In this document: positions 1 through 64,000 of the stretch, one piece after another
Numbering within the stretch: position 1 is the first letter of the stretch
How the letters are laid out: each line of letters opens with the position of its first letter
Assembly (NCBI GenBank): GCA_019057795.1
Contig: JAHLWS010000087.1
Location: 43,176-107,175, forward strand
Direction: 5' to 3'
Length of the DNA stretch: 64,000 nucleotides
From: Promethearchaeota archaeon
Lineage (GTDB): Archaea > Asgardarchaeota > Lokiarchaeia > Sigyniarchaeales > SOKP01
The notes under the pieces: generated by a model
The model's database searches: none
Seen by the model: the letters and a program-made list of their open reading frames with translations, nothing else
Told to the model about the DNA's origin: nothing
Made by a program: the position numbers and the translations under genes

Positions 1-324
1 AGTCTAAGAGGATGGAATAGGCTACTTAAACCTAAAGGATTCTTGGTTATTCACGACGAGATTAAGCACTTTTTTGAAAAACGCTATAAAGTTACTAGAT
101 GTGGCTATAAACTTATTGAACACTTTTCTTTGCCAGAGGAAGCTTGGTGGGAAGAATATTATAGACCACTTGAGATTAGAATCAAGCATTTATATAAAAA
201 ATATAGTAACGATCCAGATGCTCTTGGAGTGTTAAATATCCATCAAACTGAGGTAGACATAGTCAAGGCCAGTCCAAAAAGTTTTCAATCAGTTTTTTGT
301 ATAATGCAAAAAAATAAAAAATAA
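1..324 (+). CDS. Class I SAM-dependent methyltransferase, C-terminal part (5' truncated by window edge)
   Basis: Frame 1 is open from base 1: SLRGWNRLLKPKGFLVIHDE matches the 'LKPGGxL' post-motif of class I MTases, followed by 'EEAWWEEYYRPLE'. Confidence 0.75.
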   Translation, partial: SLRGWNRLLKPKGFLVIHDEIKHFFEKRYKVTRCGYKLIEHFSLPEEAWWEEYYRPLEIRIKHLYKKYSNDPDALGVLNIHQTEVDIVKASPKSFQSVFCIMQKNKK

Positions 325-343
325 AAGAAATTATAAAATAGCG

Positions 344-1564
344 TTATTTCAGATAATTTAAGGCTGTTAATGCAAACATTTTCACCAAATCCATTAAATC
401 CTTAATATACACGAACTCATCTTCGGAATGAATGTTATTATCTCTCGCGGAAGCGCCTACTAAGATAGTTGGAATCCCTCTTTCTTGAAACCAGTGCGCA
501 TCGGTTGAAGGCATTAAAGTTTTAAATTCTCTCTTTTCACCATGGATTTTCTCCGCTGCTTTCAGAACAATTTTAGCAAATTCAGAAGATTCATCAATCA
601 CTTGCGGCTCCATTGCAATTGGCATTTGAACTGTTATATCCAAGTCTGGGTCTTCCTCTTTCATTTTTTCAACAAAATCAAGGAGTCTCTTCCTTATACT
701 TGCGACATCTTGTTCCGGAATTGTATTTATACTAAGATGAAGATAACATCGATCTGGAACCGTCGTGATTTTCGTGCCACCATGAATTTCCGCCAGATTA
801 ATACTACTCACGTTAGAACCCCATCCATCTGAAGTGGGATAATTCGTAGTTTTTTCTAGCAGTTCTTCTTTCAGTTTAAGTAAGAAATTCATTATCTTAA
901 CCATCCTCTCGATAGTGTTTATCCCCGAATTCTCATTGCGATAAGGTGGAGGAAGGTCCGGGAATGCCAGCCCATGAGCGGTCTTTCCTTTGATGGTTAT
1001 CGTGATATACAAGGTTCCACCACAATATCCAAAGGGATATCCATTAGCTGCGTCTCCTAATAAGCACGCATCTCCAGAGACTAATCCGCTACTTAGGAGG
1101 TATTCTGCCCCTCTTAATCCTCCAGTTTCTTCATCTCCTACAGCAGTGACTATTAATTTTCCTTTAAGATCAACTCCTGCTTCAAGTAAAGCTTGAATTG
1201 CAAAAATCTCAGCAGTCACTGAAGATTTATCGTCAGAAGCACCTCTTCCATAGATTTTATCTCCAACAATTTCCGCTCCAAATGGATCCTTAGACCACCC
1301 TTTAAAAGCTTCAACCGTATCAAAATGCCCGTTGAAAATTAACGTAGGACCATCACCATTTCCAAGCTCACCAATGACATTATTTCTTTTAATAGATGTT
1401 TTTAAACCGATGTCTCGCATTTTTCGCTCTACGAATTTAGCAACTTCCTTGTATTTTGAAGGGGGATTTTCAGAGGGGATTCTTACTATTTCTTGAAGAA
1501 ATTTAATAATCCCATCCCTCATACTATCTATTTTATCTATAATTAGTTTTTCTAAATCAGCCAT
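344..1564 (-). CDS. M20 family metallopeptidase/deacylase (ArgE/DapE-like)
   Basis: Motifs NGHFDTV, YGRGASDDK, GDEETGG, GKTAHG, NIHSEDE. Confidence 0.92.
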   Translation of the reverse strand: MADLEKLIIDKIDSMRDGIIKFLQEIVRIPSENPPSKYKEVAKFVERKMRDIGLKTSIKRNNVIGELGNGDGPTLIFNGHFDTVEAFKGWSKDPFGAEIVGDKIYGRGASDDKSSVTAEIFAIQALLEAGVDLKGKLIVTAVGDEETGGLRGAEYLLSSGLVSGDACLLGDAANGYPFGYCGGTLYITITIKGKTAHGLAFPDLPPPYRNENSGINTIERMVKIMNFLLKLKEELLEKTTNYPTSDGWGSNVSSINLAEIHGGTKITTVPDRCYLHLSINTIPEQDVASIRKRLLDFVEKMKEEDPDLDITVQMPIAMEPQVIDESSEFAKIVLKAAEKIHGEKREFKTLMPSTDAHWFQERGIPTILVGASARDNNIHSEDEFVYIKDLMDLVKMFALTALNYLK

Positions 1565-1591
1565 ATTTAATCTCCTTTTATAATAATTTAA

Positions 1592-2830
1592 TTAATCTTT
1601 ATTTCTTAAATAATTGAATGCAGTTAAAGCAAAAATTTTTGTTGTATCAATTAAATCGTCAATAGATACAAACTCATCCTCTGCATGTACGTTATTTTCA
1701 TGCGTTCCAGTTCCCATTAGTATCGTTTCAATTCCCTTTTCATGAAACCAATGCCCATCGTTTGCTGATTGGAATAATTTAAACTCTCGATCTTCACTAT
1801 ACACTCTATTTACGGCTTTTTGAACAGCTTGAGCGAATTTAGAATTAAGATCTGATGCAAATGGTTCAAAAGACATTGTAAATTGAACATTGATGTTCAA
1901 GTCACGATCTTCTTTTTTAGCAGCTTCTATGAACTCTAAAATGCGGGTCTTTATACTTTCAACATCTTGTTCTGGAATGGTATTGATAATACAGTATAAT
2001 AAGCATTTATCTGGTACAGTAGATAATTTGTCGCCCCCCTCAATCTTTGCTATATTGACAGTACTTACTTTAGAAGGATGTCCAGGAAAATTTGGATATT
2101 TGGTTTCAGTATTGAGGAACTCTGCTTGTAATTGAGTCAAAAAATTCATCACGCCAATCATTTTTTGTATAGCATTGACTCCAGAATACTCATTTCTATA
2201 AATTGGGATATCGGGGAAACTTAAAGCGTGAGCTTTTTTTCCTTTAATTAAAAATGTAACAAGTAAGAACCCTCCAGTATAGGCTGCAGGAAAACCTCCG
2301 CGCCCATCTCCTAATAGACAAGCATCACCATTAATATGTCCCTTATCCAATAGGTACCTAACCCCATTGAATCCGCCTGTTTCTTCGTCTATTGCCGAAA
2401 TTAAAGTTAAACTTCCCTCAAATTTAATACCTAACTCAAGCAAGGCTTTAGTTGCAAAAATTTCTGCTGTTACACATGCTTTATCGTCACACGCTCCTCG
2501 ACCATATATTTTTCCATCAATTATGTGACCTCCAAATGGGTCTTCTGTCCATCCCTTATAAGCAGGAACGGTATCCATATGACCATATAATAATAAAGAG
2601 GGCTCCGTTAGATTTTGATACTTCCCTACTACATTATTTCGTTTTACAAAAGTTTTAAGACCAAGCTCTTCAAATTTGGTCTGAACGAACTGTGCTATCT
2701 GTTTATACTTACCTGGTGGATTCTCGGAAGGAATTTGAATGATTTGCTTATGAAAATTTATTATCTCCTCCCGCATTTCTTCTATTTTTTCTATAATCGC
2801 TTTTTCAATACTTTCCATTTTTATACTCAC
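1592..2830 (-). CDS. M20 family metallopeptidase/deacylase (tandem paralog)
   Basis: GHMDTV, YGRGACDDK, DEETGG, NVHAEDE; colinear with 344..1564. Confidence 0.92.
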   Translation of the reverse strand: MSIKMESIEKAIIEKIEEMREEIINFHKQIIQIPSENPPGKYKQIAQFVQTKFEELGLKTFVKRNNVVGKYQNLTEPSLLLYGHMDTVPAYKGWTEDPFGGHIIDGKIYGRGACDDKACVTAEIFATKALLELGIKFEGSLTLISAIDEETGGFNGVRYLLDKGHINGDACLLGDGRGGFPAAYTGGFLLVTFLIKGKKAHALSFPDIPIYRNEYSGVNAIQKMIGVMNFLTQLQAEFLNTETKYPNFPGHPSKVSTVNIAKIEGGDKLSTVPDKCLLYCIINTIPEQDVESIKTRILEFIEAAKKEDRDLNINVQFTMSFEPFASDLNSKFAQAVQKAVNRVYSEDREFKLFQSANDGHWFHEKGIETILMGTGTHENNVHAEDEFVSIDDLIDTTKIFALTAFNYLRNKD

Positions 2831-2957
2831 AAATTCTTATTAGATACATATTTGATGTGGATGTATATAAAACTAAAAAATTAAAAAACTAACGATCACA
2901 TAATTACTTATCTTTTTAATAAAAAGAACTTGAATTAATAATTTAAAGTGATAATAG

Positions 2958-3968
2958 ATGGCTAAAAGGGTAGCAATTAACGGATTCGGTAGAATCGGAC
3001 GAAACTTTTTCCGAACAGTAGTAGAGAAATATCCTAACGAAATTGAAATTGTATCCATTAACGATTTATTCGAACCAAAATACTTGGCTTATGTCTTAAA
3101 ATATGATTCTGTTTTTGGGCGATTTAAAGGAACTGTCGAGGCTAAGGAAAAATCTTTGGTAATAAATGGAAAGGAAATTCCTGTTACTGCAGAACGAGAC
3201 CCAGCAAACTTACCGCATGCTAGTAATAATATAGATGTTGCTCTCGAATCCACTGGATTCTTTACGAAAAGAGAGGGCGCTGCAAAGCATTTAGAGGCTG
3301 GAGCTAAGAAAGTTTTAATCAGTGCACCTGCGGGAAATCCTGATTTTACCGTTGTAATAGGTTGTAACGACGATAAATTAACTAACGAGCATAAAATCAT
3401 TTCTATGGCATCTTGTACAACGAATTGTTTAGGTCCAGTAGTAAAAGTATTAATGGACAATTATGGAATTGTTAACGGAATGATGACTACAGTTCATTCA
3501 TATACTGGCGACCAACGACCAGTTGATACAGCAAGAAAAGATGATCCCATAAAAATGATTCGTGGTCGAGCCTGTGCGGCAAATATAGTTCCAACTTCCA
3601 CTGGTGCAGCTAAAGCGATTGGTGTCGTGTTTCCAGAATTAAATGGTAAAATGGATGGCATCGCAATGCGCATTCCAACCCCAAACGGGAGCGTTGTTGA
3701 TTTAAAAGTAAATCTAGGGAAATCTACAACAGTAGAAGATGTTAACGCTAAAATGAAAGAAGCCGCATCGGGTTATCTAAAAGGAATTTTAGAATATACC
3801 GATGATGCAATAGTAACTACCGATATTGTTGGCAATCCCGCAAGTTCTATTTTCTCTAGCTTGTGGACTAAAGTAATCGGTGGCACTTTCTGTGGTGTCG
3901 TTAGCTGGTACGATAACGAGTGGGGTTATTCCAATCGTTTGGCAGATTTAATCGTCAAGAAATTATAA
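2958..3968 (+). CDS. gap: Type I (bacterial/eukaryotic-type) glyceraldehyde-3-phosphate dehydrogenase
   Basis: INGFGRIGR, catalytic ASCTTNCL, TGAAKA, SWYDNEWGYS. Confidence 0.97.
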   Translation: MAKRVAINGFGRIGRNFFRTVVEKYPNEIEIVSINDLFEPKYLAYVLKYDSVFGRFKGTVEAKEKSLVINGKEIPVTAERDPANLPHASNNIDVALESTGFFTKREGAAKHLEAGAKKVLISAPAGNPDFTVVIGCNDDKLTNEHKIISMASCTTNCLGPVVKVLMDNYGIVNGMMTTVHSYTGDQRPVDTARKDDPIKMIRGRACAANIVPTSTGAAKAIGVVFPELNGKMDGIAMRIPTPNGSVVDLKVNLGKSTTVEDVNAKMKEAASGYLKGILEYTDDAIVTTDIVGNPASSIFSSLWTKVIGGTFCGVVSWYDNEWGYSNRLADLIVKKL

Positions 3969-3985
3969 ATCATTAACAATCTCAA

Positions 3986-4022
3986 TTATTTTTATTTTTT
4001 TTCTTTTCTTCTATTTGTTTTA
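3986..4022 (+). terminator. Putative archaeal oligo-T terminator downstream of gap
   Basis: T-rich tract (ttatttttatttttttcttttcttct) shortly after the stop codon. Confidence 0.4.
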
Positions 4023-4216
4023 AAATTTTTGAATTTCTGCTATTCAAATTTAATTAAGTTTTGTTATAGCATCACAGAATCTAATATTTTGAAAAGGTTA
4101 AAAAATTTTAAAATTATTATTTGATTGTGGGGATAGAACATAAAAACAAATTAATAGAAATGTTTTTAAAAATTGACTTTAAATCAGTATTAGAAATATA
4201 AGTTTATAGGATTTAA

Positions 4217-5590
4217 ATGGTTTATTTTCAAATTAGCCCTATTGGATTTGATTGTAGAACGGATAAAAATAATTGTGAGAAATATCCAGATTTCTGTAAG
4301 GAGTGTGTTAAAGCTCAACTTGAAAAATTTGGTTTAAATCTTGATCATAACTTGAAATTCACGATTATCGATTCTGAAGAAAAACATATTCAAATGTTCC
4401 AAGACCTAATATGGCAGAAATTTTTAGATGTTTTGAACATAAAATACATTTTATTAATGGCTAAAGAATCTGGGTTAGCTCTAGTTGATTATCCGATTTC
4501 AGGGGCGGGTGTAAATACTGAGATATTAACTGGATTTATCCAAGCAAATATTACGTTTTCAGAATCTAGTAATACTTCAATTAGAGAAGCAAGTTATAGA
4601 AATAATCTTCAATTTTATGAATTTCAATACGAAACATTCAATATTTTACTTAAAAATGGCCAATTTATTCGAATCTGTTTAGTTTTAGATCATAAAGCTT
4701 CTGATAGCTTGAAAACGCTTGTAACCGACTTTTTAAGCGAATATGAAAGTAGATATCTTGATAAAATTGGAACACATATAAGAAAAGGGATGAGGCATTT
4801 CGAAGATACAATTGATTACATCAAAGACAGTTTTAATGTTAAACTAGTTTTTCCCATGATTCTAACGCACACATTATTACCAGACGAATTAGATTTAATT
4901 CAAAAAAATCCTATCCAAAAAGCAATAATAAATTTTGCAAAAATATTGTTGACTTCAAAAACATTCTTTTTTATTATCAACTTAATCGATGAAGTTCAAA
5001 AAATAGTTCGGATAGACGCAAATAAGATACTTTATGAAGTATACCAACTTATAGAAAAAAAAATAATTATCCCTACTACAATTGAAACTGTTGAAGATAC
5101 AATTTATAAATTTCAAGAATCACGAGCGGTAAGAATAGCTAGTAATGAATTAATTTCTTCATTAATTTCTAATAATGATGCTATAAATGAATTGAAAGAG
5201 AAAGCAAAGCATATGAGCGAAGAAGAAGTTAATTCATCCATAATTTCTTATATAAGAAAAGCTGAAGCTGCCGAAAAAGGATTAGCTTATAAAGAAGCAC
5301 AGATAGAATATGAAATGGCTCTTTACTTAGCATCTGGTTTTGATTATAGAGAGGAAGTAGGGAGAATATCTTTTATGATTTTAGAACTTGACAAAAAGAT
5401 AAAAGAATTGGAACTAGAGTATGCTTTAAATATAGGAGAAAAAGCTGAGAAAAAAAAGGATTACATCAAAGCTATTAATTATTATCAACAAGGATTAAAA
5501 ATTCTAAATGATGCTCAAGACCTTGATGGAAACGACTCTCGAATAAAAAAATTGAAAAAAAAAATTGCAAACCTTCAAAAAAATTTATAA
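4217..5590 (+). CDS. Asgard-type multidomain protein: Cys-rich N-terminus, longin-like domain, winged helix, TPR-like C-terminus
   Basis: C-x6-C-x6-C-x2-C at N-terminus; longin-like pattern (ILLMAKESGLAL..EILTGFIQA..FNILLKNGQFIRICLVL..FLSEYESRY); C-terminal helical repeats (KAEKKKDYIKAINYYQQGLKIL). Confidence 0.6.
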   Translation: MVYFQISPIGFDCRTDKNNCEKYPDFCKECVKAQLEKFGLNLDHNLKFTIIDSEEKHIQMFQDLIWQKFLDVLNIKYILLMAKESGLALVDYPISGAGVNTEILTGFIQANITFSESSNTSIREASYRNNLQFYEFQYETFNILLKNGQFIRICLVLDHKASDSLKTLVTDFLSEYESRYLDKIGTHIRKGMRHFEDTIDYIKDSFNVKLVFPMILTHTLLPDELDLIQKNPIQKAIINFAKILLTSKTFFFIINLIDEVQKIVRIDANKILYEVYQLIEKKIIIPTTIETVEDTIYKFQESRAVRIASNELISSLISNNDAINELKEKAKHMSEEEVNSSIISYIRKAEAAEKGLAYKEAQIEYEMALYLASGFDYREEVGRISFMILELDKKIKELELEYALNIGEKAEKKKDYIKAINYYQQGLKILNDAQDLDGNDSRIKKLKKKIANLQKNL

Positions 5591-5814
5591 AATTAAAGAA
5601 CAAAGCTACTTCTTTTATTATCTTCAATGTATTATGCCAAAAAAAAATGAACATTTTATTATACTTTTACTCCTCAATTAATTCGATTCTTATCTTATTT
5701 TTAAACATTAATAGTATGTTTTATTTTACGAAAAATTATGACTCTTTTATCTTATTAATAGGATTTTGTACTACGAATCATAACTCAAGGTAAATTATAG
5801 ATTTAGAATAAGAA

Positions 5815-6267
5815 ATGTATGATTCTCTTAAAAAGTATAATAATCAAGTATACACTGGCATGAAGATTGGTGGGTCTCATAAATGGATCTACAACGACGG
5901 AAAATGGACTGAAACAAAAACCGCTCCAACTAAATGGACAATTAACTTTAATAGTGTGAAAACAAGAATAAATCCAGCACCATCTAATTCAGGGGCTAAT
6001 ATTGGCACAAAATTTCATTGGTACATTATTGCCGATCAAATCGCGACTAAACTAAATAAAGATTCTTATATGACGCAAATGAAGGGCATTAAATATAAAG
6101 TTGGCCATAAGCGTCCTCATTGGCGAACTTTTAGCTACAATTATCCTGAGCAAAACTCGTATAAAGAACGAGTCATAAAAATATTAGAAGATACTCTTAA
6201 CAAATTAAAGAATGAAAATTTGCCTAAAATCAACTCAATAACTCGCTTTCTTTTTAATGAAATTTAA
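5815..6267 (+). CDS. Hypothetical protein (Trp/aromatic-rich, basic)
   Basis: 150-aa ORF with ATG start and protein-like composition (YTGMKIGGSHKWIY, HWYIIADQ, KVGHKRPHW). Confidence 0.7.
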   Translation: MYDSLKKYNNQVYTGMKIGGSHKWIYNDGKWTETKTAPTKWTINFNSVKTRINPAPSNSGANIGTKFHWYIIADQIATKLNKDSYMTQMKGIKYKVGHKRPHWRTFSYNYPEQNSYKERVIKILEDTLNKLKNENLPKINSITRFLFNEI

Positions 6268-6906
6268 TTGATAGACAAACCAATTGCCGAAACCTTCGAA
6301 AAAATCCAGACCTGCTTCTTTTGCCCACCTTTTTTCTGTTCTACGCAGTGGATAATCAGGATCCAGAAAGAGTTCACTCAAAGATATTATACCATCTGGT
6401 TTTAGAATTCGTTTAAATTCCCTTAAAGCTTTTATAGGATCAGGAATTTCGGGTAAACAAGTAATCGCAAAGACTCGATCTACGCTTTCATCTTCAAACG
6501 AAAGATTGTGAGCATCGTCTATTTTAGGAATAATATTTTGAATATTCTCTTTTTTAATTTTTTTCTTTAAACGGTTGATGATTGATTCTTGAATATCAAT
6601 TGCAAATACTTTTCCATTAGGTTGTACTTTTTCCGCTACAGCTTTCGTATAACTGCCTTTACCGGGACCAATTTCTACTACAATCATTCCGGGTTTAAGT
6701 TGCATTCGTTCAGCAATAAGTTCAGGTTTTTGTATTAATCTACGACGGAACGGGTTATCAATCAATCTCGTTGCGAAAGCCGGGATGGGAAATTTGTATA
6801 TTTTTCTAATAATTCTTACTATTACAAACAATATGAATAAGAAACACAAAAAAGCAATCAATAATATGAAAAAAACAGTTCCTAATATTGATGTCCAATC
6901 TGAGAT
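6235..6906 (-). CDS. Class I SAM-dependent methyltransferase with N-terminal membrane anchor (start possibly ATC at 6906)
   Basis: EIGPGKGSYT SAM motif I, AIDIQ, ILKPDG; frame stays open upstream of the TTG at 6861 to a GGTGA site. Confidence 0.85.
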   Translation of the reverse strand: MSDWTSILGTVFFILLIAFLCFLFILFVIVRIIRKIYKFPIPAFATRLIDNPFRRRLIQKPELIAERMQLKPGMIVVEIGPGKGSYTKAVAEKVQPNGKVFAIDIQESIINRLKKKIKKENIQNIIPKIDDAHNLSFEDESVDRVFAITCLPEIPDPIKALREFKRILKPDGIISLSELFLDPDYPLRRTEKRWAKEAGLDFFEGFGNWFVYQLNFIKKKASY

Positions 6907-6909
6907 TTT

Positions 6910-6973
6910 AATTTCACCAATTATTTTTAATATAGTTTAAGAAAATTTTTTTCATTTAATTTGTTTCTAAATA
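6910..6973. repeat. 64-bp imperfect direct repeat, copy 1 (contains minus-strand GGTGA RBS)
   Basis: aatttcaccaattatttttaatatagtttaag...; 55/64 identical ungapped to 7401..7464 by manual count. Confidence 0.85.
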
Positions 6974-7060
6974 TCAAATTGGAGTTCTGGGTTAAGTATC
7001 TCACCAGATTTTATATATTTACAAAGCAATACTTAACATTGAAAGAGTCTCCAAGATTTC

Positions 7061-7309
7061 TTACAATCCAGACATATTCCAATCTCTCTTTAGATTAATT
7101 AACTCTTCCCGTTGATCGAGTAAATGCCTTAAAGTAATTGCATCATTTTCAGCTTCATCTAATGTTTCATTTTTAGCATCGTTTAAAAATTTAATAGGTG
7201 ATTCATAACTCCATTTAACTAAAACCTTATCTATTTCATCATATAAAAATTTCAATTTTAAATCAACAAGTTCTTCTAAAAGTTCTTTTTTTACGGGAAT
7301 TGTAGTCAA
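7061..7309 (-). CDS. Small acidic helical protein, possible antitoxin
   Basis: 82 aa; GTGAGG RBS upstream of the TTG start; lies between the two 64-bp repeats. Confidence 0.6.
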   Translation of the reverse strand: MTTIPVKKELLEELVDLKLKFLYDEIDKVLVKWSYESPIKFLNDAKNETLDEAENDAITLRHLLDQREELINLKRDWNMSGL

Positions 7310-7400
7310 TTATTCCTCACCAAGCTCTATAAGGATTTTTAAGCATAAATATTTATTCTATCTAACAAAATTCTTATTATTATGTCTTTTTCAAGACTTA

Positions 7401-7464
7401 AATTTCACCAATTGTTTTTAATATGGTTTAAGAATTTTTTTATCCTTTAATTTTGTTCCAAATA
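7401..7464. repeat. 64-bp imperfect direct repeat, copy 2
   Basis: aatttcaccaattgtttttaatatggtttaag...; matches 6910..6973. Confidence 0.85.
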
Positions 7465-7510
7465 ATTTAAAAAGGAAATAATTTTAATATCTTTTAATTT
7501 ATTCATATTC

Positions 7511-8437
7511 ATGGACTTAAGCACTGCGAAAGAAATCAAACTTGAAGATAAAGGTTTTTTCGACAAATATTTTCAGAATTACCCTCCCCAGACATCTGAA
7601 TTCACTTTTACGAATCTATACATGTGGAGGAATTTTTACGGATTATTTTTTATGGAATGGAAAGAGCATCTTTTAATTTTTTCACGGGATATTTTTAAGA
7701 AAAGGAAAGCCACGATGTCCGGAAGCGATAACACCCTATTTTTTTTCACTCCAATCGGCACAAGACCTGCTGATGTAATTATTGCTCTATTCGAAAATTT
7801 TAATGAAATTGAATTTCACAGGGTACCAGAGCAGGTTACAGAAGTTCTTAAAAACCACGAAAAGTTTTTGGCTTTAAATATTGAGATTTTTGAAGATCGA
7901 GATAATTGGGACTATGTATACGAGGGAGATAACCTTAGAAATCTACCGGGTAATCGCTACCGCCAAAATAGAAGGTGGTTAAACAAGTTTTTAGAAAATT
8001 ACGATTATGAATTTAAGATATTAACGGAGGACGAAGTTGCCACGACCAAGAAACTACAGTTGGAGTGGTGTATTCTTAGAGAATGTGAAGACGACGAAGG
8101 TTTGGAACAGGAGGAGAAAGCCATTTACGACGCTTTAGACAATTTTTCTGCGTTAGGATTTAAAGGATCGTTAATTTGCGTCGATAACAAATGTGTTGCT
8201 TACACATTTGGAGAAATGTTAAATTCGGACACGATCGTAATACATATTGAGAAAGCGCATATGGAGTATGAAGGTGCGTATCAAACGATTAGCAATCTGT
8301 TTTTAAAAAGTAGTTTTATTAATGCCATGTTCGTTAATCGAGAGCAAGATTTAGGAGTTCCCGGTTTACGTAGAGCAAAAGAATCGTATAAACCAATTCA
8401 TATGGTCCAAAAAAGCATACTATATCGAAAAACATAG
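7511..8437 (+). CDS. DUF2156 / aminoacyl-phosphatidylglycerol synthase C-terminal-like GNAT-fold protein
   Basis: SEFTFTNLYMW, DRDNWDYVY, HIEKA, NREQDLGVPGLRRAKESYKP. Confidence 0.88.
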   Translation: MDLSTAKEIKLEDKGFFDKYFQNYPPQTSEFTFTNLYMWRNFYGLFFMEWKEHLLIFSRDIFKKRKATMSGSDNTLFFFTPIGTRPADVIIALFENFNEIEFHRVPEQVTEVLKNHEKFLALNIEIFEDRDNWDYVYEGDNLRNLPGNRYRQNRRWLNKFLENYDYEFKILTEDEVATTKKLQLEWCILRECEDDEGLEQEEKAIYDALDNFSALGFKGSLICVDNKCVAYTFGEMLNSDTIVIHIEKAHMEYEGAYQTISNLFLKSSFINAMFVNREQDLGVPGLRRAKESYKPIHMVQKSILYRKT

Positions 8438-8560
8438 GAAATAATAATTGGATTTATGAAAGTTTAAATACCATTTTTAAATTGTAGAAGTTAAGTAGAT
8501 ATAATTAATATATATGAATTTACATATAATACAAAAGAAACGAAATTAATGTGATTCAAA

Positions 8561-10258
8561 ATGTCAGACGAAGAAAACTATAATAAGCAAGTAAAAGAAG
8601 ATAAAGTAGGGAATTTATTAGGGAAAACCACTACGCACTCGGTACAAGTACAATTTTCTGACCTAACAATCGAGCGTAATTCTTATTTTGTAATCTATGG
8701 AGAGAAGGACGAAGAGGGAATAAGAGCTACCTATATGCTAAATATTGAGAAGTTATGGAGCGAAGCAAAAGGGATGCTTGCGGATCTGAAGGTATGTGGA
8801 GATAGACCAAAGAGACCGTTTGAGATAGGTTCAGAAGTTTATCGCGCATCTGAAATTCAAATTACTAAATTATTAGGAATTTATAACCTACCCGAAGAAT
8901 CCGTCTCTCTTGGGAAGCTGATAGGCTATCCATTTGATGTTAGATTATTAGTGAAAAACTTTGGAAGAATATTCATTACGGGGAAGTCTGGTAGCGGAAA
9001 GTCGTATACGATGGGTGTACTATGCGAAGAATTTATGAAAAAAGGGATTCCACTCGTAATTTTAGACAGACATGGTGAGTACGGGAGCTTGAAAGTACTT
9101 GCAGGAGAAAGTGAAGATAGTGAAGGAATTAAAAAAGAAAGCGCATTTGTGAATAGCATCATCGAATATTCTGATTTAAGCGTTAACAAAGGAGGGGATA
9201 TCGATGTAGAGTATCTATTTTCGTTAGATCCCACTGATATTGTTGCTCCACATCTATGTACAATTATCAATATGAGAGGTATGGATTTAAATGTACAAGA
9301 AATGGTTGCTGGTAAGCTTCTTAAAAGATTATATCAAGCAAGTACGGGTAGAAGAATTCCTCCGTTTTACTTACTACTTGACGAGGCTCACTTGTTTGCT
9401 GGAAAAAAACAAACCGAAACATGTGACATTGTAAAACTGTTCTCGCAAGAAGGTCGTAAATTCGGTGCAAATTTAATCATCGGTACACAGAGACCTCAAC
9501 TGTTAGATACAACTATTCGCGCTCAAGCTGGTACTTGGGTGGTTCATAACCTCACTGATATACGAGATATTGATGTTACGATTTCGAGCGCAGAAGATTT
9601 AACTCGAAGTAACAAAACGGATATTCAAGGGTTAGATAAAGGCGAAGCAATTATTTGTGGAGAAGCAATAAAAGGTATACCCCTATTCGTAAAAGTACGT
9701 AAAAGACTTACTGCTCATGGAGGGGTTGGTTTCAACCCACTAGACTTCCTTCCAAAACAAACTATAGAAGGACTACAAAAACGTAAGCAACAAATTTTAG
9801 GAGCAAAAACCGCTAACGAATTAGAAACTGGGAAATCTATTTATGAAGAAATTACCGCTCCTAAAACTTCAGCAGAATATTTAGATCAGATTGGCTACTT
9901 AAAAGTCAGAATTAAAGAGTTAGAAGAAGAAGTAGATATTTTAAAAGGAAGAATATTAGATGTTGAAGAAGGGAAAGGAGGTCCACTATATATTAGTCAA
10001 ATTACAGATAATGATGATGTTGAGGAACTCCAAACAGAAATAAAAGTATGGAGAGAAAAGTATAATTACCTTAAGGAATCCATGGAAAATCCAGATGCGG
10101 TGATATCCTCAGGTGAGGGAAGCAGTGAACTGATTCTCGAACTTCAGAACAAAACGATAGAATTAGAAGCTAACGTTCAGAAGTATAGGTCTCAATATAC
10201 CGATGCCTTACTCTTAGCCGAAAAAGCTATCAAAGAGTTAAAGAAGCGAAAAAAGTAA
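8561..10258 (+). CDS. HerA/FtsK-superfamily ATPase (DUF87) with C-terminal coiled coil
   Basis: Walker A GKSGSGKS, LDRHGEY, Walker B LLLDEAH, EGRKFG, TQRP; about 170-aa heptad-rich tail. Confidence 0.88.
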   Translation: MSDEENYNKQVKEDKVGNLLGKTTTHSVQVQFSDLTIERNSYFVIYGEKDEEGIRATYMLNIEKLWSEAKGMLADLKVCGDRPKRPFEIGSEVYRASEIQITKLLGIYNLPEESVSLGKLIGYPFDVRLLVKNFGRIFITGKSGSGKSYTMGVLCEEFMKKGIPLVILDRHGEYGSLKVLAGESEDSEGIKKESAFVNSIIEYSDLSVNKGGDIDVEYLFSLDPTDIVAPHLCTIINMRGMDLNVQEMVAGKLLKRLYQASTGRRIPPFYLLLDEAHLFAGKKQTETCDIVKLFSQEGRKFGANLIIGTQRPQLLDTTIRAQAGTWVVHNLTDIRDIDVTISSAEDLTRSNKTDIQGLDKGEAIICGEAIKGIPLFVKVRKRLTAHGGVGFNPLDFLPKQTIEGLQKRKQQILGAKTANELETGKSIYEEITAPKTSAEYLDQIGYLKVRIKELEEEVDILKGRILDVEEGKGGPLYISQITDNDDVEELQTEIKVWREKYNYLKESMENPDAVISSGEGSSELILELQNKTIELEANVQKYRSQYTDALLLAEKAIKELKKRKK

Positions 10259-10414
10259 TTTTTTAATAATATTTTATTCTTATTTTGATTTTTGAATTCA
10301 AAAAATTTTTTCTGTTTTCTTATTTATTAATGTATTTTCAAGTTTAACCAAAATATATTAATTTTATTATGGATATCTCAAGGTATTACTTATTAGTATT
10401 TAAAGCAAAGAGGA

Positions 10415-11488
10415 TTGATGATGAATATTGAGAGTATAAAAGTTCTTCAAAAAGAATTATCTTCGCTTATCGGAGTTTCTGGCTATGAAGATGATGTAAG
10501 TGATTTTATTTTAAAAAAGATAGAGAAAGAAAATTTAGTTGATAAGGCTTGGAAAGATAATTTGGGTAATATTCTAGCTGTAATAGAGGGTACTAATGGA
10601 AATAACAGAATTCTATTGGATGCGCATACTGATGAGATTGGTTTTATGATTTCTCACGTCGAAAAAAAAGGTTTCTTACGATTTGTTCCAATTGGGGGTT
10701 GGGATACGAGAATTTTATTAGGACAAACAGTGGTGATACGATCTGAGCCAGGAAAGATCCATCGTGGCATTATTGGATCGAAACCACCACACCTTACCTC
10801 TTTAAACGAGAGAAAAAAGATTGTTGAGATTTCAGATATGTATATTGATGTCGGGATGGATTCAAAAGAAGAAGTTGTTAGAAATAATATTGATATAGGA
10901 ACTACCGGTACGCTTTTCTCTCCTTTTGTAGAATTTCCTAATAACATGGTCCGTGGTAAAGCATTCGACGATCGCACTGGTTGTAATGTGCTCCTTAACA
11001 TCATGAAATTGTTAAAAGAAGAATCGCCTGTTAAAGACACGATCCTTTTTAATTTTGCAGTTCAAGAAGAAATAGGAGGTAGAGGTGCGATTACAGGAGC
11101 GTTTAATCTTAAACCAACAATTGCTATTGCCATAGAAAACACTACTGCTGCGGATGTTCCAGGTATCAAAGAAGCAGAAGTTCCAGCTTACATAGGAAAA
11201 GGACCAGCAATCACAGTAGCAGATAAATCAATAATTTCTAGTCCTAAAGTTAACAAAAGACTCGTAAAAAATGCTGAACTCGACAAAATTCCCTATCAAA
11301 TTAAGAAACCTATGTATGGCGGGACTGATGCAGGTAAGATTCATATTTCCCGAGAAGGTGTTCCAAGTTCAGTCGTATCTGTTCCTTGTAGATATATACA
11401 TTCTCCCACTTCTTTGCTCAAATTAGAGGATATTCTTAATACAATTCGTTTAATTAATGCATTTATTCGAAACTCTGCTAATATTTAG
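10415..11488 (+). CDS. M42 family (TET) aminopeptidase
   Basis: DAHTDEIG, KAFDDRTG, VQEEIGGRGA, GGTDAG, RYIHSP. Confidence 0.95.
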   Translation: MMMNIESIKVLQKELSSLIGVSGYEDDVSDFILKKIEKENLVDKAWKDNLGNILAVIEGTNGNNRILLDAHTDEIGFMISHVEKKGFLRFVPIGGWDTRILLGQTVVIRSEPGKIHRGIIGSKPPHLTSLNERKKIVEISDMYIDVGMDSKEEVVRNNIDIGTTGTLFSPFVEFPNNMVRGKAFDDRTGCNVLLNIMKLLKEESPVKDTILFNFAVQEEIGGRGAITGAFNLKPTIAIAIENTTAADVPGIKEAEVPAYIGKGPAITVADKSIISSPKVNKRLVKNAELDKIPYQIKKPMYGGTDAGKIHISREGVPSSVVSVPCRYIHSPTSLLKLEDILNTIRLINAFIRNSANI

Positions 11489-11537
11489 TGTAAAGAAGTG
11501 AATAAAAAGAAAATAAAAAATTTAATAATTCCTATCT

Positions 11538-12827
11538 TTATTTTGGTGGTTTAATTAAGTACGCTAAGATTGCTGATCCAACTGACATTATTCCCATTAC
11601 AATAAATAATATCAAATAGCTCCCAAAAATAGTAACAAATAAATTCACACCAACAGCACCAATAAATCCTGCAACACCATAAGCGGTAAAGACAATTCCA
11701 TAATTAGGACCTAAATTCTTTGAGCCAAACAAATCAGCAGTAGCAGTAGGGAATAAACTGAAATTACCTCCGAAGCAGAAATATATTGCACATGTTATTG
11801 TTAAGAAATATATCTCGCTGACATTCGTTGTAAAGTAGATAAACATGAGGATTGCTTGAATCGTAAACATTACCAGCATAGATTTTTTATAGGTTATCAT
11901 ATCTGCTAGTTTCCCCCAAACTATTCTACCTAATCCGTTGAATAAAGCTGCTAAACTCCCAATTAATACGAAATCACTGATTCCAATCGCATAAATGAAG
12001 TTATCTCCAACATCAACAGATTTAGCAAAAGCAGCGTACGATCCAATTACCATTAAACCAGACATCGCGCTTAACGCAAAGGCTGTCCAAAGCATCCAAA
12101 ATTGAGGTAATTTTACAGTTTGACCCCGCTCGAATTCTAACCCTGAAATTCCACTCTCTTCGGAAGGAGGTGGAGGTATCCATCCTACAGGCTTCCATCC
12201 TTCAGGAGGATTACTCAAGGTCATTGCTCCTCCAATAACAAGAACGATGTATACTATTCCTAAAACGATAAACATCATTGGGATATTTTGCGAAACTGTA
12301 GCAACAAAGTTTAGATCGGTAGTTTCTAATCCTGTTGGGTTAACTAATGATTTAATTACATAATTGAAAACGAAGGCGCCTGCTCCAAATCCAGCGACCG
12401 CGATTCCGTTAATAAATCCTTTTTTATCCGGAAACCATTTACCAGCTGAAGCAATTGGACACACATAACCGAAACCAATGCCAGCACCAAATATAACACC
12501 ATAAGTAATTAAAAATCCTATAAAAGTAGTCATAAAAGCGCTTGATATCAAGCCAATTCCAATCAAAATCCCACCTAAGATCGCGATCTTTTTCGGACCG
12601 TGTTTTTGCTGCAATTTGCCCGCAAAAATCATCGTAATCGCAAAGGTTAATAAACCTACTCCAAAAATATATACTGTAAGCTCTCTAGCCTCACCTAAAT
12701 AAGGGCTGAGGAAGATGGTGAGAGTTCCCCAAGAGTATATCGTGCCTAACGCTAACTGTATAAGAATAGCTCCTATTACAACAATCCATCGATTTCTAAC
12801 TTTTTGTTCTTTTTGTTCAGTCGACAT
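11538..12827 (-). CDS. OFA-family MFS transporter (oxalate/formate antiporter-like)
   Basis: About 12 TM segments; LGTIYSW, KWFPDKKG, NGLGRIVWG, GGNFSLFP, GPNYGIVFTA. Confidence 0.92.
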   Translation of the reverse strand: MSTEQKEQKVRNRWIVVIGAILIQLALGTIYSWGTLTIFLSPYLGEARELTVYIFGVGLLTFAITMIFAGKLQQKHGPKKIAILGGILIGIGLISSAFMTTFIGFLITYGVIFGAGIGFGYVCPIASAGKWFPDKKGFINGIAVAGFGAGAFVFNYVIKSLVNPTGLETTDLNFVATVSQNIPMMFIVLGIVYIVLVIGGAMTLSNPPEGWKPVGWIPPPPSEESGISGLEFERGQTVKLPQFWMLWTAFALSAMSGLMVIGSYAAFAKSVDVGDNFIYAIGISDFVLIGSLAALFNGLGRIVWGKLADMITYKKSMLVMFTIQAILMFIYFTTNVSEIYFLTITCAIYFCFGGNFSLFPTATADLFGSKNLGPNYGIVFTAYGVAGFIGAVGVNLFVTIFGSYLILFIVMGIMSVGSAILAYLIKPPK

Positions 12828-13015
12828 TTTCTTCAAATTTTAGTATTTAATTAAGTCTAAAAATTATGTGAAGAATAAAAACATTTCATTAATAAAATAT
12901 TGATGAATTTCCAAGTAGTTTGCGGAATAATAATTAAATTTCACAGTTTACTTTTATAAAATTAACAATGGCTAAAAAGGAGTTTTTATATAATTGTGAA
13001 TCAGAGTATTAAAAT

Positions 13016-14713
13016 ATGAATAAATTTAATCTATCAAAAAAACGAATAGCATTAATTTGTATCTTTCTGGCCATTTTCGTAGTCGGAACTATTTTCATTT
13101 TTGTAGTACCTTTAAGCGTCAAAAGCACATATGGATTATCGACTCAAACAGACGATGGTGTAACTATTTCCTTTAATGTTTTTGAACCTTTAGACGGGGG
13201 TTTGAACAAGCCAGCTTTTATAATTGGACATGGTTCTATGGTGAATAAAGAAATGGTAAAAGGCTACGCCTTAGAACTGGCAGCAGCAGGTTTTGTTGCT
13301 GTACCCTTTGATTTCAGAGGGCATGGTCAAAGTACTACGGGTGATTCTAGCGTAAGGATTAACGATGTTATTGCTATTAAAGAATATCTACAAACTAGGG
13401 GAGATATAGACATGAACTCATTAGGATATATCGGGTATAGTATGGGAGGTTTAGGACAAGCGTTAGTTCACGACGATACGGCATTCAAGTGTTTTATTGG
13501 AATTGGAACTTGGTTATATCCCGATCTAAGAAGAGGTGATTCAACCAATCCATTAAATGTTTTAATGATCCAAGCTTTATTTGATGAAGCTGTTGAACTT
13601 CCGTATCTAAAGGAGAGTTTGGCAACGCGCGTGGGCATCCCTATTTCAAATGTGGATTCAAACAAATTATACGGATCATTCCAACAAGGAAACGCAACAA
13701 TGATTTACTTAGATGATAATAGTAATCACCTGACAGTCGCCTGGGACGAAGACTTCATTCGTGAAGCAAGAGATTGGGCTATAAATTCGTTTGACATCGA
13801 TGTAGTAGATGAAACCTTTTATGTCAATGTAAGAGCTTTGATATTACTAGTGCAAGTGATTGGTGGCATTGGATTATTCTTATTAATCGTTGACCCATTA
13901 TCTAATTTGATTTTACAGACTAAAAACGAGAGAGAAAAAGGAGCAGAAATAAAACCCTATAGAATTGAAGCATCAGATTATTCAATCAAAAGTTTAACGG
14001 TTAAGCCAATATTATATTCACTGCTACTTGGTATTCCAGGCGTAATAATTTTTATACCAATTTTACTAGTTTTACCTTTAGCCATAGCCGGGTTCGTTGT
14101 TGCTTTGTTATTTGGTCAAGCATTTGGATTAATGGTTTTGTTATGGAGAATAGGGAAGAAAGATGATTTAACTTTTAAAGATATACTTAAAAAACCTTTT
14201 AGAGGAAGAAATAGATTTCTCAGGCAATTAGCATTAGGAGCAATTTTAGCAACGATATTATATGTAATCTCATATTTATCAATTGGGTTAAACTATTTAG
14301 GATTGTTTCCTTCCGTGACTAAAATTTGGACGGTCCCAATCTACTTCATCATCAGTTTTTTCGTAATCCTAATTCTTAATTTAATAACTCAAGTGATAAT
14401 TCAAAACAAGTTCGATGACTCTATTATTAATACTATTAAAATACTATTTTTGGGTTTTATCCTTCCATTTCTGTATTATTTTGTATATCTGTTACTTATC
14501 GGTGTGGTTTTGAGAAGTTTTTTTTACTTTGGGACTTTTATCCCAATCTCATTAGTGATGTTTACTCTAACATCTGCGGTGTCCATAATAACCTATAGAA
14601 AAACCGGAAATATCACTACAGGGGCTATAATAAACGCAGTTATACTGACTTTTCTGATTGTAACCATGTCTACACCACAAAGTGGCTTTGAGTTCTTGAC
14701 AGGCTTCTTTTAA
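13016..14713 (+). CDS. Membrane-anchored alpha/beta hydrolase with multi-TM C-terminal domain
   Basis: N-terminal TM, HG oxyanion motif, DFRGHGQS, nucleophile GYSMGG, about 8 C-terminal TM helices. Confidence 0.85.
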   Translation: MNKFNLSKKRIALICIFLAIFVVGTIFIFVVPLSVKSTYGLSTQTDDGVTISFNVFEPLDGGLNKPAFIIGHGSMVNKEMVKGYALELAAAGFVAVPFDFRGHGQSTTGDSSVRINDVIAIKEYLQTRGDIDMNSLGYIGYSMGGLGQALVHDDTAFKCFIGIGTWLYPDLRRGDSTNPLNVLMIQALFDEAVELPYLKESLATRVGIPISNVDSNKLYGSFQQGNATMIYLDDNSNHLTVAWDEDFIREARDWAINSFDIDVVDETFYVNVRALILLVQVIGGIGLFLLIVDPLSNLILQTKNEREKGAEIKPYRIEASDYSIKSLTVKPILYSLLLGIPGVIIFIPILLVLPLAIAGFVVALLFGQAFGLMVLLWRIGKKDDLTFKDILKKPFRGRNRFLRQLALGAILATILYVISYLSIGLNYLGLFPSVTKIWTVPIYFIISFFVILILNLITQVIIQNKFDDSIINTIKILFLGFILPFLYYFVYLLLIGVVLRSFFYFGTFIPISLVMFTLTSAVSIITYRKTGNITTGAIINAVILTFLIVTMSTPQSGFEFLTGFF

Positions 14714-14878
14714 TTTTTAATAAACTATCTTTTTTTTATTTCTTATCTAAAATACTATAAAGTTGTTTACCTAGATTTTTGATTAAAAACGAATTATAAA
14801 GATAAAAATCTTATAAATTATTATTAATATAATTAATAAAACTGGAAATTAAATGTTGTATTAATAAAGAAAAAATCG

Positions 14879-15253
14879 TTGAGTTGTATGTCGTCTAACA
14901 AAGGATTTTTATGGAGTTTTGTCTTTTTTTTAACTTTTGTGATTTACGGTTCAATTCCGACTTATGTCACAGTTTCTTATTGGGAATGGCTGAACGCACT
15001 ACGGTTTGAAGAAGAACCTATTTATACTCTTTCTTTATTTGTATTATTTTTATGGATCGTTTCTCTGATCGTTACTCTAATTTATATTGTGGCCATGATT
15101 CGCGCAATTGTCCAAAGAAAAAGCGAAGATTTAGGCATTCCTAAAGGTGTGAAAGGTTTTGGGCTTGTTTCAACTATTGTTATTATCGTTTTTATGGTAG
15201 TATGGTACTTGCTTTTCAATCAAGTAGCGTTTTTCTCAATGATACCTCCATAA
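14879..15253 (+). CDS. Hypothetical 3-TM membrane protein
   Basis: Three hydrophobic stretches in 124 aa. Confidence 0.7.
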   Translation: MSCMSSNKGFLWSFVFFLTFVIYGSIPTYVTVSYWEWLNALRFEEEPIYTLSLFVLFLWIVSLIVTLIYIVAMIRAIVQRKSEDLGIPKGVKGFGLVSTIVIIVFMVVWYLLFNQVAFFSMIPP

Positions 15254-15297
15254 AAAGAAGGAGTAATATTAAAATCTTGAATTTCAATTAAAGACAT

Positions 15298-16482
15298 TTA
15301 CAGGTTTATTGGATAGTTACCAAATTCTTTCGTTGCTTCAACCATCCAACACAAATTATCAACTTTTACAGCAGGGTGCATGTTAGCTGCGCTGACTATA
15401 TAACCGCCACCAGGTCCAGCAGTTTTAATTGAGTGTTTAACTGCGGCAAAGACCTCGTCCTTTGTCCCATAAGTAAGATCGTGTGCGATATCTATGTTTC
15501 CCATAAGACATAATTTATCGCCAACTTTTTTCTTTACGAGAGCTAGATCCACACCTGCCGTGGGTTCAAGACTATGCAAGCCATCGAAACCACAATCTAC
15601 AACGAAATCTAACAACGGGGTAACCTGACCGTCAGTGTGTAACACGATTTTTTTCCCTCGGTCGTGAACAGTGTCAGTAATCGTTTTATATGCCGGAAGT
15701 AATAATTCGTTAAACTTTTTTGGACTCATCATCGGACCGGTTTTGTAAGCTAAATCTCCCGATTCTATAAATAATTCAGCTCCAACATCCATATATGCGT
15801 TATAACAGGCAGCAGTAAATTCAGCGATAACTTCGTGAACCTCTTTGATAAATTTAGGGTTTTTATGAAGCATTCGTGAGTAATAAGTAAGACCCATGCC
15901 TTGCGTAGCGCTTTCAAATACTCCCGCTAAGTCGTTGGTGACGGCAACAAATATTTTATCTTTATGCTTCTTATTTATTCGGCGGAAGAATTTTTTAGCC
16001 ATCTTGGTGTATTTCTCAGTCATAGGTCCTTCTATGTTTTCTTTGGTCTCTTTCCATTTCTCAGGAGAATTCATAGTACCATATAAATAATAAGGATTGA
16101 AATTGCCCTCATTATTTCGCGCTTCCCATACACGTCCAAAAATGTCATTCATTAAAAGACGGTCGTCGTTCGGATCATCAAAAAAATAGAAGGGTAATAT
16201 ACCTACTTGCATACAGTCAAGGCCAATTGCCGCAGCTGCTTCCACACAACGAGAAAAAACACTCGTTTCTACGCTTTCTACAAGGTTACTCAACTCTTCT
16301 ATCCACCCATCAGGATTATCACGCTGTATCTGTTCTACAGTGTCAAAATCGGTAACTTGCGGTTTTCCTAATATTATATCGACGTTATTCGCATCGATAA
16401 GAATGGTGTGACACGGAACTCTATCGGGTTCTTCTAAATTTAACGCAGCAAGAACTCTTTCTCTACAATCCATTTTTCTCAT
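15298..16482 (-). CDS. Uroporphyrinogen decarboxylase / methylcobamide methyltransferase (URO-D/MtaA) family protein
   Basis: RERVLAALNLEEPDRVP, GDLAYKTGPMMSP, HTDG, LMGNID, GPGGGYIVS. Confidence 0.9.
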   Translation of the reverse strand: MRKMDCRERVLAALNLEEPDRVPCHTILIDANNVDIILGKPQVTDFDTVEQIQRDNPDGWIEELSNLVESVETSVFSRCVEAAAAIGLDCMQVGILPFYFFDDPNDDRLLMNDIFGRVWEARNNEGNFNPYYLYGTMNSPEKWKETKENIEGPMTEKYTKMAKKFFRRINKKHKDKIFVAVTNDLAGVFESATQGMGLTYYSRMLHKNPKFIKEVHEVIAEFTAACYNAYMDVGAELFIESGDLAYKTGPMMSPKKFNELLLPAYKTITDTVHDRGKKIVLHTDGQVTPLLDFVVDCGFDGLHSLEPTAGVDLALVKKKVGDKLCLMGNIDIAHDLTYGTKDEVFAAVKHSIKTAGPGGGYIVSAANMHPAVKVDNLCWMVEATKEFGNYPINL

Positions 16483-16590
16483 TAAATTGTTTTTTAATAT
16501 TATTAATTAAATAAGATAATTGGATTCTTTTTTAAAAATTTAATTAGAAATTTAAAAATACTAAGACTATGTAGTAAATAAAAAGAATAA

Positions 16591-17787
16591 TTAATTAATA
16601 GAAATAGGATAAGTTCCATATTTCTTTAATGTATTGTGCATCGCTAAATAGTTTTCTAATTTAACAGAAGGATTAATACTATGTCCAGAACTTAGGATAA
16701 AGCCTCCTCCTGGAGCAAGCTTTTTGATAAGATTTTTAGTGTAATTCTCTATATAAGTTTGCTCTTTATCGGCGAGATCTTGAGGAGAAACATTTCCGAT
16801 AAATGTAACTTTACCAGAATATTTTTCATTGAGTTTAAAAATGTCATAATCAGGATTTGCAGTTGTCGGTTCGAAAGGATGAAATGCATCAATTCCAACT
16901 CCAATTAGATCTTCAAATAATTCTATAATGTCTCCACAGCTGTGTAAGATCACTTTTAAACCTCCTTTATGTGCAACTTTACAACTTTCTTCTAACCAAG
17001 GAAGTACGTAAGTTCTATAGTTTTTAGGGCTCATCAACAAACCCGATTTATATCCATAATCATCCATTATCATTATCATATCGGTTTCTCCCCATTCGAT
17101 AAAAATTTTGACTAAATCTACAAGAAGTTTACCAAATCTATCAAAAACAACTTTGATCTTTTTTGGATTGGTTAATAGTTTACTAAATTTTGAAAACCCA
17201 AAAACTTGCCAAGCAGGCTCAAATAACCCCCATGCAGCAGGGATAATGGAGATTTTTCCTTGAGACTCTTTTTCTGTTTTTTTCATTGCTTTAAAATATT
17301 TTTCTCTTCGGGGAGTGTTAACCTCTAAAGGTGCAAAAGATTCAAATTCTTCAAAACTTTTAAATGCTCCACCTCTATAATATGCCATGTCCATACCATC
17401 TGAAGGGTTTTTTCTTACATCGAAAACTCTTCCGAATTCGTCTGTAAAATGCGTTTTATCACAGCTTATAGGGAAAAGGACATAGCCTATTAATGGAACA
17501 ATTGCTAAGTCGATTCCAAGCTTTTTATATAAATTTACATGCTTATTCATAGTAGTTTTAATATATGATCTTGTTTCCGTAGCCATAATAAGAGTTTTAG
17601 TTAAAGAGTCTGTATCTCCTTGAAAAAGATCGTAAGTATCATTATAACTTTTTACCATTCCTTGAAATACATAGTCCTCGTTAAAGTGTTCACATACTTT
17701 GAAATTATCTATTGACATCTCAAAAGAGGGTACTTTATCAGGTTCTTCAAAATTTAAAACCGAACGTATTCTTTCTCTACTATTCAT
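16591..17787 (-). CDS. URO-D/MtaA family protein (tandem paralog)
   Basis: RERIRSVLNFEEPDKVP, DDYGYKSGLLMSP, HSCG, APGGGFILSSGH. Confidence 0.9.
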   Translation of the reverse strand: MNSRERIRSVLNFEEPDKVPSFEMSIDNFKVCEHFNEDYVFQGMVKSYNDTYDLFQGDTDSLTKTLIMATETRSYIKTTMNKHVNLYKKLGIDLAIVPLIGYVLFPISCDKTHFTDEFGRVFDVRKNPSDGMDMAYYRGGAFKSFEEFESFAPLEVNTPRREKYFKAMKKTEKESQGKISIIPAAWGLFEPAWQVFGFSKFSKLLTNPKKIKVVFDRFGKLLVDLVKIFIEWGETDMIMIMDDYGYKSGLLMSPKNYRTYVLPWLEESCKVAHKGGLKVILHSCGDIIELFEDLIGVGIDAFHPFEPTTANPDYDIFKLNEKYSGKVTFIGNVSPQDLADKEQTYIENYTKNLIKKLAPGGGFILSSGHSINPSVKLENYLAMHNTLKKYGTYPISIN

Positions 17788-17820
17788 AATAATTCTCCTT
17801 TAAATTTAACCGCTTAAATT

Positions 17821-19029
17821 TCACTTAGTTAATATCTTCAATAATTTGATAAAAATATTAGGGTTTTTTAACGAAAATTTGATTAAAAAAGTAAAAACTA
17901 AGGGATTTTTTAATAACTTGAAAATTAAATCTTTTGGGAAATCCATATCGCCATAGAGCGTTATAATATGCTCAATTTTATTTTCTTTTACTATTTTAAA
18001 GAAAACTTCGAAATCTTTATTTGTTAGTCTTTCTAAAATAAGCCTTATAAGGTAATGAAGCTTCAATTGCTTACCGATTGTTCTCAAACAAGGCGTTTCA
18101 TAATGCTTTTTAATAAATCTTTTTGAAAAATTATTCTGTTTGAAACTAAGTTTAACGCAATTTGAAGCGTGCTTCGCAGCAGTCAATAACATGACAATGC
18201 CCCCTCCTGTTGTAGCTTTAACTTGCCCTGCTGCGTCACCTAACAATAAAACATTCTTAAAAGCACTTTTATTCATAATTCCGTAAGGGATAATCCCTCC
18301 TTGCTGATCTATCTTATTGTTGATATCTATGCCTAGCTTCTTTAAATAAATATGGAAACAATCTTTTACGTTTTTAGAAGATGCTATGCCGATTCGGTAA
18401 ATATTATTACCCTCAGGTACAATCCACCCAAATAATTGTTTCCATAGAGGGTGAAAGTACATAACTGCTTCGTTTTCATGAAAATTGCCTTTAATTCTAA
18501 TTTGAGCGGCATATAGAACCTTATTCTTCACTTTCAAGCGTTTTCCTACCGAAGTTAACGGCCCGTCACACCCGATTAGCATCTTAACTCTTATCAATCT
18601 TTTAGATGTATCAATTAGCACATATCTCTGGTCATTCTCTATGCTGTATTTAAACGATCTAAACCTTTCGCCAAGATAGTAAGTGATATTCCTAGCGTTT
18701 TTATTTTTACCGTAAAATAAACGATCTAGAGCAATTCTATCGATTACATAGGGGTGTTCGTTACCAGAAAGTTTGATGAAATTTCCCGATGGGTTAACGA
18801 TTTTTGCCGTCTTAACTCGATTTAATACGATCTCTTCAGGCAGTTCTATTAATTGACTTAACTTTTGGGAAATAATTCCAGCACATTGAAACGGTAAGCC
18901 AATATCTTTGTGCTCCTCGATAACAACAATTTTTATATTCGATTTAGACAATAAATAAGTTAAATAATTTCCGCATATACTCGCACCAACAACGCATACA
19001 TCAAAATTTTCGAAATTTCTTTTTTCCAT
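17821..19029 (-). CDS. Geranylgeranyl reductase family FAD-dependent oxidoreductase
   Basis: DVCVVGA, IGLPFQCAG, IGCDG, FGWIVP, GDAAGQVKATTGGGI. Confidence 0.9.
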   Translation of the reverse strand: MEKRNFENFDVCVVGASICGNYLTYLLSKSNIKIVVIEEHKDIGLPFQCAGIISQKLSQLIELPEEIVLNRVKTAKIVNPSGNFIKLSGNEHPYVIDRIALDRLFYGKNKNARNITYYLGERFRSFKYSIENDQRYVLIDTSKRLIRVKMLIGCDGPLTSVGKRLKVKNKVLYAAQIRIKGNFHENEAVMYFHPLWKQLFGWIVPEGNNIYRIGIASSKNVKDCFHIYLKKLGIDINNKIDQQGGIIPYGIMNKSAFKNVLLLGDAAGQVKATTGGGIVMLLTAAKHASNCVKLSFKQNNFSKRFIKKHYETPCLRTIGKQLKLHYLIRLILERLTNKDFEVFFKIVKENKIEHIITLYGDMDFPKDLIFKLLKNPLVFTFLIKFSLKNPNIFIKLLKILTK

Positions 19030-19080
19030 TATAAGATGTTATGTTTACTACAAATTAGAATTTTTTGAAAAGTAATAAAA

Positions 19081-20076
19081 TCATTTATTACGATATCCTA
19101 GATCCATCATCATGCCGTATACTATGCCTAACGCAATACCGTTAAGAACGGGATTATCCTCAATTGATAAATCGGTTCTTGGGATTAACATAGGCATGAT
19201 TTGCTCCAGTACATATCTCGTTTCTGGTTTTTTACTGTATAAATTAATTATCGCTTCTCTAAATTCTTTCATAAAAGCTTCGTGCTCTAATAGCATTTTC
19301 CGAATGTTTTCTTTTCCATTAATAACTCCAAAATGACCAAAACCAGCTTTGGAGGGAAATAATTTCTTAAGATTTCTTAAAGTTGCCATATATTCTTCGT
19401 GATTATAATAAGTAGGCATAGATGTTGGCATAGTTATTAATTCTGAAGTGTGGTAAATTGCACCAACGCTTTCTCCAAGTTGTATAAAGTCAATTAAATT
19501 ATCCTTAATAAATATAGGACATTGGTGGTCTGGAGTGTGTCCTGGAGTTTTTAAAATACCCAATTTAACTTCTGAACCATTAATCGTAAAAGAATCGATA
19601 AAATCAAGTTTGTCTGCTTCTGAATTGAATTTTGTGCTAGGTTCTACTATTTGAAATGCACTTTCCTCAATAGGTTTCATCGAACCTATTAAATTTCCAT
19701 AAGTTCGCTTTCCGCGAGCCAAATGCTCTTCGTAATTGTTAAGTAATTCTTTAGTTTTTTGGTTTGTAAGGATTTTAACTTCGGGGTTGTAATCCTTTAA
19801 TATCTCGTAAAGCTGCCATAGCCCACCGTTATGATCAAAATGGTGATGAGTTGTAGTGAGGTATTTAAACGAAGATAAGTCTATTTTCAGCTTTTTTAAA
19901 AATTTAATTAATTTCTTCGTATCTAATGACGACCCGCAATCGATTAAAACAGAACAATTGTCAAATTGCCCGACGAAAATAGAAAGCATTCGAGGCGTTC
20001 CGTAAGCTTTTACATCTATATGATATAAATACTCGTTAATCTTCCCAGTTTCAATGGTGATTAAGTCTTGTACCAT
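19081..20076 (-). CDS. MBL-fold metallo-hydrolase (likely start ATG at 20076)
   Basis: LIDCG, THHHFDHNGG, TPGHTPDH, GHFG. Confidence 0.9.
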   Translation of the reverse strand: MVQDLITIETGKINEYLYHIDVKAYGTPRMLSIFVGQFDNCSVLIDCGSSLDTKKLIKFLKKLKIDLSSFKYLTTTHHHFDHNGGLWQLYEILKDYNPEVKILTNQKTKELLNNYEEHLARGKRTYGNLIGSMKPIEESAFQIVEPSTKFNSEADKLDFIDSFTINGSEVKLGILKTPGHTPDHQCPIFIKDNLIDFIQLGESVGAIYHTSELITMPTSMPTYYNHEEYMATLRNLKKLFPSKAGFGHFGVINGKENIRKMLLEHEAFMKEFREAIINLYSKKPETRYVLEQIMPMLIPRTDLSIEDNPVLNGIALGIVYGMMMDLGYRNK

Positions 20077-20455
20077 AAAAATAATAAGAAAAAATCGAAT
20101 AAGAAGTATTTTATTTCTCGTTTGTAATTTAAATTTGGAAGAACGAGGAATCAAACCAAATGAGAATCTAAAAAGAATAGCGAAAATATATTATTCTGTA
20201 CAAAGTATCTGTCTGAAATAGGAGTAGATAGCAGTTGCGTTGAGGTTACTTCTTAACGACGACATATCAATTCTTCCATCAGAAGGAATAAACCTCACAT
20301 TGAATAATCCTATCTTATCAGACATGTAAGTATTAGCATATGAGTGTTTTGTTGATGTGCCTATTTCTGTTGCTAAAACATATGTTAAGTCGAACAAGTT
20401 CAGATAAGTCCTAAAAAAAAGACTACAATTCTAGTGCTTGTTCTATATAAGATGG

Positions 20456-21481
20456 TTATATAGTATTAAAAGCATTTTTTAAACTTTTTTCTGCATCATA
20501 TATGATAGTATCAATTATCTCCTTTACAGTTTTCACGCGATCAATCAATCCGATACTTTGTCCTAAATAAACAATACCCTCCTGAACATTTCCTTCATAG
20601 GTCATTTCTAGTTCAGCTAGTTCTTTTTCAACTTTGGAAGTTGAAGTTTCTCCAGCTTGTTTTTCCTCTTTACTTTCAATTAAACCATGCGTTTCAGCAC
20701 CTATGTTCTTCCATACTCTTGCAGGACCAAAAATCCCAGTTTTTAGTTCCGTATCAGATGCACTAGAATTAACAACAATTTGTTTGTAATTATCATGGAA
20801 TTCACATTCTTTTGATGCGATAAATCTTGAACCCATCGCAATAGCACCAGCGCCCATAGATAAGGCAGAAGCTAATCCATCACCTGTAGCATAGCCTCCA
20901 CAAGCAATTACAGGAACTTCTGGTAGCTTTTTTCTTATTTCTTGTAAAAGTACTAATGTGGTTATTTTATCGTAAGATTGGTGACCTCCCCCTTCGATTC
21001 CAGTTGCAACAATTCCATCAATTCCACTATTCATTAATTTTTTAGCTAAATATATTGAAGGGGCAACATGGAAATGCTTAATTTTTGAACCAGTTTCTTT
21101 CAATTTTTCAAAATGTTTGTTATAAATCAGTTTAGGTGAGCCAGCACTCGTAAGCAAATAAACGCATTGCTCTCTTATTCTCTGGTTATCCATAATAAAT
21201 CTTGGTAATTGCCTACAAAGTTTTATGGCATCAGGTTGTAATCGGGCTGTTCTGATGTTAAAACCAAAAGGCTTATCAGTGTGCTCAACAACATATTCCA
21301 TGCTTTTCTTCATTTCATTTAAAGATACAGTTCCGTGCAAAGTAACATGGCTTAATACACCTAACCCTCCCGCCTCAGACACCGCTACTGTTAATTTTGT
21401 TGTATAAAACGGACCCATTGGCGCGCTTAAAATTGGATGTTTGATTCCAAGCATCTTGGTAATATCAGTTTCAATAAACAT
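20456..21481 (-). CDS. Nitronate monooxygenase / FabK-like FMN-dependent oxidoreductase
   Basis: AVSEAGGLG, GIEGGGH, IACGG, MGSRFIASKEC. Confidence 0.9.
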   Translation of the reverse strand: MFIETDITKMLGIKHPILSAPMGPFYTTKLTVAVSEAGGLGVLSHVTLHGTVSLNEMKKSMEYVVEHTDKPFGFNIRTARLQPDAIKLCRQLPRFIMDNQRIREQCVYLLTSAGSPKLIYNKHFEKLKETGSKIKHFHVAPSIYLAKKLMNSGIDGIVATGIEGGGHQSYDKITTLVLLQEIRKKLPEVPVIACGGYATGDGLASALSMGAGAIAMGSRFIASKECEFHDNYKQIVVNSSASDTELKTGIFGPARVWKNIGAETHGLIESKEEKQAGETSTSKVEKELAELEMTYEGNVQEGIVYLGQSIGLIDRVKTVKEIIDTIIYDAEKSLKNAFNTI

Positions 21482-22018
21482 TTAAAATCACTTTCTTTTT
21501 TATTAAATTTTGTAGTAAATTTATTCAATATATATTTATATAAATAGGAAGTTATTCAAAGTTTTTATATAAACCTTTTTCGAAGCTTTGGATTATTAAA
21601 GATATTATTACAAAAATATACCTTTCTTATTAAAGCACTAAAATGAGGATTATCAAAAGTTTATAAAAAAATTACCTCATTGATTACTCTATTCAATTGA
21701 CTCAAAATTAAAATATATATCTAATCATTTACAAAATAAGAAATAATAGTCATATTGAACTCAAATGATATCTTAGAAGAATGTAGTAGTGGTAATATAA
21801 TTACAGATAAATATTTCATCTCAAAAATTCTGATTAATTGTTATAGATATGTTATATTGAACATTCTATTTTGTTTTTAGACATGTTTTTCTACTTATAC
21901 GCGAGATCATAACTTTGATGAGATTAAACACTCTGCTGTTAATGTTATGGACTTATCTACCTTAAAAAGAAGTATTTGATTTGAAATAAAATAAATTAAA
22001 AAGGTTTTAAAAAATTGA

Positions 22019-24274
22019 TTAAATATTTAATTTTTGGCGCCAAAAATTCATTTTCATTCTGAGGTCTTCTTTCTCCGGTTGACTAAGTACATATGTTTTA
22101 TTCCTTAGAGTTGTGCTGGTATTATGAATGTTCTTTAACACGCTGTTATATCCAGATTCTTTAATATATTCGCTTTGAAACTTTTCAAGAGCCGAAGAGA
22201 GTTCAATGCCCGTCAAAGAGTCAACATTATCAAAGATTAAGTCAAATTGTTTTGTCAACAAAGATTTTTCCCCGGATGGCGTTGTTTTTAGAACAGGCAC
22301 CTCTTTTTCAGGTGGAGCAATTACTTTTGGTATCTGAACTATTGGTTTTAATTTTACGTGTTCTTTTAGTGGTTCTTCAGCGATCTTAACGGGTTCTTGA
22401 GCTAATTTCGGTGGTGGAGTTTCTTGTATAATTGATGACTTAATAGCATGCATAACTTCCTTTCTTGCGCCCATCCAGGATTCCTCTAGAATAGGGACAA
22501 AAATTTTGATATGTTCTTCTATAATACTTCCTATTCCAGCAATCTCAGTTATAGACTCCCCTCTCACTTCTGCTTTTGAAAGCACGCATACGATTACTTC
22601 TTCGTAATCTCGATTTATACCCCATAAATTTTGTAAAGCGCGATGTCTATAATCCACATTATCCATTTTATCCATCTTTTGGATTACAGCTACGTGTTCG
22701 GGATTATCGAAATCTATATTTGCAGCTATTCTGAAATTTATCCTTGAAGGTCGCTCCATTATTGCGTTAATATCTATATCGCTGATTTGAGGGACAACGA
22801 GTAATACTCTCATTTTTGCTTTTGAAATTTCGTCGCTAATGTGTGCCTTAGCGGCTTCAGGGGAGCGAATGAACCAAATATCTTTCATTGTAATTGATCT
22901 CCCGGTTTTCGCTTGCTCCCAGAATTCACTTGTGACTTTTTCGGATCTTTCGAGTTTATTCAATATATCATCAAGCGTATTATCTAAAGTTGCGACAATT
23001 TGTTCGTAAAAAACATCTTTTAAATTGCCAAGCGATTGAAACGTCGTACCAGAGATTCCTTCTATTTTTTCTTCAGCCATTTTTATTGCTCTATTAAAAT
23101 TTTCAGTAATATCCCCGTATATCTTCTCTTTATCTTCTTCTACCTTTGAGGTAAGACCATCAATATTTTCAAGGGTACTTTTTAATGATTCTTTCAATTT
23201 TGATATTAATTCAGAATCAACGCCTTGAGTCACTTTTTTAAGCTCGTCAGAGAATGCGACTTGGCTTACGGATAGTTGCACATTGATATTATCAGAGATT
23301 TCTTTTAATTTTGCGTTTACAACCTTATCAATCACTTGTTCAACAGCTTCGGAAATTACCCCAAGACGTAACTTCTGCAGATTTTGAGAGACAGTTGATT
23401 TAATGTTCTCAAATTCGTTCTTCAAATCGCTAACCTGTCCTTTAATGATTTGAGATGTCTTTGTGTTAATATCATCAAATCTTTTTTTAAGATCGGCGAT
23501 TTGAGGTGATTCCATAACCGAATCAGCGTATCCTTCGAGGTTTGAGATTTCATCTGAGATCCCTCTAATTTGATCCATTACTACTAATGTGTCGTCAAAC
23601 TCTTTCTTCTGCGATTTAATCTGTGTTAGCATATTTTCTTTTAATTCGTTCATTAACTCAGTAGGTATGGGCTTTCTTTCAACTTTAACTTCAACCTTTC
23701 CAGACTCTGATTCTAACTGTGCAAATGATTTTTCTAGTTGGGTAGGTATGTTGACTTTAATATCTGAGATATATTTGTGAAATTTTTTTAACTGGCTAAC
23801 TAAGGCTGCGTATGGAGGTAGAGCGCTATAATGCGGTTTTGCTCCAATGATTTCCTTAAAAAGTCCTTTTTTAACAAATTTAGTCGCCATCTCTTGGCAT
23901 TCAGCTTTAGGTTTTCCCGTTAAAATTGCCATTTCGCCGATGCTAACGGCTTCACGACCCGTGATTCTGAAATACAGTTCAATCTCGTCGTCAGAGAGAT
24001 CAATTTCGCTCAAAACTTGTTTTGTAAGTTCTTTTGAATAGGAAACTTCGTCTTTTTTGAGTATTTCCTTTATTTCAAAATTCTCGACTTCTAAATATTG
24101 ATTAAAATAAACAATTAAATTATGTTCAGGGGATCCGTGTAGAATTTCTTTTTTAATCGGAAATTTTAAAACATCTTGGTATTCCTTCTTGGTTATTTTA
24201 AAAGGTATTTCTTTCAAACATAATTTACAGGTATATGGTATCTCTACTTCTTCCTTTTCTTTAAATAAATACAA
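22019..24274 (-). CDS. TrmB-like regulator with N-terminal CxxC/His metal-binding domain and long coiled-coil insert
   Basis: TCKLC...HGSPEH; TrmB-type wHTH (LSDDEIELYFRI...KKGLFKEIIGAKPHYSALPP); about 290-aa helical region; TrmB effector-like segment IWFIRSPE..ISKAKMRVLLVVP. Confidence 0.7.
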   Translation of the reverse strand: MYLFKEKEEVEIPYTCKLCLKEIPFKITKKEYQDVLKFPIKKEILHGSPEHNLIVYFNQYLEVENFEIKEILKKDEVSYSKELTKQVLSEIDLSDDEIELYFRITGREAVSIGEMAILTGKPKAECQEMATKFVKKGLFKEIIGAKPHYSALPPYAALVSQLKKFHKYISDIKVNIPTQLEKSFAQLESESGKVEVKVERKPIPTELMNELKENMLTQIKSQKKEFDDTLVVMDQIRGISDEISNLEGYADSVMESPQIADLKKRFDDINTKTSQIIKGQVSDLKNEFENIKSTVSQNLQKLRLGVISEAVEQVIDKVVNAKLKEISDNINVQLSVSQVAFSDELKKVTQGVDSELISKLKESLKSTLENIDGLTSKVEEDKEKIYGDITENFNRAIKMAEEKIEGISGTTFQSLGNLKDVFYEQIVATLDNTLDDILNKLERSEKVTSEFWEQAKTGRSITMKDIWFIRSPEAAKAHISDEISKAKMRVLLVVPQISDIDINAIMERPSRINFRIAANIDFDNPEHVAVIQKMDKMDNVDYRHRALQNLWGINRDYEEVIVCVLSKAEVRGESITEIAGIGSIIEEHIKIFVPILEESWMGARKEVMHAIKSSIIQETPPPKLAQEPVKIAEEPLKEHVKLKPIVQIPKVIAPPEKEVPVLKTTPSGEKSLLTKQFDLIFDNVDSLTGIELSSALEKFQSEYIKESGYNSVLKNIHNTSTTLRNKTYVLSQPEKEDLRMKMNFWRQKLNI

Positions 24275-24308
24275 TTCTTTACACCTCTCGTTCTAGTTAA
24301 TTGGTGAT

Positions 24309-25565
24309 TTAAAAAGTAACTTTTTCTGGAAAGGATATTTCCAATAAGTTTAAGGCTTTTTTAGCGATTTCATAAGTAATTTTTCCATCCGTTTCCTCCT
24401 TTCTATAAGCTTCTCTGATTTTTGGTAGTAAATATTCTGGAAAAATTGTTAGTGGTTTAATGTCCGTAAGCAAACAAATCCAACTTCTTTTATTTTCGTC
24501 TTTAATTTCAGTAATCACGTTTAATTTCTTTAAATTATCAAGCAAAATTTCCGTGACGGCGAACTCTGAAAAGATTTTTGGTATTTTATCTAGTGGATAA
24601 TGGTTCGAACGCATTAAGACGAAGAAATCATAAACATCAGGGTTAAGTAATATTGAAGCCAGTTTTTTGGTATTTTCAAAAGGTTCTGCATAGGGATCGT
24701 AATTTGTGAAATAGTCTGTAGATTTTTGCCTAAATAAAGGTAATAATTCGTTGTTTGTGTCCTTAAAATGCTTTAAGAGATTTTCGTTGGGAACACGGGC
24801 TAAAATTAAATCTTTGAGTAAAAATAGATACTCTCCTTGATTTGTTATCACTCCAGTCTTTTTATCTTTCTCACCTTTTACCCAATCACGCCTTGCTAAG
24901 TTCAATTCTATAAAGGGTCTAAGTAAAATATCAATATTAGCTGTAGGTTTCATTTTTTCAACTATTTTTTTCATTTCGTTTTTTGAAATGGGTTGTTCTC
25001 TTAAAGTTTCTAAGATTTTTAACCGTTCATCGCTATTATAGATTAGAGCTACTTTTTGAAGTTTGTCTAATTGACTTAAACGCTCAATTTGAAATATGGT
25101 ATACTTTAATTCGTTCATTAAACGGACGTTTACGTTGGAAACTAAATCCAATTGCCTCGTATTTACAGCTTTAGTTAATTTTTCAAAAATAGTGTCTAAT
25201 CTTTTTGCCATTTCTTTAATTAAATCCTCAAACAATTCTATTTCGTCGTCTAATTCAAATATAGACATCGCAAGATATTGAGTTCCATCGGCTAACTGCT
25301 TGAAATACGACAAAACTTGATATGGCGTTTCTTTTAAGCGGCCAGTATAGAAATTACTGAATCCGTATTTCATGCCAATAATACCCGTTGTGTGTTGATA
25401 GAACGTGGCAAATATATCGTTCTCTATGATCAGTTCTGAAAAGTCGTCTTCTTTAAATTTTTTATTCTTAAACACTAATTGAATTGGGCTAAATTCGGGA
25501 TCTATCTCCCCTGTAGTTTCATTCTGATTCAATTTAAATTGAAATGTACAAATCGATTGTATCAA
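24309..25565 (-). CDS. Hypothetical protein, predicted longin-like N-terminus plus tandem winged-helix C-terminus
   Basis: N-terminal alpha/beta pattern (YQVLSYF..QYLAMSIFELDDEIELFEDLIKEMAKRL); two wHTH-like segments (RLKILETLREQPISKNEM..LRPFIELNLA; YDFFVLMRSNHYP..LDNLKKLNVITEI). Confidence 0.5.
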   Translation of the reverse strand: MIQSICTFQFKLNQNETTGEIDPEFSPIQLVFKNKKFKEDDFSELIIENDIFATFYQHTTGIIGMKYGFSNFYTGRLKETPYQVLSYFKQLADGTQYLAMSIFELDDEIELFEDLIKEMAKRLDTIFEKLTKAVNTRQLDLVSNVNVRLMNELKYTIFQIERLSQLDKLQKVALIYNSDERLKILETLREQPISKNEMKKIVEKMKPTANIDILLRPFIELNLARRDWVKGEKDKKTGVITNQGEYLFLLKDLILARVPNENLLKHFKDTNNELLPLFRQKSTDYFTNYDPYAEPFENTKKLASILLNPDVYDFFVLMRSNHYPLDKIPKIFSEFAVTEILLDNLKKLNVITEIKDENKRSWICLLTDIKPLTIFPEYLLPKIREAYRKEETDGKITYEIAKKALNLLEISFPEKVTF

Positions 25566-25802
25566 TTTGGTTTGCCTCTAATTTTTTATAAGTAAATTAA
25601 TTAAATTAAAATATATATAATTATGTCTTAAGTAATTTATTAACTTAAATTTAATCAATTAAAATATTTAAAATTCGTTATATTGACAAAAAAAGAGGGT
25701 AATTTTTTATACGATAATTTTTTTAATACTTAAATAGGGAAAATTAGAAATATAACGAATTTAACATTATAAATTAGTAAAGAATTAATTTGGTGATAAA
25801 AT

Positions 25803-27437
25803 TTGCTATTAAGGTTTAAAATAAAGAAAAGATTTGGAGTAATACTTCTAATTATAACGATTATTATTTTTAATGCGCTACCCCTTTTATTACCTATCAA
25901 TTTTACAAGTAATAATGAGCAGTTAATAATTAAACCCTCGGGTGAAACTTATTATACAGATGTTCTTTGGCTTGATAATCCGACATTCGAAGATCCGATT
26001 GAACCTATTTGGTTTCCCGATATTGAGGGAGATGAGTCAGATGTTGATACTAGTACAAGTCTAAATCAAGCAAATCTACAAATTTTAGGAGAAGAATATA
26101 CATTTGAAGTAATAGCAGATCCACCAGATGGTAATTGGACTGCTGTTAATAATCCAAGTTTTCCTAGATTCCCAGATAATCATTTTACTGATTCAGTCGG
26201 ATTAAATGTGTATCATTATTGGGATGAAGACGAAGATCAAACCCATAATACACCCAGTGTACATTGGAAAAGGAATTTTACAATGCCGGTAAATATGGCT
26301 GATTATATAATTACTTCTGCTTCAATTCAATCAACATTTAATGCAACAGTTACTGTGGGGCCTCATAGTGGAGGGGGTATAGATTGTCCTGGTGATACAC
26401 TACCCCAATCTTCGACATTTGATTATGCTAGATTTTATGTTTTAGTATCTGATCCTAATAATACGTATGAATATGAGATTGCTTATAACCAAACTGTTGA
26501 TCTAGGTCAAGATTCTCCAGAAATATCTAATTATAGCGATACGCGAATGGTAAATATTCCAGAAGACGTTTTAATTGCATTCTTAACATCTATTTTTAAA
26601 GAAAATAATTTTAATTTCACTATTACATTAGGAATCGACATTTATTGTGAAGATAATGAACCAGGTGTTGATGAAGACAGGTGGGATTCATTAATCATTA
26701 GATCATTGGATTTTAAATTTACTTACAGAAAGAAAATAGACCAATTTACTTCAGTATCTTGGAACCAAGAAGGTGCCGCAATTAGTGGAAGTAACAAGTT
26801 AATTACCGGAGCGACCCTTCTATTCAAATATAAAATTGATCAAGATTGGACTAGTTCTTCTCCTAATTCTGAAATAAGAGTTTTAATTAATAATAATCTA
26901 CATTCAGAAACTATAAAATTAAGTAAAGTTACAAATACTTTTCAAGAGGCAAAAACCGGAGGTTATGATGTAACTTTCTTAATTTTAAAAGATGTCAATA
27001 TAAGCCTTTCAATTCAAATATATTTAGCAGATGAGTTTGGTTTAGAAAAAGTAATAACTGTTTCGATCACAGATGTTTACCTTTATATATCTTATATTGT
27101 AACTTTTCCGGATATTTTTTCAGAACCTTGGATATTTGCGGGATTATTTATTATTGCAATAATCGGTGCCTCACTTTTAGCAGCTTATCTTATTGCATAT
27201 CAAACATACTTAAAATATCCTGTCCCGGTTAGAAAAGTTAGGAAATATAGAAAAACATTAACTAAAGAAAAAGATCCTGGAGTACACATAATTAAACGCA
27301 AGAGTTCATTTAAAAAAATCTTTCGAAACGAATTAGATAAAACATCTAAATTTTTAAAAGGCGCCCCTCTCGATGGCAAAATAATAAGAGAGAAATTAAT
27401 AGGGAATCAACAAACGGGAAGCAATTCAGAAAAATAA
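25803..27437 (+). CDS. Single-pass surface glycoprotein 1 with conserved basic cytoplasmic tail
   Basis: Basic plus hydrophobic N-terminal signal; many N-x-S/T sequons; C-terminal TM followed by YQTYLKYPVPVRKVRKYRKTL; GGTGA RBS. Confidence 0.85.
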   Translation: MLLRFKIKKRFGVILLIITIIIFNALPLLLPINFTSNNEQLIIKPSGETYYTDVLWLDNPTFEDPIEPIWFPDIEGDESDVDTSTSLNQANLQILGEEYTFEVIADPPDGNWTAVNNPSFPRFPDNHFTDSVGLNVYHYWDEDEDQTHNTPSVHWKRNFTMPVNMADYIITSASIQSTFNATVTVGPHSGGGIDCPGDTLPQSSTFDYARFYVLVSDPNNTYEYEIAYNQTVDLGQDSPEISNYSDTRMVNIPEDVLIAFLTSIFKENNFNFTITLGIDIYCEDNEPGVDEDRWDSLIIRSLDFKFTYRKKIDQFTSVSWNQEGAAISGSNKLITGATLLFKYKIDQDWTSSSPNSEIRVLINNNLHSETIKLSKVTNTFQEAKTGGYDVTFLILKDVNISLSIQIYLADEFGLEKVITVSITDVYLYISYIVTFPDIFSEPWIFAGLFIIAIIGASLLAAYLIAYQTYLKYPVPVRKVRKYRKTLTKEKDPGVHIIKRKSSFKKIFRNELDKTSKFLKGAPLDGKIIREKLIGNQQTGSNSEK

Positions 27438-27613
27438 AAAATGATTTTTTTCAAAATGTTATCTTTTATTATCAAATCTTTTTAATTCATAATATTTGGT
27501 CAAACCCATTCTCATCAAATTAATTTAAAAGCATAATTTTACTAATTATTAATATTGACATCTTATATTAAGAATTTATAATCATTCTTATAATTACAAA
27601 AGGTATAAAGAAT

Positions 27614-30600
27614 ATGAATTTAGCAACAAATAGAAAGAAGAGATTGTACGCGTTATTGACTCTTTTAAGTATTTTCGTAGTAAATGCAGCTATAATAAAT
27701 TTTACCTACATCCCAAATAATTTAAATGAAAAAATAATTAAAAAAGTTATAGATGTTCCTAAAAATAACGATCTTACTTCTGATAATAAGTATAATGGTA
27801 TAGGAGATGCATGGAATATTACTCATTGGGCAAATCGTACGGATTATGATCTCCCCGCAAGTTTTGAAGAGAATTCATATGATATGGTGGAAATGCCCTT
27901 AGGTACCGATTGGGTTGGTTATAAATTAAATGCCTCAATTAATAATCTATATGATTCAAGAAACTGGAATAATGGAACTTTTAATTTTGGTGATAATAAT
28001 ACATATGCTACCGGGGAAGACGATTCTTTATACATTACAAATAGTTATCAAAATTGGACTTTTCATGAAAATGTTGTTGGTTCTTCAAATGTTATGTCTG
28101 GAAATTATCTAGATAAAAATGCTGTAACACCAGTTAATACCCAAAACCATGATAGTTTAGAATTAAGAATGGCGGGAAATAGATACAATGATTCTGGGGA
28201 TCCATATTGGTATAGATATCGGTATGATACCGGAGATAAATGTTCATGGTCAAGTTCTTTTCATATTCCAAGAGGAAAGGTTATTGATAGTTGGTTAAAA
28301 TTTCAAGTAAATCCAATCCATATAATAAGTTTTAACTCTTGGGAGTTTAGAATATTTTTAAATGGTATTAAAGTTTATTCTGATGGCTTGTTTACATTAA
28401 AACAGCGAGGACAAAATACATGGCATAATTTCACAATTCCTCAGGGACTTTGGATAAACACATCAGATGTTTATTCAACAACCTTCTTAAATGATTCAAA
28501 TATTAGTATCGAAATTGCTTTAGAATATACAGCAACGAGTGCGGGTTATGGGTATGAAGATGGTGAAAATAGAGATTATCAACAAGTTCTTATTGATAAC
28601 GTAGAATTAGAAACTAAAGCTGAAGCTCAACCTTCAGACATACAATTAAAAAGTAATAATACAATTGTGGAAGATATTAGTTGGGGGAAAGGAAAAGTAG
28701 AAATTAATGGTAATTGGCAGAGTGTTGATGGGAAGGTATATACTAATTTTAGTTGCGATGATGTTGGCCAATTGGGAGCTTTTTCTATTGATATACTAAG
28801 TGATTTAAACCTTCATGCGATAAAACATACGCCTGAAAGTAATTATGAAACTAATGTAGGGTCTATTGGAACAAAATTTTCTGTAAATAATGAAAGTTCA
28901 GTTAATTGGTTATGTTATGGTCGAGTTAATGTACCTACGAGGTATGAGGAAACAGAATTGAAAATTAATTTTCCCACTGATGTTAATATTACCTCCGTTT
29001 TTGATCCTCAGAACCCTTCTTTAAATATTCTGAGCCAGTGTGATAATTCGACTCCAGGTGTTTTATCAATACCCGTAAATACTATTTCACTTACTCCAGA
29101 TGGATTTTGGAAATTTGAAGCAGTTTCACCTAACTATTGCAAAGATTTAATGATCTACAATAACGAAACTGGAGCCTGGATTCGAAATAATAACTTCCTA
29201 AGCGGTGATTTTATTAATATTACCGCAAAAATTACAAATTCTCCAGAAATATCTAGTTACATTCAAAATACAAAAGCATTTCTTCAAATTAGGTTTCCGA
29301 ATGGCACTTTATGGTCTGATCAAAGTCAATTTGCTTCAGTCGATATTAATGGTAATGTTATTTTTATGCTGTTTCAAATACCCACAGCTCCACCAAATTA
29401 CGAAGTTGGAGAATATGAGGCAATTATAACTTGGAATAATTCTTATTCTATTTATGGTTTAAATGAAACGGGTATTATTTATAAGAAATTTAATATAATC
29501 CATGAATCTAAGCTTGTTCCTGACGAATTTTATTATGAAGATATGAAAGAAAATTCTAGTTTTAATTTAAAAATATCTTTCTCCGACTCAGTAGATAATG
29601 AACCTATAACAAATGCTATAGTATATACATTTAATTTTACTCATCCTTCAGTAAAGCAATATTTTAGTGAAATAAGTCCCGGTTATTATTTTCTCGAATT
29701 CAACGTAGAGGATGGAATATTAGGTAATAATACTTTAAGTATTTATGCTAATTCGTCTAATTATGAGAATAAAGTAGTTAATATCAAAATTGAGGTGATT
29801 AGAGAAACAGAGCTTACTGTTGATAATGATTTTATAAATAATGTACTTTTTGAGCAGAATTTTACCATTCAATTCAATTATACTGAAAAACTTTCTAGTA
29901 CAGGAATTAATCCGGATTCTCTCTCAACCGATTGGTTAGGTAATTATTCTTTCATTGAAATAGCCACAGGGAGATATAATTTAACATGCAGTACCCTTGG
30001 TTATAATGCAGGTCAACTTTATACATTAAATCTTTATGTAGATGCCTATAAATATGAAGCTAAATCTATATCAATAAAAGTTTATATTACTGAACTTAAA
30101 TCATCTTTAGAATTGTTTGTTAATAGTAATGCACTACAACCTAATGATGTATTTACTGTTGATGTATGGGAAAAGATAAACATAACAGTTTTTTATAAGG
30201 ATATACACGGAAATCCCTTAACTGGGGCAATAATAAATGTAACAAGTGGGTCTTTTTCATATCAATTAAATGAAAATCTTTTATTTAATCACTACAGTTT
30301 AATTTTGGATGCTACTGAATTAGAACAAGGAATTGATAATCTTGTTGTTTTTGCTCAATTGGTTAATTATGAACCACAAACTATTCCATTTATAGCAGAA
30401 ATTATAGAAAGGTCAACAATCATCGAAATTTTATTTGATGGGGTAAATAAGACAGATGATCCTACAATAGATATTACTATTGGTCAAACATTAAATATTA
30501 CTGTAAATTATATGGATGATGAGTATCATCACATACAAGGGGCAATGGCACAGCTTTCTGGTGATTTAATTGGGAATTTGAGTGAAAACTTAATATTTGA

Positions 30601-31363
30601 GCAATATTCATATATTTTAGATACATCTCAGTTAGATATTGGAGTTAGAATTATCACTCTTTCTGCTTCAAAAACAAACTTTCAGCTTCAAACTGAGAAT
30701 CTTAGAGTAAATATTCAAAGAATAAGGACAAATATTACTACAATATCGGGCGAATCAATATTTACGATTCAATCGGGAAATAATATTCTCCTACAATTAA
30801 TTTTGAATAACGAGGATTTTGGGGGTACGATTAAAAATGCAAATCTAACATATAGATGGCAATTTGGAGAAGGAGAACTTATTGATCCTGATTCTGATGG
30901 AATATATGAAACGACATTAACCAATTTACCAGTTGGGTCATACACAATTACTATTACTGCTGATAAAGGCGATAATTATGATTTTGAAAGGTATCAAATA
31001 ACAATTACGGTAATTAACCCTCCAAATGAATTTTTAATTTTCTTGATTCTTTTAATTACAGCTTCTATAACAGCAGTGTCATTAGTTAGTTATCTAATAT
31101 TATACAAAAAAGTTTTGAGATATCCAAAACAAGTAAGAAAGGTTAGAAAATATCGAAGAACTTTAAAAAAAGCGAAGAATCCAAAGATAAATATAATACC
31201 ACGTAAAGAAGCGTTCAATAATCAATTTAAAGATGAAATAGGTAACACTTCTACATTATTAAAGGGAAAACCTTCAGAAAGTATAATTCAAGTAGATAAA
31301 TTAAAAGCAATAAAGTTAATGAATGAATCTGATAACCAAACAAATGATGGAGGGAATAAATAA
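27614..31363 (+). CDS. Large single-pass surface glycoprotein 2 (beta-rich head, Ig-like stalk repeats, DxDxDG motif, conserved tail)
   Basis: Signal peptide, dense sequons, about 100-aa beta repeats, DPDSDGIYE, TM, YKKVLRYPKQVRKVRKYRRTL. Confidence 0.88.
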   Translation: MNLATNRKKRLYALLTLLSIFVVNAAIINFTYIPNNLNEKIIKKVIDVPKNNDLTSDNKYNGIGDAWNITHWANRTDYDLPASFEENSYDMVEMPLGTDWVGYKLNASINNLYDSRNWNNGTFNFGDNNTYATGEDDSLYITNSYQNWTFHENVVGSSNVMSGNYLDKNAVTPVNTQNHDSLELRMAGNRYNDSGDPYWYRYRYDTGDKCSWSSSFHIPRGKVIDSWLKFQVNPIHIISFNSWEFRIFLNGIKVYSDGLFTLKQRGQNTWHNFTIPQGLWINTSDVYSTTFLNDSNISIEIALEYTATSAGYGYEDGENRDYQQVLIDNVELETKAEAQPSDIQLKSNNTIVEDISWGKGKVEINGNWQSVDGKVYTNFSCDDVGQLGAFSIDILSDLNLHAIKHTPESNYETNVGSIGTKFSVNNESSVNWLCYGRVNVPTRYEETELKINFPTDVNITSVFDPQNPSLNILSQCDNSTPGVLSIPVNTISLTPDGFWKFEAVSPNYCKDLMIYNNETGAWIRNNNFLSGDFINITAKITNSPEISSYIQNTKAFLQIRFPNGTLWSDQSQFASVDINGNVIFMLFQIPTAPPNYEVGEYEAIITWNNSYSIYGLNETGIIYKKFNIIHESKLVPDEFYYEDMKENSSFNLKISFSDSVDNEPITNAIVYTFNFTHPSVKQYFSEISPGYYFLEFNVEDGILGNNTLSIYANSSNYENKVVNIKIEVIRETELTVDNDFINNVLFEQNFTIQFNYTEKLSSTGINPDSLSTDWLGNYSFIEIATGRYNLTCSTLGYNAGQLYTLNLYVDAYKYEAKSISIKVYITELKSSLELFVNSNALQPNDVFTVDVWEKINITVFYKDIHGNPLTGAIINVTSGSFSYQLNENLLFNHYSLILDATELEQGIDNLVVFAQLVNYEPQTIPFIAEIIERSTIIEILFDGVNKTDDPTIDITIGQTLNITVNYMDDEYHHIQGAMAQLSGDLIGNLSENLIFEQYSYILDTSQLDIGVRIITLSASKTNFQLQTENLRVNIQRIRTNITTISGESIFTIQSGNNILLQLILNNEDFGGTIKNANLTYRWQFGEGELIDPDSDGIYETTLTNLPVGSYTITITADKGDNYDFERYQITITVINPPNEFLIFLILLITASITAVSLVSYLILYKKVLRYPKQVRKVRKYRRTLKKAKNPKINIIPRKEAFNNQFKDEIGNTSTLLKGKPSESIIQVDKLKAIKLMNESDNQTNDGGNK

Positions 31364-31365
31364 TA

Positions 31366-34300
31366 ATGAGGATAAAAAACAAAAGAAAAATTAACCGTTC
31401 GGCGATTATTAGGGTCTTTTTAATTATTCTTTTAACTCTTGATTTATCTAGTCTTAACTTGAATCAGCTAATTCCCACTGATAATAAGGAGATTCAAAGA
31501 AACATTTTTGATCTTGAAAATACACTTAATAGCCAAGATGTATCTTTTGATAATATACATAGCGGTATTGGTGCACCTTGGAATTTAACTCACTGGGCAA
31601 ACAGAACAGATTACGATTTATCAGTAAGCTTTCCTGAAGGGGCCAACGATATGGTTGATATTCCTTTAGGTAGTAGTTGGAAAGGGTACAAATTAAGCGC
31701 AAATATTAATGATTTGGTTGATAAGCGGAATTGGAATAATGGTACTTTCAATTTTGGTGATGATGATGGAACTGATGCTGCTGGAGAAAATGATACTAAT
31801 GATATAACAAATATTTATCAAAATTGGACATTTGTGAAAAATGATACAGGTCTCGGTAATAATTATATGAGCGGTAATTATAATTCGAGTGTGGGAGGAA
31901 ATAATTGTTTAGAATTAAGAATGGATGGTAATAACACTGTTGTATCTGGTCCACTTGAATGGTGGACATATGACCCTGATGATAAATGTTGGTGGAGCAG
32001 CTCCATACAAATACCACGTGGAAAAATAATTGATAGTAGTTTGAAATTTGATCTATATCCAAATCATTTAGCACATTTTAATTCATGGGCATTTGCTATA
32101 TATTTAAATGCTAAAAGAGTTTATTCTATAGGTACTTTTACATTATCACAGTATGGACAAGATGCGTGGCACAGTTTTACTATTCCTCAAAATATCTGGA
32201 CGAATACATCTAATGTTTTTTCGAATAATCCTATAAATAATTCATTAATTGATATTAAACTTGCTCTAGAATGTGTAGGTGGTGGAAATTTTTCTGGTTT
32301 TGCAAATAGGACTTTCCAAAGGGTATATGTTGATAATGTTGAATTAATTACCAAGGCAGAAGTTCTTCCATCTTATATTGAATTAAACATGAACCAAACA
32401 ATTGTACAAGATATTGACTGGGGTCGAGGGACTGTTGAAATTGAAGGGGAATGGGAATCTACTACAGTCTTTGCAAATTTCAGTAGTACTGATGTAGGAG
32501 AATTGGGAAATTATGACATTAATTTAAAGACTAACTTGAATTTATATGGGATCAAGCATACTCCAGAAACAAATTATGAAACTGATGTTGGCTCATTAGG
32601 GACTGTTTTTTCTGTAAGTAATGCAAGTACTGTGAATTGGGAGAGTTATGGTTTTATTGCTATTCCAACGGGATATTCTGAGTCAGAGATGAGACTTGAA
32701 TTTCCGATTGATGTCATTATTACTTCCGTTTTTGAACCTGAAAATCCTTCTACCAATATTTTAATCTTATGTGACAATTCTATACCTGGAAGATTAATAA
32801 TACCAGTAGATGCTATTTCCACTACTCCTGACGGATTTTGGAAATTTGAAGCTGTTTCACCTAATTATTGCGAAGATTTAATGATCTATAATAATGCAAC
32901 AGGAGCCTGGATTCGAAATAATAACTTCTTAAGCGGTGATTATATTAATATTACTGCAAAAATTACCAATTCTCCGGTAATATCTAGTTACATTCAAAGC
33001 ACAAAAGCGTTTCTTCAAATTCGGTTTCCAAATGGTACTTTATGGTCTGATCAAAGTCAATTTGCTTCAGTTGATTCAAATGGTAATGTAAATTTTATGC
33101 CGTTTCAAATACCTTCAGTACTACCGAATTACGAAGTTGGAGAATATGAGGCAATAGTTACCTGGAATAATTCCTACTCTATTTACGATTTGAATGAAAC
33201 AGGTATTCTTTATAAAAAATTCAATATAATCCACGATTCTATTTTAATCCCAGATATTAATTATTTTGAAGATGTAATTGATGGTTCTGTATTAAATTTA
33301 AGAGTATCATTTAATGATTTACAGAATTTTGATGCTATTGAAAATGCGATTGTATACACTTATAATTTCACTCATCCTTCAATAATTCAATATTTCAGCG
33401 AAATAAGCCCAGGTTATTACTTTCTTGAATTTAATGTTACTGGGGCTCCGAATGCTGGTAATAATACCTTAACCATCTATGCTAGTTCGCCTAATTTTAT
33501 AAATAATGAAGTAAATATAACAATCGATATCATTAAAAATACAGTTCTTACAGTTGATAATGATTATTTAACAGGAGTTCCAATCGAGCAGAACTTTACA
33601 ATTCAATTATCTTATACTGAAAGCTATAGTGGTATGGGAATTGACACAAATAATCTTTCGACAAATTGGGCAGGTGAATATCACTTTGCTACGATTACTC
33701 AAGGATTATATACTCTTACTTGTAATGCTTCTGGTCCGGGATACCAACCAGACAAGCTTTATTCAATGATAATTACAGTTAAAGCTAATAGATATCAACC
33801 TCAATCAATTCCAATTAGAATTTTTATAACTAAAAAAGCATCATTTTTGGAATTATATGTAAATGGCACTCAAAAGTTTGAAGACGATTTAGTTTCAATT
33901 GAATTTTGGCAACAATTAAATATTACAATAACTTATAAAGATGTCTCCTCTAGACATTTAGGCGGTGCGTCAATAAAATTAACCGGAGGAGGAATTTCCA
34001 AACCATTAATAGAAAAGCCAATTCTAGGTCAATATAGTCGTTTATTAAATGTCTCTGAATTAGGTTTAGGGCTTGATTATTTATCAATATTTGCTAATGT
34101 ATCTAATTATCTCCCTCAATCTATTCGCTTTATTACTGAAGTAACTAAAAGAAAAACCCTATTGGAAATCTACTTAAATGGAGTTGATAGAACTACTGAT
34201 CCATCTATTGATATTGCTATCGGTGACTTTTTAAATATTACTATAAGATATACTGATACGAATGGTAATCACATTGAAAATGCTGCAGTTAATTTGTTTG

Positions 34301-35076
34301 GAGCCATCTCAAATAGCTTAATTGAAGATAAAACATTAAAACAATATTCATACATTTTGAATACAAGCATTTTAGATATTGGAATCAGAATGATTGCTAT
34401 TTCGGCAGAGAAAGAAAATTACGAACTTCAGACTGATGATCTCAGAATCGAAATCAGACGGATTTTTACGAATATTACCACTGAGGATGGAATTTCTAGA
34501 ATTTCTGCCCATCCAGGAGATAATGTGGTAATTAAAATTATTTTGTATGATTTAGATTCTGGAGAAACCATAAAAGGCGCGATTGTGTCATACAGTAGTC
34601 CTTATGGACAAGGATATTTAACAGATCCAGATAATGATGGGATATATGAGGTAGTATTTGAAAATATACCTGAAAGTACTTTTAAAATTACCATTTCAGC
34701 TTTTTATGGGGATAATTATGATTTTGAAAATTATGAAATAACGATTAGTGCTATAAGACCAGCAGCAGAAGCATTATTGCTTCTAATTTTAATAATTGCT
34801 ATAACTTCAGCGGCTATAATAATAGGGGGGTATATATATGCTTACCAAAAATATTTAAAATATCCCAAACCCGTCAGAAAAGTTCGAAAATACCGAAAAA
34901 CACTGAGAAAAACAAGCGATCCAAGAACGGATATAAAGGAGAGAGAGAAGGCATTCAAAGTTGAATATAAAACTGAATTAGATAAAACATCTAAATTATT
35001 AAAAGGAAAACCCGTAGAACCAATTATTAAACTAGAAAAGATTCTAAAGAAACCAGTTGAAGGTTCTAATAATTAA
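31366..35076 (+). CDS. Large single-pass surface glycoprotein 3 (full-length paralog of 27614..31363)
   Basis: Colinear with the previous gene (THWANRTDYDL, TPDGFWKFEAVSPNYC, DPDNDGIYE); TM; YQKYLKYPKPVRKVRKYRKTL; starts 2 bp after the previous stop. Confidence 0.88.
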   Translation: MRIKNKRKINRSAIIRVFLIILLTLDLSSLNLNQLIPTDNKEIQRNIFDLENTLNSQDVSFDNIHSGIGAPWNLTHWANRTDYDLSVSFPEGANDMVDIPLGSSWKGYKLSANINDLVDKRNWNNGTFNFGDDDGTDAAGENDTNDITNIYQNWTFVKNDTGLGNNYMSGNYNSSVGGNNCLELRMDGNNTVVSGPLEWWTYDPDDKCWWSSSIQIPRGKIIDSSLKFDLYPNHLAHFNSWAFAIYLNAKRVYSIGTFTLSQYGQDAWHSFTIPQNIWTNTSNVFSNNPINNSLIDIKLALECVGGGNFSGFANRTFQRVYVDNVELITKAEVLPSYIELNMNQTIVQDIDWGRGTVEIEGEWESTTVFANFSSTDVGELGNYDINLKTNLNLYGIKHTPETNYETDVGSLGTVFSVSNASTVNWESYGFIAIPTGYSESEMRLEFPIDVIITSVFEPENPSTNILILCDNSIPGRLIIPVDAISTTPDGFWKFEAVSPNYCEDLMIYNNATGAWIRNNNFLSGDYINITAKITNSPVISSYIQSTKAFLQIRFPNGTLWSDQSQFASVDSNGNVNFMPFQIPSVLPNYEVGEYEAIVTWNNSYSIYDLNETGILYKKFNIIHDSILIPDINYFEDVIDGSVLNLRVSFNDLQNFDAIENAIVYTYNFTHPSIIQYFSEISPGYYFLEFNVTGAPNAGNNTLTIYASSPNFINNEVNITIDIIKNTVLTVDNDYLTGVPIEQNFTIQLSYTESYSGMGIDTNNLSTNWAGEYHFATITQGLYTLTCNASGPGYQPDKLYSMIITVKANRYQPQSIPIRIFITKKASFLELYVNGTQKFEDDLVSIEFWQQLNITITYKDVSSRHLGGASIKLTGGGISKPLIEKPILGQYSRLLNVSELGLGLDYLSIFANVSNYLPQSIRFITEVTKRKTLLEIYLNGVDRTTDPSIDIAIGDFLNITIRYTDTNGNHIENAAVNLFGAISNSLIEDKTLKQYSYILNTSILDIGIRMIAISAEKENYELQTDDLRIEIRRIFTNITTEDGISRISAHPGDNVVIKIILYDLDSGETIKGAIVSYSSPYGQGYLTDPDNDGIYEVVFENIPESTFKITISAFYGDNYDFENYEITISAIRPAAEALLLLILIIAITSAAIIIGGYIYAYQKYLKYPKPVRKVRKYRKTLRKTSDPRTDIKEREKAFKVEYKTELDKTSKLLKGKPVEPIIKLEKILKKPVEGSNN

Positions 35077-35231
35077 AGAGTCAAATTAATATAAAATCTA
35101 GTTAATTTTTCATTTTTCAATTTTTTATTTTCACATAATATATAATATTTCTCAAAATAATTACTAAGCAATATAATTTAAATAAATAGTAAAGAAAATT
35201 GAAATATTATCATAATTTAATGATTGTATAG

Positions 35232-36293
35232 ATGAGTTCTAATATTAAAATTTTTAAGTTAAATTATTCTGGAACCTTTAAGGAAATTTCAGAAGAGAAG
35301 ATACTCCTTAACTTTACTCTATTCGATATTTTAACATTTTACGTGCCAAATCAAAGATTAATGTATATTTGGATTGGGAAAAAAGTCTCGCAAAGTTTGA
35401 AAAAACTTATCCCACAAATACGAGGAGCTATTTCAAGTGAGTATCCCGAATTAAAGATTTTAAGAAACATTACAATCGAATCGGGATTAGAACCTGCCGA
35501 ATTTTTAAGTATTATTGGGGTTACAGAAGAGGTCCTGAAAGCTAGAATTAAAAAGCTAGAGATTAATTTGTTACCAATTCTCTCTGAAATAAACAGGTTA
35601 AAAGAAAAGGTAGATAAGTATTTCATTTCAGAAAATTACAATATGGCAATTAATGCTGCTCAGAAAATTGTTAACCTTGCCAAGGATATAGACGATGATT
35701 CTCTTGAGCAAGATCAAATCAACTTTATCAACGAAGCTCAATCGAAAGCGCACGCTAGCGAAGCTCTCTACCAAATAGAGCATCAAAGTAAGGAAGTTAT
35801 TAAACAATTTAACCAGTTAGTGGAGGTAGAGGATTATCGAGAGGCACATAGCCTAGCAGAAGATTTTAAAAGAAAATACGAAAATGAATACGACATTTCT
35901 TCAATTCCCTTAGCCCAGCAATTAATATTAAAAGATGAAAACATGATATATAGTTTGAAAATCGAACAAGAAAAGATAAAAAAGGAAATTGATGAATTCT
36001 ATAATTCTTTTAAGACAGGTCCCAATAAAGGTAATTTAAAGCAAGCAAAAGAATTTTTTGGAAAAATTAAAGCTGAGATTAAGAATTTATTTGATGATGA
36101 TGTTTTAAATAGTTTGAAACAATTTGAAGCCCGATATAATGAAGCAAAAAAAGAAACAGTTAGTGAAATAGCTCAAGTAAGTATGGAAGCCCTTAATAAT
36201 TTGGAAAAAGGTGAAATATCTAAAGCTATAGAAATCTTTGAAAAAATTATCAAAAAATTAGAATTTAACAATAAAACATTGACGGGTGCATAG
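35232..36293 (+). CDS. Gelsolin-like domain fused to TPR-like helical repeats
   Basis: N-terminal ~95 aa with gelsolin hallmarks MYIWIGKKVS and IESGLEPAEFLSII; remainder is amphipathic helical pairs. Confidence 0.72.
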   Translation: MSSNIKIFKLNYSGTFKEISEEKILLNFTLFDILTFYVPNQRLMYIWIGKKVSQSLKKLIPQIRGAISSEYPELKILRNITIESGLEPAEFLSIIGVTEEVLKARIKKLEINLLPILSEINRLKEKVDKYFISENYNMAINAAQKIVNLAKDIDDDSLEQDQINFINEAQSKAHASEALYQIEHQSKEVIKQFNQLVEVEDYREAHSLAEDFKRKYENEYDISSIPLAQQLILKDENMIYSLKIEQEKIKKEIDEFYNSFKTGPNKGNLKQAKEFFGKIKAEIKNLFDDDVLNSLKQFEARYNEAKKETVSEIAQVSMEALNNLEKGEISKAIEIFEKIIKKLEFNNKTLTGA

Positions 36294-36295
36294 TA

Positions 36296-37264
36296 TTGGA
36301 TTTAAACTCAGACAAAGAGACTAATAATAAGAAAAAAATAGTAGTTTTATCTAAAATTGATGAGTTGAAAGTAATAGCGAATAACCACTATCTAATGGGC
36401 AAATTTGATGAAGCAATAAAAATAGCAGAAGAAATAATGGATATAGCTGAAGGAGCTAAATTATATTCTATTGTAAGGGAGGAAGGAGAGTTCATTGCAG
36501 AGCTTTATAAAAAAGTTAAAGATAATAATAAATTTATTGAAATTGAAAAACAACAAAATATTCTAAAAAAACAACTTGAACCATTAGAAATCCAGTTTAA
36601 TAGCTACATAAGTACTAATAATATCACATTAGCAGAAGAAACATTAGAACAAGCAAAAACTCTCCTAAAAAAGCTTAAAGATACCGAAACGCTGAAAATG
36701 TGGGAAACATCTGAAGCAATGTTTTTAGAATTAAGAAAAAAGATTGATATCAATGAAGACATTGAACATTCATTGGCAGAAGTTTCAAGATTAATAGATA
36801 ATTACGAATTTGATAAGGCAAAACAAATACTTAACTCTAAGATAGAATTTTTGCAAAAAGAAGATTTCTTAGATCATCAACAGAAATTAAAAATAAAAAT
36901 GAAAAGTTTAATTGATGCTGAGGATAAATATTTTAAATTAGAAGAAGATTTAAAAGATTTAGAAAGCGAAATTAAACAAAATGTTTCTCAAAATCAATTT
37001 GAGCAAGCAATAAACAATATTAAGAAAATCGTTAAAATTTCAAGGTTTATTGGTAAAAGTAATTACTTAAAGAAATACACTGAATATATCGATATTATTG
37101 AAAATAAGATAAGGGAAGTTTCCAAAATCGAAGATTTAAAAACTAAGGTTAACAATATAAACGTCCAAGGCATCGAAGCCTTGAAATATGACGATTATTC
37201 TGGAGCTCTTGAAATATTTAAAGAAATATTGAACCAATTAAAAGCTGTTTTTAATAAAAAATAG
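36296..37264 (+). CDS. TPR-like helical repeat protein, similar to the C-terminal part of 35232..36293
   Basis: IDELKVIANNHYLMGKFDEAIKIAEEIMDIA resembles INRLKEKVDKYFISENYNMAINAAQKIVNLA; starts 2 bp after the upstream stop. Confidence 0.7.
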   Translation: MDLNSDKETNNKKKIVVLSKIDELKVIANNHYLMGKFDEAIKIAEEIMDIAEGAKLYSIVREEGEFIAELYKKVKDNNKFIEIEKQQNILKKQLEPLEIQFNSYISTNNITLAEETLEQAKTLLKKLKDTETLKMWETSEAMFLELRKKIDINEDIEHSLAEVSRLIDNYEFDKAKQILNSKIEFLQKEDFLDHQQKLKIKMKSLIDAEDKYFKLEEDLKDLESEIKQNVSQNQFEQAINNIKKIVKISRFIGKSNYLKKYTEYIDIIENKIREVSKIEDLKTKVNNINVQGIEALKYDDYSGALEIFKEILNQLKAVFNKK

Positions 37265-37369
37265 TTTTTATTTTCTTCTTAATAACCAGTTTAATTAATA
37301 TCAAACGGTTTATAATTTTTTAACGAAGGTATTAAATAGTAAAAATTCTATATAATTTTTGGATTAAAA

Positions 37370-37816
37370 TTGATCCAAGAGATTATTATTCTTAATGACA
37401 TGGGTATTCCCATATTTTGCCATAACTTTAGCGGTAGTTCAAATAAGGATAATAATTATCAATTAATTGGTAGCTATTTCGACCAAATTTGCCGATTTGC
37501 CAAATACGGGTTCAAAGAAAGTTTAACCACTATAAAAATGAAAAAAAGCGTATTTTATTTTAAAACGCATCCTAAAACTAATTTTCATCTAATATTAAAA
37601 TGTGATAGTAAAGTCGATAATAAAAAGCTTAAAAAAAAGGCAATTGATAATATTGCAGTTAAAATCTTTGATAATTTCTTTGTTAAATTTAAAAGAGAAT
37701 TGATGAATTTTAACGGAAATATTGCTCCTTTTAAAATTTTTTCTAAAGATATTGATGAGATGATAAAACCTAAAGGGCTTTTGAGAAATTTTGTAATAAG
37801 TCCTGGAGTTTTTTAA
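37370..37816 (+). CDS. Stand-alone longin-like domain protein
   Basis: MIQEIIILNDMGIPIFCHNF..QLIGSYFDQICRFA..FHLILKCD..FFVKFKRELMNFNGNIAPFKIFSKDIDEMI. Confidence 0.75.
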   Translation: MIQEIIILNDMGIPIFCHNFSGSSNKDNNYQLIGSYFDQICRFAKYGFKESLTTIKMKKSVFYFKTHPKTNFHLILKCDSKVDNKKLKKKAIDNIAVKIFDNFFVKFKRELMNFNGNIAPFKIFSKDIDEMIKPKGLLRNFVISPGVF

Positions 37817-38361
37817 ATTTTAAAACAAGCTAATATCAAAGCATTGCGAAATTTACCATCAATATTAAGATATTTTCTTAGTATTCCTTCCTCTTCGAAG
37901 TTAGAGTTTTTAAACATTTTGATGGACCTTTCATTTTTAACAGCTATATGTGCTTCGATCCTATTTAGATTTAGATGGTTAAAAGCAATATTTTTAGCTA
38001 ATTGTATTACTCGTTTACCTAATCCTTTCTCCCAATATTCTGGAAGAATCCATATTCCAACACCGGAACGATTATGAAACCAACTTATATTCCAGAGACT
38101 AGCTGAACCAATCCTACTTTTACTTTTATCATCTCGTAATTCTATAACATAATTAAATTGAAGATAATTATCCCATGATTTTAGATAATTTTTGATTAAT
38201 CTTCTTGAATGCTCTAAAGATCTTAGCGGTCCTAACGATAAAAAATTAGTCATCTCTTTATTAGTAAGACTATTATAAAAAAAAGAAATGTCATCTTTAG
38301 AAACCTTTCTAAGAAAAAGATTTCCTTCGTTAATTTCATCGATTACTTCGATATTTACCAT
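37813..38361 (-). CDS. GNAT N-acetyltransferase, RimJ/RimL family
   Basis: GIWILPEYWEKGLG, LNLNRIEAH..NERSIKMF..FEEEGILR. Confidence 0.9.
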   Translation of the reverse strand: MVNIEVIDEINEGNLFLRKVSKDDISFFYNSLTNKEMTNFLSLGPLRSLEHSRRLIKNYLKSWDNYLQFNYVIELRDDKSKSRIGSASLWNISWFHNRSGVGIWILPEYWEKGLGKRVIQLAKNIAFNHLNLNRIEAHIAVKNERSIKMFKNSNFEEEGILRKYLNIDGKFRNALILACFKI

Positions 38362-38457
38362 TAGTTATTTTATAACCAAAATTGTTTAAAAAATTATAGA
38401 TAGATATGTGTAAATAAAAAAAGTAAAAAAAATTTGAATATAATTTTAGACATTCGA

Positions 38458-39408
38458 CTACATTCCTATAAAGTGAGGAGTATCCTTAATCTTTCTCCTA
38501 CCACCGCACACGTCACACTTTGTACCGTCTTCAAATTTACCCTTACCGCCACATTTTGGACATTTAACCTTTCTATTGAACGCCAAGATTCCTTCTTTAG
38601 CATCAGAGGATACTTGGTTGATTCCAAAACCCATTTGCTCCATGATAAGGCCTAATTGTGGATAGCGCGTTCCAAATTTAACACCCTTCTTTATAACGAA
38701 TAATGCTGTTGTTGGAGCATCACCAAGCCATTTGGCTTTTTCGTGGACAAGTTTTTCAAATTCTTCTCCAGCAGGTGCAATCCAAGTGACAAGTCCCCAA
38801 TCGAGCATCGTTTTAGCATCGAAATGCTCACCAAAATAAGCCATGCGGAGTGCTCTATTAAGTCCTACTCTTTCTGCCATGCGGGTAATACCACCATTAG
38901 CAGGAAAGATTCCTCGATTGATTTCAGGTACCCCAAATATTGATCGATCAGAAGCAATAACAATATCGCATGTAAGTACTAATTCGATACCCCCGCCTAA
39001 TGCAAAACCGTCAACAGCAGCAATTAAGGGTTTATTAAATTGTTCTAATTCATCATAATCACGATGTCGTAATCTCATAGCTAAAGCCATATGCCAAGGG
39101 ATATTTGGTTTTAGATCTTTGCCGAAACCAGCACCTAAATCAGCACCTACCGAAAAGGAAGGTTTTTTAGTTACATTCTTTGTACCTCGTAATACTACTG
39201 CTCTTACGCTCGGATCAGTTTCCATAAGTCGTAAAGCTTGAGCAAGTTCTGAAACTGTTTGATTTGTTAAAGCATTTAATCGATCTGGTCTATCGATCGA
39301 TATTACTGCGTAATTTCCATCAATTGTCCCTTCTCGAATAACATTACCTTGTATGTCTGTTTTTGTTGGCCATTCAATTTTAATATGTTCAAATACATTT
39401 TCCGACAT
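38458..39408 (-). CDS. Enoyl-CoA hydratase/isomerase with DnaJ-type zinc-finger insert
   Basis: RPDRLNAL, FSVGADL, KPLIAAVDGFALGGGIEL, FGVPEINRGIFP; CPKCGGKG...CDVCGGRR near the C-terminus. Confidence 0.92.
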   Translation of the reverse strand: MSENVFEHIKIEWPTKTDIQGNVIREGTIDGNYAVISIDRPDRLNALTNQTVSELAQALRLMETDPSVRAVVLRGTKNVTKKPSFSVGADLGAGFGKDLKPNIPWHMALAMRLRHRDYDELEQFNKPLIAAVDGFALGGGIELVLTCDIVIASDRSIFGVPEINRGIFPANGGITRMAERVGLNRALRMAYFGEHFDAKTMLDWGLVTWIAPAGEEFEKLVHEKAKWLGDAPTTALFVIKKGVKFGTRYPQLGLIMEQMGFGINQVSSDAKEGILAFNRKVKCPKCGGKGKFEDGTKCDVCGGRRKIKDTPHFIGM

Positions 39409-39626
39409 ATTTAATAACCTCTTTTAAAAACCTTTTTTCAATTAATTTAATTATTCTTAAAATTTGATTTATGAATATTTAGTAGTAATTTTTTAGTAAT
39501 TAAAAACTTTCAAATTTTTCATTTTCTAATTGTTAATGTAAAAAAAAAGTAATTCAATCTATCAAACCAACAATACAATGGAAAAAAAAGTAAAAATAAA
39601 TGATATTTTTTAATTAATTATTAGAA

Positions 39627-40802
39627 TTATTTTCGCATGCTAACAAAGCCGCCAGTTTTCATCAATTCGCAAGGTTTAAGATATTCTTTACCAGTCTTCT
39701 CTGCTAACTCTTCTAAAATTTTAGCCCATTTCTCAAATTGCTTTTTACCAGCAGCAAAGGGTCCAGGTGTGTTCATTCCCGCCATGTTTGCTTCGTCAAT
39801 TACTTTGAAGCCTGTTACAACTTTCTCTTCTAATAGGCGGCAACCTTCGTTTAACATAATTGCCATTGAAGTTTCAACGCTAAATAGGCCTGCTTTTTGA
39901 GATTTGTCGATTTTTGGTCTTCCTCCAGACCAATCAAAAAATCCCTGAGCTGTTTTACGCCCAAGTTTCTTGTCTTCAACCATCTTGGTAATAACTTTTC
40001 CGGGCTTAAAATTAGGAGATAATGTTTCTGTGTAATAATTACCCACATGAAACATTGTATCGAGTCCTACATAATCCGATAGTTCACAAGGTCCCATTGG
40101 CATCAAAGACCCCGCATCACCATCAATTTGCTCCCATGGAATTCCTTTCTCAGCTGCTTGATCGAATATCCAATTCATATAAATTTGGACTGGTGCATTC
40201 ATTCTGTTAACAATAAATCCAGGTCTATCCTTCAATACTTTAGGAACAAATCTCTTCCCTCTTAAACAAGGTAAAGATTGACCTACTTGAACACCTATAT
40301 CCATCACCTCATCAGAACTTTTTTCACCGGCTATAATTTCAACCAATCTCATTAAAATTGGCGGATTAAAGAAGTGCATACCAATTACTTTATCTGGTCT
40401 ATTTGTTGCCGTAGCAATTTCAGTAATGCTCATCGTAGAAGTATTTGTAGCTAAAATACAATGTGCTGGTGCGTTTTCGTCGCAAGTTTTAAAAACTTGT
40501 TTTTTTATATCCATTAATTCAACAACAGCTTCCAATACAAAATCAGCGTCTTTTACTGCACTTGCAGTATCTGTAGATTTCTTTAATTTTCCCATAAGAT
40601 CAGCGGAAGAAATTCCCTCTCCTAACTTTCCTTTGGCTTCAAGTTTTTTTAACCCTTGTTCTATTTTAGCAACTCCATTATCAACGAATTCCTCTTTAAT
40701 ATCGACTAATGTTACATTATAACCCGCCATTAGAAAGATTTGACCGGCATTGTGGCCCATTAGACCAGCACCTATAATAACAACATTTTTAACATCAACC
40801 AT
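39627..40802 (-). CDS. 3-hydroxyacyl-CoA dehydrogenase
   Basis: IIGAGLMG, EAVVE, ATNTST, GMHFFNPP, PGFIVNR, MGPCELSDYVGLD. Confidence 0.95.
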   Translation of the reverse strand: MVDVKNVVIIGAGLMGHNAGQIFLMAGYNVTLVDIKEEFVDNGVAKIEQGLKKLEAKGKLGEGISSADLMGKLKKSTDTASAVKDADFVLEAVVELMDIKKQVFKTCDENAPAHCILATNTSTMSITEIATATNRPDKVIGMHFFNPPILMRLVEIIAGEKSSDEVMDIGVQVGQSLPCLRGKRFVPKVLKDRPGFIVNRMNAPVQIYMNWIFDQAAEKGIPWEQIDGDAGSLMPMGPCELSDYVGLDTMFHVGNYYTETLSPNFKPGKVITKMVEDKKLGRKTAQGFFDWSGGRPKIDKSQKAGLFSVETSMAIMLNEGCRLLEEKVVTGFKVIDEANMAGMNTPGPFAAGKKQFEKWAKILEELAEKTGKEYLKPCELMKTGGFVSMRK

Positions 40803-40973
40803 TTTTGTTTCTCAACCTTTTTATTTTATTTTAATATTTTTTATAAACAGATTGTAATATGTAAATTAATTCGAATTTTTTTTTAACTTTTGACATTTTG
40901 TTTTTCAAAAAGTACAAATAAATGATCAATAAGATTATAATTAATCTTTAATTTAAAAAAAATTATTGATCTT

Positions 40974-41078
40974 ATGAAAAACAAGGAAGATAGATTTATG
41001 AATGAGAGTATAATTCAACGAGTAATTGATCCCGAAACAAGTAGAGATATAACTAGGAATTTGTCAATCAGAAGTTGA
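40974..41078 (+). pseudogene. 34-codon ORF, possible remnant of a DUF59/Mrp N-terminal domain
   Basis: MKNKEDRFMNESIIQRVIDPETSRDITRNLSIRS*; the 'VIDPE..DI' motif resembles DUF59. Confidence 0.3.
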
Positions 41079-41097
41079 AAGAGAAATTGTAATTCCA

Positions 41098-41658
41098 TCA
41101 TACTTTATCAGAGTTGTGATAAAAAATCATTTCTTCTACACACACATTTTTTTCAGGATCGTCGTGGAGAAAGTTAATCTCTATTTTTTTAACTTTATTT
41201 CCTAATAATTTTCGGAAGGCCGTTTCAAAATAACCTTTATTGACTCGGCAAAACGCTTTCCCGGGTTGTAGTTTTTCTCTGCGTTTACTAGGCTCTCTTA
41301 AAAAGCAGAAATTTTCTATAACTACTCTGGTTTGATCTGAATTTAATTGAACTTCTCTAATTTGTATTGAATAAAAATCTTTCAATTCGGTTAATAAGAT
41401 TTCTAAAGCTTCAAAAATTCCAAATTCCTCCTTGTTATGCTTTTCTTTTATCCGTTTAGCAATTATCTCTCCCGGTCCTGATCCTGTCTGATACAGCATT
41501 GAAAGCAAACTATTTTTACCGAAAATATCAAGGATTTTATAAACCATTGATTCACAGATTATTTCAAACCCTTTTAACGAATTAACATTAGAACTATCAT
41601 TTTGAATCTTCTTATTTATATCATTTAAAATATCTTCATTTATTTCATCTATTTCCAA
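41098..41658 (-). CDS. V4R domain protein (Bet3/TRAPP-related fold)
   Basis: LYQTGSGPGE, ENFCFLRE, FCRVNKGYFETAF, terminal C (three-Cys V4R pattern). Confidence 0.75.
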   Translation of the reverse strand: MEIDEINEDILNDINKKIQNDSSNVNSLKGFEIICESMVYKILDIFGKNSLLSMLYQTGSGPGEIIAKRIKEKHNKEEFGIFEALEILLTELKDFYSIQIREVQLNSDQTRVVIENFCFLREPSKRREKLQPGKAFCRVNKGYFETAFRKLLGNKVKKIEINFLHDDPEKNVCVEEMIFYHNSDKV

Positions 41659-41823
41659 AAAACAATCCCCTAAATCTACGATATTGATTTTATTCGGTTA
41701 TATTCTTAATTAATAATTTAAACATGAAACTATATAAATATTTAATTTCAATTATAAGATTAAGCGTGGTTTTATAAAGTTACATTTTTCGAATAAATGT
41801 CTTATTTAAAGAACAAAATATTA

Positions 41824-42372
41824 TTATGTCAAAAGATTGGGATTTTCAGCTATATTAATTAATGCATTTTCAAAATCCTTATAATCAGGTAATGATTCAA
41901 GACAAACTGAGATGTTTCTCAAATTGCTGTTTCTTTCTAAAATGAACTTCTTAATCGTTGGAATAATTATATCTGCACAAATCTTCGCGTTAAATCCGAT
42001 TACTTCTTTCGATATTGGAGGATAAGCGATTGAATATAAACCTTCTTTATCGGCTAATTTTAGCGAATTCCAGATCGCTAACATCATTTTTTTTTGATCG
42101 TGACCTGCTCTTACATGGAAAATAAATTTAGCATTTAAATTGCCGCCAGAGGTAATTACAGCATCCCCAATTGGAACATTTGATATCTTACTAATAATAC
42201 GATTACATTCTACTTGTATTTTATGACCCGCTCCTTTCAATACTCGACATCTTAAGGTACCACTAGGCAAAAGCCGACTATTTGTAGGAATGGCAATTGC
42301 ATCGTAGTCAGCATTAATTATATCGCCGATAAAAACTTCTATAACCGTGTTATTGATCGTTAATTGATTCAT
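41824..42372 (-). CDS. Macro domain protein (degenerate MacroD-like)
   Basis: GDII..DAIAIPTN..L, GDAVITSGGNLNAKFIFHV, SIAYPPIS. Confidence 0.88.
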   Translation of the reverse strand: MNQLTINNTVIEVFIGDIINADYDAIAIPTNSRLLPSGTLRCRVLKGAGHKIQVECNRIISKISNVPIGDAVITSGGNLNAKFIFHVRAGHDQKKMMLAIWNSLKLADKEGLYSIAYPPISKEVIGFNAKICADIIIPTIKKFILERNSNLRNISVCLESLPDYKDFENALINIAENPNLLT

Positions 42373-42510
42373 TAAAAGATTTATTAATATTTTTATACAA
42401 TTTTTCTAATAGTATAAGTTATTTTTAATATTATCTTTAATTTATATAGGCTTATTGCGAGAACCTTTACAAAAATGTAAGCATTTAAAAGCAGTTTAAA
42501 CAAGTTTAAC

Positions 42511-42996
42511 TTATTGATTTATGCGTTTAACTTTCTTAACGAGCGCCTCTACATTTTTTTCAACGATTTCTAATATTTCGTCGTATCGTTTTTTCTCAGT
42601 TTTATAAGGATCTGGAATGTTTAAATCCTTTTTATCTGCCCCATTAAATTCTTTCAAAGTATATAATTTCTGTTTTAATTGTTCTTGTAAAGTTCTAAAT
42701 CTTTTTTTAACTTTTGTTAAATGATATCGTTCCATACCTATTATAAGATCTTGTTTTTCTATCAATTCTCTTGTTATGACCTTAGGTTGAAAATCACTTA
42801 TTTCAATACCTTTTGATTGTATATAATCTATTGTCTCTGGTTGAGCGTAATCAAAAGCATCGTGCCATCCCGCAGAATCGAAGATAACTCCTTGTAACTC
42901 GTATTTTTTACCGTAAAAGTTCGCAAGATGTTGTGCTGCTGGCGAACGACATGTGTTTGCGTAACATATGAATAAAATTCGTTTTATTTTCGTCAT
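42511..42996 (-). CDS. Low-molecular-weight protein phosphatase (LMW-PTP family)
   Basis: P-loop CYANTCRS, DSAG, DLIIGMERYH, general-acid IPDPY. Confidence 0.92.
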   Translation of the reverse strand: MTKIKRILFICYANTCRSPAAQHLANFYGKKYELQGVIFDSAGWHDAFDYAQPETIDYIQSKGIEISDFQPKVITRELIEKQDLIIGMERYHLTKVKKRFRTLQEQLKQKLYTLKEFNGADKKDLNIPDPYKTEKKRYDEILEIVEKNVEALVKKVKRINQ

Positions 42997-43015
42997 TTTT
43001 GCTCTTACTAAGTAG

Positions 43016-43501
43016 TTAGAGTTCGGTTTTATTTATCCGAATTATTTTTTCAATCATTTTTTCGATATTTTCATCAATTATTTTAAGAACTTTCTGGTAA
43101 GTCTTAGTACTGGCGTAATACGGATCTATTATATCTAAATCATCAGTTTCTCCGTTAAATTCTTTTAAAGTAAACAATTTTTTACTGATGTCGTTAACTC
43201 CTTGATAATTTTCTCTAATATCGATAACATGTGACTTTTCCATCGTTATAATTAAGTCTTGTTTTTCTAGCAATTTTCGATTGATTATTTGGGGTTGAAA
43301 ATCAGAGTGTTTGATGCCCTTTGAATTTAAATATTCCTGAGATTCGGGTTGCATGTAAGAAAAAGCATTTATAAAACCAGCGCTCTCAAAAGTTAAATTA
43401 ACATCATATTTCTTGGCGTAATCTCGTGCTAAGTATTCAGCAGCAGGAGATCTTGCTGTATTTCCTAAACAAACTATTAAAATCTTTGAGATATTATTCA
43501 T
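43016..43501 (-). CDS. Low-molecular-weight protein phosphatase (LMW-PTP family)
   Basis: P-loop CLGNTARS, ESAG, DLIITMEKSH, IIDPYY. Confidence 0.92.
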   Translation of the reverse strand: MNNISKILIVCLGNTARSPAAEYLARDYAKKYDVNLTFESAGFINAFSYMQPESQEYLNSKGIKHSDFQPQIINRKLLEKQDLIITMEKSHVIDIRENYQGVNDISKKLFTLKEFNGETDDLDIIDPYYASTKTYQKVLKIIDENIEKMIEKIIRINKTEL

Positions 43502-43774
43502 TTTTTATTATATATGTAAATAAATTTATCCAAAAAAACTTTCCTTCATTAAAAAATATGTGAAGATTATTTTTTAATTAAACAAATCTAAATTATTGTT
43601 ATAAAACCTAGAAAAAATACAAATACATCTTTTTATTAATTAAAAAAAAATTATATTAATTGCTTATTGGTTTCATATTAAAAGCACCCATCTCTGTATG
43701 TGTCTAATCTATTAAAAAAGATTTTTAAAATATTGTAAATAAAGAATTTAAATACTATAATATCATAAATAAAG

Positions 43775-45427
43775 ATGATATTGATGAAAAAGGAATCCCT
43801 TAAAAATTGGTTTGTAAGAGTATTTGCTAGAGATATCGACTTGCCAAAGAACTCAATAGTTTATTTATTTTTCTCTCTTTTGGCAATTCTCTTAATTATT
43901 GAGGCTTTATTATTCAAATATGTCGGTTTAACGGAAAATGTTTCAGTTATAAATATTGAGATAGGTGTAATATTATTTACACTTGCTATTAGTTTCCTTA
44001 CCTCAGTTATACTTGTTGATAAAATAAAGAAAAGAACAAGATATTTTAATTTAACTTTGCTTATATGTATAATAGGAATATTTTTTAGTGCTTTTTCTGA
44101 AGTAATTTTATATTATATAGGTTTATTAATCGTATTAATAACAGTTCCTCAATTAATAGCATTATGGTTTACAACATTAGTTCATGAAACTAATATTTTA
44201 AATAGGGGAAGGATAACTGCTTTTCTTCTAGCTTCATGTTCCCTTTTAGGTTGGTTTGGTTTTATTTTTGTAACTTTTGAATTTTTGTACAACTATTTTT
44301 TTATTTTAATATCAATACTTTTAGTAATAATTTTTTGGTGTTCTAGAAAATATAAATATATAGAAACTGAAGAGAGGCTTAAATCTGATAAGAAATTTTG
44401 GAATATTATTTTTGAAAAGCAATTTTTTCGGTATTCATCTAGTTTCACAATATTAAGTTTTGTTTTAGGGGATCTTTTAGCTCGATATAGTTTCGATGTA
44501 GACTTTTTTGTTTTTTTTTTGGCATCTACAATATATCTCATCGTAGCGGGTTGTTTTTTAGATAATATAGGTAGAAAAACCTCAATAGTATTAGGGATTT
44601 TAGTTCTATCGTTTTTTCTTATATCTTATGGATCGTTTATAGAATTAGATTACATATTTGGACTGCCAAGAAAAGTTTTTCTTTCTATTCATTACGGGTT
44701 GTCGTTACTACCTCTTATACTTGCAATCCAAACTATATCTGGAGATTTTTCAACAGAAAGGGGAAATTTAAAATATAGAGGTCGTATTAATGGTCTTTTT
44801 TTGGCTTTAATGTTTATAGGAATTGCTTTTGGTTTTATTTTTAGTAGATGGATAAATGGTTTGTATGCACTTTATCCAGAATTAAATATTATCATTCCCA
44901 ATTTTCCAAATCTCTTAAATGGGTTTGTTTTAGTTATTCTTCTTGTTTGGATGATGGCAATGAAAGAATTTTTAATATCTAAAGAAAAAAATTGGCCATC
45001 AGCAATGATAAATCTTTATGTTTTTAGTGCTTATGGAGTTGGGCTTTACTATCATAATTTTGAGGAAAGCCCCAAAGAGGAAGAAAAAAAGGATAAGAGA
45101 GAGATGGATGAAGATCTTATTTCTGGAGCATTGACAGGTGTTGTAGCAATCATTTCTGAAATAACTCAAAGCAAAAAACAGTTAAGAAAAATTGACAAGG
45201 AGGGTTATCATCTTCTATTCTCTTTTGGAAAATACCACGTTGTCTGCTTAATTTCAACAATGGATTTACCAGTGTTATTAAAGAAACTTGATGAGTTTTC
45301 AAAAGATTTTGAAATAAAATTCGGGAAGGAGCTTAAAAATTTTGTAGGAAATGTTAGTCCTTTTGATTCTACAAAATATCTTATTGATAAATATTTCAAT
45401 CAGAAATATGGGTTTTTTTTTAATTAA
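43775..45427 (+). CDS. MFS-like polytopic membrane protein fused to a C-terminal longin-like domain
   Basis: About 12 TM segments with MFS-like loops (VDKIKKR, LDNIGRK, RGRITA, RGRING); C-terminal LYVFSAYGVGLYYHNF..DEDLISGALTGV..FEIKFGKELKNFVGNVSPF. Confidence 0.75.
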   Translation: MILMKKESLKNWFVRVFARDIDLPKNSIVYLFFSLLAILLIIEALLFKYVGLTENVSVINIEIGVILFTLAISFLTSVILVDKIKKRTRYFNLTLLICIIGIFFSAFSEVILYYIGLLIVLITVPQLIALWFTTLVHETNILNRGRITAFLLASCSLLGWFGFIFVTFEFLYNYFFILISILLVIIFWCSRKYKYIETEERLKSDKKFWNIIFEKQFFRYSSSFTILSFVLGDLLARYSFDVDFFVFFLASTIYLIVAGCFLDNIGRKTSIVLGILVLSFFLISYGSFIELDYIFGLPRKVFLSIHYGLSLLPLILAIQTISGDFSTERGNLKYRGRINGLFLALMFIGIAFGFIFSRWINGLYALYPELNIIIPNFPNLLNGFVLVILLVWMMAMKEFLISKEKNWPSAMINLYVFSAYGVGLYYHNFEESPKEEEKKDKREMDEDLISGALTGVVAIISEITQSKKQLRKIDKEGYHLLFSFGKYHVVCLISTMDLPVLLKKLDEFSKDFEIKFGKELKNFVGNVSPFDSTKYLIDKYFNQKYGFFFN

Positions 45428-45445
45428 TTTATAATTAAAATCTTA

Positions 45446-45949
45446 TTAATTTTCTTCAGAATTATTAATTTTGATAATCTTTTCAATTGATTTAATTATT
45501 CCATCTTCAATTCGTTTAAGAACTTTATTATATTCATTTTCCTCTAAATAGAAAGGATCTTCTATTTCAAAATTTTCAGTTTCACCAGCAAATTCTAATA
45601 GTAAAAAGACCTTTTCATCCAGATCCTTTAAATGCTTGAATCTTCTCTTTAATTTTCGAACATGGTATTTCTCTTCGAAACATAGAATAAGGTCTTGTTT
45701 GGTTATTAGTTCTTCATCGACATCCTTGGCTTGAAAATCGTCCATTTCAACACCTTTAGATTTAAGATATTTTAACGTTCCTTCTTGAGGTTGTTCATAA
45801 TAGTGGTAAAGTCCTGCCGAATCAAACGCTATATCTTTTAATTCATCTTTATATATTGTTTGTTGTATCCATTTCGCAAAATATTCAGCAAACGGGCTTC
45901 GACATGTATTACCACTACATAAAAAAAGTATATTTTTAATTTTATGCAT
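45446..45949 (-). CDS. Low-molecular-weight protein phosphatase (LMW-PTP family)
   Basis: P-loop CSGNTCRS, DSAG, IEDPFY. Confidence 0.92.
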   Translation of the reverse strand: MHKIKNILFLCSGNTCRSPFAEYFAKWIQQTIYKDELKDIAFDSAGLYHYYEQPQEGTLKYLKSKGVEMDDFQAKDVDEELITKQDLILCFEEKYHVRKLKRRFKHLKDLDEKVFLLLEFAGETENFEIEDPFYLEENEYNKVLKRIEDGIIKSIEKIIKINNSEEN

Positions 45950-46072
45950 AATCTAAACCAAAAAATGTAGACAACCAAAAAAAAATTATTATTCTGTTCA
46001 AAAAGATATTTAAAAATAATTTCATTTTGCTATTTTAAGATATTTTTGTAAAAACATGGGGTTTGAAAATAT

Positions 46073-47650
46073 ATTTCATTAAAATTAAAAACGAGTTTCT
46101 TGATAATAGGAGGAGGCATTTCTGGTCTATCTTTAGCCATTAACTTAGCAAAGATGGTTCCTGAGGAGGATATATTATTAATTACCAAAGAAAAATTATC
46201 AGAATGCAACACTTTTTATGCCCAAGGTGGAATCGCATGTGTACGGGACAAGAATGATAGTTTTGAGAAACACATTCAAGATACATTAATCGCTGGGGAT
46301 GGACTTTGTGATGAAGAAGTTGTAAGGTTAATTGTATCAAAGGCGCCTGAAAGAATTGGTCAACTAATTGAGATGGGAGTTGAATTCTCAAGGAATAATG
46401 AGGGGGAATTTGATCTTGGAAAAGAAGGGGGCCATTCTGAAAGAAGAGTTCTTCATGTAAATGATTTAACAGGGCAGAATATAGAGCTTAAGCTTATCGA
46501 AAAAGTAAAAAAAATTCCAAATCTTCAAATTAAAGAAAATTGGTGTGCAATCAATTTATTCTGTAATAATTTTAGATGTGATGGCGCTTATGTATTAGAC
46601 CAAAAGAGCGAAGAAATTTACAATATTTCTGCTAAATCTACAATTTTAGCGACTGGTGGTGCCGGTAAGATTTATCTTTATACCACAAATCCAGATGTTG
46701 CCTCTGGAGATGGAATTGCAATGGCATATCGTGCTGGAACGATAATTGCTAATATGGAATTTTATCAATTTCATCCTACTTGTCTTTATCACCCATTTGC
46801 TAAATCATTCTTGATAACGGAAGCCATGAGAGGGGAAGGCGCTGTTTTAAAAGATATTAAAGGCAATGAATTTATGGAAAAATATCATCCTTTAAAGGAA
46901 TTAGCACCACGAGATATTGTATCACGAGCAATTGATAGAGAACTTAAACGAACTGGAGATGACCATGTAGTATTAGATTTTGCATCATATAGAAGTCCTG
47001 ACTATATTAAAAGTCATTTTCCAGGCGTTTACGAGCAATGTAAATTATTTAATATCGATATTACTAAAGAACCAATACCCGTTGTCCCAGCAGCTCATTA
47101 TAGTTGTGGAGGTGTACTTGTCAAAGTAAATGGTTCTACAAAAGTAAAAAATCTCTACACGATCGGAGAATCATCCTGTACGGGATTACATGGTGCTAAT
47201 CGATTAGCAAGTAATTCTTTATTAGAAGGATTAGTGTGCGCATATGAATGTGCTAAAACACTTGCGAAAAAGACTAAAGATCTGAAAATTAACGAATTTA
47301 AAAAATGGGAACCCGGTCATGCCGTACCCTCTACAGAAGCGGTTATAATAACACAGAATTGGGACGAAATAAGAAGATTCATGTGGAATTACGTTGGAAT
47401 TGTCCGAACGGATAAGCGTCTTCAAAGAGCTAAAAAAAGAATTAATATGCTTCTGGACGAAATCAATCAATATTATTGGGATTTTAAAATAGAAAAAAAT
47501 CTTGTTGAACTTAGAAATTTGGCTACTGTCGCAAAAATAATAATAGTAAGTGCAATTTCTCGCAAAGAGAGTAGGGGAATCCATTACAATTTAGATCATC
47601 CAAATAAATCTGAAATGAGTAGAAATACTACAATAAGAAGACCTTGGTAA
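46073..47650 (+). CDS. nadB: L-aspartate oxidase (start possibly ATT at 46073)
   Basis: IIGGGISG, YAQGGIA, EGGHSERR, QFHPT, ELAPRD, GLHGANRLASNSLLE, RKESRG. Confidence 0.95.
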   Translation: MSLKLKTSFLIIGGGISGLSLAINLAKMVPEEDILLITKEKLSECNTFYAQGGIACVRDKNDSFEKHIQDTLIAGDGLCDEEVVRLIVSKAPERIGQLIEMGVEFSRNNEGEFDLGKEGGHSERRVLHVNDLTGQNIELKLIEKVKKIPNLQIKENWCAINLFCNNFRCDGAYVLDQKSEEIYNISAKSTILATGGAGKIYLYTTNPDVASGDGIAMAYRAGTIIANMEFYQFHPTCLYHPFAKSFLITEAMRGEGAVLKDIKGNEFMEKYHPLKELAPRDIVSRAIDRELKRTGDDHVVLDFASYRSPDYIKSHFPGVYEQCKLFNIDITKEPIPVVPAAHYSCGGVLVKVNGSTKVKNLYTIGESSCTGLHGANRLASNSLLEGLVCAYECAKTLAKKTKDLKINEFKKWEPGHAVPSTEAVIITQNWDEIRRFMWNYVGIVRTDKRLQRAKKRINMLLDEINQYYWDFKIEKNLVELRNLATVAKIIIVSAISRKESRGIHYNLDHPNKSEMSRNTTIRRPW

Positions 47651-47786
47651 TTTGAATCCAATTATAAGTAAGAAATGTTTTAATTGTTATTTTTTTCGAG
47701 AATAATCTAATATTGATAATCCTATTAGTTATTTAAATAAATTTTTATTTTAAGATTAAATATGTATAAGCAAGCTATATATTAAT

Positions 47787-49508
47787 TTGGTTTTAAAAAT
47801 CATGATTGAAGAAATAATTAGAAATACAACAAGTATTTGTCCAGAATGCCTACAACCAATTCCTGCTGAGATTTATGTTGATGCAAATATGGGTTGGGTT
47901 ATGATGCGAAAGCATTGTGAGGAACATGGAGATTTTAAAGATAAAATTTCGGTTAACCCAGAGGAATACAAATGGAACCAGAGTTTCACTAATGAAATTG
48001 GTTCAACTGTAGATAACTCTTCAAAACCTTCTGAAGTATCATCAGGTATTAGAGAAATCACTAATGGCTGTCCATATGATTGCGGGATTTGCGAGAATCA
48101 CGAATCAGCACCTTGTATTGCCGTAATTGATCCTACAAATCGATGTAATTTAACTTGTCCAATATGTTACGCCAATGCTAGTGCTAAAGGTTATGTTGTA
48201 GAGCCTACTTTCGATGAAATCGTTCAAATTCTAAAGCATTTCAGATCAATCAAGCCTGTCCCTCCTATTTTGCTACAATATGCAGGGGGGGAACCAACGT
48301 TAAGAAATGATCTACATGATATCACCCGTAAAGCAAAAGAATTAGGATTTACAGAAGTTATGGTATCAACTAATGGTGTCAAAATGAGTAAATCAGTTGA
48401 ATATTGTAGAGAATTAATGGAATCTGGAATAGATGCGATATATTTGCAATTTGACGCTACCAATGCTCCAGAGGTTTGGAAAAAAATGAGGGGCGTTAAT
48501 TTATGGCCCATAAAACAAAGGGTCATTAAAAATTGCCGCGCAATCGGGTTTAAAGGTATTATGTTGGTTCCAACTATTGCTAAAGGCGTAAATGACGATC
48601 AAATTGAAAATATTTTAGAATTCGCTAAGCAAAACAATGATGTAGTTGCGGGCGTCGTTTTTCAACCCGTTTCGTTATGTGGTCGAATTAATTACGAAGA
48701 ACTAATGGAATTGAGATATACTTCATCTGATTTAAAGATAGCTATTAATAAAATAACTAATAACGCAATAGAAAAGTTTTATCCAATTGCTACATCTGCC
48801 AAATTCACTAGATTACTAGCTTGGTTCGATGATGTACCTTCTTTTTCAACGACAACCCATCCAGACTGTGGCTTCGTTACTATTTTAACTATTGATGATA
48901 ACGATGAATGGAAACCCCTTGAGAACTATTTTGATGCTGAGGGGATATTTAAATGGTCAAATCAAGTATGGGACATGATTCGTAATAAAGAAATCCCCAA
49001 GCCAACAAGCTTTTTAAAGGACATTAATCTAGAGAATTACGGTGGTGTAGTAAAAACGATTGGTGATTTCATCGATGATATAACTAATTTAGGATATAGA
49101 CAGATAATGAAGTCATATTTTTTCGCAGGTGCTTTAAAATTTATTAAAAATCCATCAAAAGTCTTAACTAGCAAAATTTTTCAATCATTTACTAGACTTA
49201 TTTTTTCGCCTACCTTAAATTCAGCAAGTAACTTTTTACTTTCAAAAAATTTGTTAATATCATGCATGCATTTTCAAGATGCTTATAATTTTGATTTAGA
49301 TCGAGTTAAAAACTGCATTGTACATTATGGAGTGATTGATCCAGATGACCCTAGCAAAGTTCTTCAAATACCATTTTGCACGATGAATACTTTACATAGA
49401 GAAAAATTAGAGCTCAAACATAAACTAGCCAATCAAAGCACAATTAAACCTGAAATAATCCAGAACAAAATTGAGACCTATATTAAATCAATTGAAAAAG
49501 AAATATAA
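47787..49508 (+). CDS. tes: Tetraether lipid synthase (radical SAM, Tes/GDGT-MAS family)
   Basis: N-terminal CPEC..CEEH, GCPYDCGICENH, radical SAM CNLTCPIC, GGEPT, HPDCG, MHFQDAYNFDLDRV..C, IPFC. Confidence 0.88.
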   Translation: MVLKIMIEEIIRNTTSICPECLQPIPAEIYVDANMGWVMMRKHCEEHGDFKDKISVNPEEYKWNQSFTNEIGSTVDNSSKPSEVSSGIREITNGCPYDCGICENHESAPCIAVIDPTNRCNLTCPICYANASAKGYVVEPTFDEIVQILKHFRSIKPVPPILLQYAGGEPTLRNDLHDITRKAKELGFTEVMVSTNGVKMSKSVEYCRELMESGIDAIYLQFDATNAPEVWKKMRGVNLWPIKQRVIKNCRAIGFKGIMLVPTIAKGVNDDQIENILEFAKQNNDVVAGVVFQPVSLCGRINYEELMELRYTSSDLKIAINKITNNAIEKFYPIATSAKFTRLLAWFDDVPSFSTTTHPDCGFVTILTIDDNDEWKPLENYFDAEGIFKWSNQVWDMIRNKEIPKPTSFLKDINLENYGGVVKTIGDFIDDITNLGYRQIMKSYFFAGALKFIKNPSKVLTSKIFQSFTRLIFSPTLNSASNFLLSKNLLISCMHFQDAYNFDLDRVKNCIVHYGVIDPDDPSKVLQIPFCTMNTLHREKLELKHKLANQSTIKPEIIQNKIETYIKSIEKEI

Positions 49509-49644
49509 CATTATTTTTTTTATTCTAATCTTTTAAGTTACAACACTTCTTATGATAAACCTCAATTGTAATAATATAATTTTATATTTCTACTCTCATT
49601 TATTACCAATGATTTGATTATAATTAAAAAATTGTGTAATAAGG

Positions 49645-50445
49645 TTGAGTCTTGGAAAGGGTATTAGAATTGAACGGTTGTTCGATCGAAAAAGTAAAAG
49701 AACGATAATCGTCCCGATGGACCACGGTCTTACTGTAGGAACCATTAAAGGATTAGAAAATTTGGCTGATATGGTTGATAACATCGCTTTAGGGGGTGCA
49801 AACGCAGTTTTAATGCACTCAGGAATGGTTGGAGCGGGACATAGGCAGTACGGTAAAGATATAGGGCTGATTATTCACCTTTCAGGGGCAACTAACTTAT
49901 CTCCAGACCCTAATAGGAAGGTATTGGTCTGTACCGTAGAACGAGCTTTGAAAATGGGAGCAGATGGAGTTTCAATTCATATTAATATAGGAGCTGATGA
50001 GGAACCAGAAATGCTTCAAGACGCTCATAGAGTCGTTGAGTCATCAAGAGAATGGGGCTTACCGCTTATAGCTATGATGTATCCTAGAGGTAAAAAAATA
50101 AAAGATGAGAATGATCCTGAAGTAGTTAATATTGCTGTAAGAGCAGGTGCTGAATTAGGCGCAGACATAGTTAAAACAAATTACACTGGAGATATTGACT
50201 CTTTCAAATATATCGTAAAAAGTGTACATGTTCCAGTTATTATAGCTGGTGGTCCGAAAACTAATACGATTCAAGATTTGCTCCAACTAGTCTACGATTC
50301 TATCCAAGCAGGAGGTAAAGGAGTTGCGTTTGGAAGAAATGTTTTTCAAGCGGAGGATCCTACAAAAATTGTTAAAGCTCTATCTAAAATTGTACATCAT
50401 AATTATACGGTGGGAGAAGTTCTAAAAGAATACCAAATTAAATAG
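49645..50445 (+). CDS. aroA': 2-amino-3,7-dideoxy-D-threo-hept-6-ulosonate synthase (DhnA-type class I aldolase)
   Basis: [51 protein letters not shown]; closely follows the MJ0400-type sequence as I recall it. Confidence 0.8.
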
Positions 50446-50462
50446 ACGAGTTAAAGAAAATC

Positions 50463-50603
50463 ATGAAACAAGATAAAATGGTTTCTTACCCTTATTTAGT
50501 AAAGAGAGCGATAAAGGTCTCAATTGAATTTGTAATAATTTTGATATTACTATTCTACTTGCCGGAAATACTTAACTTTTTTCGGTTTTTATACGGATTT
50601 TGA
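50463..50603 (+). CDS. Putative 46-aa single-TM small protein (below the ORF track cutoff)
   Basis: MKQDKMVSYPYLVKRAIKVSIEFVIILILLFYLPEILNFFRFLYGF*; fills the gap between two co-oriented genes. Confidence 0.5.
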   Translation: MKQDKMVSYPYLVKRAIKVSIEFVIILILLFYLPEILNFFRFLYGF

Positions 50604-51124
50604 ACGAGAAGATAAATATGTTTCCGATTTTTCATGTTGCTATTCCGTTAATTCTCTTTGAATTACCACTGGTTAAGAAGAAATTTGAATTTAATAGATT
50701 TGCGTTAATTGTTGGCTCGTTATTTCCAGATATTATTGATAAATTTCTACTTTTTTTAAATTTTGGTTCAGGGAGGGGAATCTCACATACAATTTTATTT
50801 ATTTTAATTAATTTTGTTATTTTGCACTTTATTACGAAAGGAAGAAAATCTATATCAATACCATTTTTAGTGGGAATGGTAGTTCACTTAATTTTAGATC
50901 TACCAGAAGTACCACTTTTTTATCCATTTATCATGTATGAATTTATTATAATTGACGATCCTATCGGATTATGGCTATATAGATTATTTAATGAACCCGT
51001 AGTTTATTTAACGGAGATAACAGGGATTCTAATTTTCATTTTTATTTTAATAAATAACAAATTATATAGTAGAAAAGAAATTACAAATTACCTAAAGCGT
51101 AATATTAACCTAGAACCTCAATAA
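50600..51124 (+). CDS. Membrane-bound metal-dependent hydrolase (YdjM/DUF457-like); start probably ATG at 50618
   Basis: H, GSLFPDIIDK, RGISHT, HLILD, LFYPF. Confidence 0.8.
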   Translation: MNEKINMFPIFHVAIPLILFELPLVKKKFEFNRFALIVGSLFPDIIDKFLLFLNFGSGRGISHTILFILINFVILHFITKGRKSISIPFLVGMVVHLILDLPEVPLFYPFIMYEFIIIDDPIGLWLYRLFNEPVVYLTEITGILIFIFILINNKLYSRKEITNYLKRNINLEPQ

Positions 51125-51256
51125 TAGAACAAAAACAAATCATTTAACTTTTAAAAGTAATATTACTATTTTTTATTTTTATATCTTAGATTATTTTAAT
51201 TAACATAATTGATTTTAAAATAACAATTACATATTCGATTACCAATAAAAATAAAA

Positions 51257-51988
51257 ATGAGCCAAACCACTGTCCTCAAGGTCATTATTGATAATAGAGA
51301 AAGGAAGTTAATGAAATTATTGGAAGAGAAGCACCCTAATATCAAGTTCGAAACTAAACAATTAGATATTGCGGATATAGTAATTTCTGAAGATGTAGCA
51401 ATTGAAAGAAAAGAAGGGTTTGATTTCGTTGCTTCTATAATGGATAATAGGTTATTTGAACAACTCCTAAGGTTAAAAGATACATACTCTACCCCTATTT
51501 TAATACTCGAAGGATTAAATGATAATGTTTTTGAAAATACAGGAATGAAAATTTCCTCGATTTATGGGGCCCTGGCATTCATTTCTTATAAATTGGGAAT
51601 ATCAGTAATACCAACTAGAAATATCGAGGATACAGCACTTGTTATAGAGCGAATAGCTAACCGTGAACAAGTTAAGGATGGAATACCATTACTTTCAAGA
51701 AAGGCACCAAAAAGTATGAGCATTGAAGAAAGAAGGACATTTATTGTGGAAGGATTCGTAGATATCGGTCCGAAAAAGGCTAAATCTTTAATAGATAAAT
51801 ACAAGACGCCCTATCGCGTGTTAAAGGCAATTCAACAAACAGAAATTACATTTACTCGGACAGGAAATCCAAAAGGAATTAAAGGCCCCTTAAGCGAACT
51901 TTCTGGGTTTGGATGGAAATTTGTAGAAAAGAATAAAGAAATGCTTTTTGGGAAAAGAAAGGATCCTCAAAAAAGAATTAATGAATAG
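51257..51988 (+). CDS. xpf: Short XPF/ERCC4 structure-specific endonuclease
   Basis: IIDNRE, ADIVIS..AIERK..DFVASIMDNRLFEQ, HhH (DIGPKKA); no helicase domain. Confidence 0.88.
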   Translation: MSQTTVLKVIIDNRERKLMKLLEEKHPNIKFETKQLDIADIVISEDVAIERKEGFDFVASIMDNRLFEQLLRLKDTYSTPILILEGLNDNVFENTGMKISSIYGALAFISYKLGISVIPTRNIEDTALVIERIANREQVKDGIPLLSRKAPKSMSIEERRTFIVEGFVDIGPKKAKSLIDKYKTPYRVLKAIQQTEITFTRTGNPKGIKGPLSELSGFGWKFVEKNKEMLFGKRKDPQKRINE

Positions 51989-52001
51989 AGTTTAAATATT
52001 A

Positions 52002-52763
52002 ATGATTATACTTATAACACTAATAGCAATTTTCTGCTCGAGTACGGTCTACGGGATTATAGGATTTGGCGACGCGTTGATATTAATCCCTATTCTAGCT
52101 CCAATAATAGGAGTGAAGAATGCAGTAATACTAGTAAATATCTGGGGCACTTTTCCCGCTTTAATCAATTATATTAAATATAAAGAATTTTTAGATAGGG
52201 GTTATTTTCTCCGAATTGTATCGCTAGGCATTCCCGCCACAATTCTAGGAACATACTTAATTATAAGTATTCGATTGGAATGGATCGAGTTAATTTTGGG
52301 CATTTTTATTCTAATATATTCTTCTTTAAAACTCGTTAATTACATTAAGGACCAATCTCAAATTGAATTAAAAGAGGAAATTAACACAACTTCTCCCCTA
52401 ATTTTATTCGGGGGATTCTCTTATGGCTTGTTAACTGGTTTAATTGGTGCGGCAGGACCCATTAATGTAGCCTTATTAGAAAAAACGGGACATTATAGAG
52501 AAAGTTTTATCGGAAATTTTGCCGCTATTGGAACAGTACTTTCCGTTTCTAGAATCCCATTCTACATAGTTGAAGGATTATTCCCAAGCGAACTACTATT
52601 AATATTTCTGCTCGCTTTTCCAATTATATTCCTCGGGACTAAACTTGGTCATAATATTACACCTAAAATTTCTGTGAAAAAATTTCAGATTCTTGTTTTT
52701 TGTTTTCTCTTAGTTATTAGCATTAAGTCGATTATTTCGTCAATTTTGAGTCTGATTAGCTAA
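52002..52763 (+). CDS. TauE/SafE (TSUP) family transporter
   Basis: GIIGFGDALILIP, GLIGAAGP, about 8 TM. Confidence 0.9.
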   Translation: MIILITLIAIFCSSTVYGIIGFGDALILIPILAPIIGVKNAVILVNIWGTFPALINYIKYKEFLDRGYFLRIVSLGIPATILGTYLIISIRLEWIELILGIFILIYSSLKLVNYIKDQSQIELKEEINTTSPLILFGGFSYGLLTGLIGAAGPINVALLEKTGHYRESFIGNFAAIGTVLSVSRIPFYIVEGLFPSELLLIFLLAFPIIFLGTKLGHNITPKISVKKFQILVFCFLLVISIKSIISSILSLIS

Positions 52764-52789
52764 AATGCATTTAAACTCATTTTTGTAAA

Positions 52790-53041
52790 TTATTTCCATC
52801 TATTTTTTCTCCCTCTTTTCTTTATTTTTTCGCGAAATTTGTGCATTTCTAAAACAATTTCTTTAATTGATTTATTTGGAAACCTTTCTTTTTCAATTCT
52901 AATGTAATTATTTATACCAAGATCGCAAATTTCGAAAAAAATTTTAACCGCATCTTCAGTGGGCGTTTTATTCATAAATTCCATCCTTCCCTTGAAGTTT
53001 CTTACGATTTTTCTGTAATTATTATCGTTAGTTTTAGGCAT
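52790..53041 (-). CDS. Small basic hypothetical protein (possible TA-associated)
   Basis: 83-aa ORF co-oriented directly downstream of the UPF0175 gene. Confidence 0.55.
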   Translation of the reverse strand: MPKTNDNNYRKIVRNFKGRMEFMNKTPTEDAVKIFFEICDLGINNYIRIEKERFPNKSIKEIVLEMHKFREKIKKRGRKNRWK

Positions 53042-53071
53042 AATTCTTTTTTTTTTAACTAAAATTAATTT

Positions 53072-53374
53072 CTAAAAAATTCTTTTTAGATTTTCATATC
53101 CTTCAAGTAAATCTTCCTTACTTATCTTGGATTTAATACCAAATTCCATGATTAGGTCCATAAATTCCGATAAGGGGAGATTTGACAGATATGCCGCTTT
53201 TCCAATTGAATATTTTCCTGTTGCATAACCTTTTATCGCTAAATACAAACTCCCATTATTAATTAAATCTCGAATTATTTCTGATTGATCCGTGTCTGCT
53301 TCTCTTTCTTTGGAATATCTTTTAACAATCTCTTCCAAATTTTTATTGATTCTGACAGATATAACTTTTCCCAT
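53072..53374 (-). CDS. UPF0175 family protein with N-terminal ribbon-helix-helix (antitoxin-like)
   Basis: VISVRI RHH strand; YATGKYSIGKAAYLSNLPLSEFMDL; GGAGG RBS. Confidence 0.85.
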   Translation of the reverse strand: MGKVISVRINKNLEEIVKRYSKEREADTDQSEIIRDLINNGSLYLAIKGYATGKYSIGKAAYLSNLPLSEFMDLIMEFGIKSKISKEDLLEGYENLKRIF

Positions 53375-53595
53375 TTTTCATCCCTCCAATTTATTTATTT
53401 GGTTTTTACACTTCTTCCTTCTCAATGTAATTATTCCATTTTGAACTTATTAATTTTCCTTATACGCTTTATCCATTAATCTTTTAAAAAAAAGAAAAGA
53501 CGTCTATCATTTGTTAAAAAAGTAATATCAGATTATAAAAGGATAAACATTCTGATCACTGCCAATATCTATTCAATAAATAAAAAAGGAAAAAG

Positions 53596-54855
53596 TTATA
53601 AGATTTTTGAATACCTTCGCAGCCCACCGTGTAATATAAGCAATTGAATGTTTCTGGCTCCACCAATTACTTCTTCAATTTTACTTACATCCATGAGCTC
53701 GTCAACTGGAGTGTTGTCTGTAACAGATACACCACCCATTTGCTGTTGAACTTCGTAGCAAACTTCGTGAGTAAGCTTTGAAACTAAGTATTTGCCTTGA
53801 GAAGAGACTCCCGCTACCCATTTTTCTGCTTCTTTACTTGGTTTCTCGGCAAAAAGTATTTTATCGTCGTAGATAGTCGCTGCTTGGAATGCCAAGCTTG
53901 TAGCAGCACTACATTTCGATAATAAATCCCCTAAACTATATCCGACACCCTGATAATTAATTACATTTTTTCCGAATTGTTGTCTGAGGTTAGTATAAAT
54001 TATTGCGTATATAAGTCCTGCCCAACATATACCCACACCTGAGCCCATAATACCTAAGCGCTCAGGAACTAATCCACCAAAAAGGTTATGATAACCCCCT
54101 CCATTATCCCCTAAAATATACTCCATTGGAACTTTTACATCTTTTAAAAATGTATGAGCGATATGAACTCGAGGAACTGAATTAATCTTCAATCTTTTTG
54201 TCTCTATTCCACCGAAATCCCTTGAAAGCATTCCTTGAACCATCGTTTGTCTGGGGTGCTCGGTATCGTAAACACCATAACAGGCAAAATACTTTGCTTT
54301 AGGACCATTTGTCGTAAAGACCTTTTCACCTGAAAAAACAATACCATCATCCACCTTTGTACAAGTTGTTGTCATGTTCACAGCATCGGACCCGCGTTCT
54401 GGCTCAGTTATTCCTATACAACCTACTTCCTTTCCACTCATCAATTCGTCTTGGACTTTAATAATCTCGCTGGTTTCACCATGTTGAAATGTTGGATTCC
54501 CACATAAAATACCGCTTGCTAATCTCGCTAATTCTAATTGAGGATCGCATATAGACATGATTGTAGCTAATAAAATTTCTTTTTTCATACCATATGGCTC
54601 AAAATCGCGCCATTTATTTATCCTTTGCATGTATCCGTGCTTACCTAGCTCTGGGAATAACACATATACATCTTTACTTTTATCGATTTTAGGGTGAAGC
54701 TCTAAGCAAAAAGATTCTAAATCCTGGCAATATTCTACTTCTTCATCATTTAACATTGGAAATATGTTGTCGTTAAAAATTTTGAAAACATTATCCAATG
54801 TCATTTTTTCGAGGATTTTATCGTTTATTATTTTCTCTTGCATGATTCTCGTCAA
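53596..54855 (-). CDS. Acyl-CoA dehydrogenase family protein
   Basis: GITEPERGSDA, GEKVFTTNG, RQQFGK, QQQMGG, IGGARNIQ. Confidence 0.92.
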   Translation of the reverse strand: MTRIMQEKIINDKILEKMTLDNVFKIFNDNIFPMLNDEEVEYCQDLESFCLELHPKIDKSKDVYVLFPELGKHGYMQRINKWRDFEPYGMKKEILLATIMSICDPQLELARLASGILCGNPTFQHGETSEIIKVQDELMSGKEVGCIGITEPERGSDAVNMTTTCTKVDDGIVFSGEKVFTTNGPKAKYFACYGVYDTEHPRQTMVQGMLSRDFGGIETKRLKINSVPRVHIAHTFLKDVKVPMEYILGDNGGGYHNLFGGLVPERLGIMGSGVGICWAGLIYAIIYTNLRQQFGKNVINYQGVGYSLGDLLSKCSAATSLAFQAATIYDDKILFAEKPSKEAEKWVAGVSSQGKYLVSKLTHEVCYEVQQQMGGVSVTDNTPVDELMDVSKIEEVIGGARNIQLLILHGGLRRYSKIL

Positions 54856-55041
54856 TTATTATTGTATTTACTATAATTTGAATGATTTTATTTATTATTA
54901 TTATTAAATTTTTTATTCAAATTAAAGTTTTAATATGAAATTAGAAAAAAGGATAGTAAAATTAATTGTATTATAATACTTGGAATAGTTCAGAAAATGT
55001 AAAGATTAACTGGAGCTATTCCCTTAAGTTAATATTAGAAG

Positions 55042-56805
55042 TTATGAATAATTGGTTTTCACGTAATCTTGTACAGCCTTTATTTCTTTTAGATGAGTAT
55101 CACGATTTCCAAAAATATAAAACCTTACTTCCGGACCTGTCCCGCTAGGTCTAAAATATAAAGTCGAATCGTTACTTTTCAACTGGTATAAGTCCATCTT
55201 GTTATTATTATCAGATAAGGCACTCACTTTATATTTTTTGTTATTGATATTAATTGTTTTACCGTTGTTTTTTCCAAAATTATTCATAATTTTAATTTTT
55301 TCCTTGTCAATTGCACGAATAGTTCTATTAATTCCTTTGATTGACCAATCAATTGATTCGGAAATTATATGTCCTCGTGAGATTAATTCTGTGATTATAA
55401 CGAGAGCTGGCACCGGATATTTATCTGCGATAATTGGAAATTTGGTCTCAAATCGGAGTTCTCCAGTTATTTCGTCTTTCGAAACATTTAATATGTTCAG
55501 AGTGTGTCCTCCTGACTCTTCCCACATTACGATTAAAAATTCTTCTTCAAGTAAGTTGTTTTTTTTAATCAATTCGAGTAATTTTTGTTTTAAAGGCGCT
55601 GCGTTATCAATTTTTATCAAATTTTTGTTTTCATCTTCATAATAAAGGATTGCTGTATCCACTTTTGATTGGTCTACTTCGATCCCTAGCAGAAAATATA
55701 ATATAATCCCCAGGTGTTTATATCCCACGCCCGTTAAAATATTTATAAAACTAGTATGGTCTCCTCTTAAATCGCTTGGTACCGTTCTCACATTGATGAT
55801 TTTCTTATGATAAACATTAGCTAAGATATTGTGCATAGCAGAATATATCTCATTCGGAATATAATAGTAATACTCACCTTTCTGTTTCACATATAAAGCA
55901 ATCCTATCTCTATCGGCATCTAATAGTAGAGCTATATTTGAATCTTCTGATTCCATAACTTGCCGCAATTTATCTTCTCGAAGTATTTTTATTGGATTGG
56001 GGGGATTGATTTCTTCCTCTATTAAAATTACATTTACTCCTAACTGATTAAATAGATTAACAATTCCTCTAGCCTTCCCTAAGTAAGGCCAAATAACAAT
56101 ATTTTTGCCTCTTAAGTTATTAAGTTCTAAAACTCTCGCTAAAAGGGAGATCACGTAATCGTTGTTTTTTTGCTCAGCATCAATCAAAAAGGGTTTATAA
56201 TTTGGATCAAACTTAATTTCTTCAAGTTTTAGTGCTTTAACCGCAATCTCTTTAAATAAATCTCCCGACATTGGCATCGGATAATCAATATAAAATTTAA
56301 CTCCGTTCCACGATAGATCGTTATGAGACGCTGTTAGTACGACAACTAAGTTTATATCTTCGAATAACGCGACAGACGCGGCACCATAAGGGGCAGATAT
56401 TTTAGATTCCCCCGGATGATCTGTTTGATGATATATTTCATATCCCTCATAAGCAAAAATTTGAGAGCAATACCGAAGTAGAATCTGTTTGCTTGGTCGA
56501 TTATCAGTAACAATCAAGATTTTAAGATTCTTCCCTTCTTTCATTTCTTTGTATTTTTGACTAATCGCTTTAAAAACTCTAAAAAATAAAAAAAGCTTTC
56601 TATTGGGTAATAAATATTTTTTCTTCCCTTCTTTTTCTATATTTTCAAGAATCTGAATTCTTAACCCAGAAGTTGGGGCTACTATTGGATCGACTAAAAA
56701 CCTTTCTTCTTCGGTTAATTCTGGTAATTTTAGAGTCCTAAAACCTCCATCTTCGATAAAGGGAATATTTTCTAATTCAAATTCAAAATCAATCAAATTA
56801 ATCAC
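55042..56805 (-). CDS. Alpha-D-phosphohexomutase (PGM/PMM) family protein
   Basis: Phosphoserine loop TASHN, NGVK, metal loop DADRDR, EESGG, RPSGTGP. Confidence 0.9.
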   Translation of the reverse strand: MINLIDFEFELENIPFIEDGGFRTLKLPELTEEERFLVDPIVAPTSGLRIQILENIEKEGKKKYLLPNRKLFLFFRVFKAISQKYKEMKEGKNLKILIVTDNRPSKQILLRYCSQIFAYEGYEIYHQTDHPGESKISAPYGAASVALFEDINLVVVLTASHNDLSWNGVKFYIDYPMPMSGDLFKEIAVKALKLEEIKFDPNYKPFLIDAEQKNNDYVISLLARVLELNNLRGKNIVIWPYLGKARGIVNLFNQLGVNVILIEEEINPPNPIKILREDKLRQVMESEDSNIALLLDADRDRIALYVKQKGEYYYYIPNEIYSAMHNILANVYHKKIINVRTVPSDLRGDHTSFINILTGVGYKHLGIILYFLLGIEVDQSKVDTAILYYEDENKNLIKIDNAAPLKQKLLELIKKNNLLEEEFLIVMWEESGGHTLNILNVSKDEITGELRFETKFPIIADKYPVPALVIITELISRGHIISESIDWSIKGINRTIRAIDKEKIKIMNNFGKNNGKTININNKKYKVSALSDNNNKMDLYQLKSNDSTLYFRPSGTGPEVRFYIFGNRDTHLKEIKAVQDYVKTNYS

Positions 56806-56892
56806 TATAATTACTTGTCAGATAATAACCAATAATTATAAAATTCTTAAATCTTTTATGTTTTCACTCAGATTTTTGATTTAAGTTGGGAC

Positions 56893-57777
56893 TTACTTAA
56901 GAGTTTTATTTATGGCTTCTCTTAAAATCGCGTGAATTTTCTCTCTATAATTAGGATTAATTGCAATCATTCCGTGGACTTTAATAGGTGGGTTTCTTTC
57001 CGCTTCGGACAGTATCCTTTCACAAAATTTAGGGGTTAACCTATTTGGCAAATCTTGTTTATTCGCGATTCCAACGACTAAAACATCCTTATAATAAACA
57101 TCTAAAATATCCCGAATAATATTTTTACTATAGTTTACATTCTCAAAACTAGAATCAAGCACTAGGAGAGCTATGTCAGTACTATCCAATAAACTTTTCC
57201 ATAAAGACCGATAATTACTTTGACCAGCAAAGTCCCACAGGACAATGGAACGGTGAATATCAAGTTCTTCACCGTTATATGAGGTGATAGCCACATTTAT
57301 GGTCGGGATGTATTCTAAATCTATATCCTTACCACAAATGAGATGTAATAGAGTGGTCTTACCCACACCTCCAGTTCCAATAATAGATACTTTTATAGAG
57401 CCAAGAATCGTATCGTCAATCTCTCTTTCAAAATCTGTAAAAATAGCGCGATTTCCGGTCCAATCACCACTCGCTAAAAGTTCTCCATACTTTTCAATGA
57501 ACTTTGCTCTTATCGTCGTAATTTTCGAGTTAACTACAGCGTCATCATCCACAAGATCCGTGCATACTACAATTATAATCTCATCGATAATCGTATAGTA
57601 GTACTTAAACTCGTCTGTAGCCGTGGATTTTATGTCGCTTTGGCTTATTTCTTTCATAAACCCCGAAAAAGCGCTTAAGAATCCCGCTAATAAGTCTCTA
57701 TCCACATCAGAACTACCATAATTCCTGAATAGCAGAGATTTTCCAGTTCGGGTCAATATATTAATGTATTGAATCAT
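56893..57777 (-). CDS. Longin-like domain fused to Ras-superfamily (Arf/Rab-like) small GTPase
   Basis: N-terminal longin-like domain (INILTRTGKSLLFRNY..DLLAGFLSAF); G1 GTGGVGKT, G2 YIPT, G3 WDFAGQ, G4 NKQD. Confidence 0.9.
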   Translation of the reverse strand: MIQYINILTRTGKSLLFRNYGSSDVDRDLLAGFLSAFSGFMKEISQSDIKSTATDEFKYYYTIIDEIIIVVCTDLVDDDAVVNSKITTIRAKFIEKYGELLASGDWTGNRAIFTDFEREIDDTILGSIKVSIIGTGGVGKTTLLHLICGKDIDLEYIPTINVAITSYNGEELDIHRSIVLWDFAGQSNYRSLWKSLLDSTDIALLVLDSSFENVNYSKNIIRDILDVYYKDVLVVGIANKQDLPNRLTPKFCERILSEAERNPPIKVHGMIAINPNYREKIHAILREAINKTLK

Positions 57778-58004
57778 AAAATCACTGAATTTTAAGTTAT
57801 GAAGAACTTATGCGCCACTATTATATTGATCTTGATAAAGATACATAATTCAAGCTGTAAAACTTAATAATCGAAAAAACTTGAATTTATATTTTTAATG
57901 TACTATATTTATTATAAAAAATTGATCTTTTTATAACATTCTCATCAAAAACATTAAAATAATCTCATTCTTCAAATTCATAAGAATTTAAAAGGTGATA
58001 ACTT

Positions 58005-58646
58005 ATGGCAGAACCTAACGACCCTACACTAAACGATTTGTTTAAGTCTTTTAAAGAGTTCGACGAGAAAATGGGCGCCTTCTCGTCAATACTTGAAAAG
58101 TTTGGTTTAGATATTATAACAAAAATGGGACAGACAAATTTGAAAATTACACAACTAACTGATAAAATTAACGTGTTAGATAAGGCTACTATTGACATTA
58201 AAAGCCTAATACCTCAATTGAGTAATGTAATTGAAAATCAGAAAACTTTAGAAAAAGATTTAGACTTAATTAAATCCCTGATTAAAAATATGACCGTAAG
58301 TCCTTCTAAAAAAGAAGGCGTAGAAGATGTTATAGAAAGAAACAAATCTGCAACAGACAAGAAAGAATCGATAATAACCCAATTATACGATTTAAAAGCG
58401 GATTTAGAAGATATCGAGGATCCTCAAGCCGTTAAATCAATTTTGGAGAAAATTAAAGAAGAGATTTTCGAATTCACAGGCGGACATAGAATACTCTATG
58501 AGATCTCACAAGTATTAAATCGTTTAAACTCTGCAAAATCGTTCTCAGATTTGTTTGATGCAGAAAAACCATCCTCTGAAAGTCTTGAAAAGCATATAAA
58601 GGAAAAGATCACTTTTTGGATTAATAAATTAATGGTTAAAGATTGA
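58005..58646 (+). CDS. Hypothetical coiled-coil protein
   Basis: AGGTGA RBS; heptad-rich N-terminal half. Confidence 0.75.
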   Translation: MAEPNDPTLNDLFKSFKEFDEKMGAFSSILEKFGLDIITKMGQTNLKITQLTDKINVLDKATIDIKSLIPQLSNVIENQKTLEKDLDLIKSLIKNMTVSPSKKEGVEDVIERNKSATDKKESIITQLYDLKADLEDIEDPQAVKSILEKIKEEIFEFTGGHRILYEISQVLNRLNSAKSFSDLFDAEKPSSESLEKHIKEKITFWINKLMVKD

Positions 58647-58692
58647 AAATATATATTTATTAAATTTTAGGATATGGTCTTAAACTAAAAAA

Positions 58693-59373
58693 ATGGGTTT
58701 TTTAGATAAAGATGAGGAGGAGATTTATAAGCTTGTAAAGGAGTTTATAAAAAAAAAGTCTTTTATTACAATTACAGAAATTTTAGACTTTTTAAATTAT
58801 CGATTAGGGTATAATTCTAACTTAAATCGAAATGAAATAGAAATTATAATAAAAAATTTAATTAAGAAAAAATATATTTTTCCTCGTACAAAATTAGTAA
58901 GAGATAATATTTTAGAAGTTCCATTAAGAAGAGAAATCTATCAACATATCAAAAGAAATCCAGGCATAAATATTAATGAAATAATGAGGGCTCTTAATAT
59001 TGGAAGTAATCAAGTTTTATGGCATTTAAAGTTTTTAGATAAATTTCAATTTATAAGATGTATGAAAATACAAAATCAAACAGCATTTTTTAAGTTCGAG
59101 TTAGATATTAGTAATGATAAAACCTATTTTTACTTAAGGAAGAAAAATATTAAAAAAATAATCAAATTGCTAGAAAATGAAAGAGAGGCATTAAGTTCAA
59201 CAAAAATTTCAGAGAAACTAAAAATTCATTACAATACTGCGAAAAAATACTTAGTAATTTTATCTAACTTAAATCTGATTATAAGTATAAAAAAAGATGA
59301 TAATGATTATAATTATTTTAGTTTAAACTATAAAAATTACAACACCATTTTAAAAACCTTATATAAAAGTTAA
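58693..59373 (+). CDS. Multi-winged-helix transcriptional regulator (ArsR/HVO_0163-like)
   Basis: RREIYQHIKRNPGININEIMRALNIGSNQVLWHLKFL; second HTH ISEKLKIHYNTAKKYLVIL. Confidence 0.85.
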   Translation: MGFLDKDEEEIYKLVKEFIKKKSFITITEILDFLNYRLGYNSNLNRNEIEIIIKNLIKKKYIFPRTKLVRDNILEVPLRREIYQHIKRNPGININEIMRALNIGSNQVLWHLKFLDKFQFIRCMKIQNQTAFFKFELDISNDKTYFYLRKKNIKKIIKLLENEREALSSTKISEKLKIHYNTAKKYLVILSNLNLIISIKKDDNDYNYFSLNYKNYNTILKTLYKS

Positions 59374-59597
59374 TACAATAGTATAAGGTTAAAATGTTTA
59401 TATTCTCATTAAGCTAATTTTATACTAATTTCTATTCTAACATTTAAGCCATATTTAAAATTTTTATAATAATATACTTCAAATTTATTCCAGAGGGACT
59501 TTTAACTTAGTATAGTTGTAGTATAATTAGTAATGATTTGCGTTTATATTTCTTTAGTTTCATGTTTGTAGATATTCATTACTAAAATTAATCGTGG

Positions 59598-59813
59598 GTG
59601 TTAACTATAAGAGTTCGTGCGTGTATAAAGTGCCGAGAATATATAATCATATATCCTAATAACCCAGTAAATCAAGTTCATATTAGAAAATTTGAAACAA
59701 ATCATACTAGTCATACTCTTGTAACCTTAGACATTAATGAGGTTAAGAAACAATATAGATTATTCTCTACTCAAGATCGAGATTTAAACGAAGAATTAAG
59801 TAATATTTCCTAA
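59598..59813 (+). CDS. Small putative zinc-binding protein (CxxC...HxxH)
   Basis: RACIKCREY...FETNHTSHTL. Confidence 0.7.
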   Translation: MLTIRVRACIKCREYIIIYPNNPVNQVHIRKFETNHTSHTLVTLDINEVKKQYRLFSTQDRDLNEELSNIS

Positions 59814-59886
59814 ACAAATTTATATGTTAGAATAATTTTAAGATAAAGTTAGATTTCATAAACCCTATTCAAGAGGAGTTAGAAAA

Positions 59887-62800
59887 ATGCATTCAGAAAA
59901 AGTAAGAAAGCCATGTATATTAGCATTTTTGTTATCTTTTTTAATAATTTGTGTAATTTTCGATAGTAATTTATTATTCGAAATAAGTAACATAAATTTT
60001 GAAAATGAAAAAAATCTGCCTATTCCTAATTATTCCTCTACATCTGAATATTCTGGAGTCGGTTCTGCCCAAAATGTTACAGAGTACGGAGAAGGATTTT
60101 TTCAAAATAATAATCTTAACGTAACAAATTTAGAAAATGCTTCTATTATTGTCCCTGATACTTGGGAAGCAAATGAAATTGCAGTTAACATAACTAATAT
60201 ATATGAATATGATAGATTATGGATGAATCACTCATTTGATAACGGATTTGATGAGAATAGTTGGACTAATCATACTGACCCATCAAAAACAGATTACCTT
60301 TCTTTTAACTGGTACAATGATCCTATTGGCTCAAATGATTCATTATGCATGAAATTTATTAATGCTTCTACGTACTGGGATGATATAGATTCTTATTGGA
60401 ACTTCACATTTAACTTAGATAGGGAAAATATACCATATATTGAGTGGTCTATAAATTTTAATTATAGATTTTTAACAAATAATAGCGAGTGGTTAAGCGC
60501 AGGAGGAGGTACTAAATTTTACAGCACCATTATAGTTAATGATAAAACTACTCAATTTAATTTACCTAAATTTGACACTCACGTTAACGATACGTGGTAT
60601 TCGGACAATATCGAACCATTTAGTCCTGAATTATATGAGTATGATCCTCCCGGTACAGTTAGTGTTTTATTTGGTGTATATTGGGGAAAAAATATATTCT
60701 TTAATCCCACGGGATATTTGGAACTTTTCTTTGACAACATAACCTTAAATCTACAGACTATTCCTAAACCTTCCCAAATTAATCTAACATTAACCGATAT
60801 TGAGCATGGTATTATAAAACAGATTGACGATATAAGTGGATATGGATTAGGCAATACAACATTAAAGGATTCTTGGGCTGGAAGTGTTGGAGGAAAAGAG
60901 CATAGGTTTTCATTCGCTTCTAACTCTTCAGGAAAAGTGTATATAAATTCTGATTTTTTTGTCAAGGCAAATTCATCACGTTTCACAACTACAGAGATAG
61001 GGGAAAAAGGGAGCGAATTTTGTACAAAAAATGAGACAAGAACCGTATGGACTATGTACTTTCCGGTTGTTATCCCAGGAAGTTATCAAACTAATTACTA
61101 TTTTAACGTATCAAAACCTATAAATTGGAATGTCACTCACCTGTTTGATCCTTACGGTAGCGATAAAATATCTCAAGTTTTAGAGACTTCAGGTATAGGT
61201 AATTCAACTTTGGTTATCCCCAATGAGATCATTGTTAATGGAAGGTGGAAAATTGTGGCAGAGTCTCCTAATTACGTTTTAACTACTAAAATCTGGAAAT
61301 GGAATGAAACAGATACATCATGGGAAGAAAGTACAAATTTTGAAACTTATGATGTAATAAAAATTAATTGTACTATTGACAATGACTTAATTTCAAATTT
61401 AGAATCAACAAACGCATCATTATTAGTTTATTATCCAAATAATACAGAATGGTCTCAAGCCTATCAAGAGATAGCACCAGATTTTTCTGGTAATGTTGAG
61501 TTTAACAACTTTACGTTAGGAGCATTAAATGCGAGCGCAGGAGAATATATTCTTAATATTAAATGGAATAATATTAATTCATCTCAAATTGGTTTTTCTT
61601 CGTTAAATTTTGAGAATACTCATAATACAATACTAGATCGAGCCAACGATCAAGAGCCAATAGTTACTCCCATTTATACTGGTGATACAATACTCATAAA
61701 AGTAAATTATACCGATATTGACATAGGAGTGGGAATTATTGGAGCATATGTGAATTATACAATTGATAATGAGACTGCAATTACGGGAGATACGGTATAT
61801 TTTGGTGGTGGTATATATATAGCTGAAATTGATACTATAAACTGGCAAAATGGATTATATAATGTGTCCATATCCGCCGAGAAGCCTTATTATAAATCAC
61901 AATATGAAGATCAAATTATCCAACTTGAAGTAACAGAGCGTACAACTCTCACAACCCCTCAAATAGGGGGCGTTACTGTACCTTGGGGAAAAAATGTATC
62001 TATTAATGTATCTTATAATGGTACAAATAATCAAGGGATTTCAGGTGCAGATATTGATTGTGATTGGGATTTTATTTTTTATTCAGTTCAAGATGAAGGT
62101 TTGGGTCGTTATAAGTTAATTTTAAATACGACAATTAAAACAATAGATACCTATATGTTAAAAATCAATGCTTCTAAGGATGGATATGAGAATCGAGAAA
62201 TATATATACCGATAAATATTCGTAACATATATACAAATATCACCTATATTCAACCAGAACCTGTAAATTTTAATTCAAATGTTTCTATTCAACTTAAATT
62301 TAGTGATATTGATTCGAATTTCTTAATTTCTGGAGCTGAATTAATGATTAGTTCTGAATTTGATTCTCAATATTGGGATTCTAGTAAATATTTTTATTTT
62401 GAGCCTACTTTAGGCACTTATAATGTTACTTTTGATAGTTCGATTTTTAATGGAGTAGGAACGTTTCAAATATATACTACTTTAAATAGAACATATTACT
62501 CCAATGCCTCGACACTAATTAACATATTTATTATAGATATCTCAACTTCCTTAAACTTATATCTGGATGGAGTAGATAAAACATTAGAACAATCCATTGA
62601 GCTTCCAATACGGAGTAATTTTAATATTACTATAAAATATACTGACGCTAAGACAAAATATCATATAGTAAATGCTTCAATACAATTAATAGGAGAAGGA
62701 CTTTCAGAACTTTTGATAGAAAATACTGTTTTAAAACAATATTCAATTATTATAAATACAGCCCAATTAGATATCGGGGTTAGATTTTTAACAATTTATG

Positions 62801-63432
62801 CTCAAAAAGCAAATTATCTACCCTATTCAATCCTCTTGAGAATTAATGTTAAAAGGATTAATACGGAAATTACAACAAAATCTGGAATGTCAACAATAAA
62901 TACGGGACCGGGTGAAAGTGTTACATTAAGTATAGTTTTAAATGATATAGATTTCAACCAAACCGTTAAAAATGCATCAGTTACTTATACATGGGCATTT
63001 GGGCAAGGAGTGCTTTTAGATTCTGATAATGACGGTATCTACGAGGTTATTTTGGCAAATTTACCTGTAGGGACTCATACTATAACTATTTCTGTTTATG
63101 CAGGGGATGATTATGATTTTAAACGCTTCGAATTAACTTTAAATGTAATAAGACATCCAGAAAATGTGATACTTTTTCAGATTTTAACCGTACTTAGCGT
63201 CATTACTGCTTTAGGTGTAGGTGGTTATCTTGTAGCATATCAAAAAGTGTTTAAATATCCTAAAACGGTCAGAAAAATCCATAAATTTAAAAAATCCATT
63301 AAAAAAGGAAAAAAACAACCAAATGTTGAAATTCGTTCAAGAAAAGAATTAATTAAAAAACTCTACGAAGAAAGTTTAGGACCCTTATCTAAATTAAAAG
63401 AAGATAAAAATAATAAAGTTAAATTAAAATAA
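59887..63432 (+). CDS. Large single-pass surface glycoprotein 4, paralog of the 27.6-35.1 kb proteins
   Basis: Signal peptide; GRWKIVAESPNY, Ig-like repeats, DSDNDGIYE, TM, YQKVFKYPKTVRKIHKFKKSI; GAGGAG RBS. Confidence 0.88.
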   Translation: MHSEKVRKPCILAFLLSFLIICVIFDSNLLFEISNINFENEKNLPIPNYSSTSEYSGVGSAQNVTEYGEGFFQNNNLNVTNLENASIIVPDTWEANEIAVNITNIYEYDRLWMNHSFDNGFDENSWTNHTDPSKTDYLSFNWYNDPIGSNDSLCMKFINASTYWDDIDSYWNFTFNLDRENIPYIEWSINFNYRFLTNNSEWLSAGGGTKFYSTIIVNDKTTQFNLPKFDTHVNDTWYSDNIEPFSPELYEYDPPGTVSVLFGVYWGKNIFFNPTGYLELFFDNITLNLQTIPKPSQINLTLTDIEHGIIKQIDDISGYGLGNTTLKDSWAGSVGGKEHRFSFASNSSGKVYINSDFFVKANSSRFTTTEIGEKGSEFCTKNETRTVWTMYFPVVIPGSYQTNYYFNVSKPINWNVTHLFDPYGSDKISQVLETSGIGNSTLVIPNEIIVNGRWKIVAESPNYVLTTKIWKWNETDTSWEESTNFETYDVIKINCTIDNDLISNLESTNASLLVYYPNNTEWSQAYQEIAPDFSGNVEFNNFTLGALNASAGEYILNIKWNNINSSQIGFSSLNFENTHNTILDRANDQEPIVTPIYTGDTILIKVNYTDIDIGVGIIGAYVNYTIDNETAITGDTVYFGGGIYIAEIDTINWQNGLYNVSISAEKPYYKSQYEDQIIQLEVTERTTLTTPQIGGVTVPWGKNVSINVSYNGTNNQGISGADIDCDWDFIFYSVQDEGLGRYKLILNTTIKTIDTYMLKINASKDGYENREIYIPINIRNIYTNITYIQPEPVNFNSNVSIQLKFSDIDSNFLISGAELMISSEFDSQYWDSSKYFYFEPTLGTYNVTFDSSIFNGVGTFQIYTTLNRTYYSNASTLINIFIIDISTSLNLYLDGVDKTLEQSIELPIRSNFNITIKYTDAKTKYHIVNASIQLIGEGLSELLIENTVLKQYSIIINTAQLDIGVRFLTIYAQKANYLPYSILLRINVKRINTEITTKSGMSTINTGPGESVTLSIVLNDIDFNQTVKNASVTYTWAFGQGVLLDSDNDGIYEVILANLPVGTHTITISVYAGDDYDFKRFELTLNVIRHPENVILFQILTVLSVITALGVGGYLVAYQKVFKYPKTVRKIHKFKKSIKKGKKQPNVEIRSRKELIKKLYEESLGPLSKLKEDKNNKVKLK

Positions 63433-63492
63433 TAATATTAACTGAAAATTGTTTTATCATAATTAACAATATTTATTATAGGATTTTTAAGA

Positions 63493-64000
63493 ATGAGGTA
63501 TTTAAAAAAAAAACTTCTTAAAATTAGAACACGATTTAAAATAATTATTATTTGTTGCATGATAAGCGCTGTTCTAATATTCATGAATTTACCCGTTTTT
63601 CTATTAAACTTCAATAAAGCACTTAAAGTAGAAAATAATTTGAAATTCAATAGTTTATCATTACACACCTCAAACTCTAATATTTTATGGAATTATACAA
63701 CTGGTGGCGATATGATATCTATATCGCTCTCATCTGATGGTAATTACATCGTAGCAGGAAGTTCTGACAATAAAGTTTATCTATTTGATAAATTAAGTTC
63801 TACTCCATTATGGGTGTATTCAACCGAGGGAGATGTAATATCTGTATCAATTTCATCTGATGGTAATTACATCGTGGTTGGAAGCAATGATCATAAAATT
63901 TATCTATTTGATAAATCAAGTCCAATACCGTTATGGAATTATGATACTGGGGATGAGATATTATCAGTGGCGATCTCGTCAGATGGTAATTACATCGTAG
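63493..64000 (+). CDS. Secreted WD40/PQQ-type beta-propeller protein (3' truncated; absent from the ORF track)
   Basis: ATG at 63493, open to the window end; signal-like N-terminus, then ~41-aa repeats LWNYTTGGDMISISLSSDGNYIVAGSSDNKVYLFDK / LWVYSTEGDVISVSISSDGNYIVVGSNDHKIYLFDK / LWNYDTGDEILSVAISSDGNYIV. Confidence 0.9.
   Translation, partial: MRYLKKKLLKIRTRFKIIIICCMISAVLIFMNLPVFLLNFNKALKVENNLKFNSLSLHTSNSNILWNYTTGGDMISISLSSDGNYIVAGSSDNKVYLFDKLSSTPLWVYSTEGDVISVSISSDGNYIVVGSNDHKIYLFDKSSPIPLWNYDTGDEILSVAISSDGNYIV

Follow-up and report, generated by a model that had tools for sequence, protein, structure and literature searches.

Does the conserved cytoplasmic tail shared by three adjacent surface proteins of a Promethearchaeota archaeon connect them to the actin regulators encoded downstream, or to another partner at the same locus? 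The window (the whole stretch of DNA analysed, 64,000 nucleotides of contig JAHLWS010000087.1) had been given a preliminary description that joined six co-oriented genes into one cluster of surface receptors, actin regulators and a longin adaptor. These open reading frames are indeed all located on the plus strand: g3 (25803..27437, 544 aa), g4 (27614..31363, 1249 aa), g5 (31366..35076, 1236 aa), g6 (35232..36293, 353 aa), g7 (36296..37264, 322 aa) and g8 (37370..37816, 148 aa). Gaps of 2 bp separate g4 from g5 and, as had been noted for this closely coupled pair, g6 from g7; two RNA libraries from a single study yielded contigs, ~96% identical to the window, that span the g6/g7 junction. On the minus strand, g1 (22019..24274, 751 aa) and g2 (24309..25565, 418 aa) precede the six genes, and the earlier reading had mentioned g2 merely as a divergent neighbour. 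The analysis below divides the stretch into two adjoining units, with g1, g2 and g3-g5 forming unit 1 and g6-g7-g8 forming unit 2.

Each of g3, g4 and g5 possesses an N-terminal hydrophobic segment, one C-terminal transmembrane helix and a tail module of 66 aa (27198..27395, 31103..31300 and 34843..35040, respectively, all on the plus strand), bearing out, by topology and by a tail profile, the claim of three single-pass surface proteins with a common conserved tail. The three tails match a profile of 40 tails with E-values from 6e-28 (g3) to 1e-25 and share the motif Y-x-K-x-L-K-Y-P-x-P-V-R-K-V-R-K-Y-R-K-T-L ... T-S-K-x-L-K-G-x-P. The stretch following the transmembrane helix is very basic, with a tail net charge of +15, and conservation extends well beyond this basic cluster to P27, I31, F38 and the T-S-K-x-L-K-G-x-P end. 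The class of C-terminal sorting or anchor signals, composed of a transmembrane helix and a short basic stub, was considered for these tails and rejected, the tails being 66-85 aa in length with conservation over ~55 residues. A fourth tail-bearing paralogue (59887..63432, plus strand, 1181 aa) carries a variant tail (E 4e-15 with the tail profile) and is 28-31% identical to g4 and g5 over nearly the full length, while g4 and g5 are 54% identical to each other. N-x-S/T sequons are enriched about twofold in g4 (40 versus 20 +/- 3.8 in shuffled sequences) and g5 (35 versus 18 +/- 3.7), which fits glycosylated ectodomains; the ectodomains are variable and probably glycosylated. The earlier description of the three proteins as glycoproteins is consistent with the sequons. 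The matches that bear on its 'Ig-like stalks', to PKD, Big_1 and CarboxypepD_reg, are all sub-threshold.

What accompanies the tail across genomes points to g2. In 12 loci of the window's own genus, the gene order is g1 and g2 (minus), three to five tail genes followed by g6, g7 and g8 (plus), and g9-g11 (minus), and 12 further loci in five other genera keep g1, g2, one to three tail genes and g9-g11 without g6-g8. Across ~38 genomes of the family, g2 lies 1-7 kb from the nearest tail match on the opposite strand, with no exceptions among the pairs listed on one contig. In all 20 fetched loci the tail genes lie beside g2 and g1, with the g1 orthologue always placed directly after g2, and g2-tail adjacency was seen in every genus examined, with g2 orthologues 58-85% identical between genera.

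A predicted complex leads to the same partner. Modelling g2 with the g5 tail (34843..35040) resulted in a median score of 0.81 over three runs against 0.00 for the best of three controls. Of 80 solved complexes, 58 score as high as this, compared with 2 of the 110 mismatched pairs tried; both counts apply only approximately here, because our own alignments were used. The runs share at least 47% of contacts, and partner pLDDT is at least 51. Residues 252-292 and 370-412 of g2 contact tail residues 8-55 in the model, placing the tail on the winged-helix half of g2 and not on its longin domain. Any enrichment of invariant g2 residues in this interface (13 of 38, p 0.08) is not significant, g2 being conserved throughout. 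On this modelling, the divergently encoded g2 is the best-matched partner of the g3-g5 tails. The general idea of a conserved tail that links the surface proteins with cytoplasmic adaptors is supported, but the partner to which the evidence points, g2, differs from those then proposed.

The description of g2 as a longin/winged-helix gene agrees with its structure model (pLDDT 77), in which a longin domain with an FLCN/NPRL-like fold (residues 1-165) precedes two winged helices. The longin part is modelled at a local pLDDT of 55-69 only, and its assignment to the longin fold comes from VIA-align matches to FLCN (6nzd_H; Z 11.8, rmsd 3.2, 143 aligned), a Loki longin (8yqg_B; Z 11.3, rmsd 3.1, 138 aligned), Lst4 (4zy8_C; Z 11.1, rmsd 3.1, 131 aligned) and GATOR1 (8fw5_B; Z 10.3, rmsd 3.0, 130 aligned); Foldseek additionally matched g2 to FNIP2 with an E-value of 6e-4. 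Because g2 lacks any Pfam NPR2, NPR3 or folliculin match at E <= 1, its likeness to NPRL2/NPRL3 is one of fold and layout only. GAP-type longins of the FLCN, NPRL2 and SMCR8 class possess a GP motif before the second strand and a catalytic arginine finger (PMC12290439). At the GP-motif position, invariant G19 and P23 are found in g2 and invariant G12 and P14 in g8, neither being a contiguous GP; no arginine finger was identified in g2, and placing an invariant arginine would take a structural superposition. The neighbouring g1 combines a TrmB-like winged helix (a sub-threshold Pfam TrmB match at residues 88-154, E 0.002) with a long coiled coil and has a further domain at its C-terminus; the atlas clusters that its features match are from Promethearchaeota, and in one of them 33% of the members carry TrmB.

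Beyond this locus, matches to the g2 profile are present in 184 of the 301 Asgard genomes that were sampled. Three paralogous loci in the same genome place a g2-like gene directly 3' of a giant single-pass protein, each with its own tail subtype: proteins of 1442 and 378 aa, followed by a g1-like protein of 663 aa, on contig C65, and giant and g2-like proteins of 1850 and 367 aa on C42 and of 1437 and 367 aa on C24. In a small sample of 17 distant loci picked by hand, the g2-like gene has in about 7 cases a direct or close neighbour that encodes a single-pass surface protein whose juxtamembrane region contains P-x-x-V-[RK]-K-[IV], and in 7 of the 17 a longin-Arf-like GTPase adjoins it. Such adjacency between the g2 family and a longin-GTPase recurs in five Asgard families. 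The window itself encodes a fusion of this type, 31 kb away from g2 (56893..57777, minus strand, 294 aa), in which a longin domain is joined to an Arf/Ras-type small GTPase (TIGR00231 at 50.2 bits against a cut-off of 42.5; Pfam Roc/Ras/Arf at ~1e-15).

Combined with the synteny and the modelled interface, these observations suggest a chain running from surface protein to tail-bound longin/winged-helix adaptor g2 to small GTPase, with g6-g8 as a separate neighbour, a reading to which we give slightly better than even credence. The ectodomains would be joined through one transmembrane helix to the conserved basic tail of ~66 aa, and the predicted docking site of the tail is the pair of C-terminal winged helices of g2, in the region of the F-P-E-Y-L motif that g2 shares phylum-wide. 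The g2 longin, with the fold of the FLCN/FNIP/NPRL/SMCR8 longins that handle small GTPases, could then act on a client, the likely candidate being the longin-Arf-like GTPase found beside g2-like genes in other Asgard families; a small GTPase is probably the last step after g2. Such a cassette may connect the cell surface with a small-GTPase switch, to which it would convey information or position, with g1 as a putative coiled-coil scaffold or regulator.

A divergent gene pair beside its target genes is also a classic layout of transcription regulators, which counts against this reading, and it may be asked whether g1 and g2 are instead DNA-binding regulators (TrmB-like and ArsR/MarR-like, respectively) of the surface genes, the conserved tail having some other use and the tail-g2 interface being a false positive. 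Besides the position of g2, divergent beside the surface genes as a regulator stands by its target, helix-turn-helix matches are present in g1 and in g2-like relatives, one of which matches HTH_5 (ArsR/MarR-type winged helix) at 33.6 bits, and, with a pI of 9.6, the first of the two winged helices in g2 is basic. The complex test was passed by 7 of 44 blindly picked neighbours when the tool itself was assessed; however, all three controls of the present complex scored 0.00. The divergent arrangement is, moreover, replaced in the sister family and in the three paralogous loci by a g2-like gene that is co-directional with the surface gene and 0-30 bp from it, as in an operon. The tail subtype and the g2 subtype change together, and the N-terminal domain of g2, a longin of the GTPase-handling type with a longin-GTPase as recurrent neighbour, also speaks against regulation. 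We regard regulation by DNA binding as unlikely.

The surface-to-GTPase reading leaves the actin regulators of unit 2 to be placed. Gelsolin homology in g6 is supported by sequence: residues 31-99 match Thor ProGel (7c2f_B), with an E-value of 3.2e-4 when the single sequence was used and of 1.3e-4 with the profile, as well as Loki 2DGel (7whg_G; E 6e-3). Gelsolin matches are confined to residues ~1-100, while residues ~110-350 weakly match helical or TPR-like entries and the paralogue g7, so that g6 has the 1DGelX layout, in which a lone gelsolin domain precedes a helical domain X that is not gelsolin. Profile positions ~111-346 of g6 match g7, a paralogue of domain X without gelsolin, and its orthologues directly 3' of g6 in nearly all genomes. 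The two genes had been described as a gelsolin/TPR fusion and a TPR protein, of which the gelsolin part stands, while the TPR matches are all sub-threshold: the best, to TPR_2 in one g7 repeat, reaches 21.7 bits against a cut-off of 27, the other TPR matches score lower, and the internal repeat found with the g6 profile is ~115 aa long compared with 34 residues for a TPR repeat. The third gene, g8, was correctly recognised as a stand-alone longin protein. Its AF2 model (pLDDT 76.7, pTM 0.73) has the topology ββαβββαα, and nearly all of its 28 PDB matches at E <= 1e-3 are longins (AP sigma, TRAPP, Mon1-Ccz1, Sec22b, SRX), the best being AP2 sigma with a Foldseek E-value of 5.7e-5. It is also related to the longin domain of the 56893-57777 GTPase (g8 profile E 2e-7, residues 1-123). 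The g6 profile found nothing at E <= 1e-10 outside its own order. Because of its homology to characterised Asgard gelsolins, unit 2 most likely regulates actin.

The earlier model made all six genes one machine, with the tail recruiting g6, g7 and g8 and gelsolin coupling the surface directly to the remodelling of Lokiactin, in analogy to an adhesion complex. The genuine gelsolin domain of g6 is in its favour, and gelsolins co-precipitate with Lokiactin in L. ossiferum, where a regulated adhesion system has been sought (PMC13716822). Synteny, the check that had been proposed, cuts both ways. In the own genus, g6 comes directly after tail genes in at least 21 of the 27 genomes sampled, and in a second genus three genomes show the two linked; a tree of g2 proteins does not place these genera as sisters, so the adjacency must have taken at least two events, having arisen or been kept at least twice. 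Such repetition could reflect selection for linkage, against the block being a mere neighbour. In the sister family, too, g6-like genes have a g8-type longin linked to them (L050). By contrast, five further genera retain the g1-g2-tail-g9 locus without g6-g8 and carry g6-g7 elsewhere (190 kb away on the same contig in G207, for example); since both gene families are kept though unlinked, the tail-g6 linkage is dispensable. The 155-bp g5-g6 spacer contains three oligo-T runs followed by TATA-like boxes, a hint at separate transcripts that is weak in DNA with 14% GC, and the tail partner that is both conserved and modelled is g2. A single six-gene machine thus seems quite improbable, and the block is best read as a lineage-specific neighbour of unit 1, correcting an over-reading: gelsolin genes adjoin tail genes in some lineages only.

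A coupling between the two units can nevertheless be envisaged for the two genera in which they adjoin. Longin domains commonly heterodimerise, and g8 might pair with the g2 longin and so bring g6 and g7 up to the surface proteins on their cytoplasmic side, a proposal that we consider distinctly doubtful. If true, it would provide a primitive physical link from surface adhesion molecules to actin severing or nucleation in the archaea most closely related to eukaryotes. Finally, a tail that acts as a signal for sorting, insertion or anchoring, with no dedicated adaptor and coincidental neighbours, is very improbable: a transmembrane helix followed by so basic a stretch recalls positive-inside or C-terminal anchor signals, but the conserved module is far longer than short basic stubs and is tied to g2 across genera and paralogues.

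Cultured Lokiarchaeia and Hodarchaeia adhere and crawl with actin-filled protrusions (PMC13716822), and this locus offers candidate surface-to-interior connectors in the form of a conserved tail on variable surface proteins, a highly conserved adaptor with a defined predicted interface and a longin-fused Arf-like GTPase. No published description of the tail-plus-adaptor cassette was found in the literature searched. According to the 1DGelX study (Akil et al. 2020, PNAS, PMC7444086), the Thor protein nucleates and severs actin in vitro without calcium, and 1DGelX-like layouts occur in Lokiarchaeota; in these gelsolins, as in g6, a helical, coiled-coil-like domain X comes after one domain of the gelsolin/cofilin type. 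We liken g6 to them by layout, with orthology of domain X to that of the Thor protein being putative; the pairing of g6 with g7 and g8, beside surface genes in two genera, was not found in that study.

For the longin domain of g2, the structurally closest systems (Z 10-12) are NPRL2/NPRL3 of GATOR1, FLCN/FNIP and C9orf72/SMCR8 together with their Asgard look-alikes, and Asgard look-alikes of the eukaryotic longin GAP subunits have been described (PMC12290439; bioRxiv 10.1101/2020.10.19.343400). As in those subunits, the g2 longin is followed by a non-longin C-terminal half, and a small GTPase gene is a recurrent neighbour. Unlike in those subunits, the C-terminal half consists of two winged helices and not of DENN, and the predicted ligand is a surface-protein tail, for which those complexes offer no equivalent. 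The protein of 56893-57777 and the distant-locus neighbours share the layout published for longin-GTPase fusions of Asgard archaea (Tran et al. 2024, PMC10933270; Liu et al. 2020 preprint), a longin joined to an Arf/Rag-like GTPase. According to Tran et al. (PMC10933270), the GTPase genes of MK-D1 do not generally share operons with those for roadblock or longin proteins, and adjacency of a longin-GTPase to the g2 family was not found in the literature searched.

The eukaryotic tail-adaptor systems, namely cargo tails with AP complexes and integrin tails with talin and kindlin, resemble the proposed cassette in outline, as a soluble adaptor reads the short, conserved cytoplasmic tail on a single-pass surface protein. 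For neither the tail nor the binding half of g2 was homology to the AP or integrin systems found. AP sigma and mu contain longin folds, and AP sigma is the best structural match of g8; by contrast, the modelled tail binds the winged helices of g2 and not its longin, and a direct link to actin is not supported. If the chain proposed here is true, a relay from receptor to adaptor to small GTPase, built of 'eukaryotic' folds, would predate the eukaryotes.

The window is low in GC (about 30%) and belongs to an assembly of 4.95 Mb in 87 contigs, and its proteins have their closest relatives only in Promethearchaeota/Lokiarchaeia-type metagenome bins. Two genes on the minus strand, g1 (22019-24274) and g2 (24309-25565), are divergent from six genes on the plus strand, with a spacer of 237 bp between g2 and g3. 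These are the surface-protein genes g3 (25803-27437), g4 (27614-31363) and g5 (31366-35076), followed by g6 (35232-36293), g7 (36296-37264) and g8 (37370-37816), and a convergent block made up of a GNAT gene (g9), g10 and g11 lies 3' of g8. The ORFs found, including the common plus-strand orientation of g3 to g8, matched the coordinates of the preliminary description exactly, and zero above-threshold families were returned for g1 to g8 by Pfam and NCBIfam.

Each of the g3, g4 and g5 products is built of an N-terminal hydrophobic segment, a long ectodomain, a single C-terminal transmembrane helix and a tail of about 80 residues, the first 66 of which are conserved in all three, confirming them as single-pass surface proteins with a common tail. 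Across 40 copies of this tail module from 13 genomes, Y1, P8, R12, R15, L21 and P27 are invariant. The g4 and g5 proteins are 54% identical over their full length and contain N-glycosylation sequons at about twice the frequency in shuffled sequence, and g3 has only the membrane-proximal part and the tail in common with them. Given that the matches of g3 to g5 to PKD, Big_1 and CarboxypepD_reg, the sole hint of beta-sandwich domains, are all sub-threshold and that self-BLAST detected no internal repeats, the proposed extracellular stalk of tandem Ig-like domains is still a guess; a phmmer search of the PDB with g5 gave no match. A strict regular expression for the tail matched the three window genes only, and the tail profile recovered two copies missed by it, one on another contig of the same genome (C65) and one in the window. 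The window copy belongs to a fourth, more distant surface paralogue of 1181 aa (59887-63432, plus strand). Located 5' of it (58005-59373, plus strand) are a 213-aa coiled-coil protein, whose C-terminus is weakly like that of g1, and a 226-aa wHTH-like protein. Together they may represent the g1/g2 pair in reduced form; neither protein matches the g2 profile significantly.

Searches for these genes covered a phylum-wide sample of 301 Asgard genomes. The tail module was found in 61 of the 68 genomes of the family of the source genome, with weak matches in the sister family and in one further family. The g6 family was found in 48 of the same 68 genomes and in 6 of 7 from the sister family, with none elsewhere among the 301 genomes at E <= 1e-10. 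Within the genus of the source genome, the order g1, g2, three to five tail genes, g6, g7, g8 and g9-g11 is invariable, which says little on function because all flanking genes are conserved there too. In a second genus (L045 and L044), the tail genes adjoin g6/g7 with g8 on the other side of g6, and 12 loci from five further genera possess g1, g2, tail genes and g9-g11 with the gelsolin block (g6-g8) absent, g6/g7 being located either on different contigs or on the same one at a distance of 190 kb. This comparison between genera indicates that it is g2 and g1, rather than the gelsolin block, that universally neighbour the tail genes. Thus, the expected linkage of gelsolin block and tail genes holds in the genus of the source genome and one other, but not at the locus in the five further genera. 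By coordinates, about 38 genomes of the family have g2 and a tail gene in divergent orientation 1-7 kb apart. The g2 protein tree does not place as sisters the two genera whose tail genes adjoin the block, so that the adjacency needs at least two events (gains or losses), and poor resolution of the g6 protein tree at depth precludes a call on whether the block moved in or out.

Pairs of a surface protein and a g2-like protein also occur at other loci. Three g2 paralogues in the source genome each lie 0-30 bp directly downstream of a giant single-pass protein (C65:104374-111881, where a g1-like gene follows, C42:4563-11218 and C24:25201-30617), and each of these surface proteins has a separate tail subtype. 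In the closed genome of the sister family (L072), a g2 orthologue, a g1 orthologue and a tail-bearing protein are consecutive on the same strand. The g2 superfamily was found in 184 of the 301 Asgard genomes. In a small, hand-picked sample of 17 distant g2-like loci, which is no census, a single-pass surface protein was adjacent or near in about 7 (four families), these proteins having a juxtamembrane motif P-x-x-V-[RK]-K-[IV] in common, and the neighbour was a longin-Arf-like GTPase in 7 (five families). At two loci (L071 and L076), the g2-like module carries a fused TPR-like or helical extension at its C-terminus, and the whole proteins measure 591-692 aa. One family (f9, L079-L081) has a separate g2-like subfamily of 386-428 aa with conserved neighbours of its own: one protein of 215-235 aa, one small membrane protein of 250-300 aa with a single pass and one P-loop protein of 560-605 aa.

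The model of g2 (21 homologues, pLDDT 77) begins with a longin (residues 1-165), which is followed by a helical hairpin and a pair of winged helices, in agreement with its initial reading as a longin/winged-helix protein. Its longin is closest to FLCN, FNIP2, C9orf72/SMCR8, Lst4, the GATOR1 NPRL subunits and a solved Lokiarchaeal longin. An assignment of g2 as the 'DENN-domain protein' of a published Asgard operon was rejected, as g2 and seven relatives gave wHTH matches and no DENN match. For g1, TrmB was the only useful family in an Atlas feature search, and the Atlas contains a model of neither g1 nor g7. Complex prediction for g2 and the 66-aa tail, performed on our own alignments with three runs and three controls, gave a median score of 0.81 over the three runs versus 0.00 for the best control, and the verdict 'supports binding'. 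Of 80 solved complexes, 58 attained the score mark, as did 2 of 110 mismatched pairs; this calibration is only rough here because of the use of our own alignments. Contact agreement between runs was at least 47%, and partner pLDDT at least 51. In the predicted interface, tail residues 8-55 run along the winged helices of g2 (residues 252-292 and 370-412) and meet the invariant F375-P376-E377-x-x-L380-P381, the best-conserved motif of the whole g2 superfamily. Enrichment of invariant g2 residues in this interface was not significant (p 0.08) because g2 is conserved throughout.

That the winged helices of both g1 and g2 are of DNA-binding types raises the main rival explanation, in which the two simply regulate transcription of the surface genes, and an analysis of charge in g2 did not discriminate between binding to DNA and binding to the tail. 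However, the paralogous g2/surface-gene pairs are co-directional and tightly spaced, the tail type changes along with the g2 type, and the predicted tail-g2 complex passes. From the genes, folds, synteny and passing complex model, which are shown here, we infer the physical interactions and signalling of what is most likely a tail-held g2 adaptor acting with a small GTPase. The variable ectodomains would face outside while the conserved tail would hold g2 at the membrane. The FLCN/NPRL-like longin of g2 would then meet a small GTPase, most plausibly a longin-Arf-like one, and g1 might add a coiled-coil scaffold or regulatory output. The window encodes a 294-aa fusion of a longin with an Arf/Ras/Roc-type small GTPase carrying an NKQD motif (56893-57777, minus strand), close relatives of which directly adjoin g2-like genes in five other Asgard families. 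The preliminary description of a tail-coupled receptor system was therefore right in spirit, in that an adaptor is predicted to read the tail, but synteny and the complex model point to g2 as its reader, not g6-g8.

In g6, matches of residues 31-99 to the solved Thor ProGel (7c2f_B) and to Loki 2DGel (7whg_G) establish the gelsolin domain given in the preliminary description, and the remainder is helical. This is the 1DGelX layout, in which one gelsolin domain is followed by a helical 'domain X'; Thor 1DGelX nucleates and severs actin in a calcium-independent manner, and its domain X was predicted to be coiled-coil (Akil et al. 2020, PMC7444086). Starting 2 bp 3' of g6, g7 is a domain X paralogue without a gelsolin domain, for which an Atlas feature search found no useful family, and in nearly all genomes with g6 the g6 profile also matches the gene that immediately follows it. 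Since all TPR matches in g6 and g7 are below Pfam thresholds, neither is filed as a TPR protein. Two metatranscriptomic libraries from a single study contain contigs with about 96% identity to the window that span the 2-bp junction and cover 35478-36980 (the final part of g6 and most of g7), which weakly suggests expression of the pair in a relative. The g6-like gelsolin proteins of other genera and the sister family (L043-L050) are 540-914 aa long with additional copies of the X repeat, and the gene after the g6-like one in the sister family's closed genome encodes a 693-aa protein with a g8-type longin at its C-terminus. A 1487-aa protein encoded next to the g6-like gene of the sister family was rejected as a surface protein because it has no transmembrane helix and has an SMC-like end.

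The sequence profile of g8 gave only chance-level matches in the PDB. By contrast, its structure model (26 homologues, pLDDT 76.7, pTM 0.73) has the secondary-structure order of a longin and matches almost exclusively longins (AP sigma, TRAPP Bet5/Trs23/Tca17, Mon1-Ccz1, CPLANE, Sec22b and SRX), supporting its reading as a stand-alone longin. An exhaustive profile search placed g8 as one branch of a diffuse family, whose members stand alone or form the N-terminal part of longer proteins. Within the window, g8 is related to the longin half of the GTPase at 56893-57777.

In the spacer between g5 and g6 (35077-35231), the stop codon of g5 is immediately followed by three oligo-T runs and then by TATA-like boxes, possibly a terminator plus promoter. 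Found by hand scan in spacers of 14-16% GC, and thus weak evidence, these signals hint at separate transcripts for g5 and g6. RNA runs covered 5-9% of the sampled words of the stretch, leaving uncovered the spacer, most of g5 and, in the RNA-labelled runs, g8, a coverage too small to bear on whether tail genes and g6 share a transcript. Most simply, the gelsolin/X/longin block is a separate actin-regulating unit placed beside the cassette in some lineages. The coupling of the surface proteins to actin is weakly supported and over-reaches, as the block stands beside tail genes in those lineages only.

No paper was found on the conserved surface-protein tail, on its pairing with a longin/winged-helix protein or on gelsolin genes beside such a cassette, consistent with the initial view of the arrangement as lacking a prior description. 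Its parts are known in Asgard archaea: FLCN/SMCR8-like and NPRL2-like longins (PMC12290439; Liu et al. preprint) and longin-GTPase fusions (PMC10933270) have been published, and in MK-D1 the GTPase genes generally do not share operons with longin genes (Tran et al., PMC10933270). Built from such known parts, the cassette would represent receptor-adaptor-GTPase logic in a new and directly testable form.

Follow-up and report, generated by a model that had tools for sequence, protein, structure and literature searches.

Candidate N-phospho phosphatases of the LMW-PTP fold with a conserved P-loop threonine in a Lokiarchaeial family

Three LMW-PTP family phosphatases, henceforth referred to as PTPa, PTPb and PTPc, are encoded in the window, the whole 64,000-nucleotide stretch of Lokiarchaeial DNA that was analyzed. 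Their sequences suggest that they may be phosphoramidate (pArg-type) phosphatases preferring N-phospho substrates over pTyr, a tentative assignment to which a probability of roughly 0.35 is given. It is considered the most likely assignment because a hydroxyl appears to be selected at the fifth P-loop position and because Thr at this position favors pArg in YwlE, PtpB and DARP.

PTPa (42511..42996, minus strand, 161 aa), PTPb (43016..43501, minus strand, 161 aa) and PTPc (45446..45949, minus strand, 167 aa) match the Pfam LMWPc profile (PF01451) with E-values of 3.7e-25, 1.6e-25 and 1.8e-24, respectively. The matches score 87–90.5 bits, relative to a Pfam gathering score of 23.2 bits, and extend from profile position 1 to 139–143 of 144. 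In each protein the full-length profile match is accompanied by the C-X5-R-S/T P-loop and the D-P acid loop of the LMW-PTP superfamily. The P-loops, at residues 11–18 in all three proteins, read CYANTCRS in PTPa (nt 42943-42966), CLGNTARS in PTPb (nt 43448-43471), where the second P-loop Cys is absent, and CSGNTCRS in PTPc (nt 45896-45919). The acid loops are all intact (IPDPY in PTPa, IIDPYY in PTPb and IEDPFY in PTPc), and their Asp corresponds in alignment to the Asp of DPYY in the solved structure of the Entamoeba LMW-PTP. All six genes lie where the initial annotation of this region placed them, and its three Thr-containing P-loops were confirmed. Among PDB entries, the relatives of PTPa include 4egs, Entamoeba LMW-PTP and YwlE, while PTPb matches YwlE (4kk3) with an E-value of 2.5e-12 and Cj 2gi4 with an E-value of 1.7e-13; as matches to PTPc, pTyr enzymes from Entamoeba and human outscore YwlE. 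Homologs of PTPc number 315, and every named one is labelled Asgard.

All three proteins are expected to have the LMW-PTP fold and to act in the cytoplasm as cysteine-dependent phosphatases. Judging from the motifs, Cys11 would attack the phosphorus while the phosphate is held by Arg17 and the P-loop amides, the D-P loop Asp would protonate the leaving group, and the phospho-cysteine intermediate would then be hydrolyzed. A protective disulfide could involve Cys16 in PTPa and PTPc; PTPb has Ala there. Their substrates would be proteins that a kinase with no relation to McsB had phosphorylated, or else pArg arising by another route.

At P-loop position 5, Thr is associated with pArg, Ile is typical of pTyr enzymes and Ser of ArsC, and the T11I substitution switches specificity in YwlE, in PtpB of S. 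aureus and in DARP of Drosophila (PMC7772506, PMC8001253). The initial annotation had stated the same rule; these papers uphold it, and the surveys of bacterial kinases and Asgard ArsC-type proteins given below agree with it. Across the Lokiarchaeial family that carries the window phosphatases, 84 orthologue P-loops were readable; at position 5, 79 of them carry Thr, 4 carry Ser and 1 carries Ile, giving a hydroxyl in 83/84. Other Lokiarchaeial families have CLGNICRS or CSGNICRS at this site, and another Asgard class has either CSGNIIRS or the ArsC-type Ser plus Cys pair. By these alignments, the position-5 hydroxyl is apparently kept under selection in this one family, with Ile in sister Asgard lineages.

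Thr-type phosphatases are present in 3–4 copies per genome in this family. PTPa, PTPb and PTPc are the products of one gene triplicated inside it, so the three Thr residues in the window, being carried by paralogs of one triplication, are not independent events. PTPb is the most constant paralog (35/35 family loci). Orthologs of PTPc form a clade with an SH-aLRT of 97 and occur at 29 of the 35 loci; those of PTPa also form one clade (SH-aLRT 99) and occur at 11, mainly in the window's own genus. A fourth Thr5 paralog of the window's own genome, with the P-loop CSVNTARS, lies on contig C77. In the phylogenetic tree, the window phosphatases sit in an Asgard-specific clade that also holds Ile5 members, and the ArsC-type Asgard members form separate clades.

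The nearest relatives were surveyed by a profile search of 1.8 billion proteins, from which the best 150 cluster representatives at 50% identity were taken. Thr5 was found in 117 of these 150, mostly as CTGNTCRS, in a ranking slightly biased because the search profile itself carried Thr5. The acid loop is DPYY, DPFY or DPYK in the Asgard paralogs and mostly DP[FY]G in the bacterial Thr5 relatives; the YwlE-like form D-P-[FY]-G-[GQ] was not found in the window phosphatases by motif comparison. The McsB-type kinase (PF00217) was detected in 43 of the 45 bacterial genomes holding the closest Thr5 relatives, compared with 1 of 14 control genomes. This co-occurrence extends the YwlE-McsB pairing well past Gram-positives, to Planctomycetota, Verrucomicrobiota, Gemmatimonadota and others.

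A search for an McsB-like ATP:guanido kinase had been named beforehand as a point on which the pArg assignment could fail, and no PF00217 match was obtained in the window's own genome, which is 100% complete. Among 301 Asgard genomes, the sole PF00217 match over cut-off was a mis-binned 2-kb bacterial mcsA-mcsB contig. Within the window's genome, no ClpC pArg reader domain (Clp_N) was found and no BY-kinase matched over cut-off, while a conventional PTP, which could handle pTyr, is encoded elsewhere. The initial proposal of archaeal pArg phosphatases is therefore retained in part: the near-invariant hydroxyl, the Ile or ArsC-type Ser of sister lineages and the presence of McsB with the bacterial relatives speak for it, and the missing McsB, Clp_N and BY-kinase matches speak against it.

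YwlE (B. subtilis and G. stearothermophilus), PtpB and DARP are protein arginine phosphatases that have in common with the window enzymes the fold family, the C-X4-T-X-R-S P-loop and the D-P acid loop. The window enzymes differ in that the McsB/McsA/ClpC partner system was not found for them (own genome; kinase also in the Asgard survey), in that their acid loop is DPYY/DPFY instead of the DPFGG of YwlE-type enzymes, and in that their lineage has 3–4 paralogs per genome and an Asgard-specific clade. In being without a known kinase they resemble DARP, a eukaryotic arginine phosphatase, for which we likewise know of none. Classical LMW-PTPs (human ACP1, Entamoeba LMW-PTP, E. coli Wzb and B. subtilis YfkJ) have the same fold as the window enzymes, the same catalytic residues (Cys, Arg and Asp) and a DPYY-type acid loop, with similar PDB E-values of 1e-11 to 1e-13, but the window enzymes carry Thr rather than Ile at position 5 and have no BY-kinase partner over cut-off.

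The phosphatase cluster is conserved inside one family only, within a longer block that also holds genes for crotonase, 3-hydroxyacyl-CoA dehydrogenase, GNAT and NadB. In this block the macro gene, the V4R gene, the MFS-longin gene and the third phosphatase gene are each found at some loci and missing from others. The cluster is backbone synteny that takes in housekeeping genes, and the signaling island for post-translational modification proposed in the initial annotation is not supported as a functional unit; synteny in other Lokiarchaeia, a check that it had proposed, held within the family and not beyond it. The most constant neighbor of the phosphatases is a NadB-like flavoprotein gene of the L-aspartate oxidase type (46100..47650, plus strand; FAD_binding_2 E-value 8.6e-90, Succ_DH_flav_C E-value 3.9e-14). 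It lies within 4 kb at 32/35 family loci, divergent from PTPc (across a 150-bp gap in the window), and in genus g4 it is still beside a phosphatase gene though the rest of the block is dispersed. The fourth Thr5 paralog begins 10 bp after a PncA-type nicotinamidase gene, and this adjacency recurs in ~30 of 41 family genomes from at least 8 genera. A Sir2 gene lies between PTPc and PTPb in one genome, a single case among ~47 loci. In bacteria, fusions of YwlE-type domains with RpiB, TsaC/Sua5 or SHMT are frequent.

A macro domain protein of 182 aa (41824..42372, minus strand; Pfam PF01661, E-value 2e-16) is encoded next to PTPa, and a macro gene occurs within 3 kb of the phosphatase genes at 17/35 family loci. 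Compared with YmdB and PARP14 macro domains, its ligand loops are divergent, with PSGTLRCRV in place of GGGGVDGAI and KEVIGF in place of TGVYGY. The features of MacroD-type hydrolases (a Gly-rich loop with catalytic Asp and a T-G-[VI]-[YF]-G loop) are absent from this protein, and every NCBIfam equivalog score is far under cut-off. From its sequence, the protein probably binds its ligand without hydrolyzing it.

The main alternative to N-phospho preference, judged unlikely though still credible, is that PTPa, PTPb and PTPc are ordinary protein tyrosine (or broad aryl-phosphate) phosphatases in which Thr5 is a tolerated lineage variant uninformative on arginine. Their DPYY/DPFY acid loops and an aromatic-rich loop after SAG resemble those of classical LMW-PTPs, PTPc scores higher against pTyr enzymes (Entamoeba and mammalian) than against YwlE, and no Asgard Arg kinase (genome and 301 Asgard genomes) and no ClpC reader (genome) was found. 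pTyr occurs in archaea although no Tyr kinase is known there (PMC5007285), and PtpB of S. aureus was itself initially characterized in vitro as acting on pTyr and pNPP (PMC8001253). However, a neutral site should drift among T, I, V and L, yet the hydroxyl is retained throughout the family with a single exception and Ile is found in sister Asgard lineages. Thr5 would also suit an enzyme devoted to pTyr poorly, since each of the three enzymes tested became more active on pTyr, or on pNPP as an aryl-phosphate test substrate, when Thr was changed to Ile. In addition, this genome encodes a conventional PTP.

Because NadB and PncA are the steadiest neighbors of the phosphatases, a NAD/ADP-ribose-linked role is also raised, in which the enzymes might take a phosphate off a metabolite of the ribose or nucleotide type, or control NAD enzymes, and would not serve a general protein pArg pathway. 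This role is regarded as unlikely too. The retention of the NadB-like gene, including in genus g4, the PncA adjacency of the fourth paralog, the macro gene at about half of the loci, the Sir2 insertion and the nucleotide or ribose contexts suggested by the RpiB, TsaC/Sua5 and SHMT fusions are consistent with it. All of this support is neighborhood in one family with generally conserved synteny, however, where crotonase, HADH and GNAT genes are conserved neighbors too. The NadB-like gene is divergently transcribed and not co-transcribed with a phosphatase, the Sir2 insertion was seen once, and the macro domain is without catalytic residues. Moreover, we know of no LMW-PTP that acts on NAD metabolites.

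Thioredoxin-coupled arsenate reductases of the LMW-PTP type share the superfamily and a position-5 hydroxyl with the window enzymes, which give weak NCBIfam arsC_pI258_fam matches (E-values 1e-6 to 1e-8) over the N-terminal half only. The 27–33 bits of these matches are far under the NCBIfam cut-offs of 174 and 215, and the Asgard ArsC-type proteins fall in separate clades. ArsC of the pI258 / B. subtilis type has Ser5 and needs two resolving Cys ~70-80 residues downstream, whereas the window enzymes have Thr5 and no Cys82/Cys89-type pair. An ArsC identity was accordingly rejected as highly improbable for PTPa, PTPb and PTPc; a genuine ArsC of this genome, with Ser5 and the resolving pair (CTGNSARS with CQKAEEMCP), is encoded on contig C78.

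If N-phospho preference is correct, protein arginine (or other N-) phosphorylation in one family of Lokiarchaeia might be carried out by a kinase unrelated to McsB, with the 3–4 Thr-type LMW phosphatases acting as erasers, a broader proposal that we consider unlikely at present. To our knowledge, only in bacteria with McsB has the phosphorylation of protein arginine been established. A lineage close to eukaryotes thus keeps the pArg-determining residue under apparent selection in several paralogs while having no known writer or reader. Either an as yet unrecognized arginine or N-kinase exists, or the Thr rule fails to carry over, in which case it would caution against naming an "arginine phosphatase" from one residue. 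Were the eraser proposal true, this would be the first phosphoramidate protein-signaling system in archaea; it would parallel the animal orphan DARP and place the modification in an Asgard lineage, the Asgards being the archaea closest to eukaryotes.

For the other two neighboring genes, fold searches supported the longin and V4R domains named in the initial annotation, the latter as a V4R/Bet3 fold; Pfam supported the macro domain, and the MFS_1 match remained sub-threshold. The MFS-longin membrane protein (43775..45427, plus strand, 550 aa) combines an MFS-like body with a longin domain at residues ~410-545, and its gene is convergent with PTPc across an 18-bp gap. The hydropathy profile of the body shows ~11-12 hydrophobic segments and a central loop spanning 189-243; its motif-A-like sequence, DNIGRK, is at residue 263. 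The MFS_1 match (E-value 7e-6) scores 25.6 bits, below the gathering score of 33.4, and some homologs have a precomputed PF07690 match. The gene is an optional insert between PTPb and PTPc in 0, 1 or 2 copies, missing where the phosphatase genes are directly tandem, and orthologs above 50% identity occur in ~40 of 121 genomes of the class.

The C-terminal 150 residues of this protein model as a longin domain (beta-beta-alpha-beta-beta-beta-alpha-alpha), predicted to be cytoplasmic, with a mean AF2 pLDDT of only 68 and 80-89 in the core. The top Foldseek matches of the model are Mon1/Ccz1, AP sigma/mu, Bet5/Trs23 and sedlin, with E-values down to 1.4e-5, and the SYBL1 longin was also matched. 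It differs from these matches in being joined to an MFS-like membrane body, and the cluster in the window contains no gene for a partner GTPase. The V4R/Bet3-fold protein (41098..41658, minus strand, 186 aa) has no Pfam match itself, and V4R is touched by just 5 of 19 orthologs at sub-threshold E-values of 0.027 or worse. Its AF2 model (pLDDT 81) matched the PoxR/MopR/DmpR V4R sensors and Bet3/TRAPPC3 in Foldseek with an E-value of 7e-4 and a probability of 1.0. For both neighbors, the predicted folds match the V4R sensors and TRAPP Bet3, or the Mon1/Ccz1, AP sigma and Bet5/Trs23 longins, with a Foldseek probability of 1.0 and TM of 0.5-0.6, at just 9-19% sequence identity. In an alignment of 19 orthologs of the V4R/Bet3-fold protein, the cysteines C118, C137 and C173 are invariant.

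The window belongs to a Lokiarchaeial MAG of 4.95 Mb (100% complete, 7.5% contamination). On its minus strand, seven co-directional genes occupy 37.8–43.5 kb, from GNAT to PTPb. This run contains the GNAT, crotonase and 3-hydroxyacyl-CoA dehydrogenase (HADH) genes, followed by genes for a V4R-like 186-aa protein (41098–41658) and a macro domain protein (41824–42372), and by the LMW-PTP family genes PTPa (42511–42996) and PTPb (43016–43501), which are separated by 19 bp. The MFS-longin gene (43775–45427), encoding a 550-aa membrane protein, is divergent from PTPb and convergent with the third LMW-PTP family gene, PTPc (45446–45949, minus strand), across a gap of 18 bp. A NadB-like flavoprotein gene (46100–47650) is divergent from PTPc. 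No kinase gene was found near the cluster on either flank within the window, where housekeeping genes and one small GTPase are present. Residues 127–260 of a 294-aa protein encoded at 56893–57777 (minus strand) form a small GTPase domain of Ras/Arf/Roc type, preceded by an unassigned N-terminal part of ~125 residues. A metatranscriptome contig of 1025 nt (96% identity, depth 67; DNA carry-over possible) covers 43312–44334, bridging the 273-bp intergenic region between the two divergent genes and reaching into the 5′ end of PTPb on one side and 560 nt into MFS-longin on the other. RNA spanning this divergent promoter region is odd, and the contig shows neither strand nor level.

PTPa, PTPb and PTPc are genuine LMW-PTP-fold phosphatases, active-looking by prediction. 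All three matched Pfam LMWPc end to end (E ~1e-25), with P-loops CYANTCRS, CLGNTARS and CSGNTCRS, respectively, at residues 11–18, which confirmed the initial annotation of three LMW phosphatases with Thr at the fifth P-loop position (Thr5). The Asp of each D-P acid loop (IPDPY, IIDPYY and IEDPFY, respectively) aligned with the Asp of solved LMW-PTPs, and similarity to PDB entries was mixed. An ArsC identity was ruled out on motifs, which contradict the highly improbable reading of these enzymes as arsenate reductases; a genuine ArsC, with CTGNSARS and a Cys pair, is encoded elsewhere in the same genome.

The three genes represent a Thr-type expansion that is specific to their lineage, a family of Lokiarchaeia with no known arginine kinase. 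Among 84 readable orthologue P-loops from ~45 loci, position 5 was Thr in 79, Ser in 4 and Ile in 1. Trees of 249 and 140 LMW-PTP sequences, built from cluster representatives and genome loci and weakly supported at deep nodes, placed PTPa, PTPb and PTPc in one clade (SH-aLRT 74) found only in the window's own family, f1, with each paralogue subclade supported at 96–100. A single Thr-bearing gene was therefore triplicated, and Thr in the three paralogues is not the outcome of three independent events. The wider Asgard clade (SH-aLRT 90–94) includes members with Ile at this position: family f2 carries CLGNICRS and family f4 CSGNICRS. The best 30 loci by score of another Asgard class gave 31 P-loops, of which 20 had Ser (nearly all ArsC-type with a resolving Cys pair), 7 were CSGNIIRS and only 3 had Thr; two of these three resemble the f1 pair and lie on a single short contig. 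The Thr/Ile difference thus arose inside Asgard, and the hydroxyl at position 5 is under selection in f1. Locus L126 (G304:C291:429–3854), in a genome assigned to another Asgard class, carries tandem CLGNTARS/DPYY and CFGNTSRS/DPVN genes that nest within the f1 PTPb and PTPc clades, which points to mis-binning of the contig or to a recent transfer.

The rule that Thr5 favours phospho-arginine (pArg), given in the initial annotation, is documented for YwlE, DARP and PtpB in two reports (PMC7772506, PMC8001253): Thr11 of YwlE touches the guanidinium group, its replacement in T11I reduces activity on pArg and increases that on pTyr in both YwlE and DARP, and in PtpB the same substitution increases pNPP hydrolysis. 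A survey strengthens the rule for bacteria. The best 150 cluster representatives (50% identity), retrieved using a profile built from the four Thr5 paralogues, were mostly CTGNTCRS with DP[FY]G loops; 117 had Thr, 17 Ile and 6 Ser. PF00217 kinases were present in 43 of the 45 bacterial genomes carrying the closest Thr5 relatives versus 1 of 14 control genomes, and the positive set includes Clostridia, Syntrophomonadaceae, Planctomycetota, Gemmatimonadota, Verrucomicrobiota, Lentisphaerae, WOR-3 and Glassbacteria. The McsB/YwlE-type system was described in Gram-positive bacteria. Across bacterial loci L060–L104, YwlE-type phosphatases co-occur with McsB-type kinases in Planctomycetota, Phycisphaerae, Gemmatimonadota, Verrucomicrobiota, Lentisphaerae, WOR-3 and Glassbacteria; the pairing reaches well beyond the Gram-positives. 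The representative search also returned two giant proteins, P0241 (1679 aa) and P0369 (2197 aa), which combine a PPDK_N ATP-binding domain, a PEP-utilizer swivel and 2–5 LMWPc domains. Their P-loops include CAGNACRS, CSFNTSRS and CTHNTSRS, and one stretch also touches PTS_IIB; this architecture suggests phosphotransfer onto LMW-PTP-fold cysteines.

The Asgard case departs from this bacterial pairing. A search for a McsB-like ATP:guanido kinase (PF00217) found none in the window's own genome and no genuine McsB in 301 Asgard genomes, where one match exceeded the cut-off. This only strong match, locus L105 (G038:C50, 2036 bp), holds a McsA gene (Zn-finger/UVR) with McsB after it; it is a piece of a bacterial ctsR operon that was mis-binned with a Lokiarchaeial MAG. 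The ClpC N-domain, which reads pArg, was not found in the window's own genome, and no BY-kinase was over cut-off there. The same genome encodes one conventional PTP and yielded only two weak matches to Hanks-type kinases.

The initial proposal that the three enzymes act on pArg is favoured by the retention of Thr5 in f1 and by the bacterial Thr5–PF00217 pairing, but McsB and the ClpC N-domain are absent and the acid loops are pTyr-like. A pArg or N-phosphate preference, paired with a writer other than McsB, is tentatively preferred (probability about 0.35), and the question bears on the existence of N-phosphorylation in archaea. The enzymes are unlikely to be ordinary pTyr phosphatases, a reading that draws on the DPYY and DPFY acid loops of PTPb and PTPc, which resemble those of classical pTyr enzymes and differ from that of YwlE.

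The steadiest neighbours of the phosphatases are NAD genes, and the combined NadB, PncA, macro and Sir2 neighbourhood gives rise to a further reading, rather improbable, in which the phosphatases have an NAD- or ADP-ribose-linked role. In genus g4 of f1 (L107, L108), V4R, MFS-longin and the fatty-acid genes have moved elsewhere, yet NadB still lies next to the phosphatase. On contig C77 of the window's own genome (L004:756–1950), a gap of 10 bp separates a PncA-type nicotinamidase gene (isochorismatase family, E 1.8e-23) from the gene downstream of it, which encodes a fourth Thr5 LMW-PTP (CSVNTARS, acid loop DPSM) and is followed by an ATP-grasp gene on the opposite strand. PncA and this phosphatase are adjacent in ~30 of 41 genomes of the family, with at least eight genera represented. 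The macro domain gene is a further neighbour, and a single genome has a Sir2-family gene separating PTPc from PTPb (L117:8932–9687, G115); seen at this one locus, it was ruled out as a recurrent insert. Against an NAD-linked role, its basis is neighbourhood within one family only. Five sirtuin genes are located elsewhere in the window's own genome (C8, C41, C80, C35 and C74).

The phosphatases had also been assigned to a PTM signalling island. Synteny was compared across 47 loci of the window's class, and presence was counted in the 35 f1 loci carrying a PTP gene. The block is conserved as a whole within f1 and runs GNAT, crotonase, HADH, V4R, macro, PTPa, PTPb, MFS-longin, PTPc, NadB. PTPb was present in 35/35 loci, PTPc in 29 and PTPa in 11; NadB lay within 4 kb in 32, V4R within 6 kb in 23 and macro within 3 kb in 17, and MFS-longin occurred in 12 of the 35, in a sample enriched for it. 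MFS-longin copies number 0, 1 or 2, always between PTPb and PTPc, and the phosphatase genes are directly tandem where it is missing. Housekeeping genes are part of the conserved block, which is therefore backbone synteny. Conservation in Lokiarchaeia held within f1 but not outside it, where an LMW-PTP gene occurs without any of these neighbours (L109, L111). A dedicated island was rejected because the block holds metabolic genes and its signalling-like members (V4R, macro, MFS-longin) are each dispensable.

The V4R assignment was borne out by fold search. The 186-aa protein has no Pfam match, its orthologues match V4R below threshold only, and a PDB profile search returned only noise; its AF2 model (pLDDT 81) matched the phenol-sensing V4R domains of PoxR, MopR and DmpR as well as the TRAPP Bet3 family. 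An alignment of 19 orthologues shows three invariant Cys. For the suggested ADP-ribose reader, PF01661 (E 2e-16) confirms the macro domain, but its ligand loops are divergent, with PSGTLRCRV in place of the Gly-rich loop with catalytic Asp and KEVIGF in place of TGVYG. The body of the membrane protein is MFS-like, and its C-terminal domain is modelled with longin topology; this model matches Mon1/Ccz1, AP sigma/mu, Bet5/Trs23 and sedlin.

The core of eukaryotic TRAPP is built from two fold types, Bet3/V4R and longin. A Bet3/V4R-fold protein (41098–41658) and a membrane-anchored longin (43775–45427) share the window neighbourhood; loci L011:5228–10667 and L012:8827–14445 belong to the same observation. 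In g4, with the phosphatases relocated, the two genes remain within ~3.3 kb of each other, but three unrelated genes intervene, and a proto-TRAPP module was set aside. The C-terminal part of MFS-longin (~residues 330–545) shares 28–39% identity with the ends of many Lokiarchaeial open frames of ~770–800 and ~1134 aa (for example, G093:C1:1070623–1071150 and G010:C3:1307386–1307817), and the longin-containing part seems to act as a promiscuous module, cytoplasmic in location, that various membrane proteins carry.
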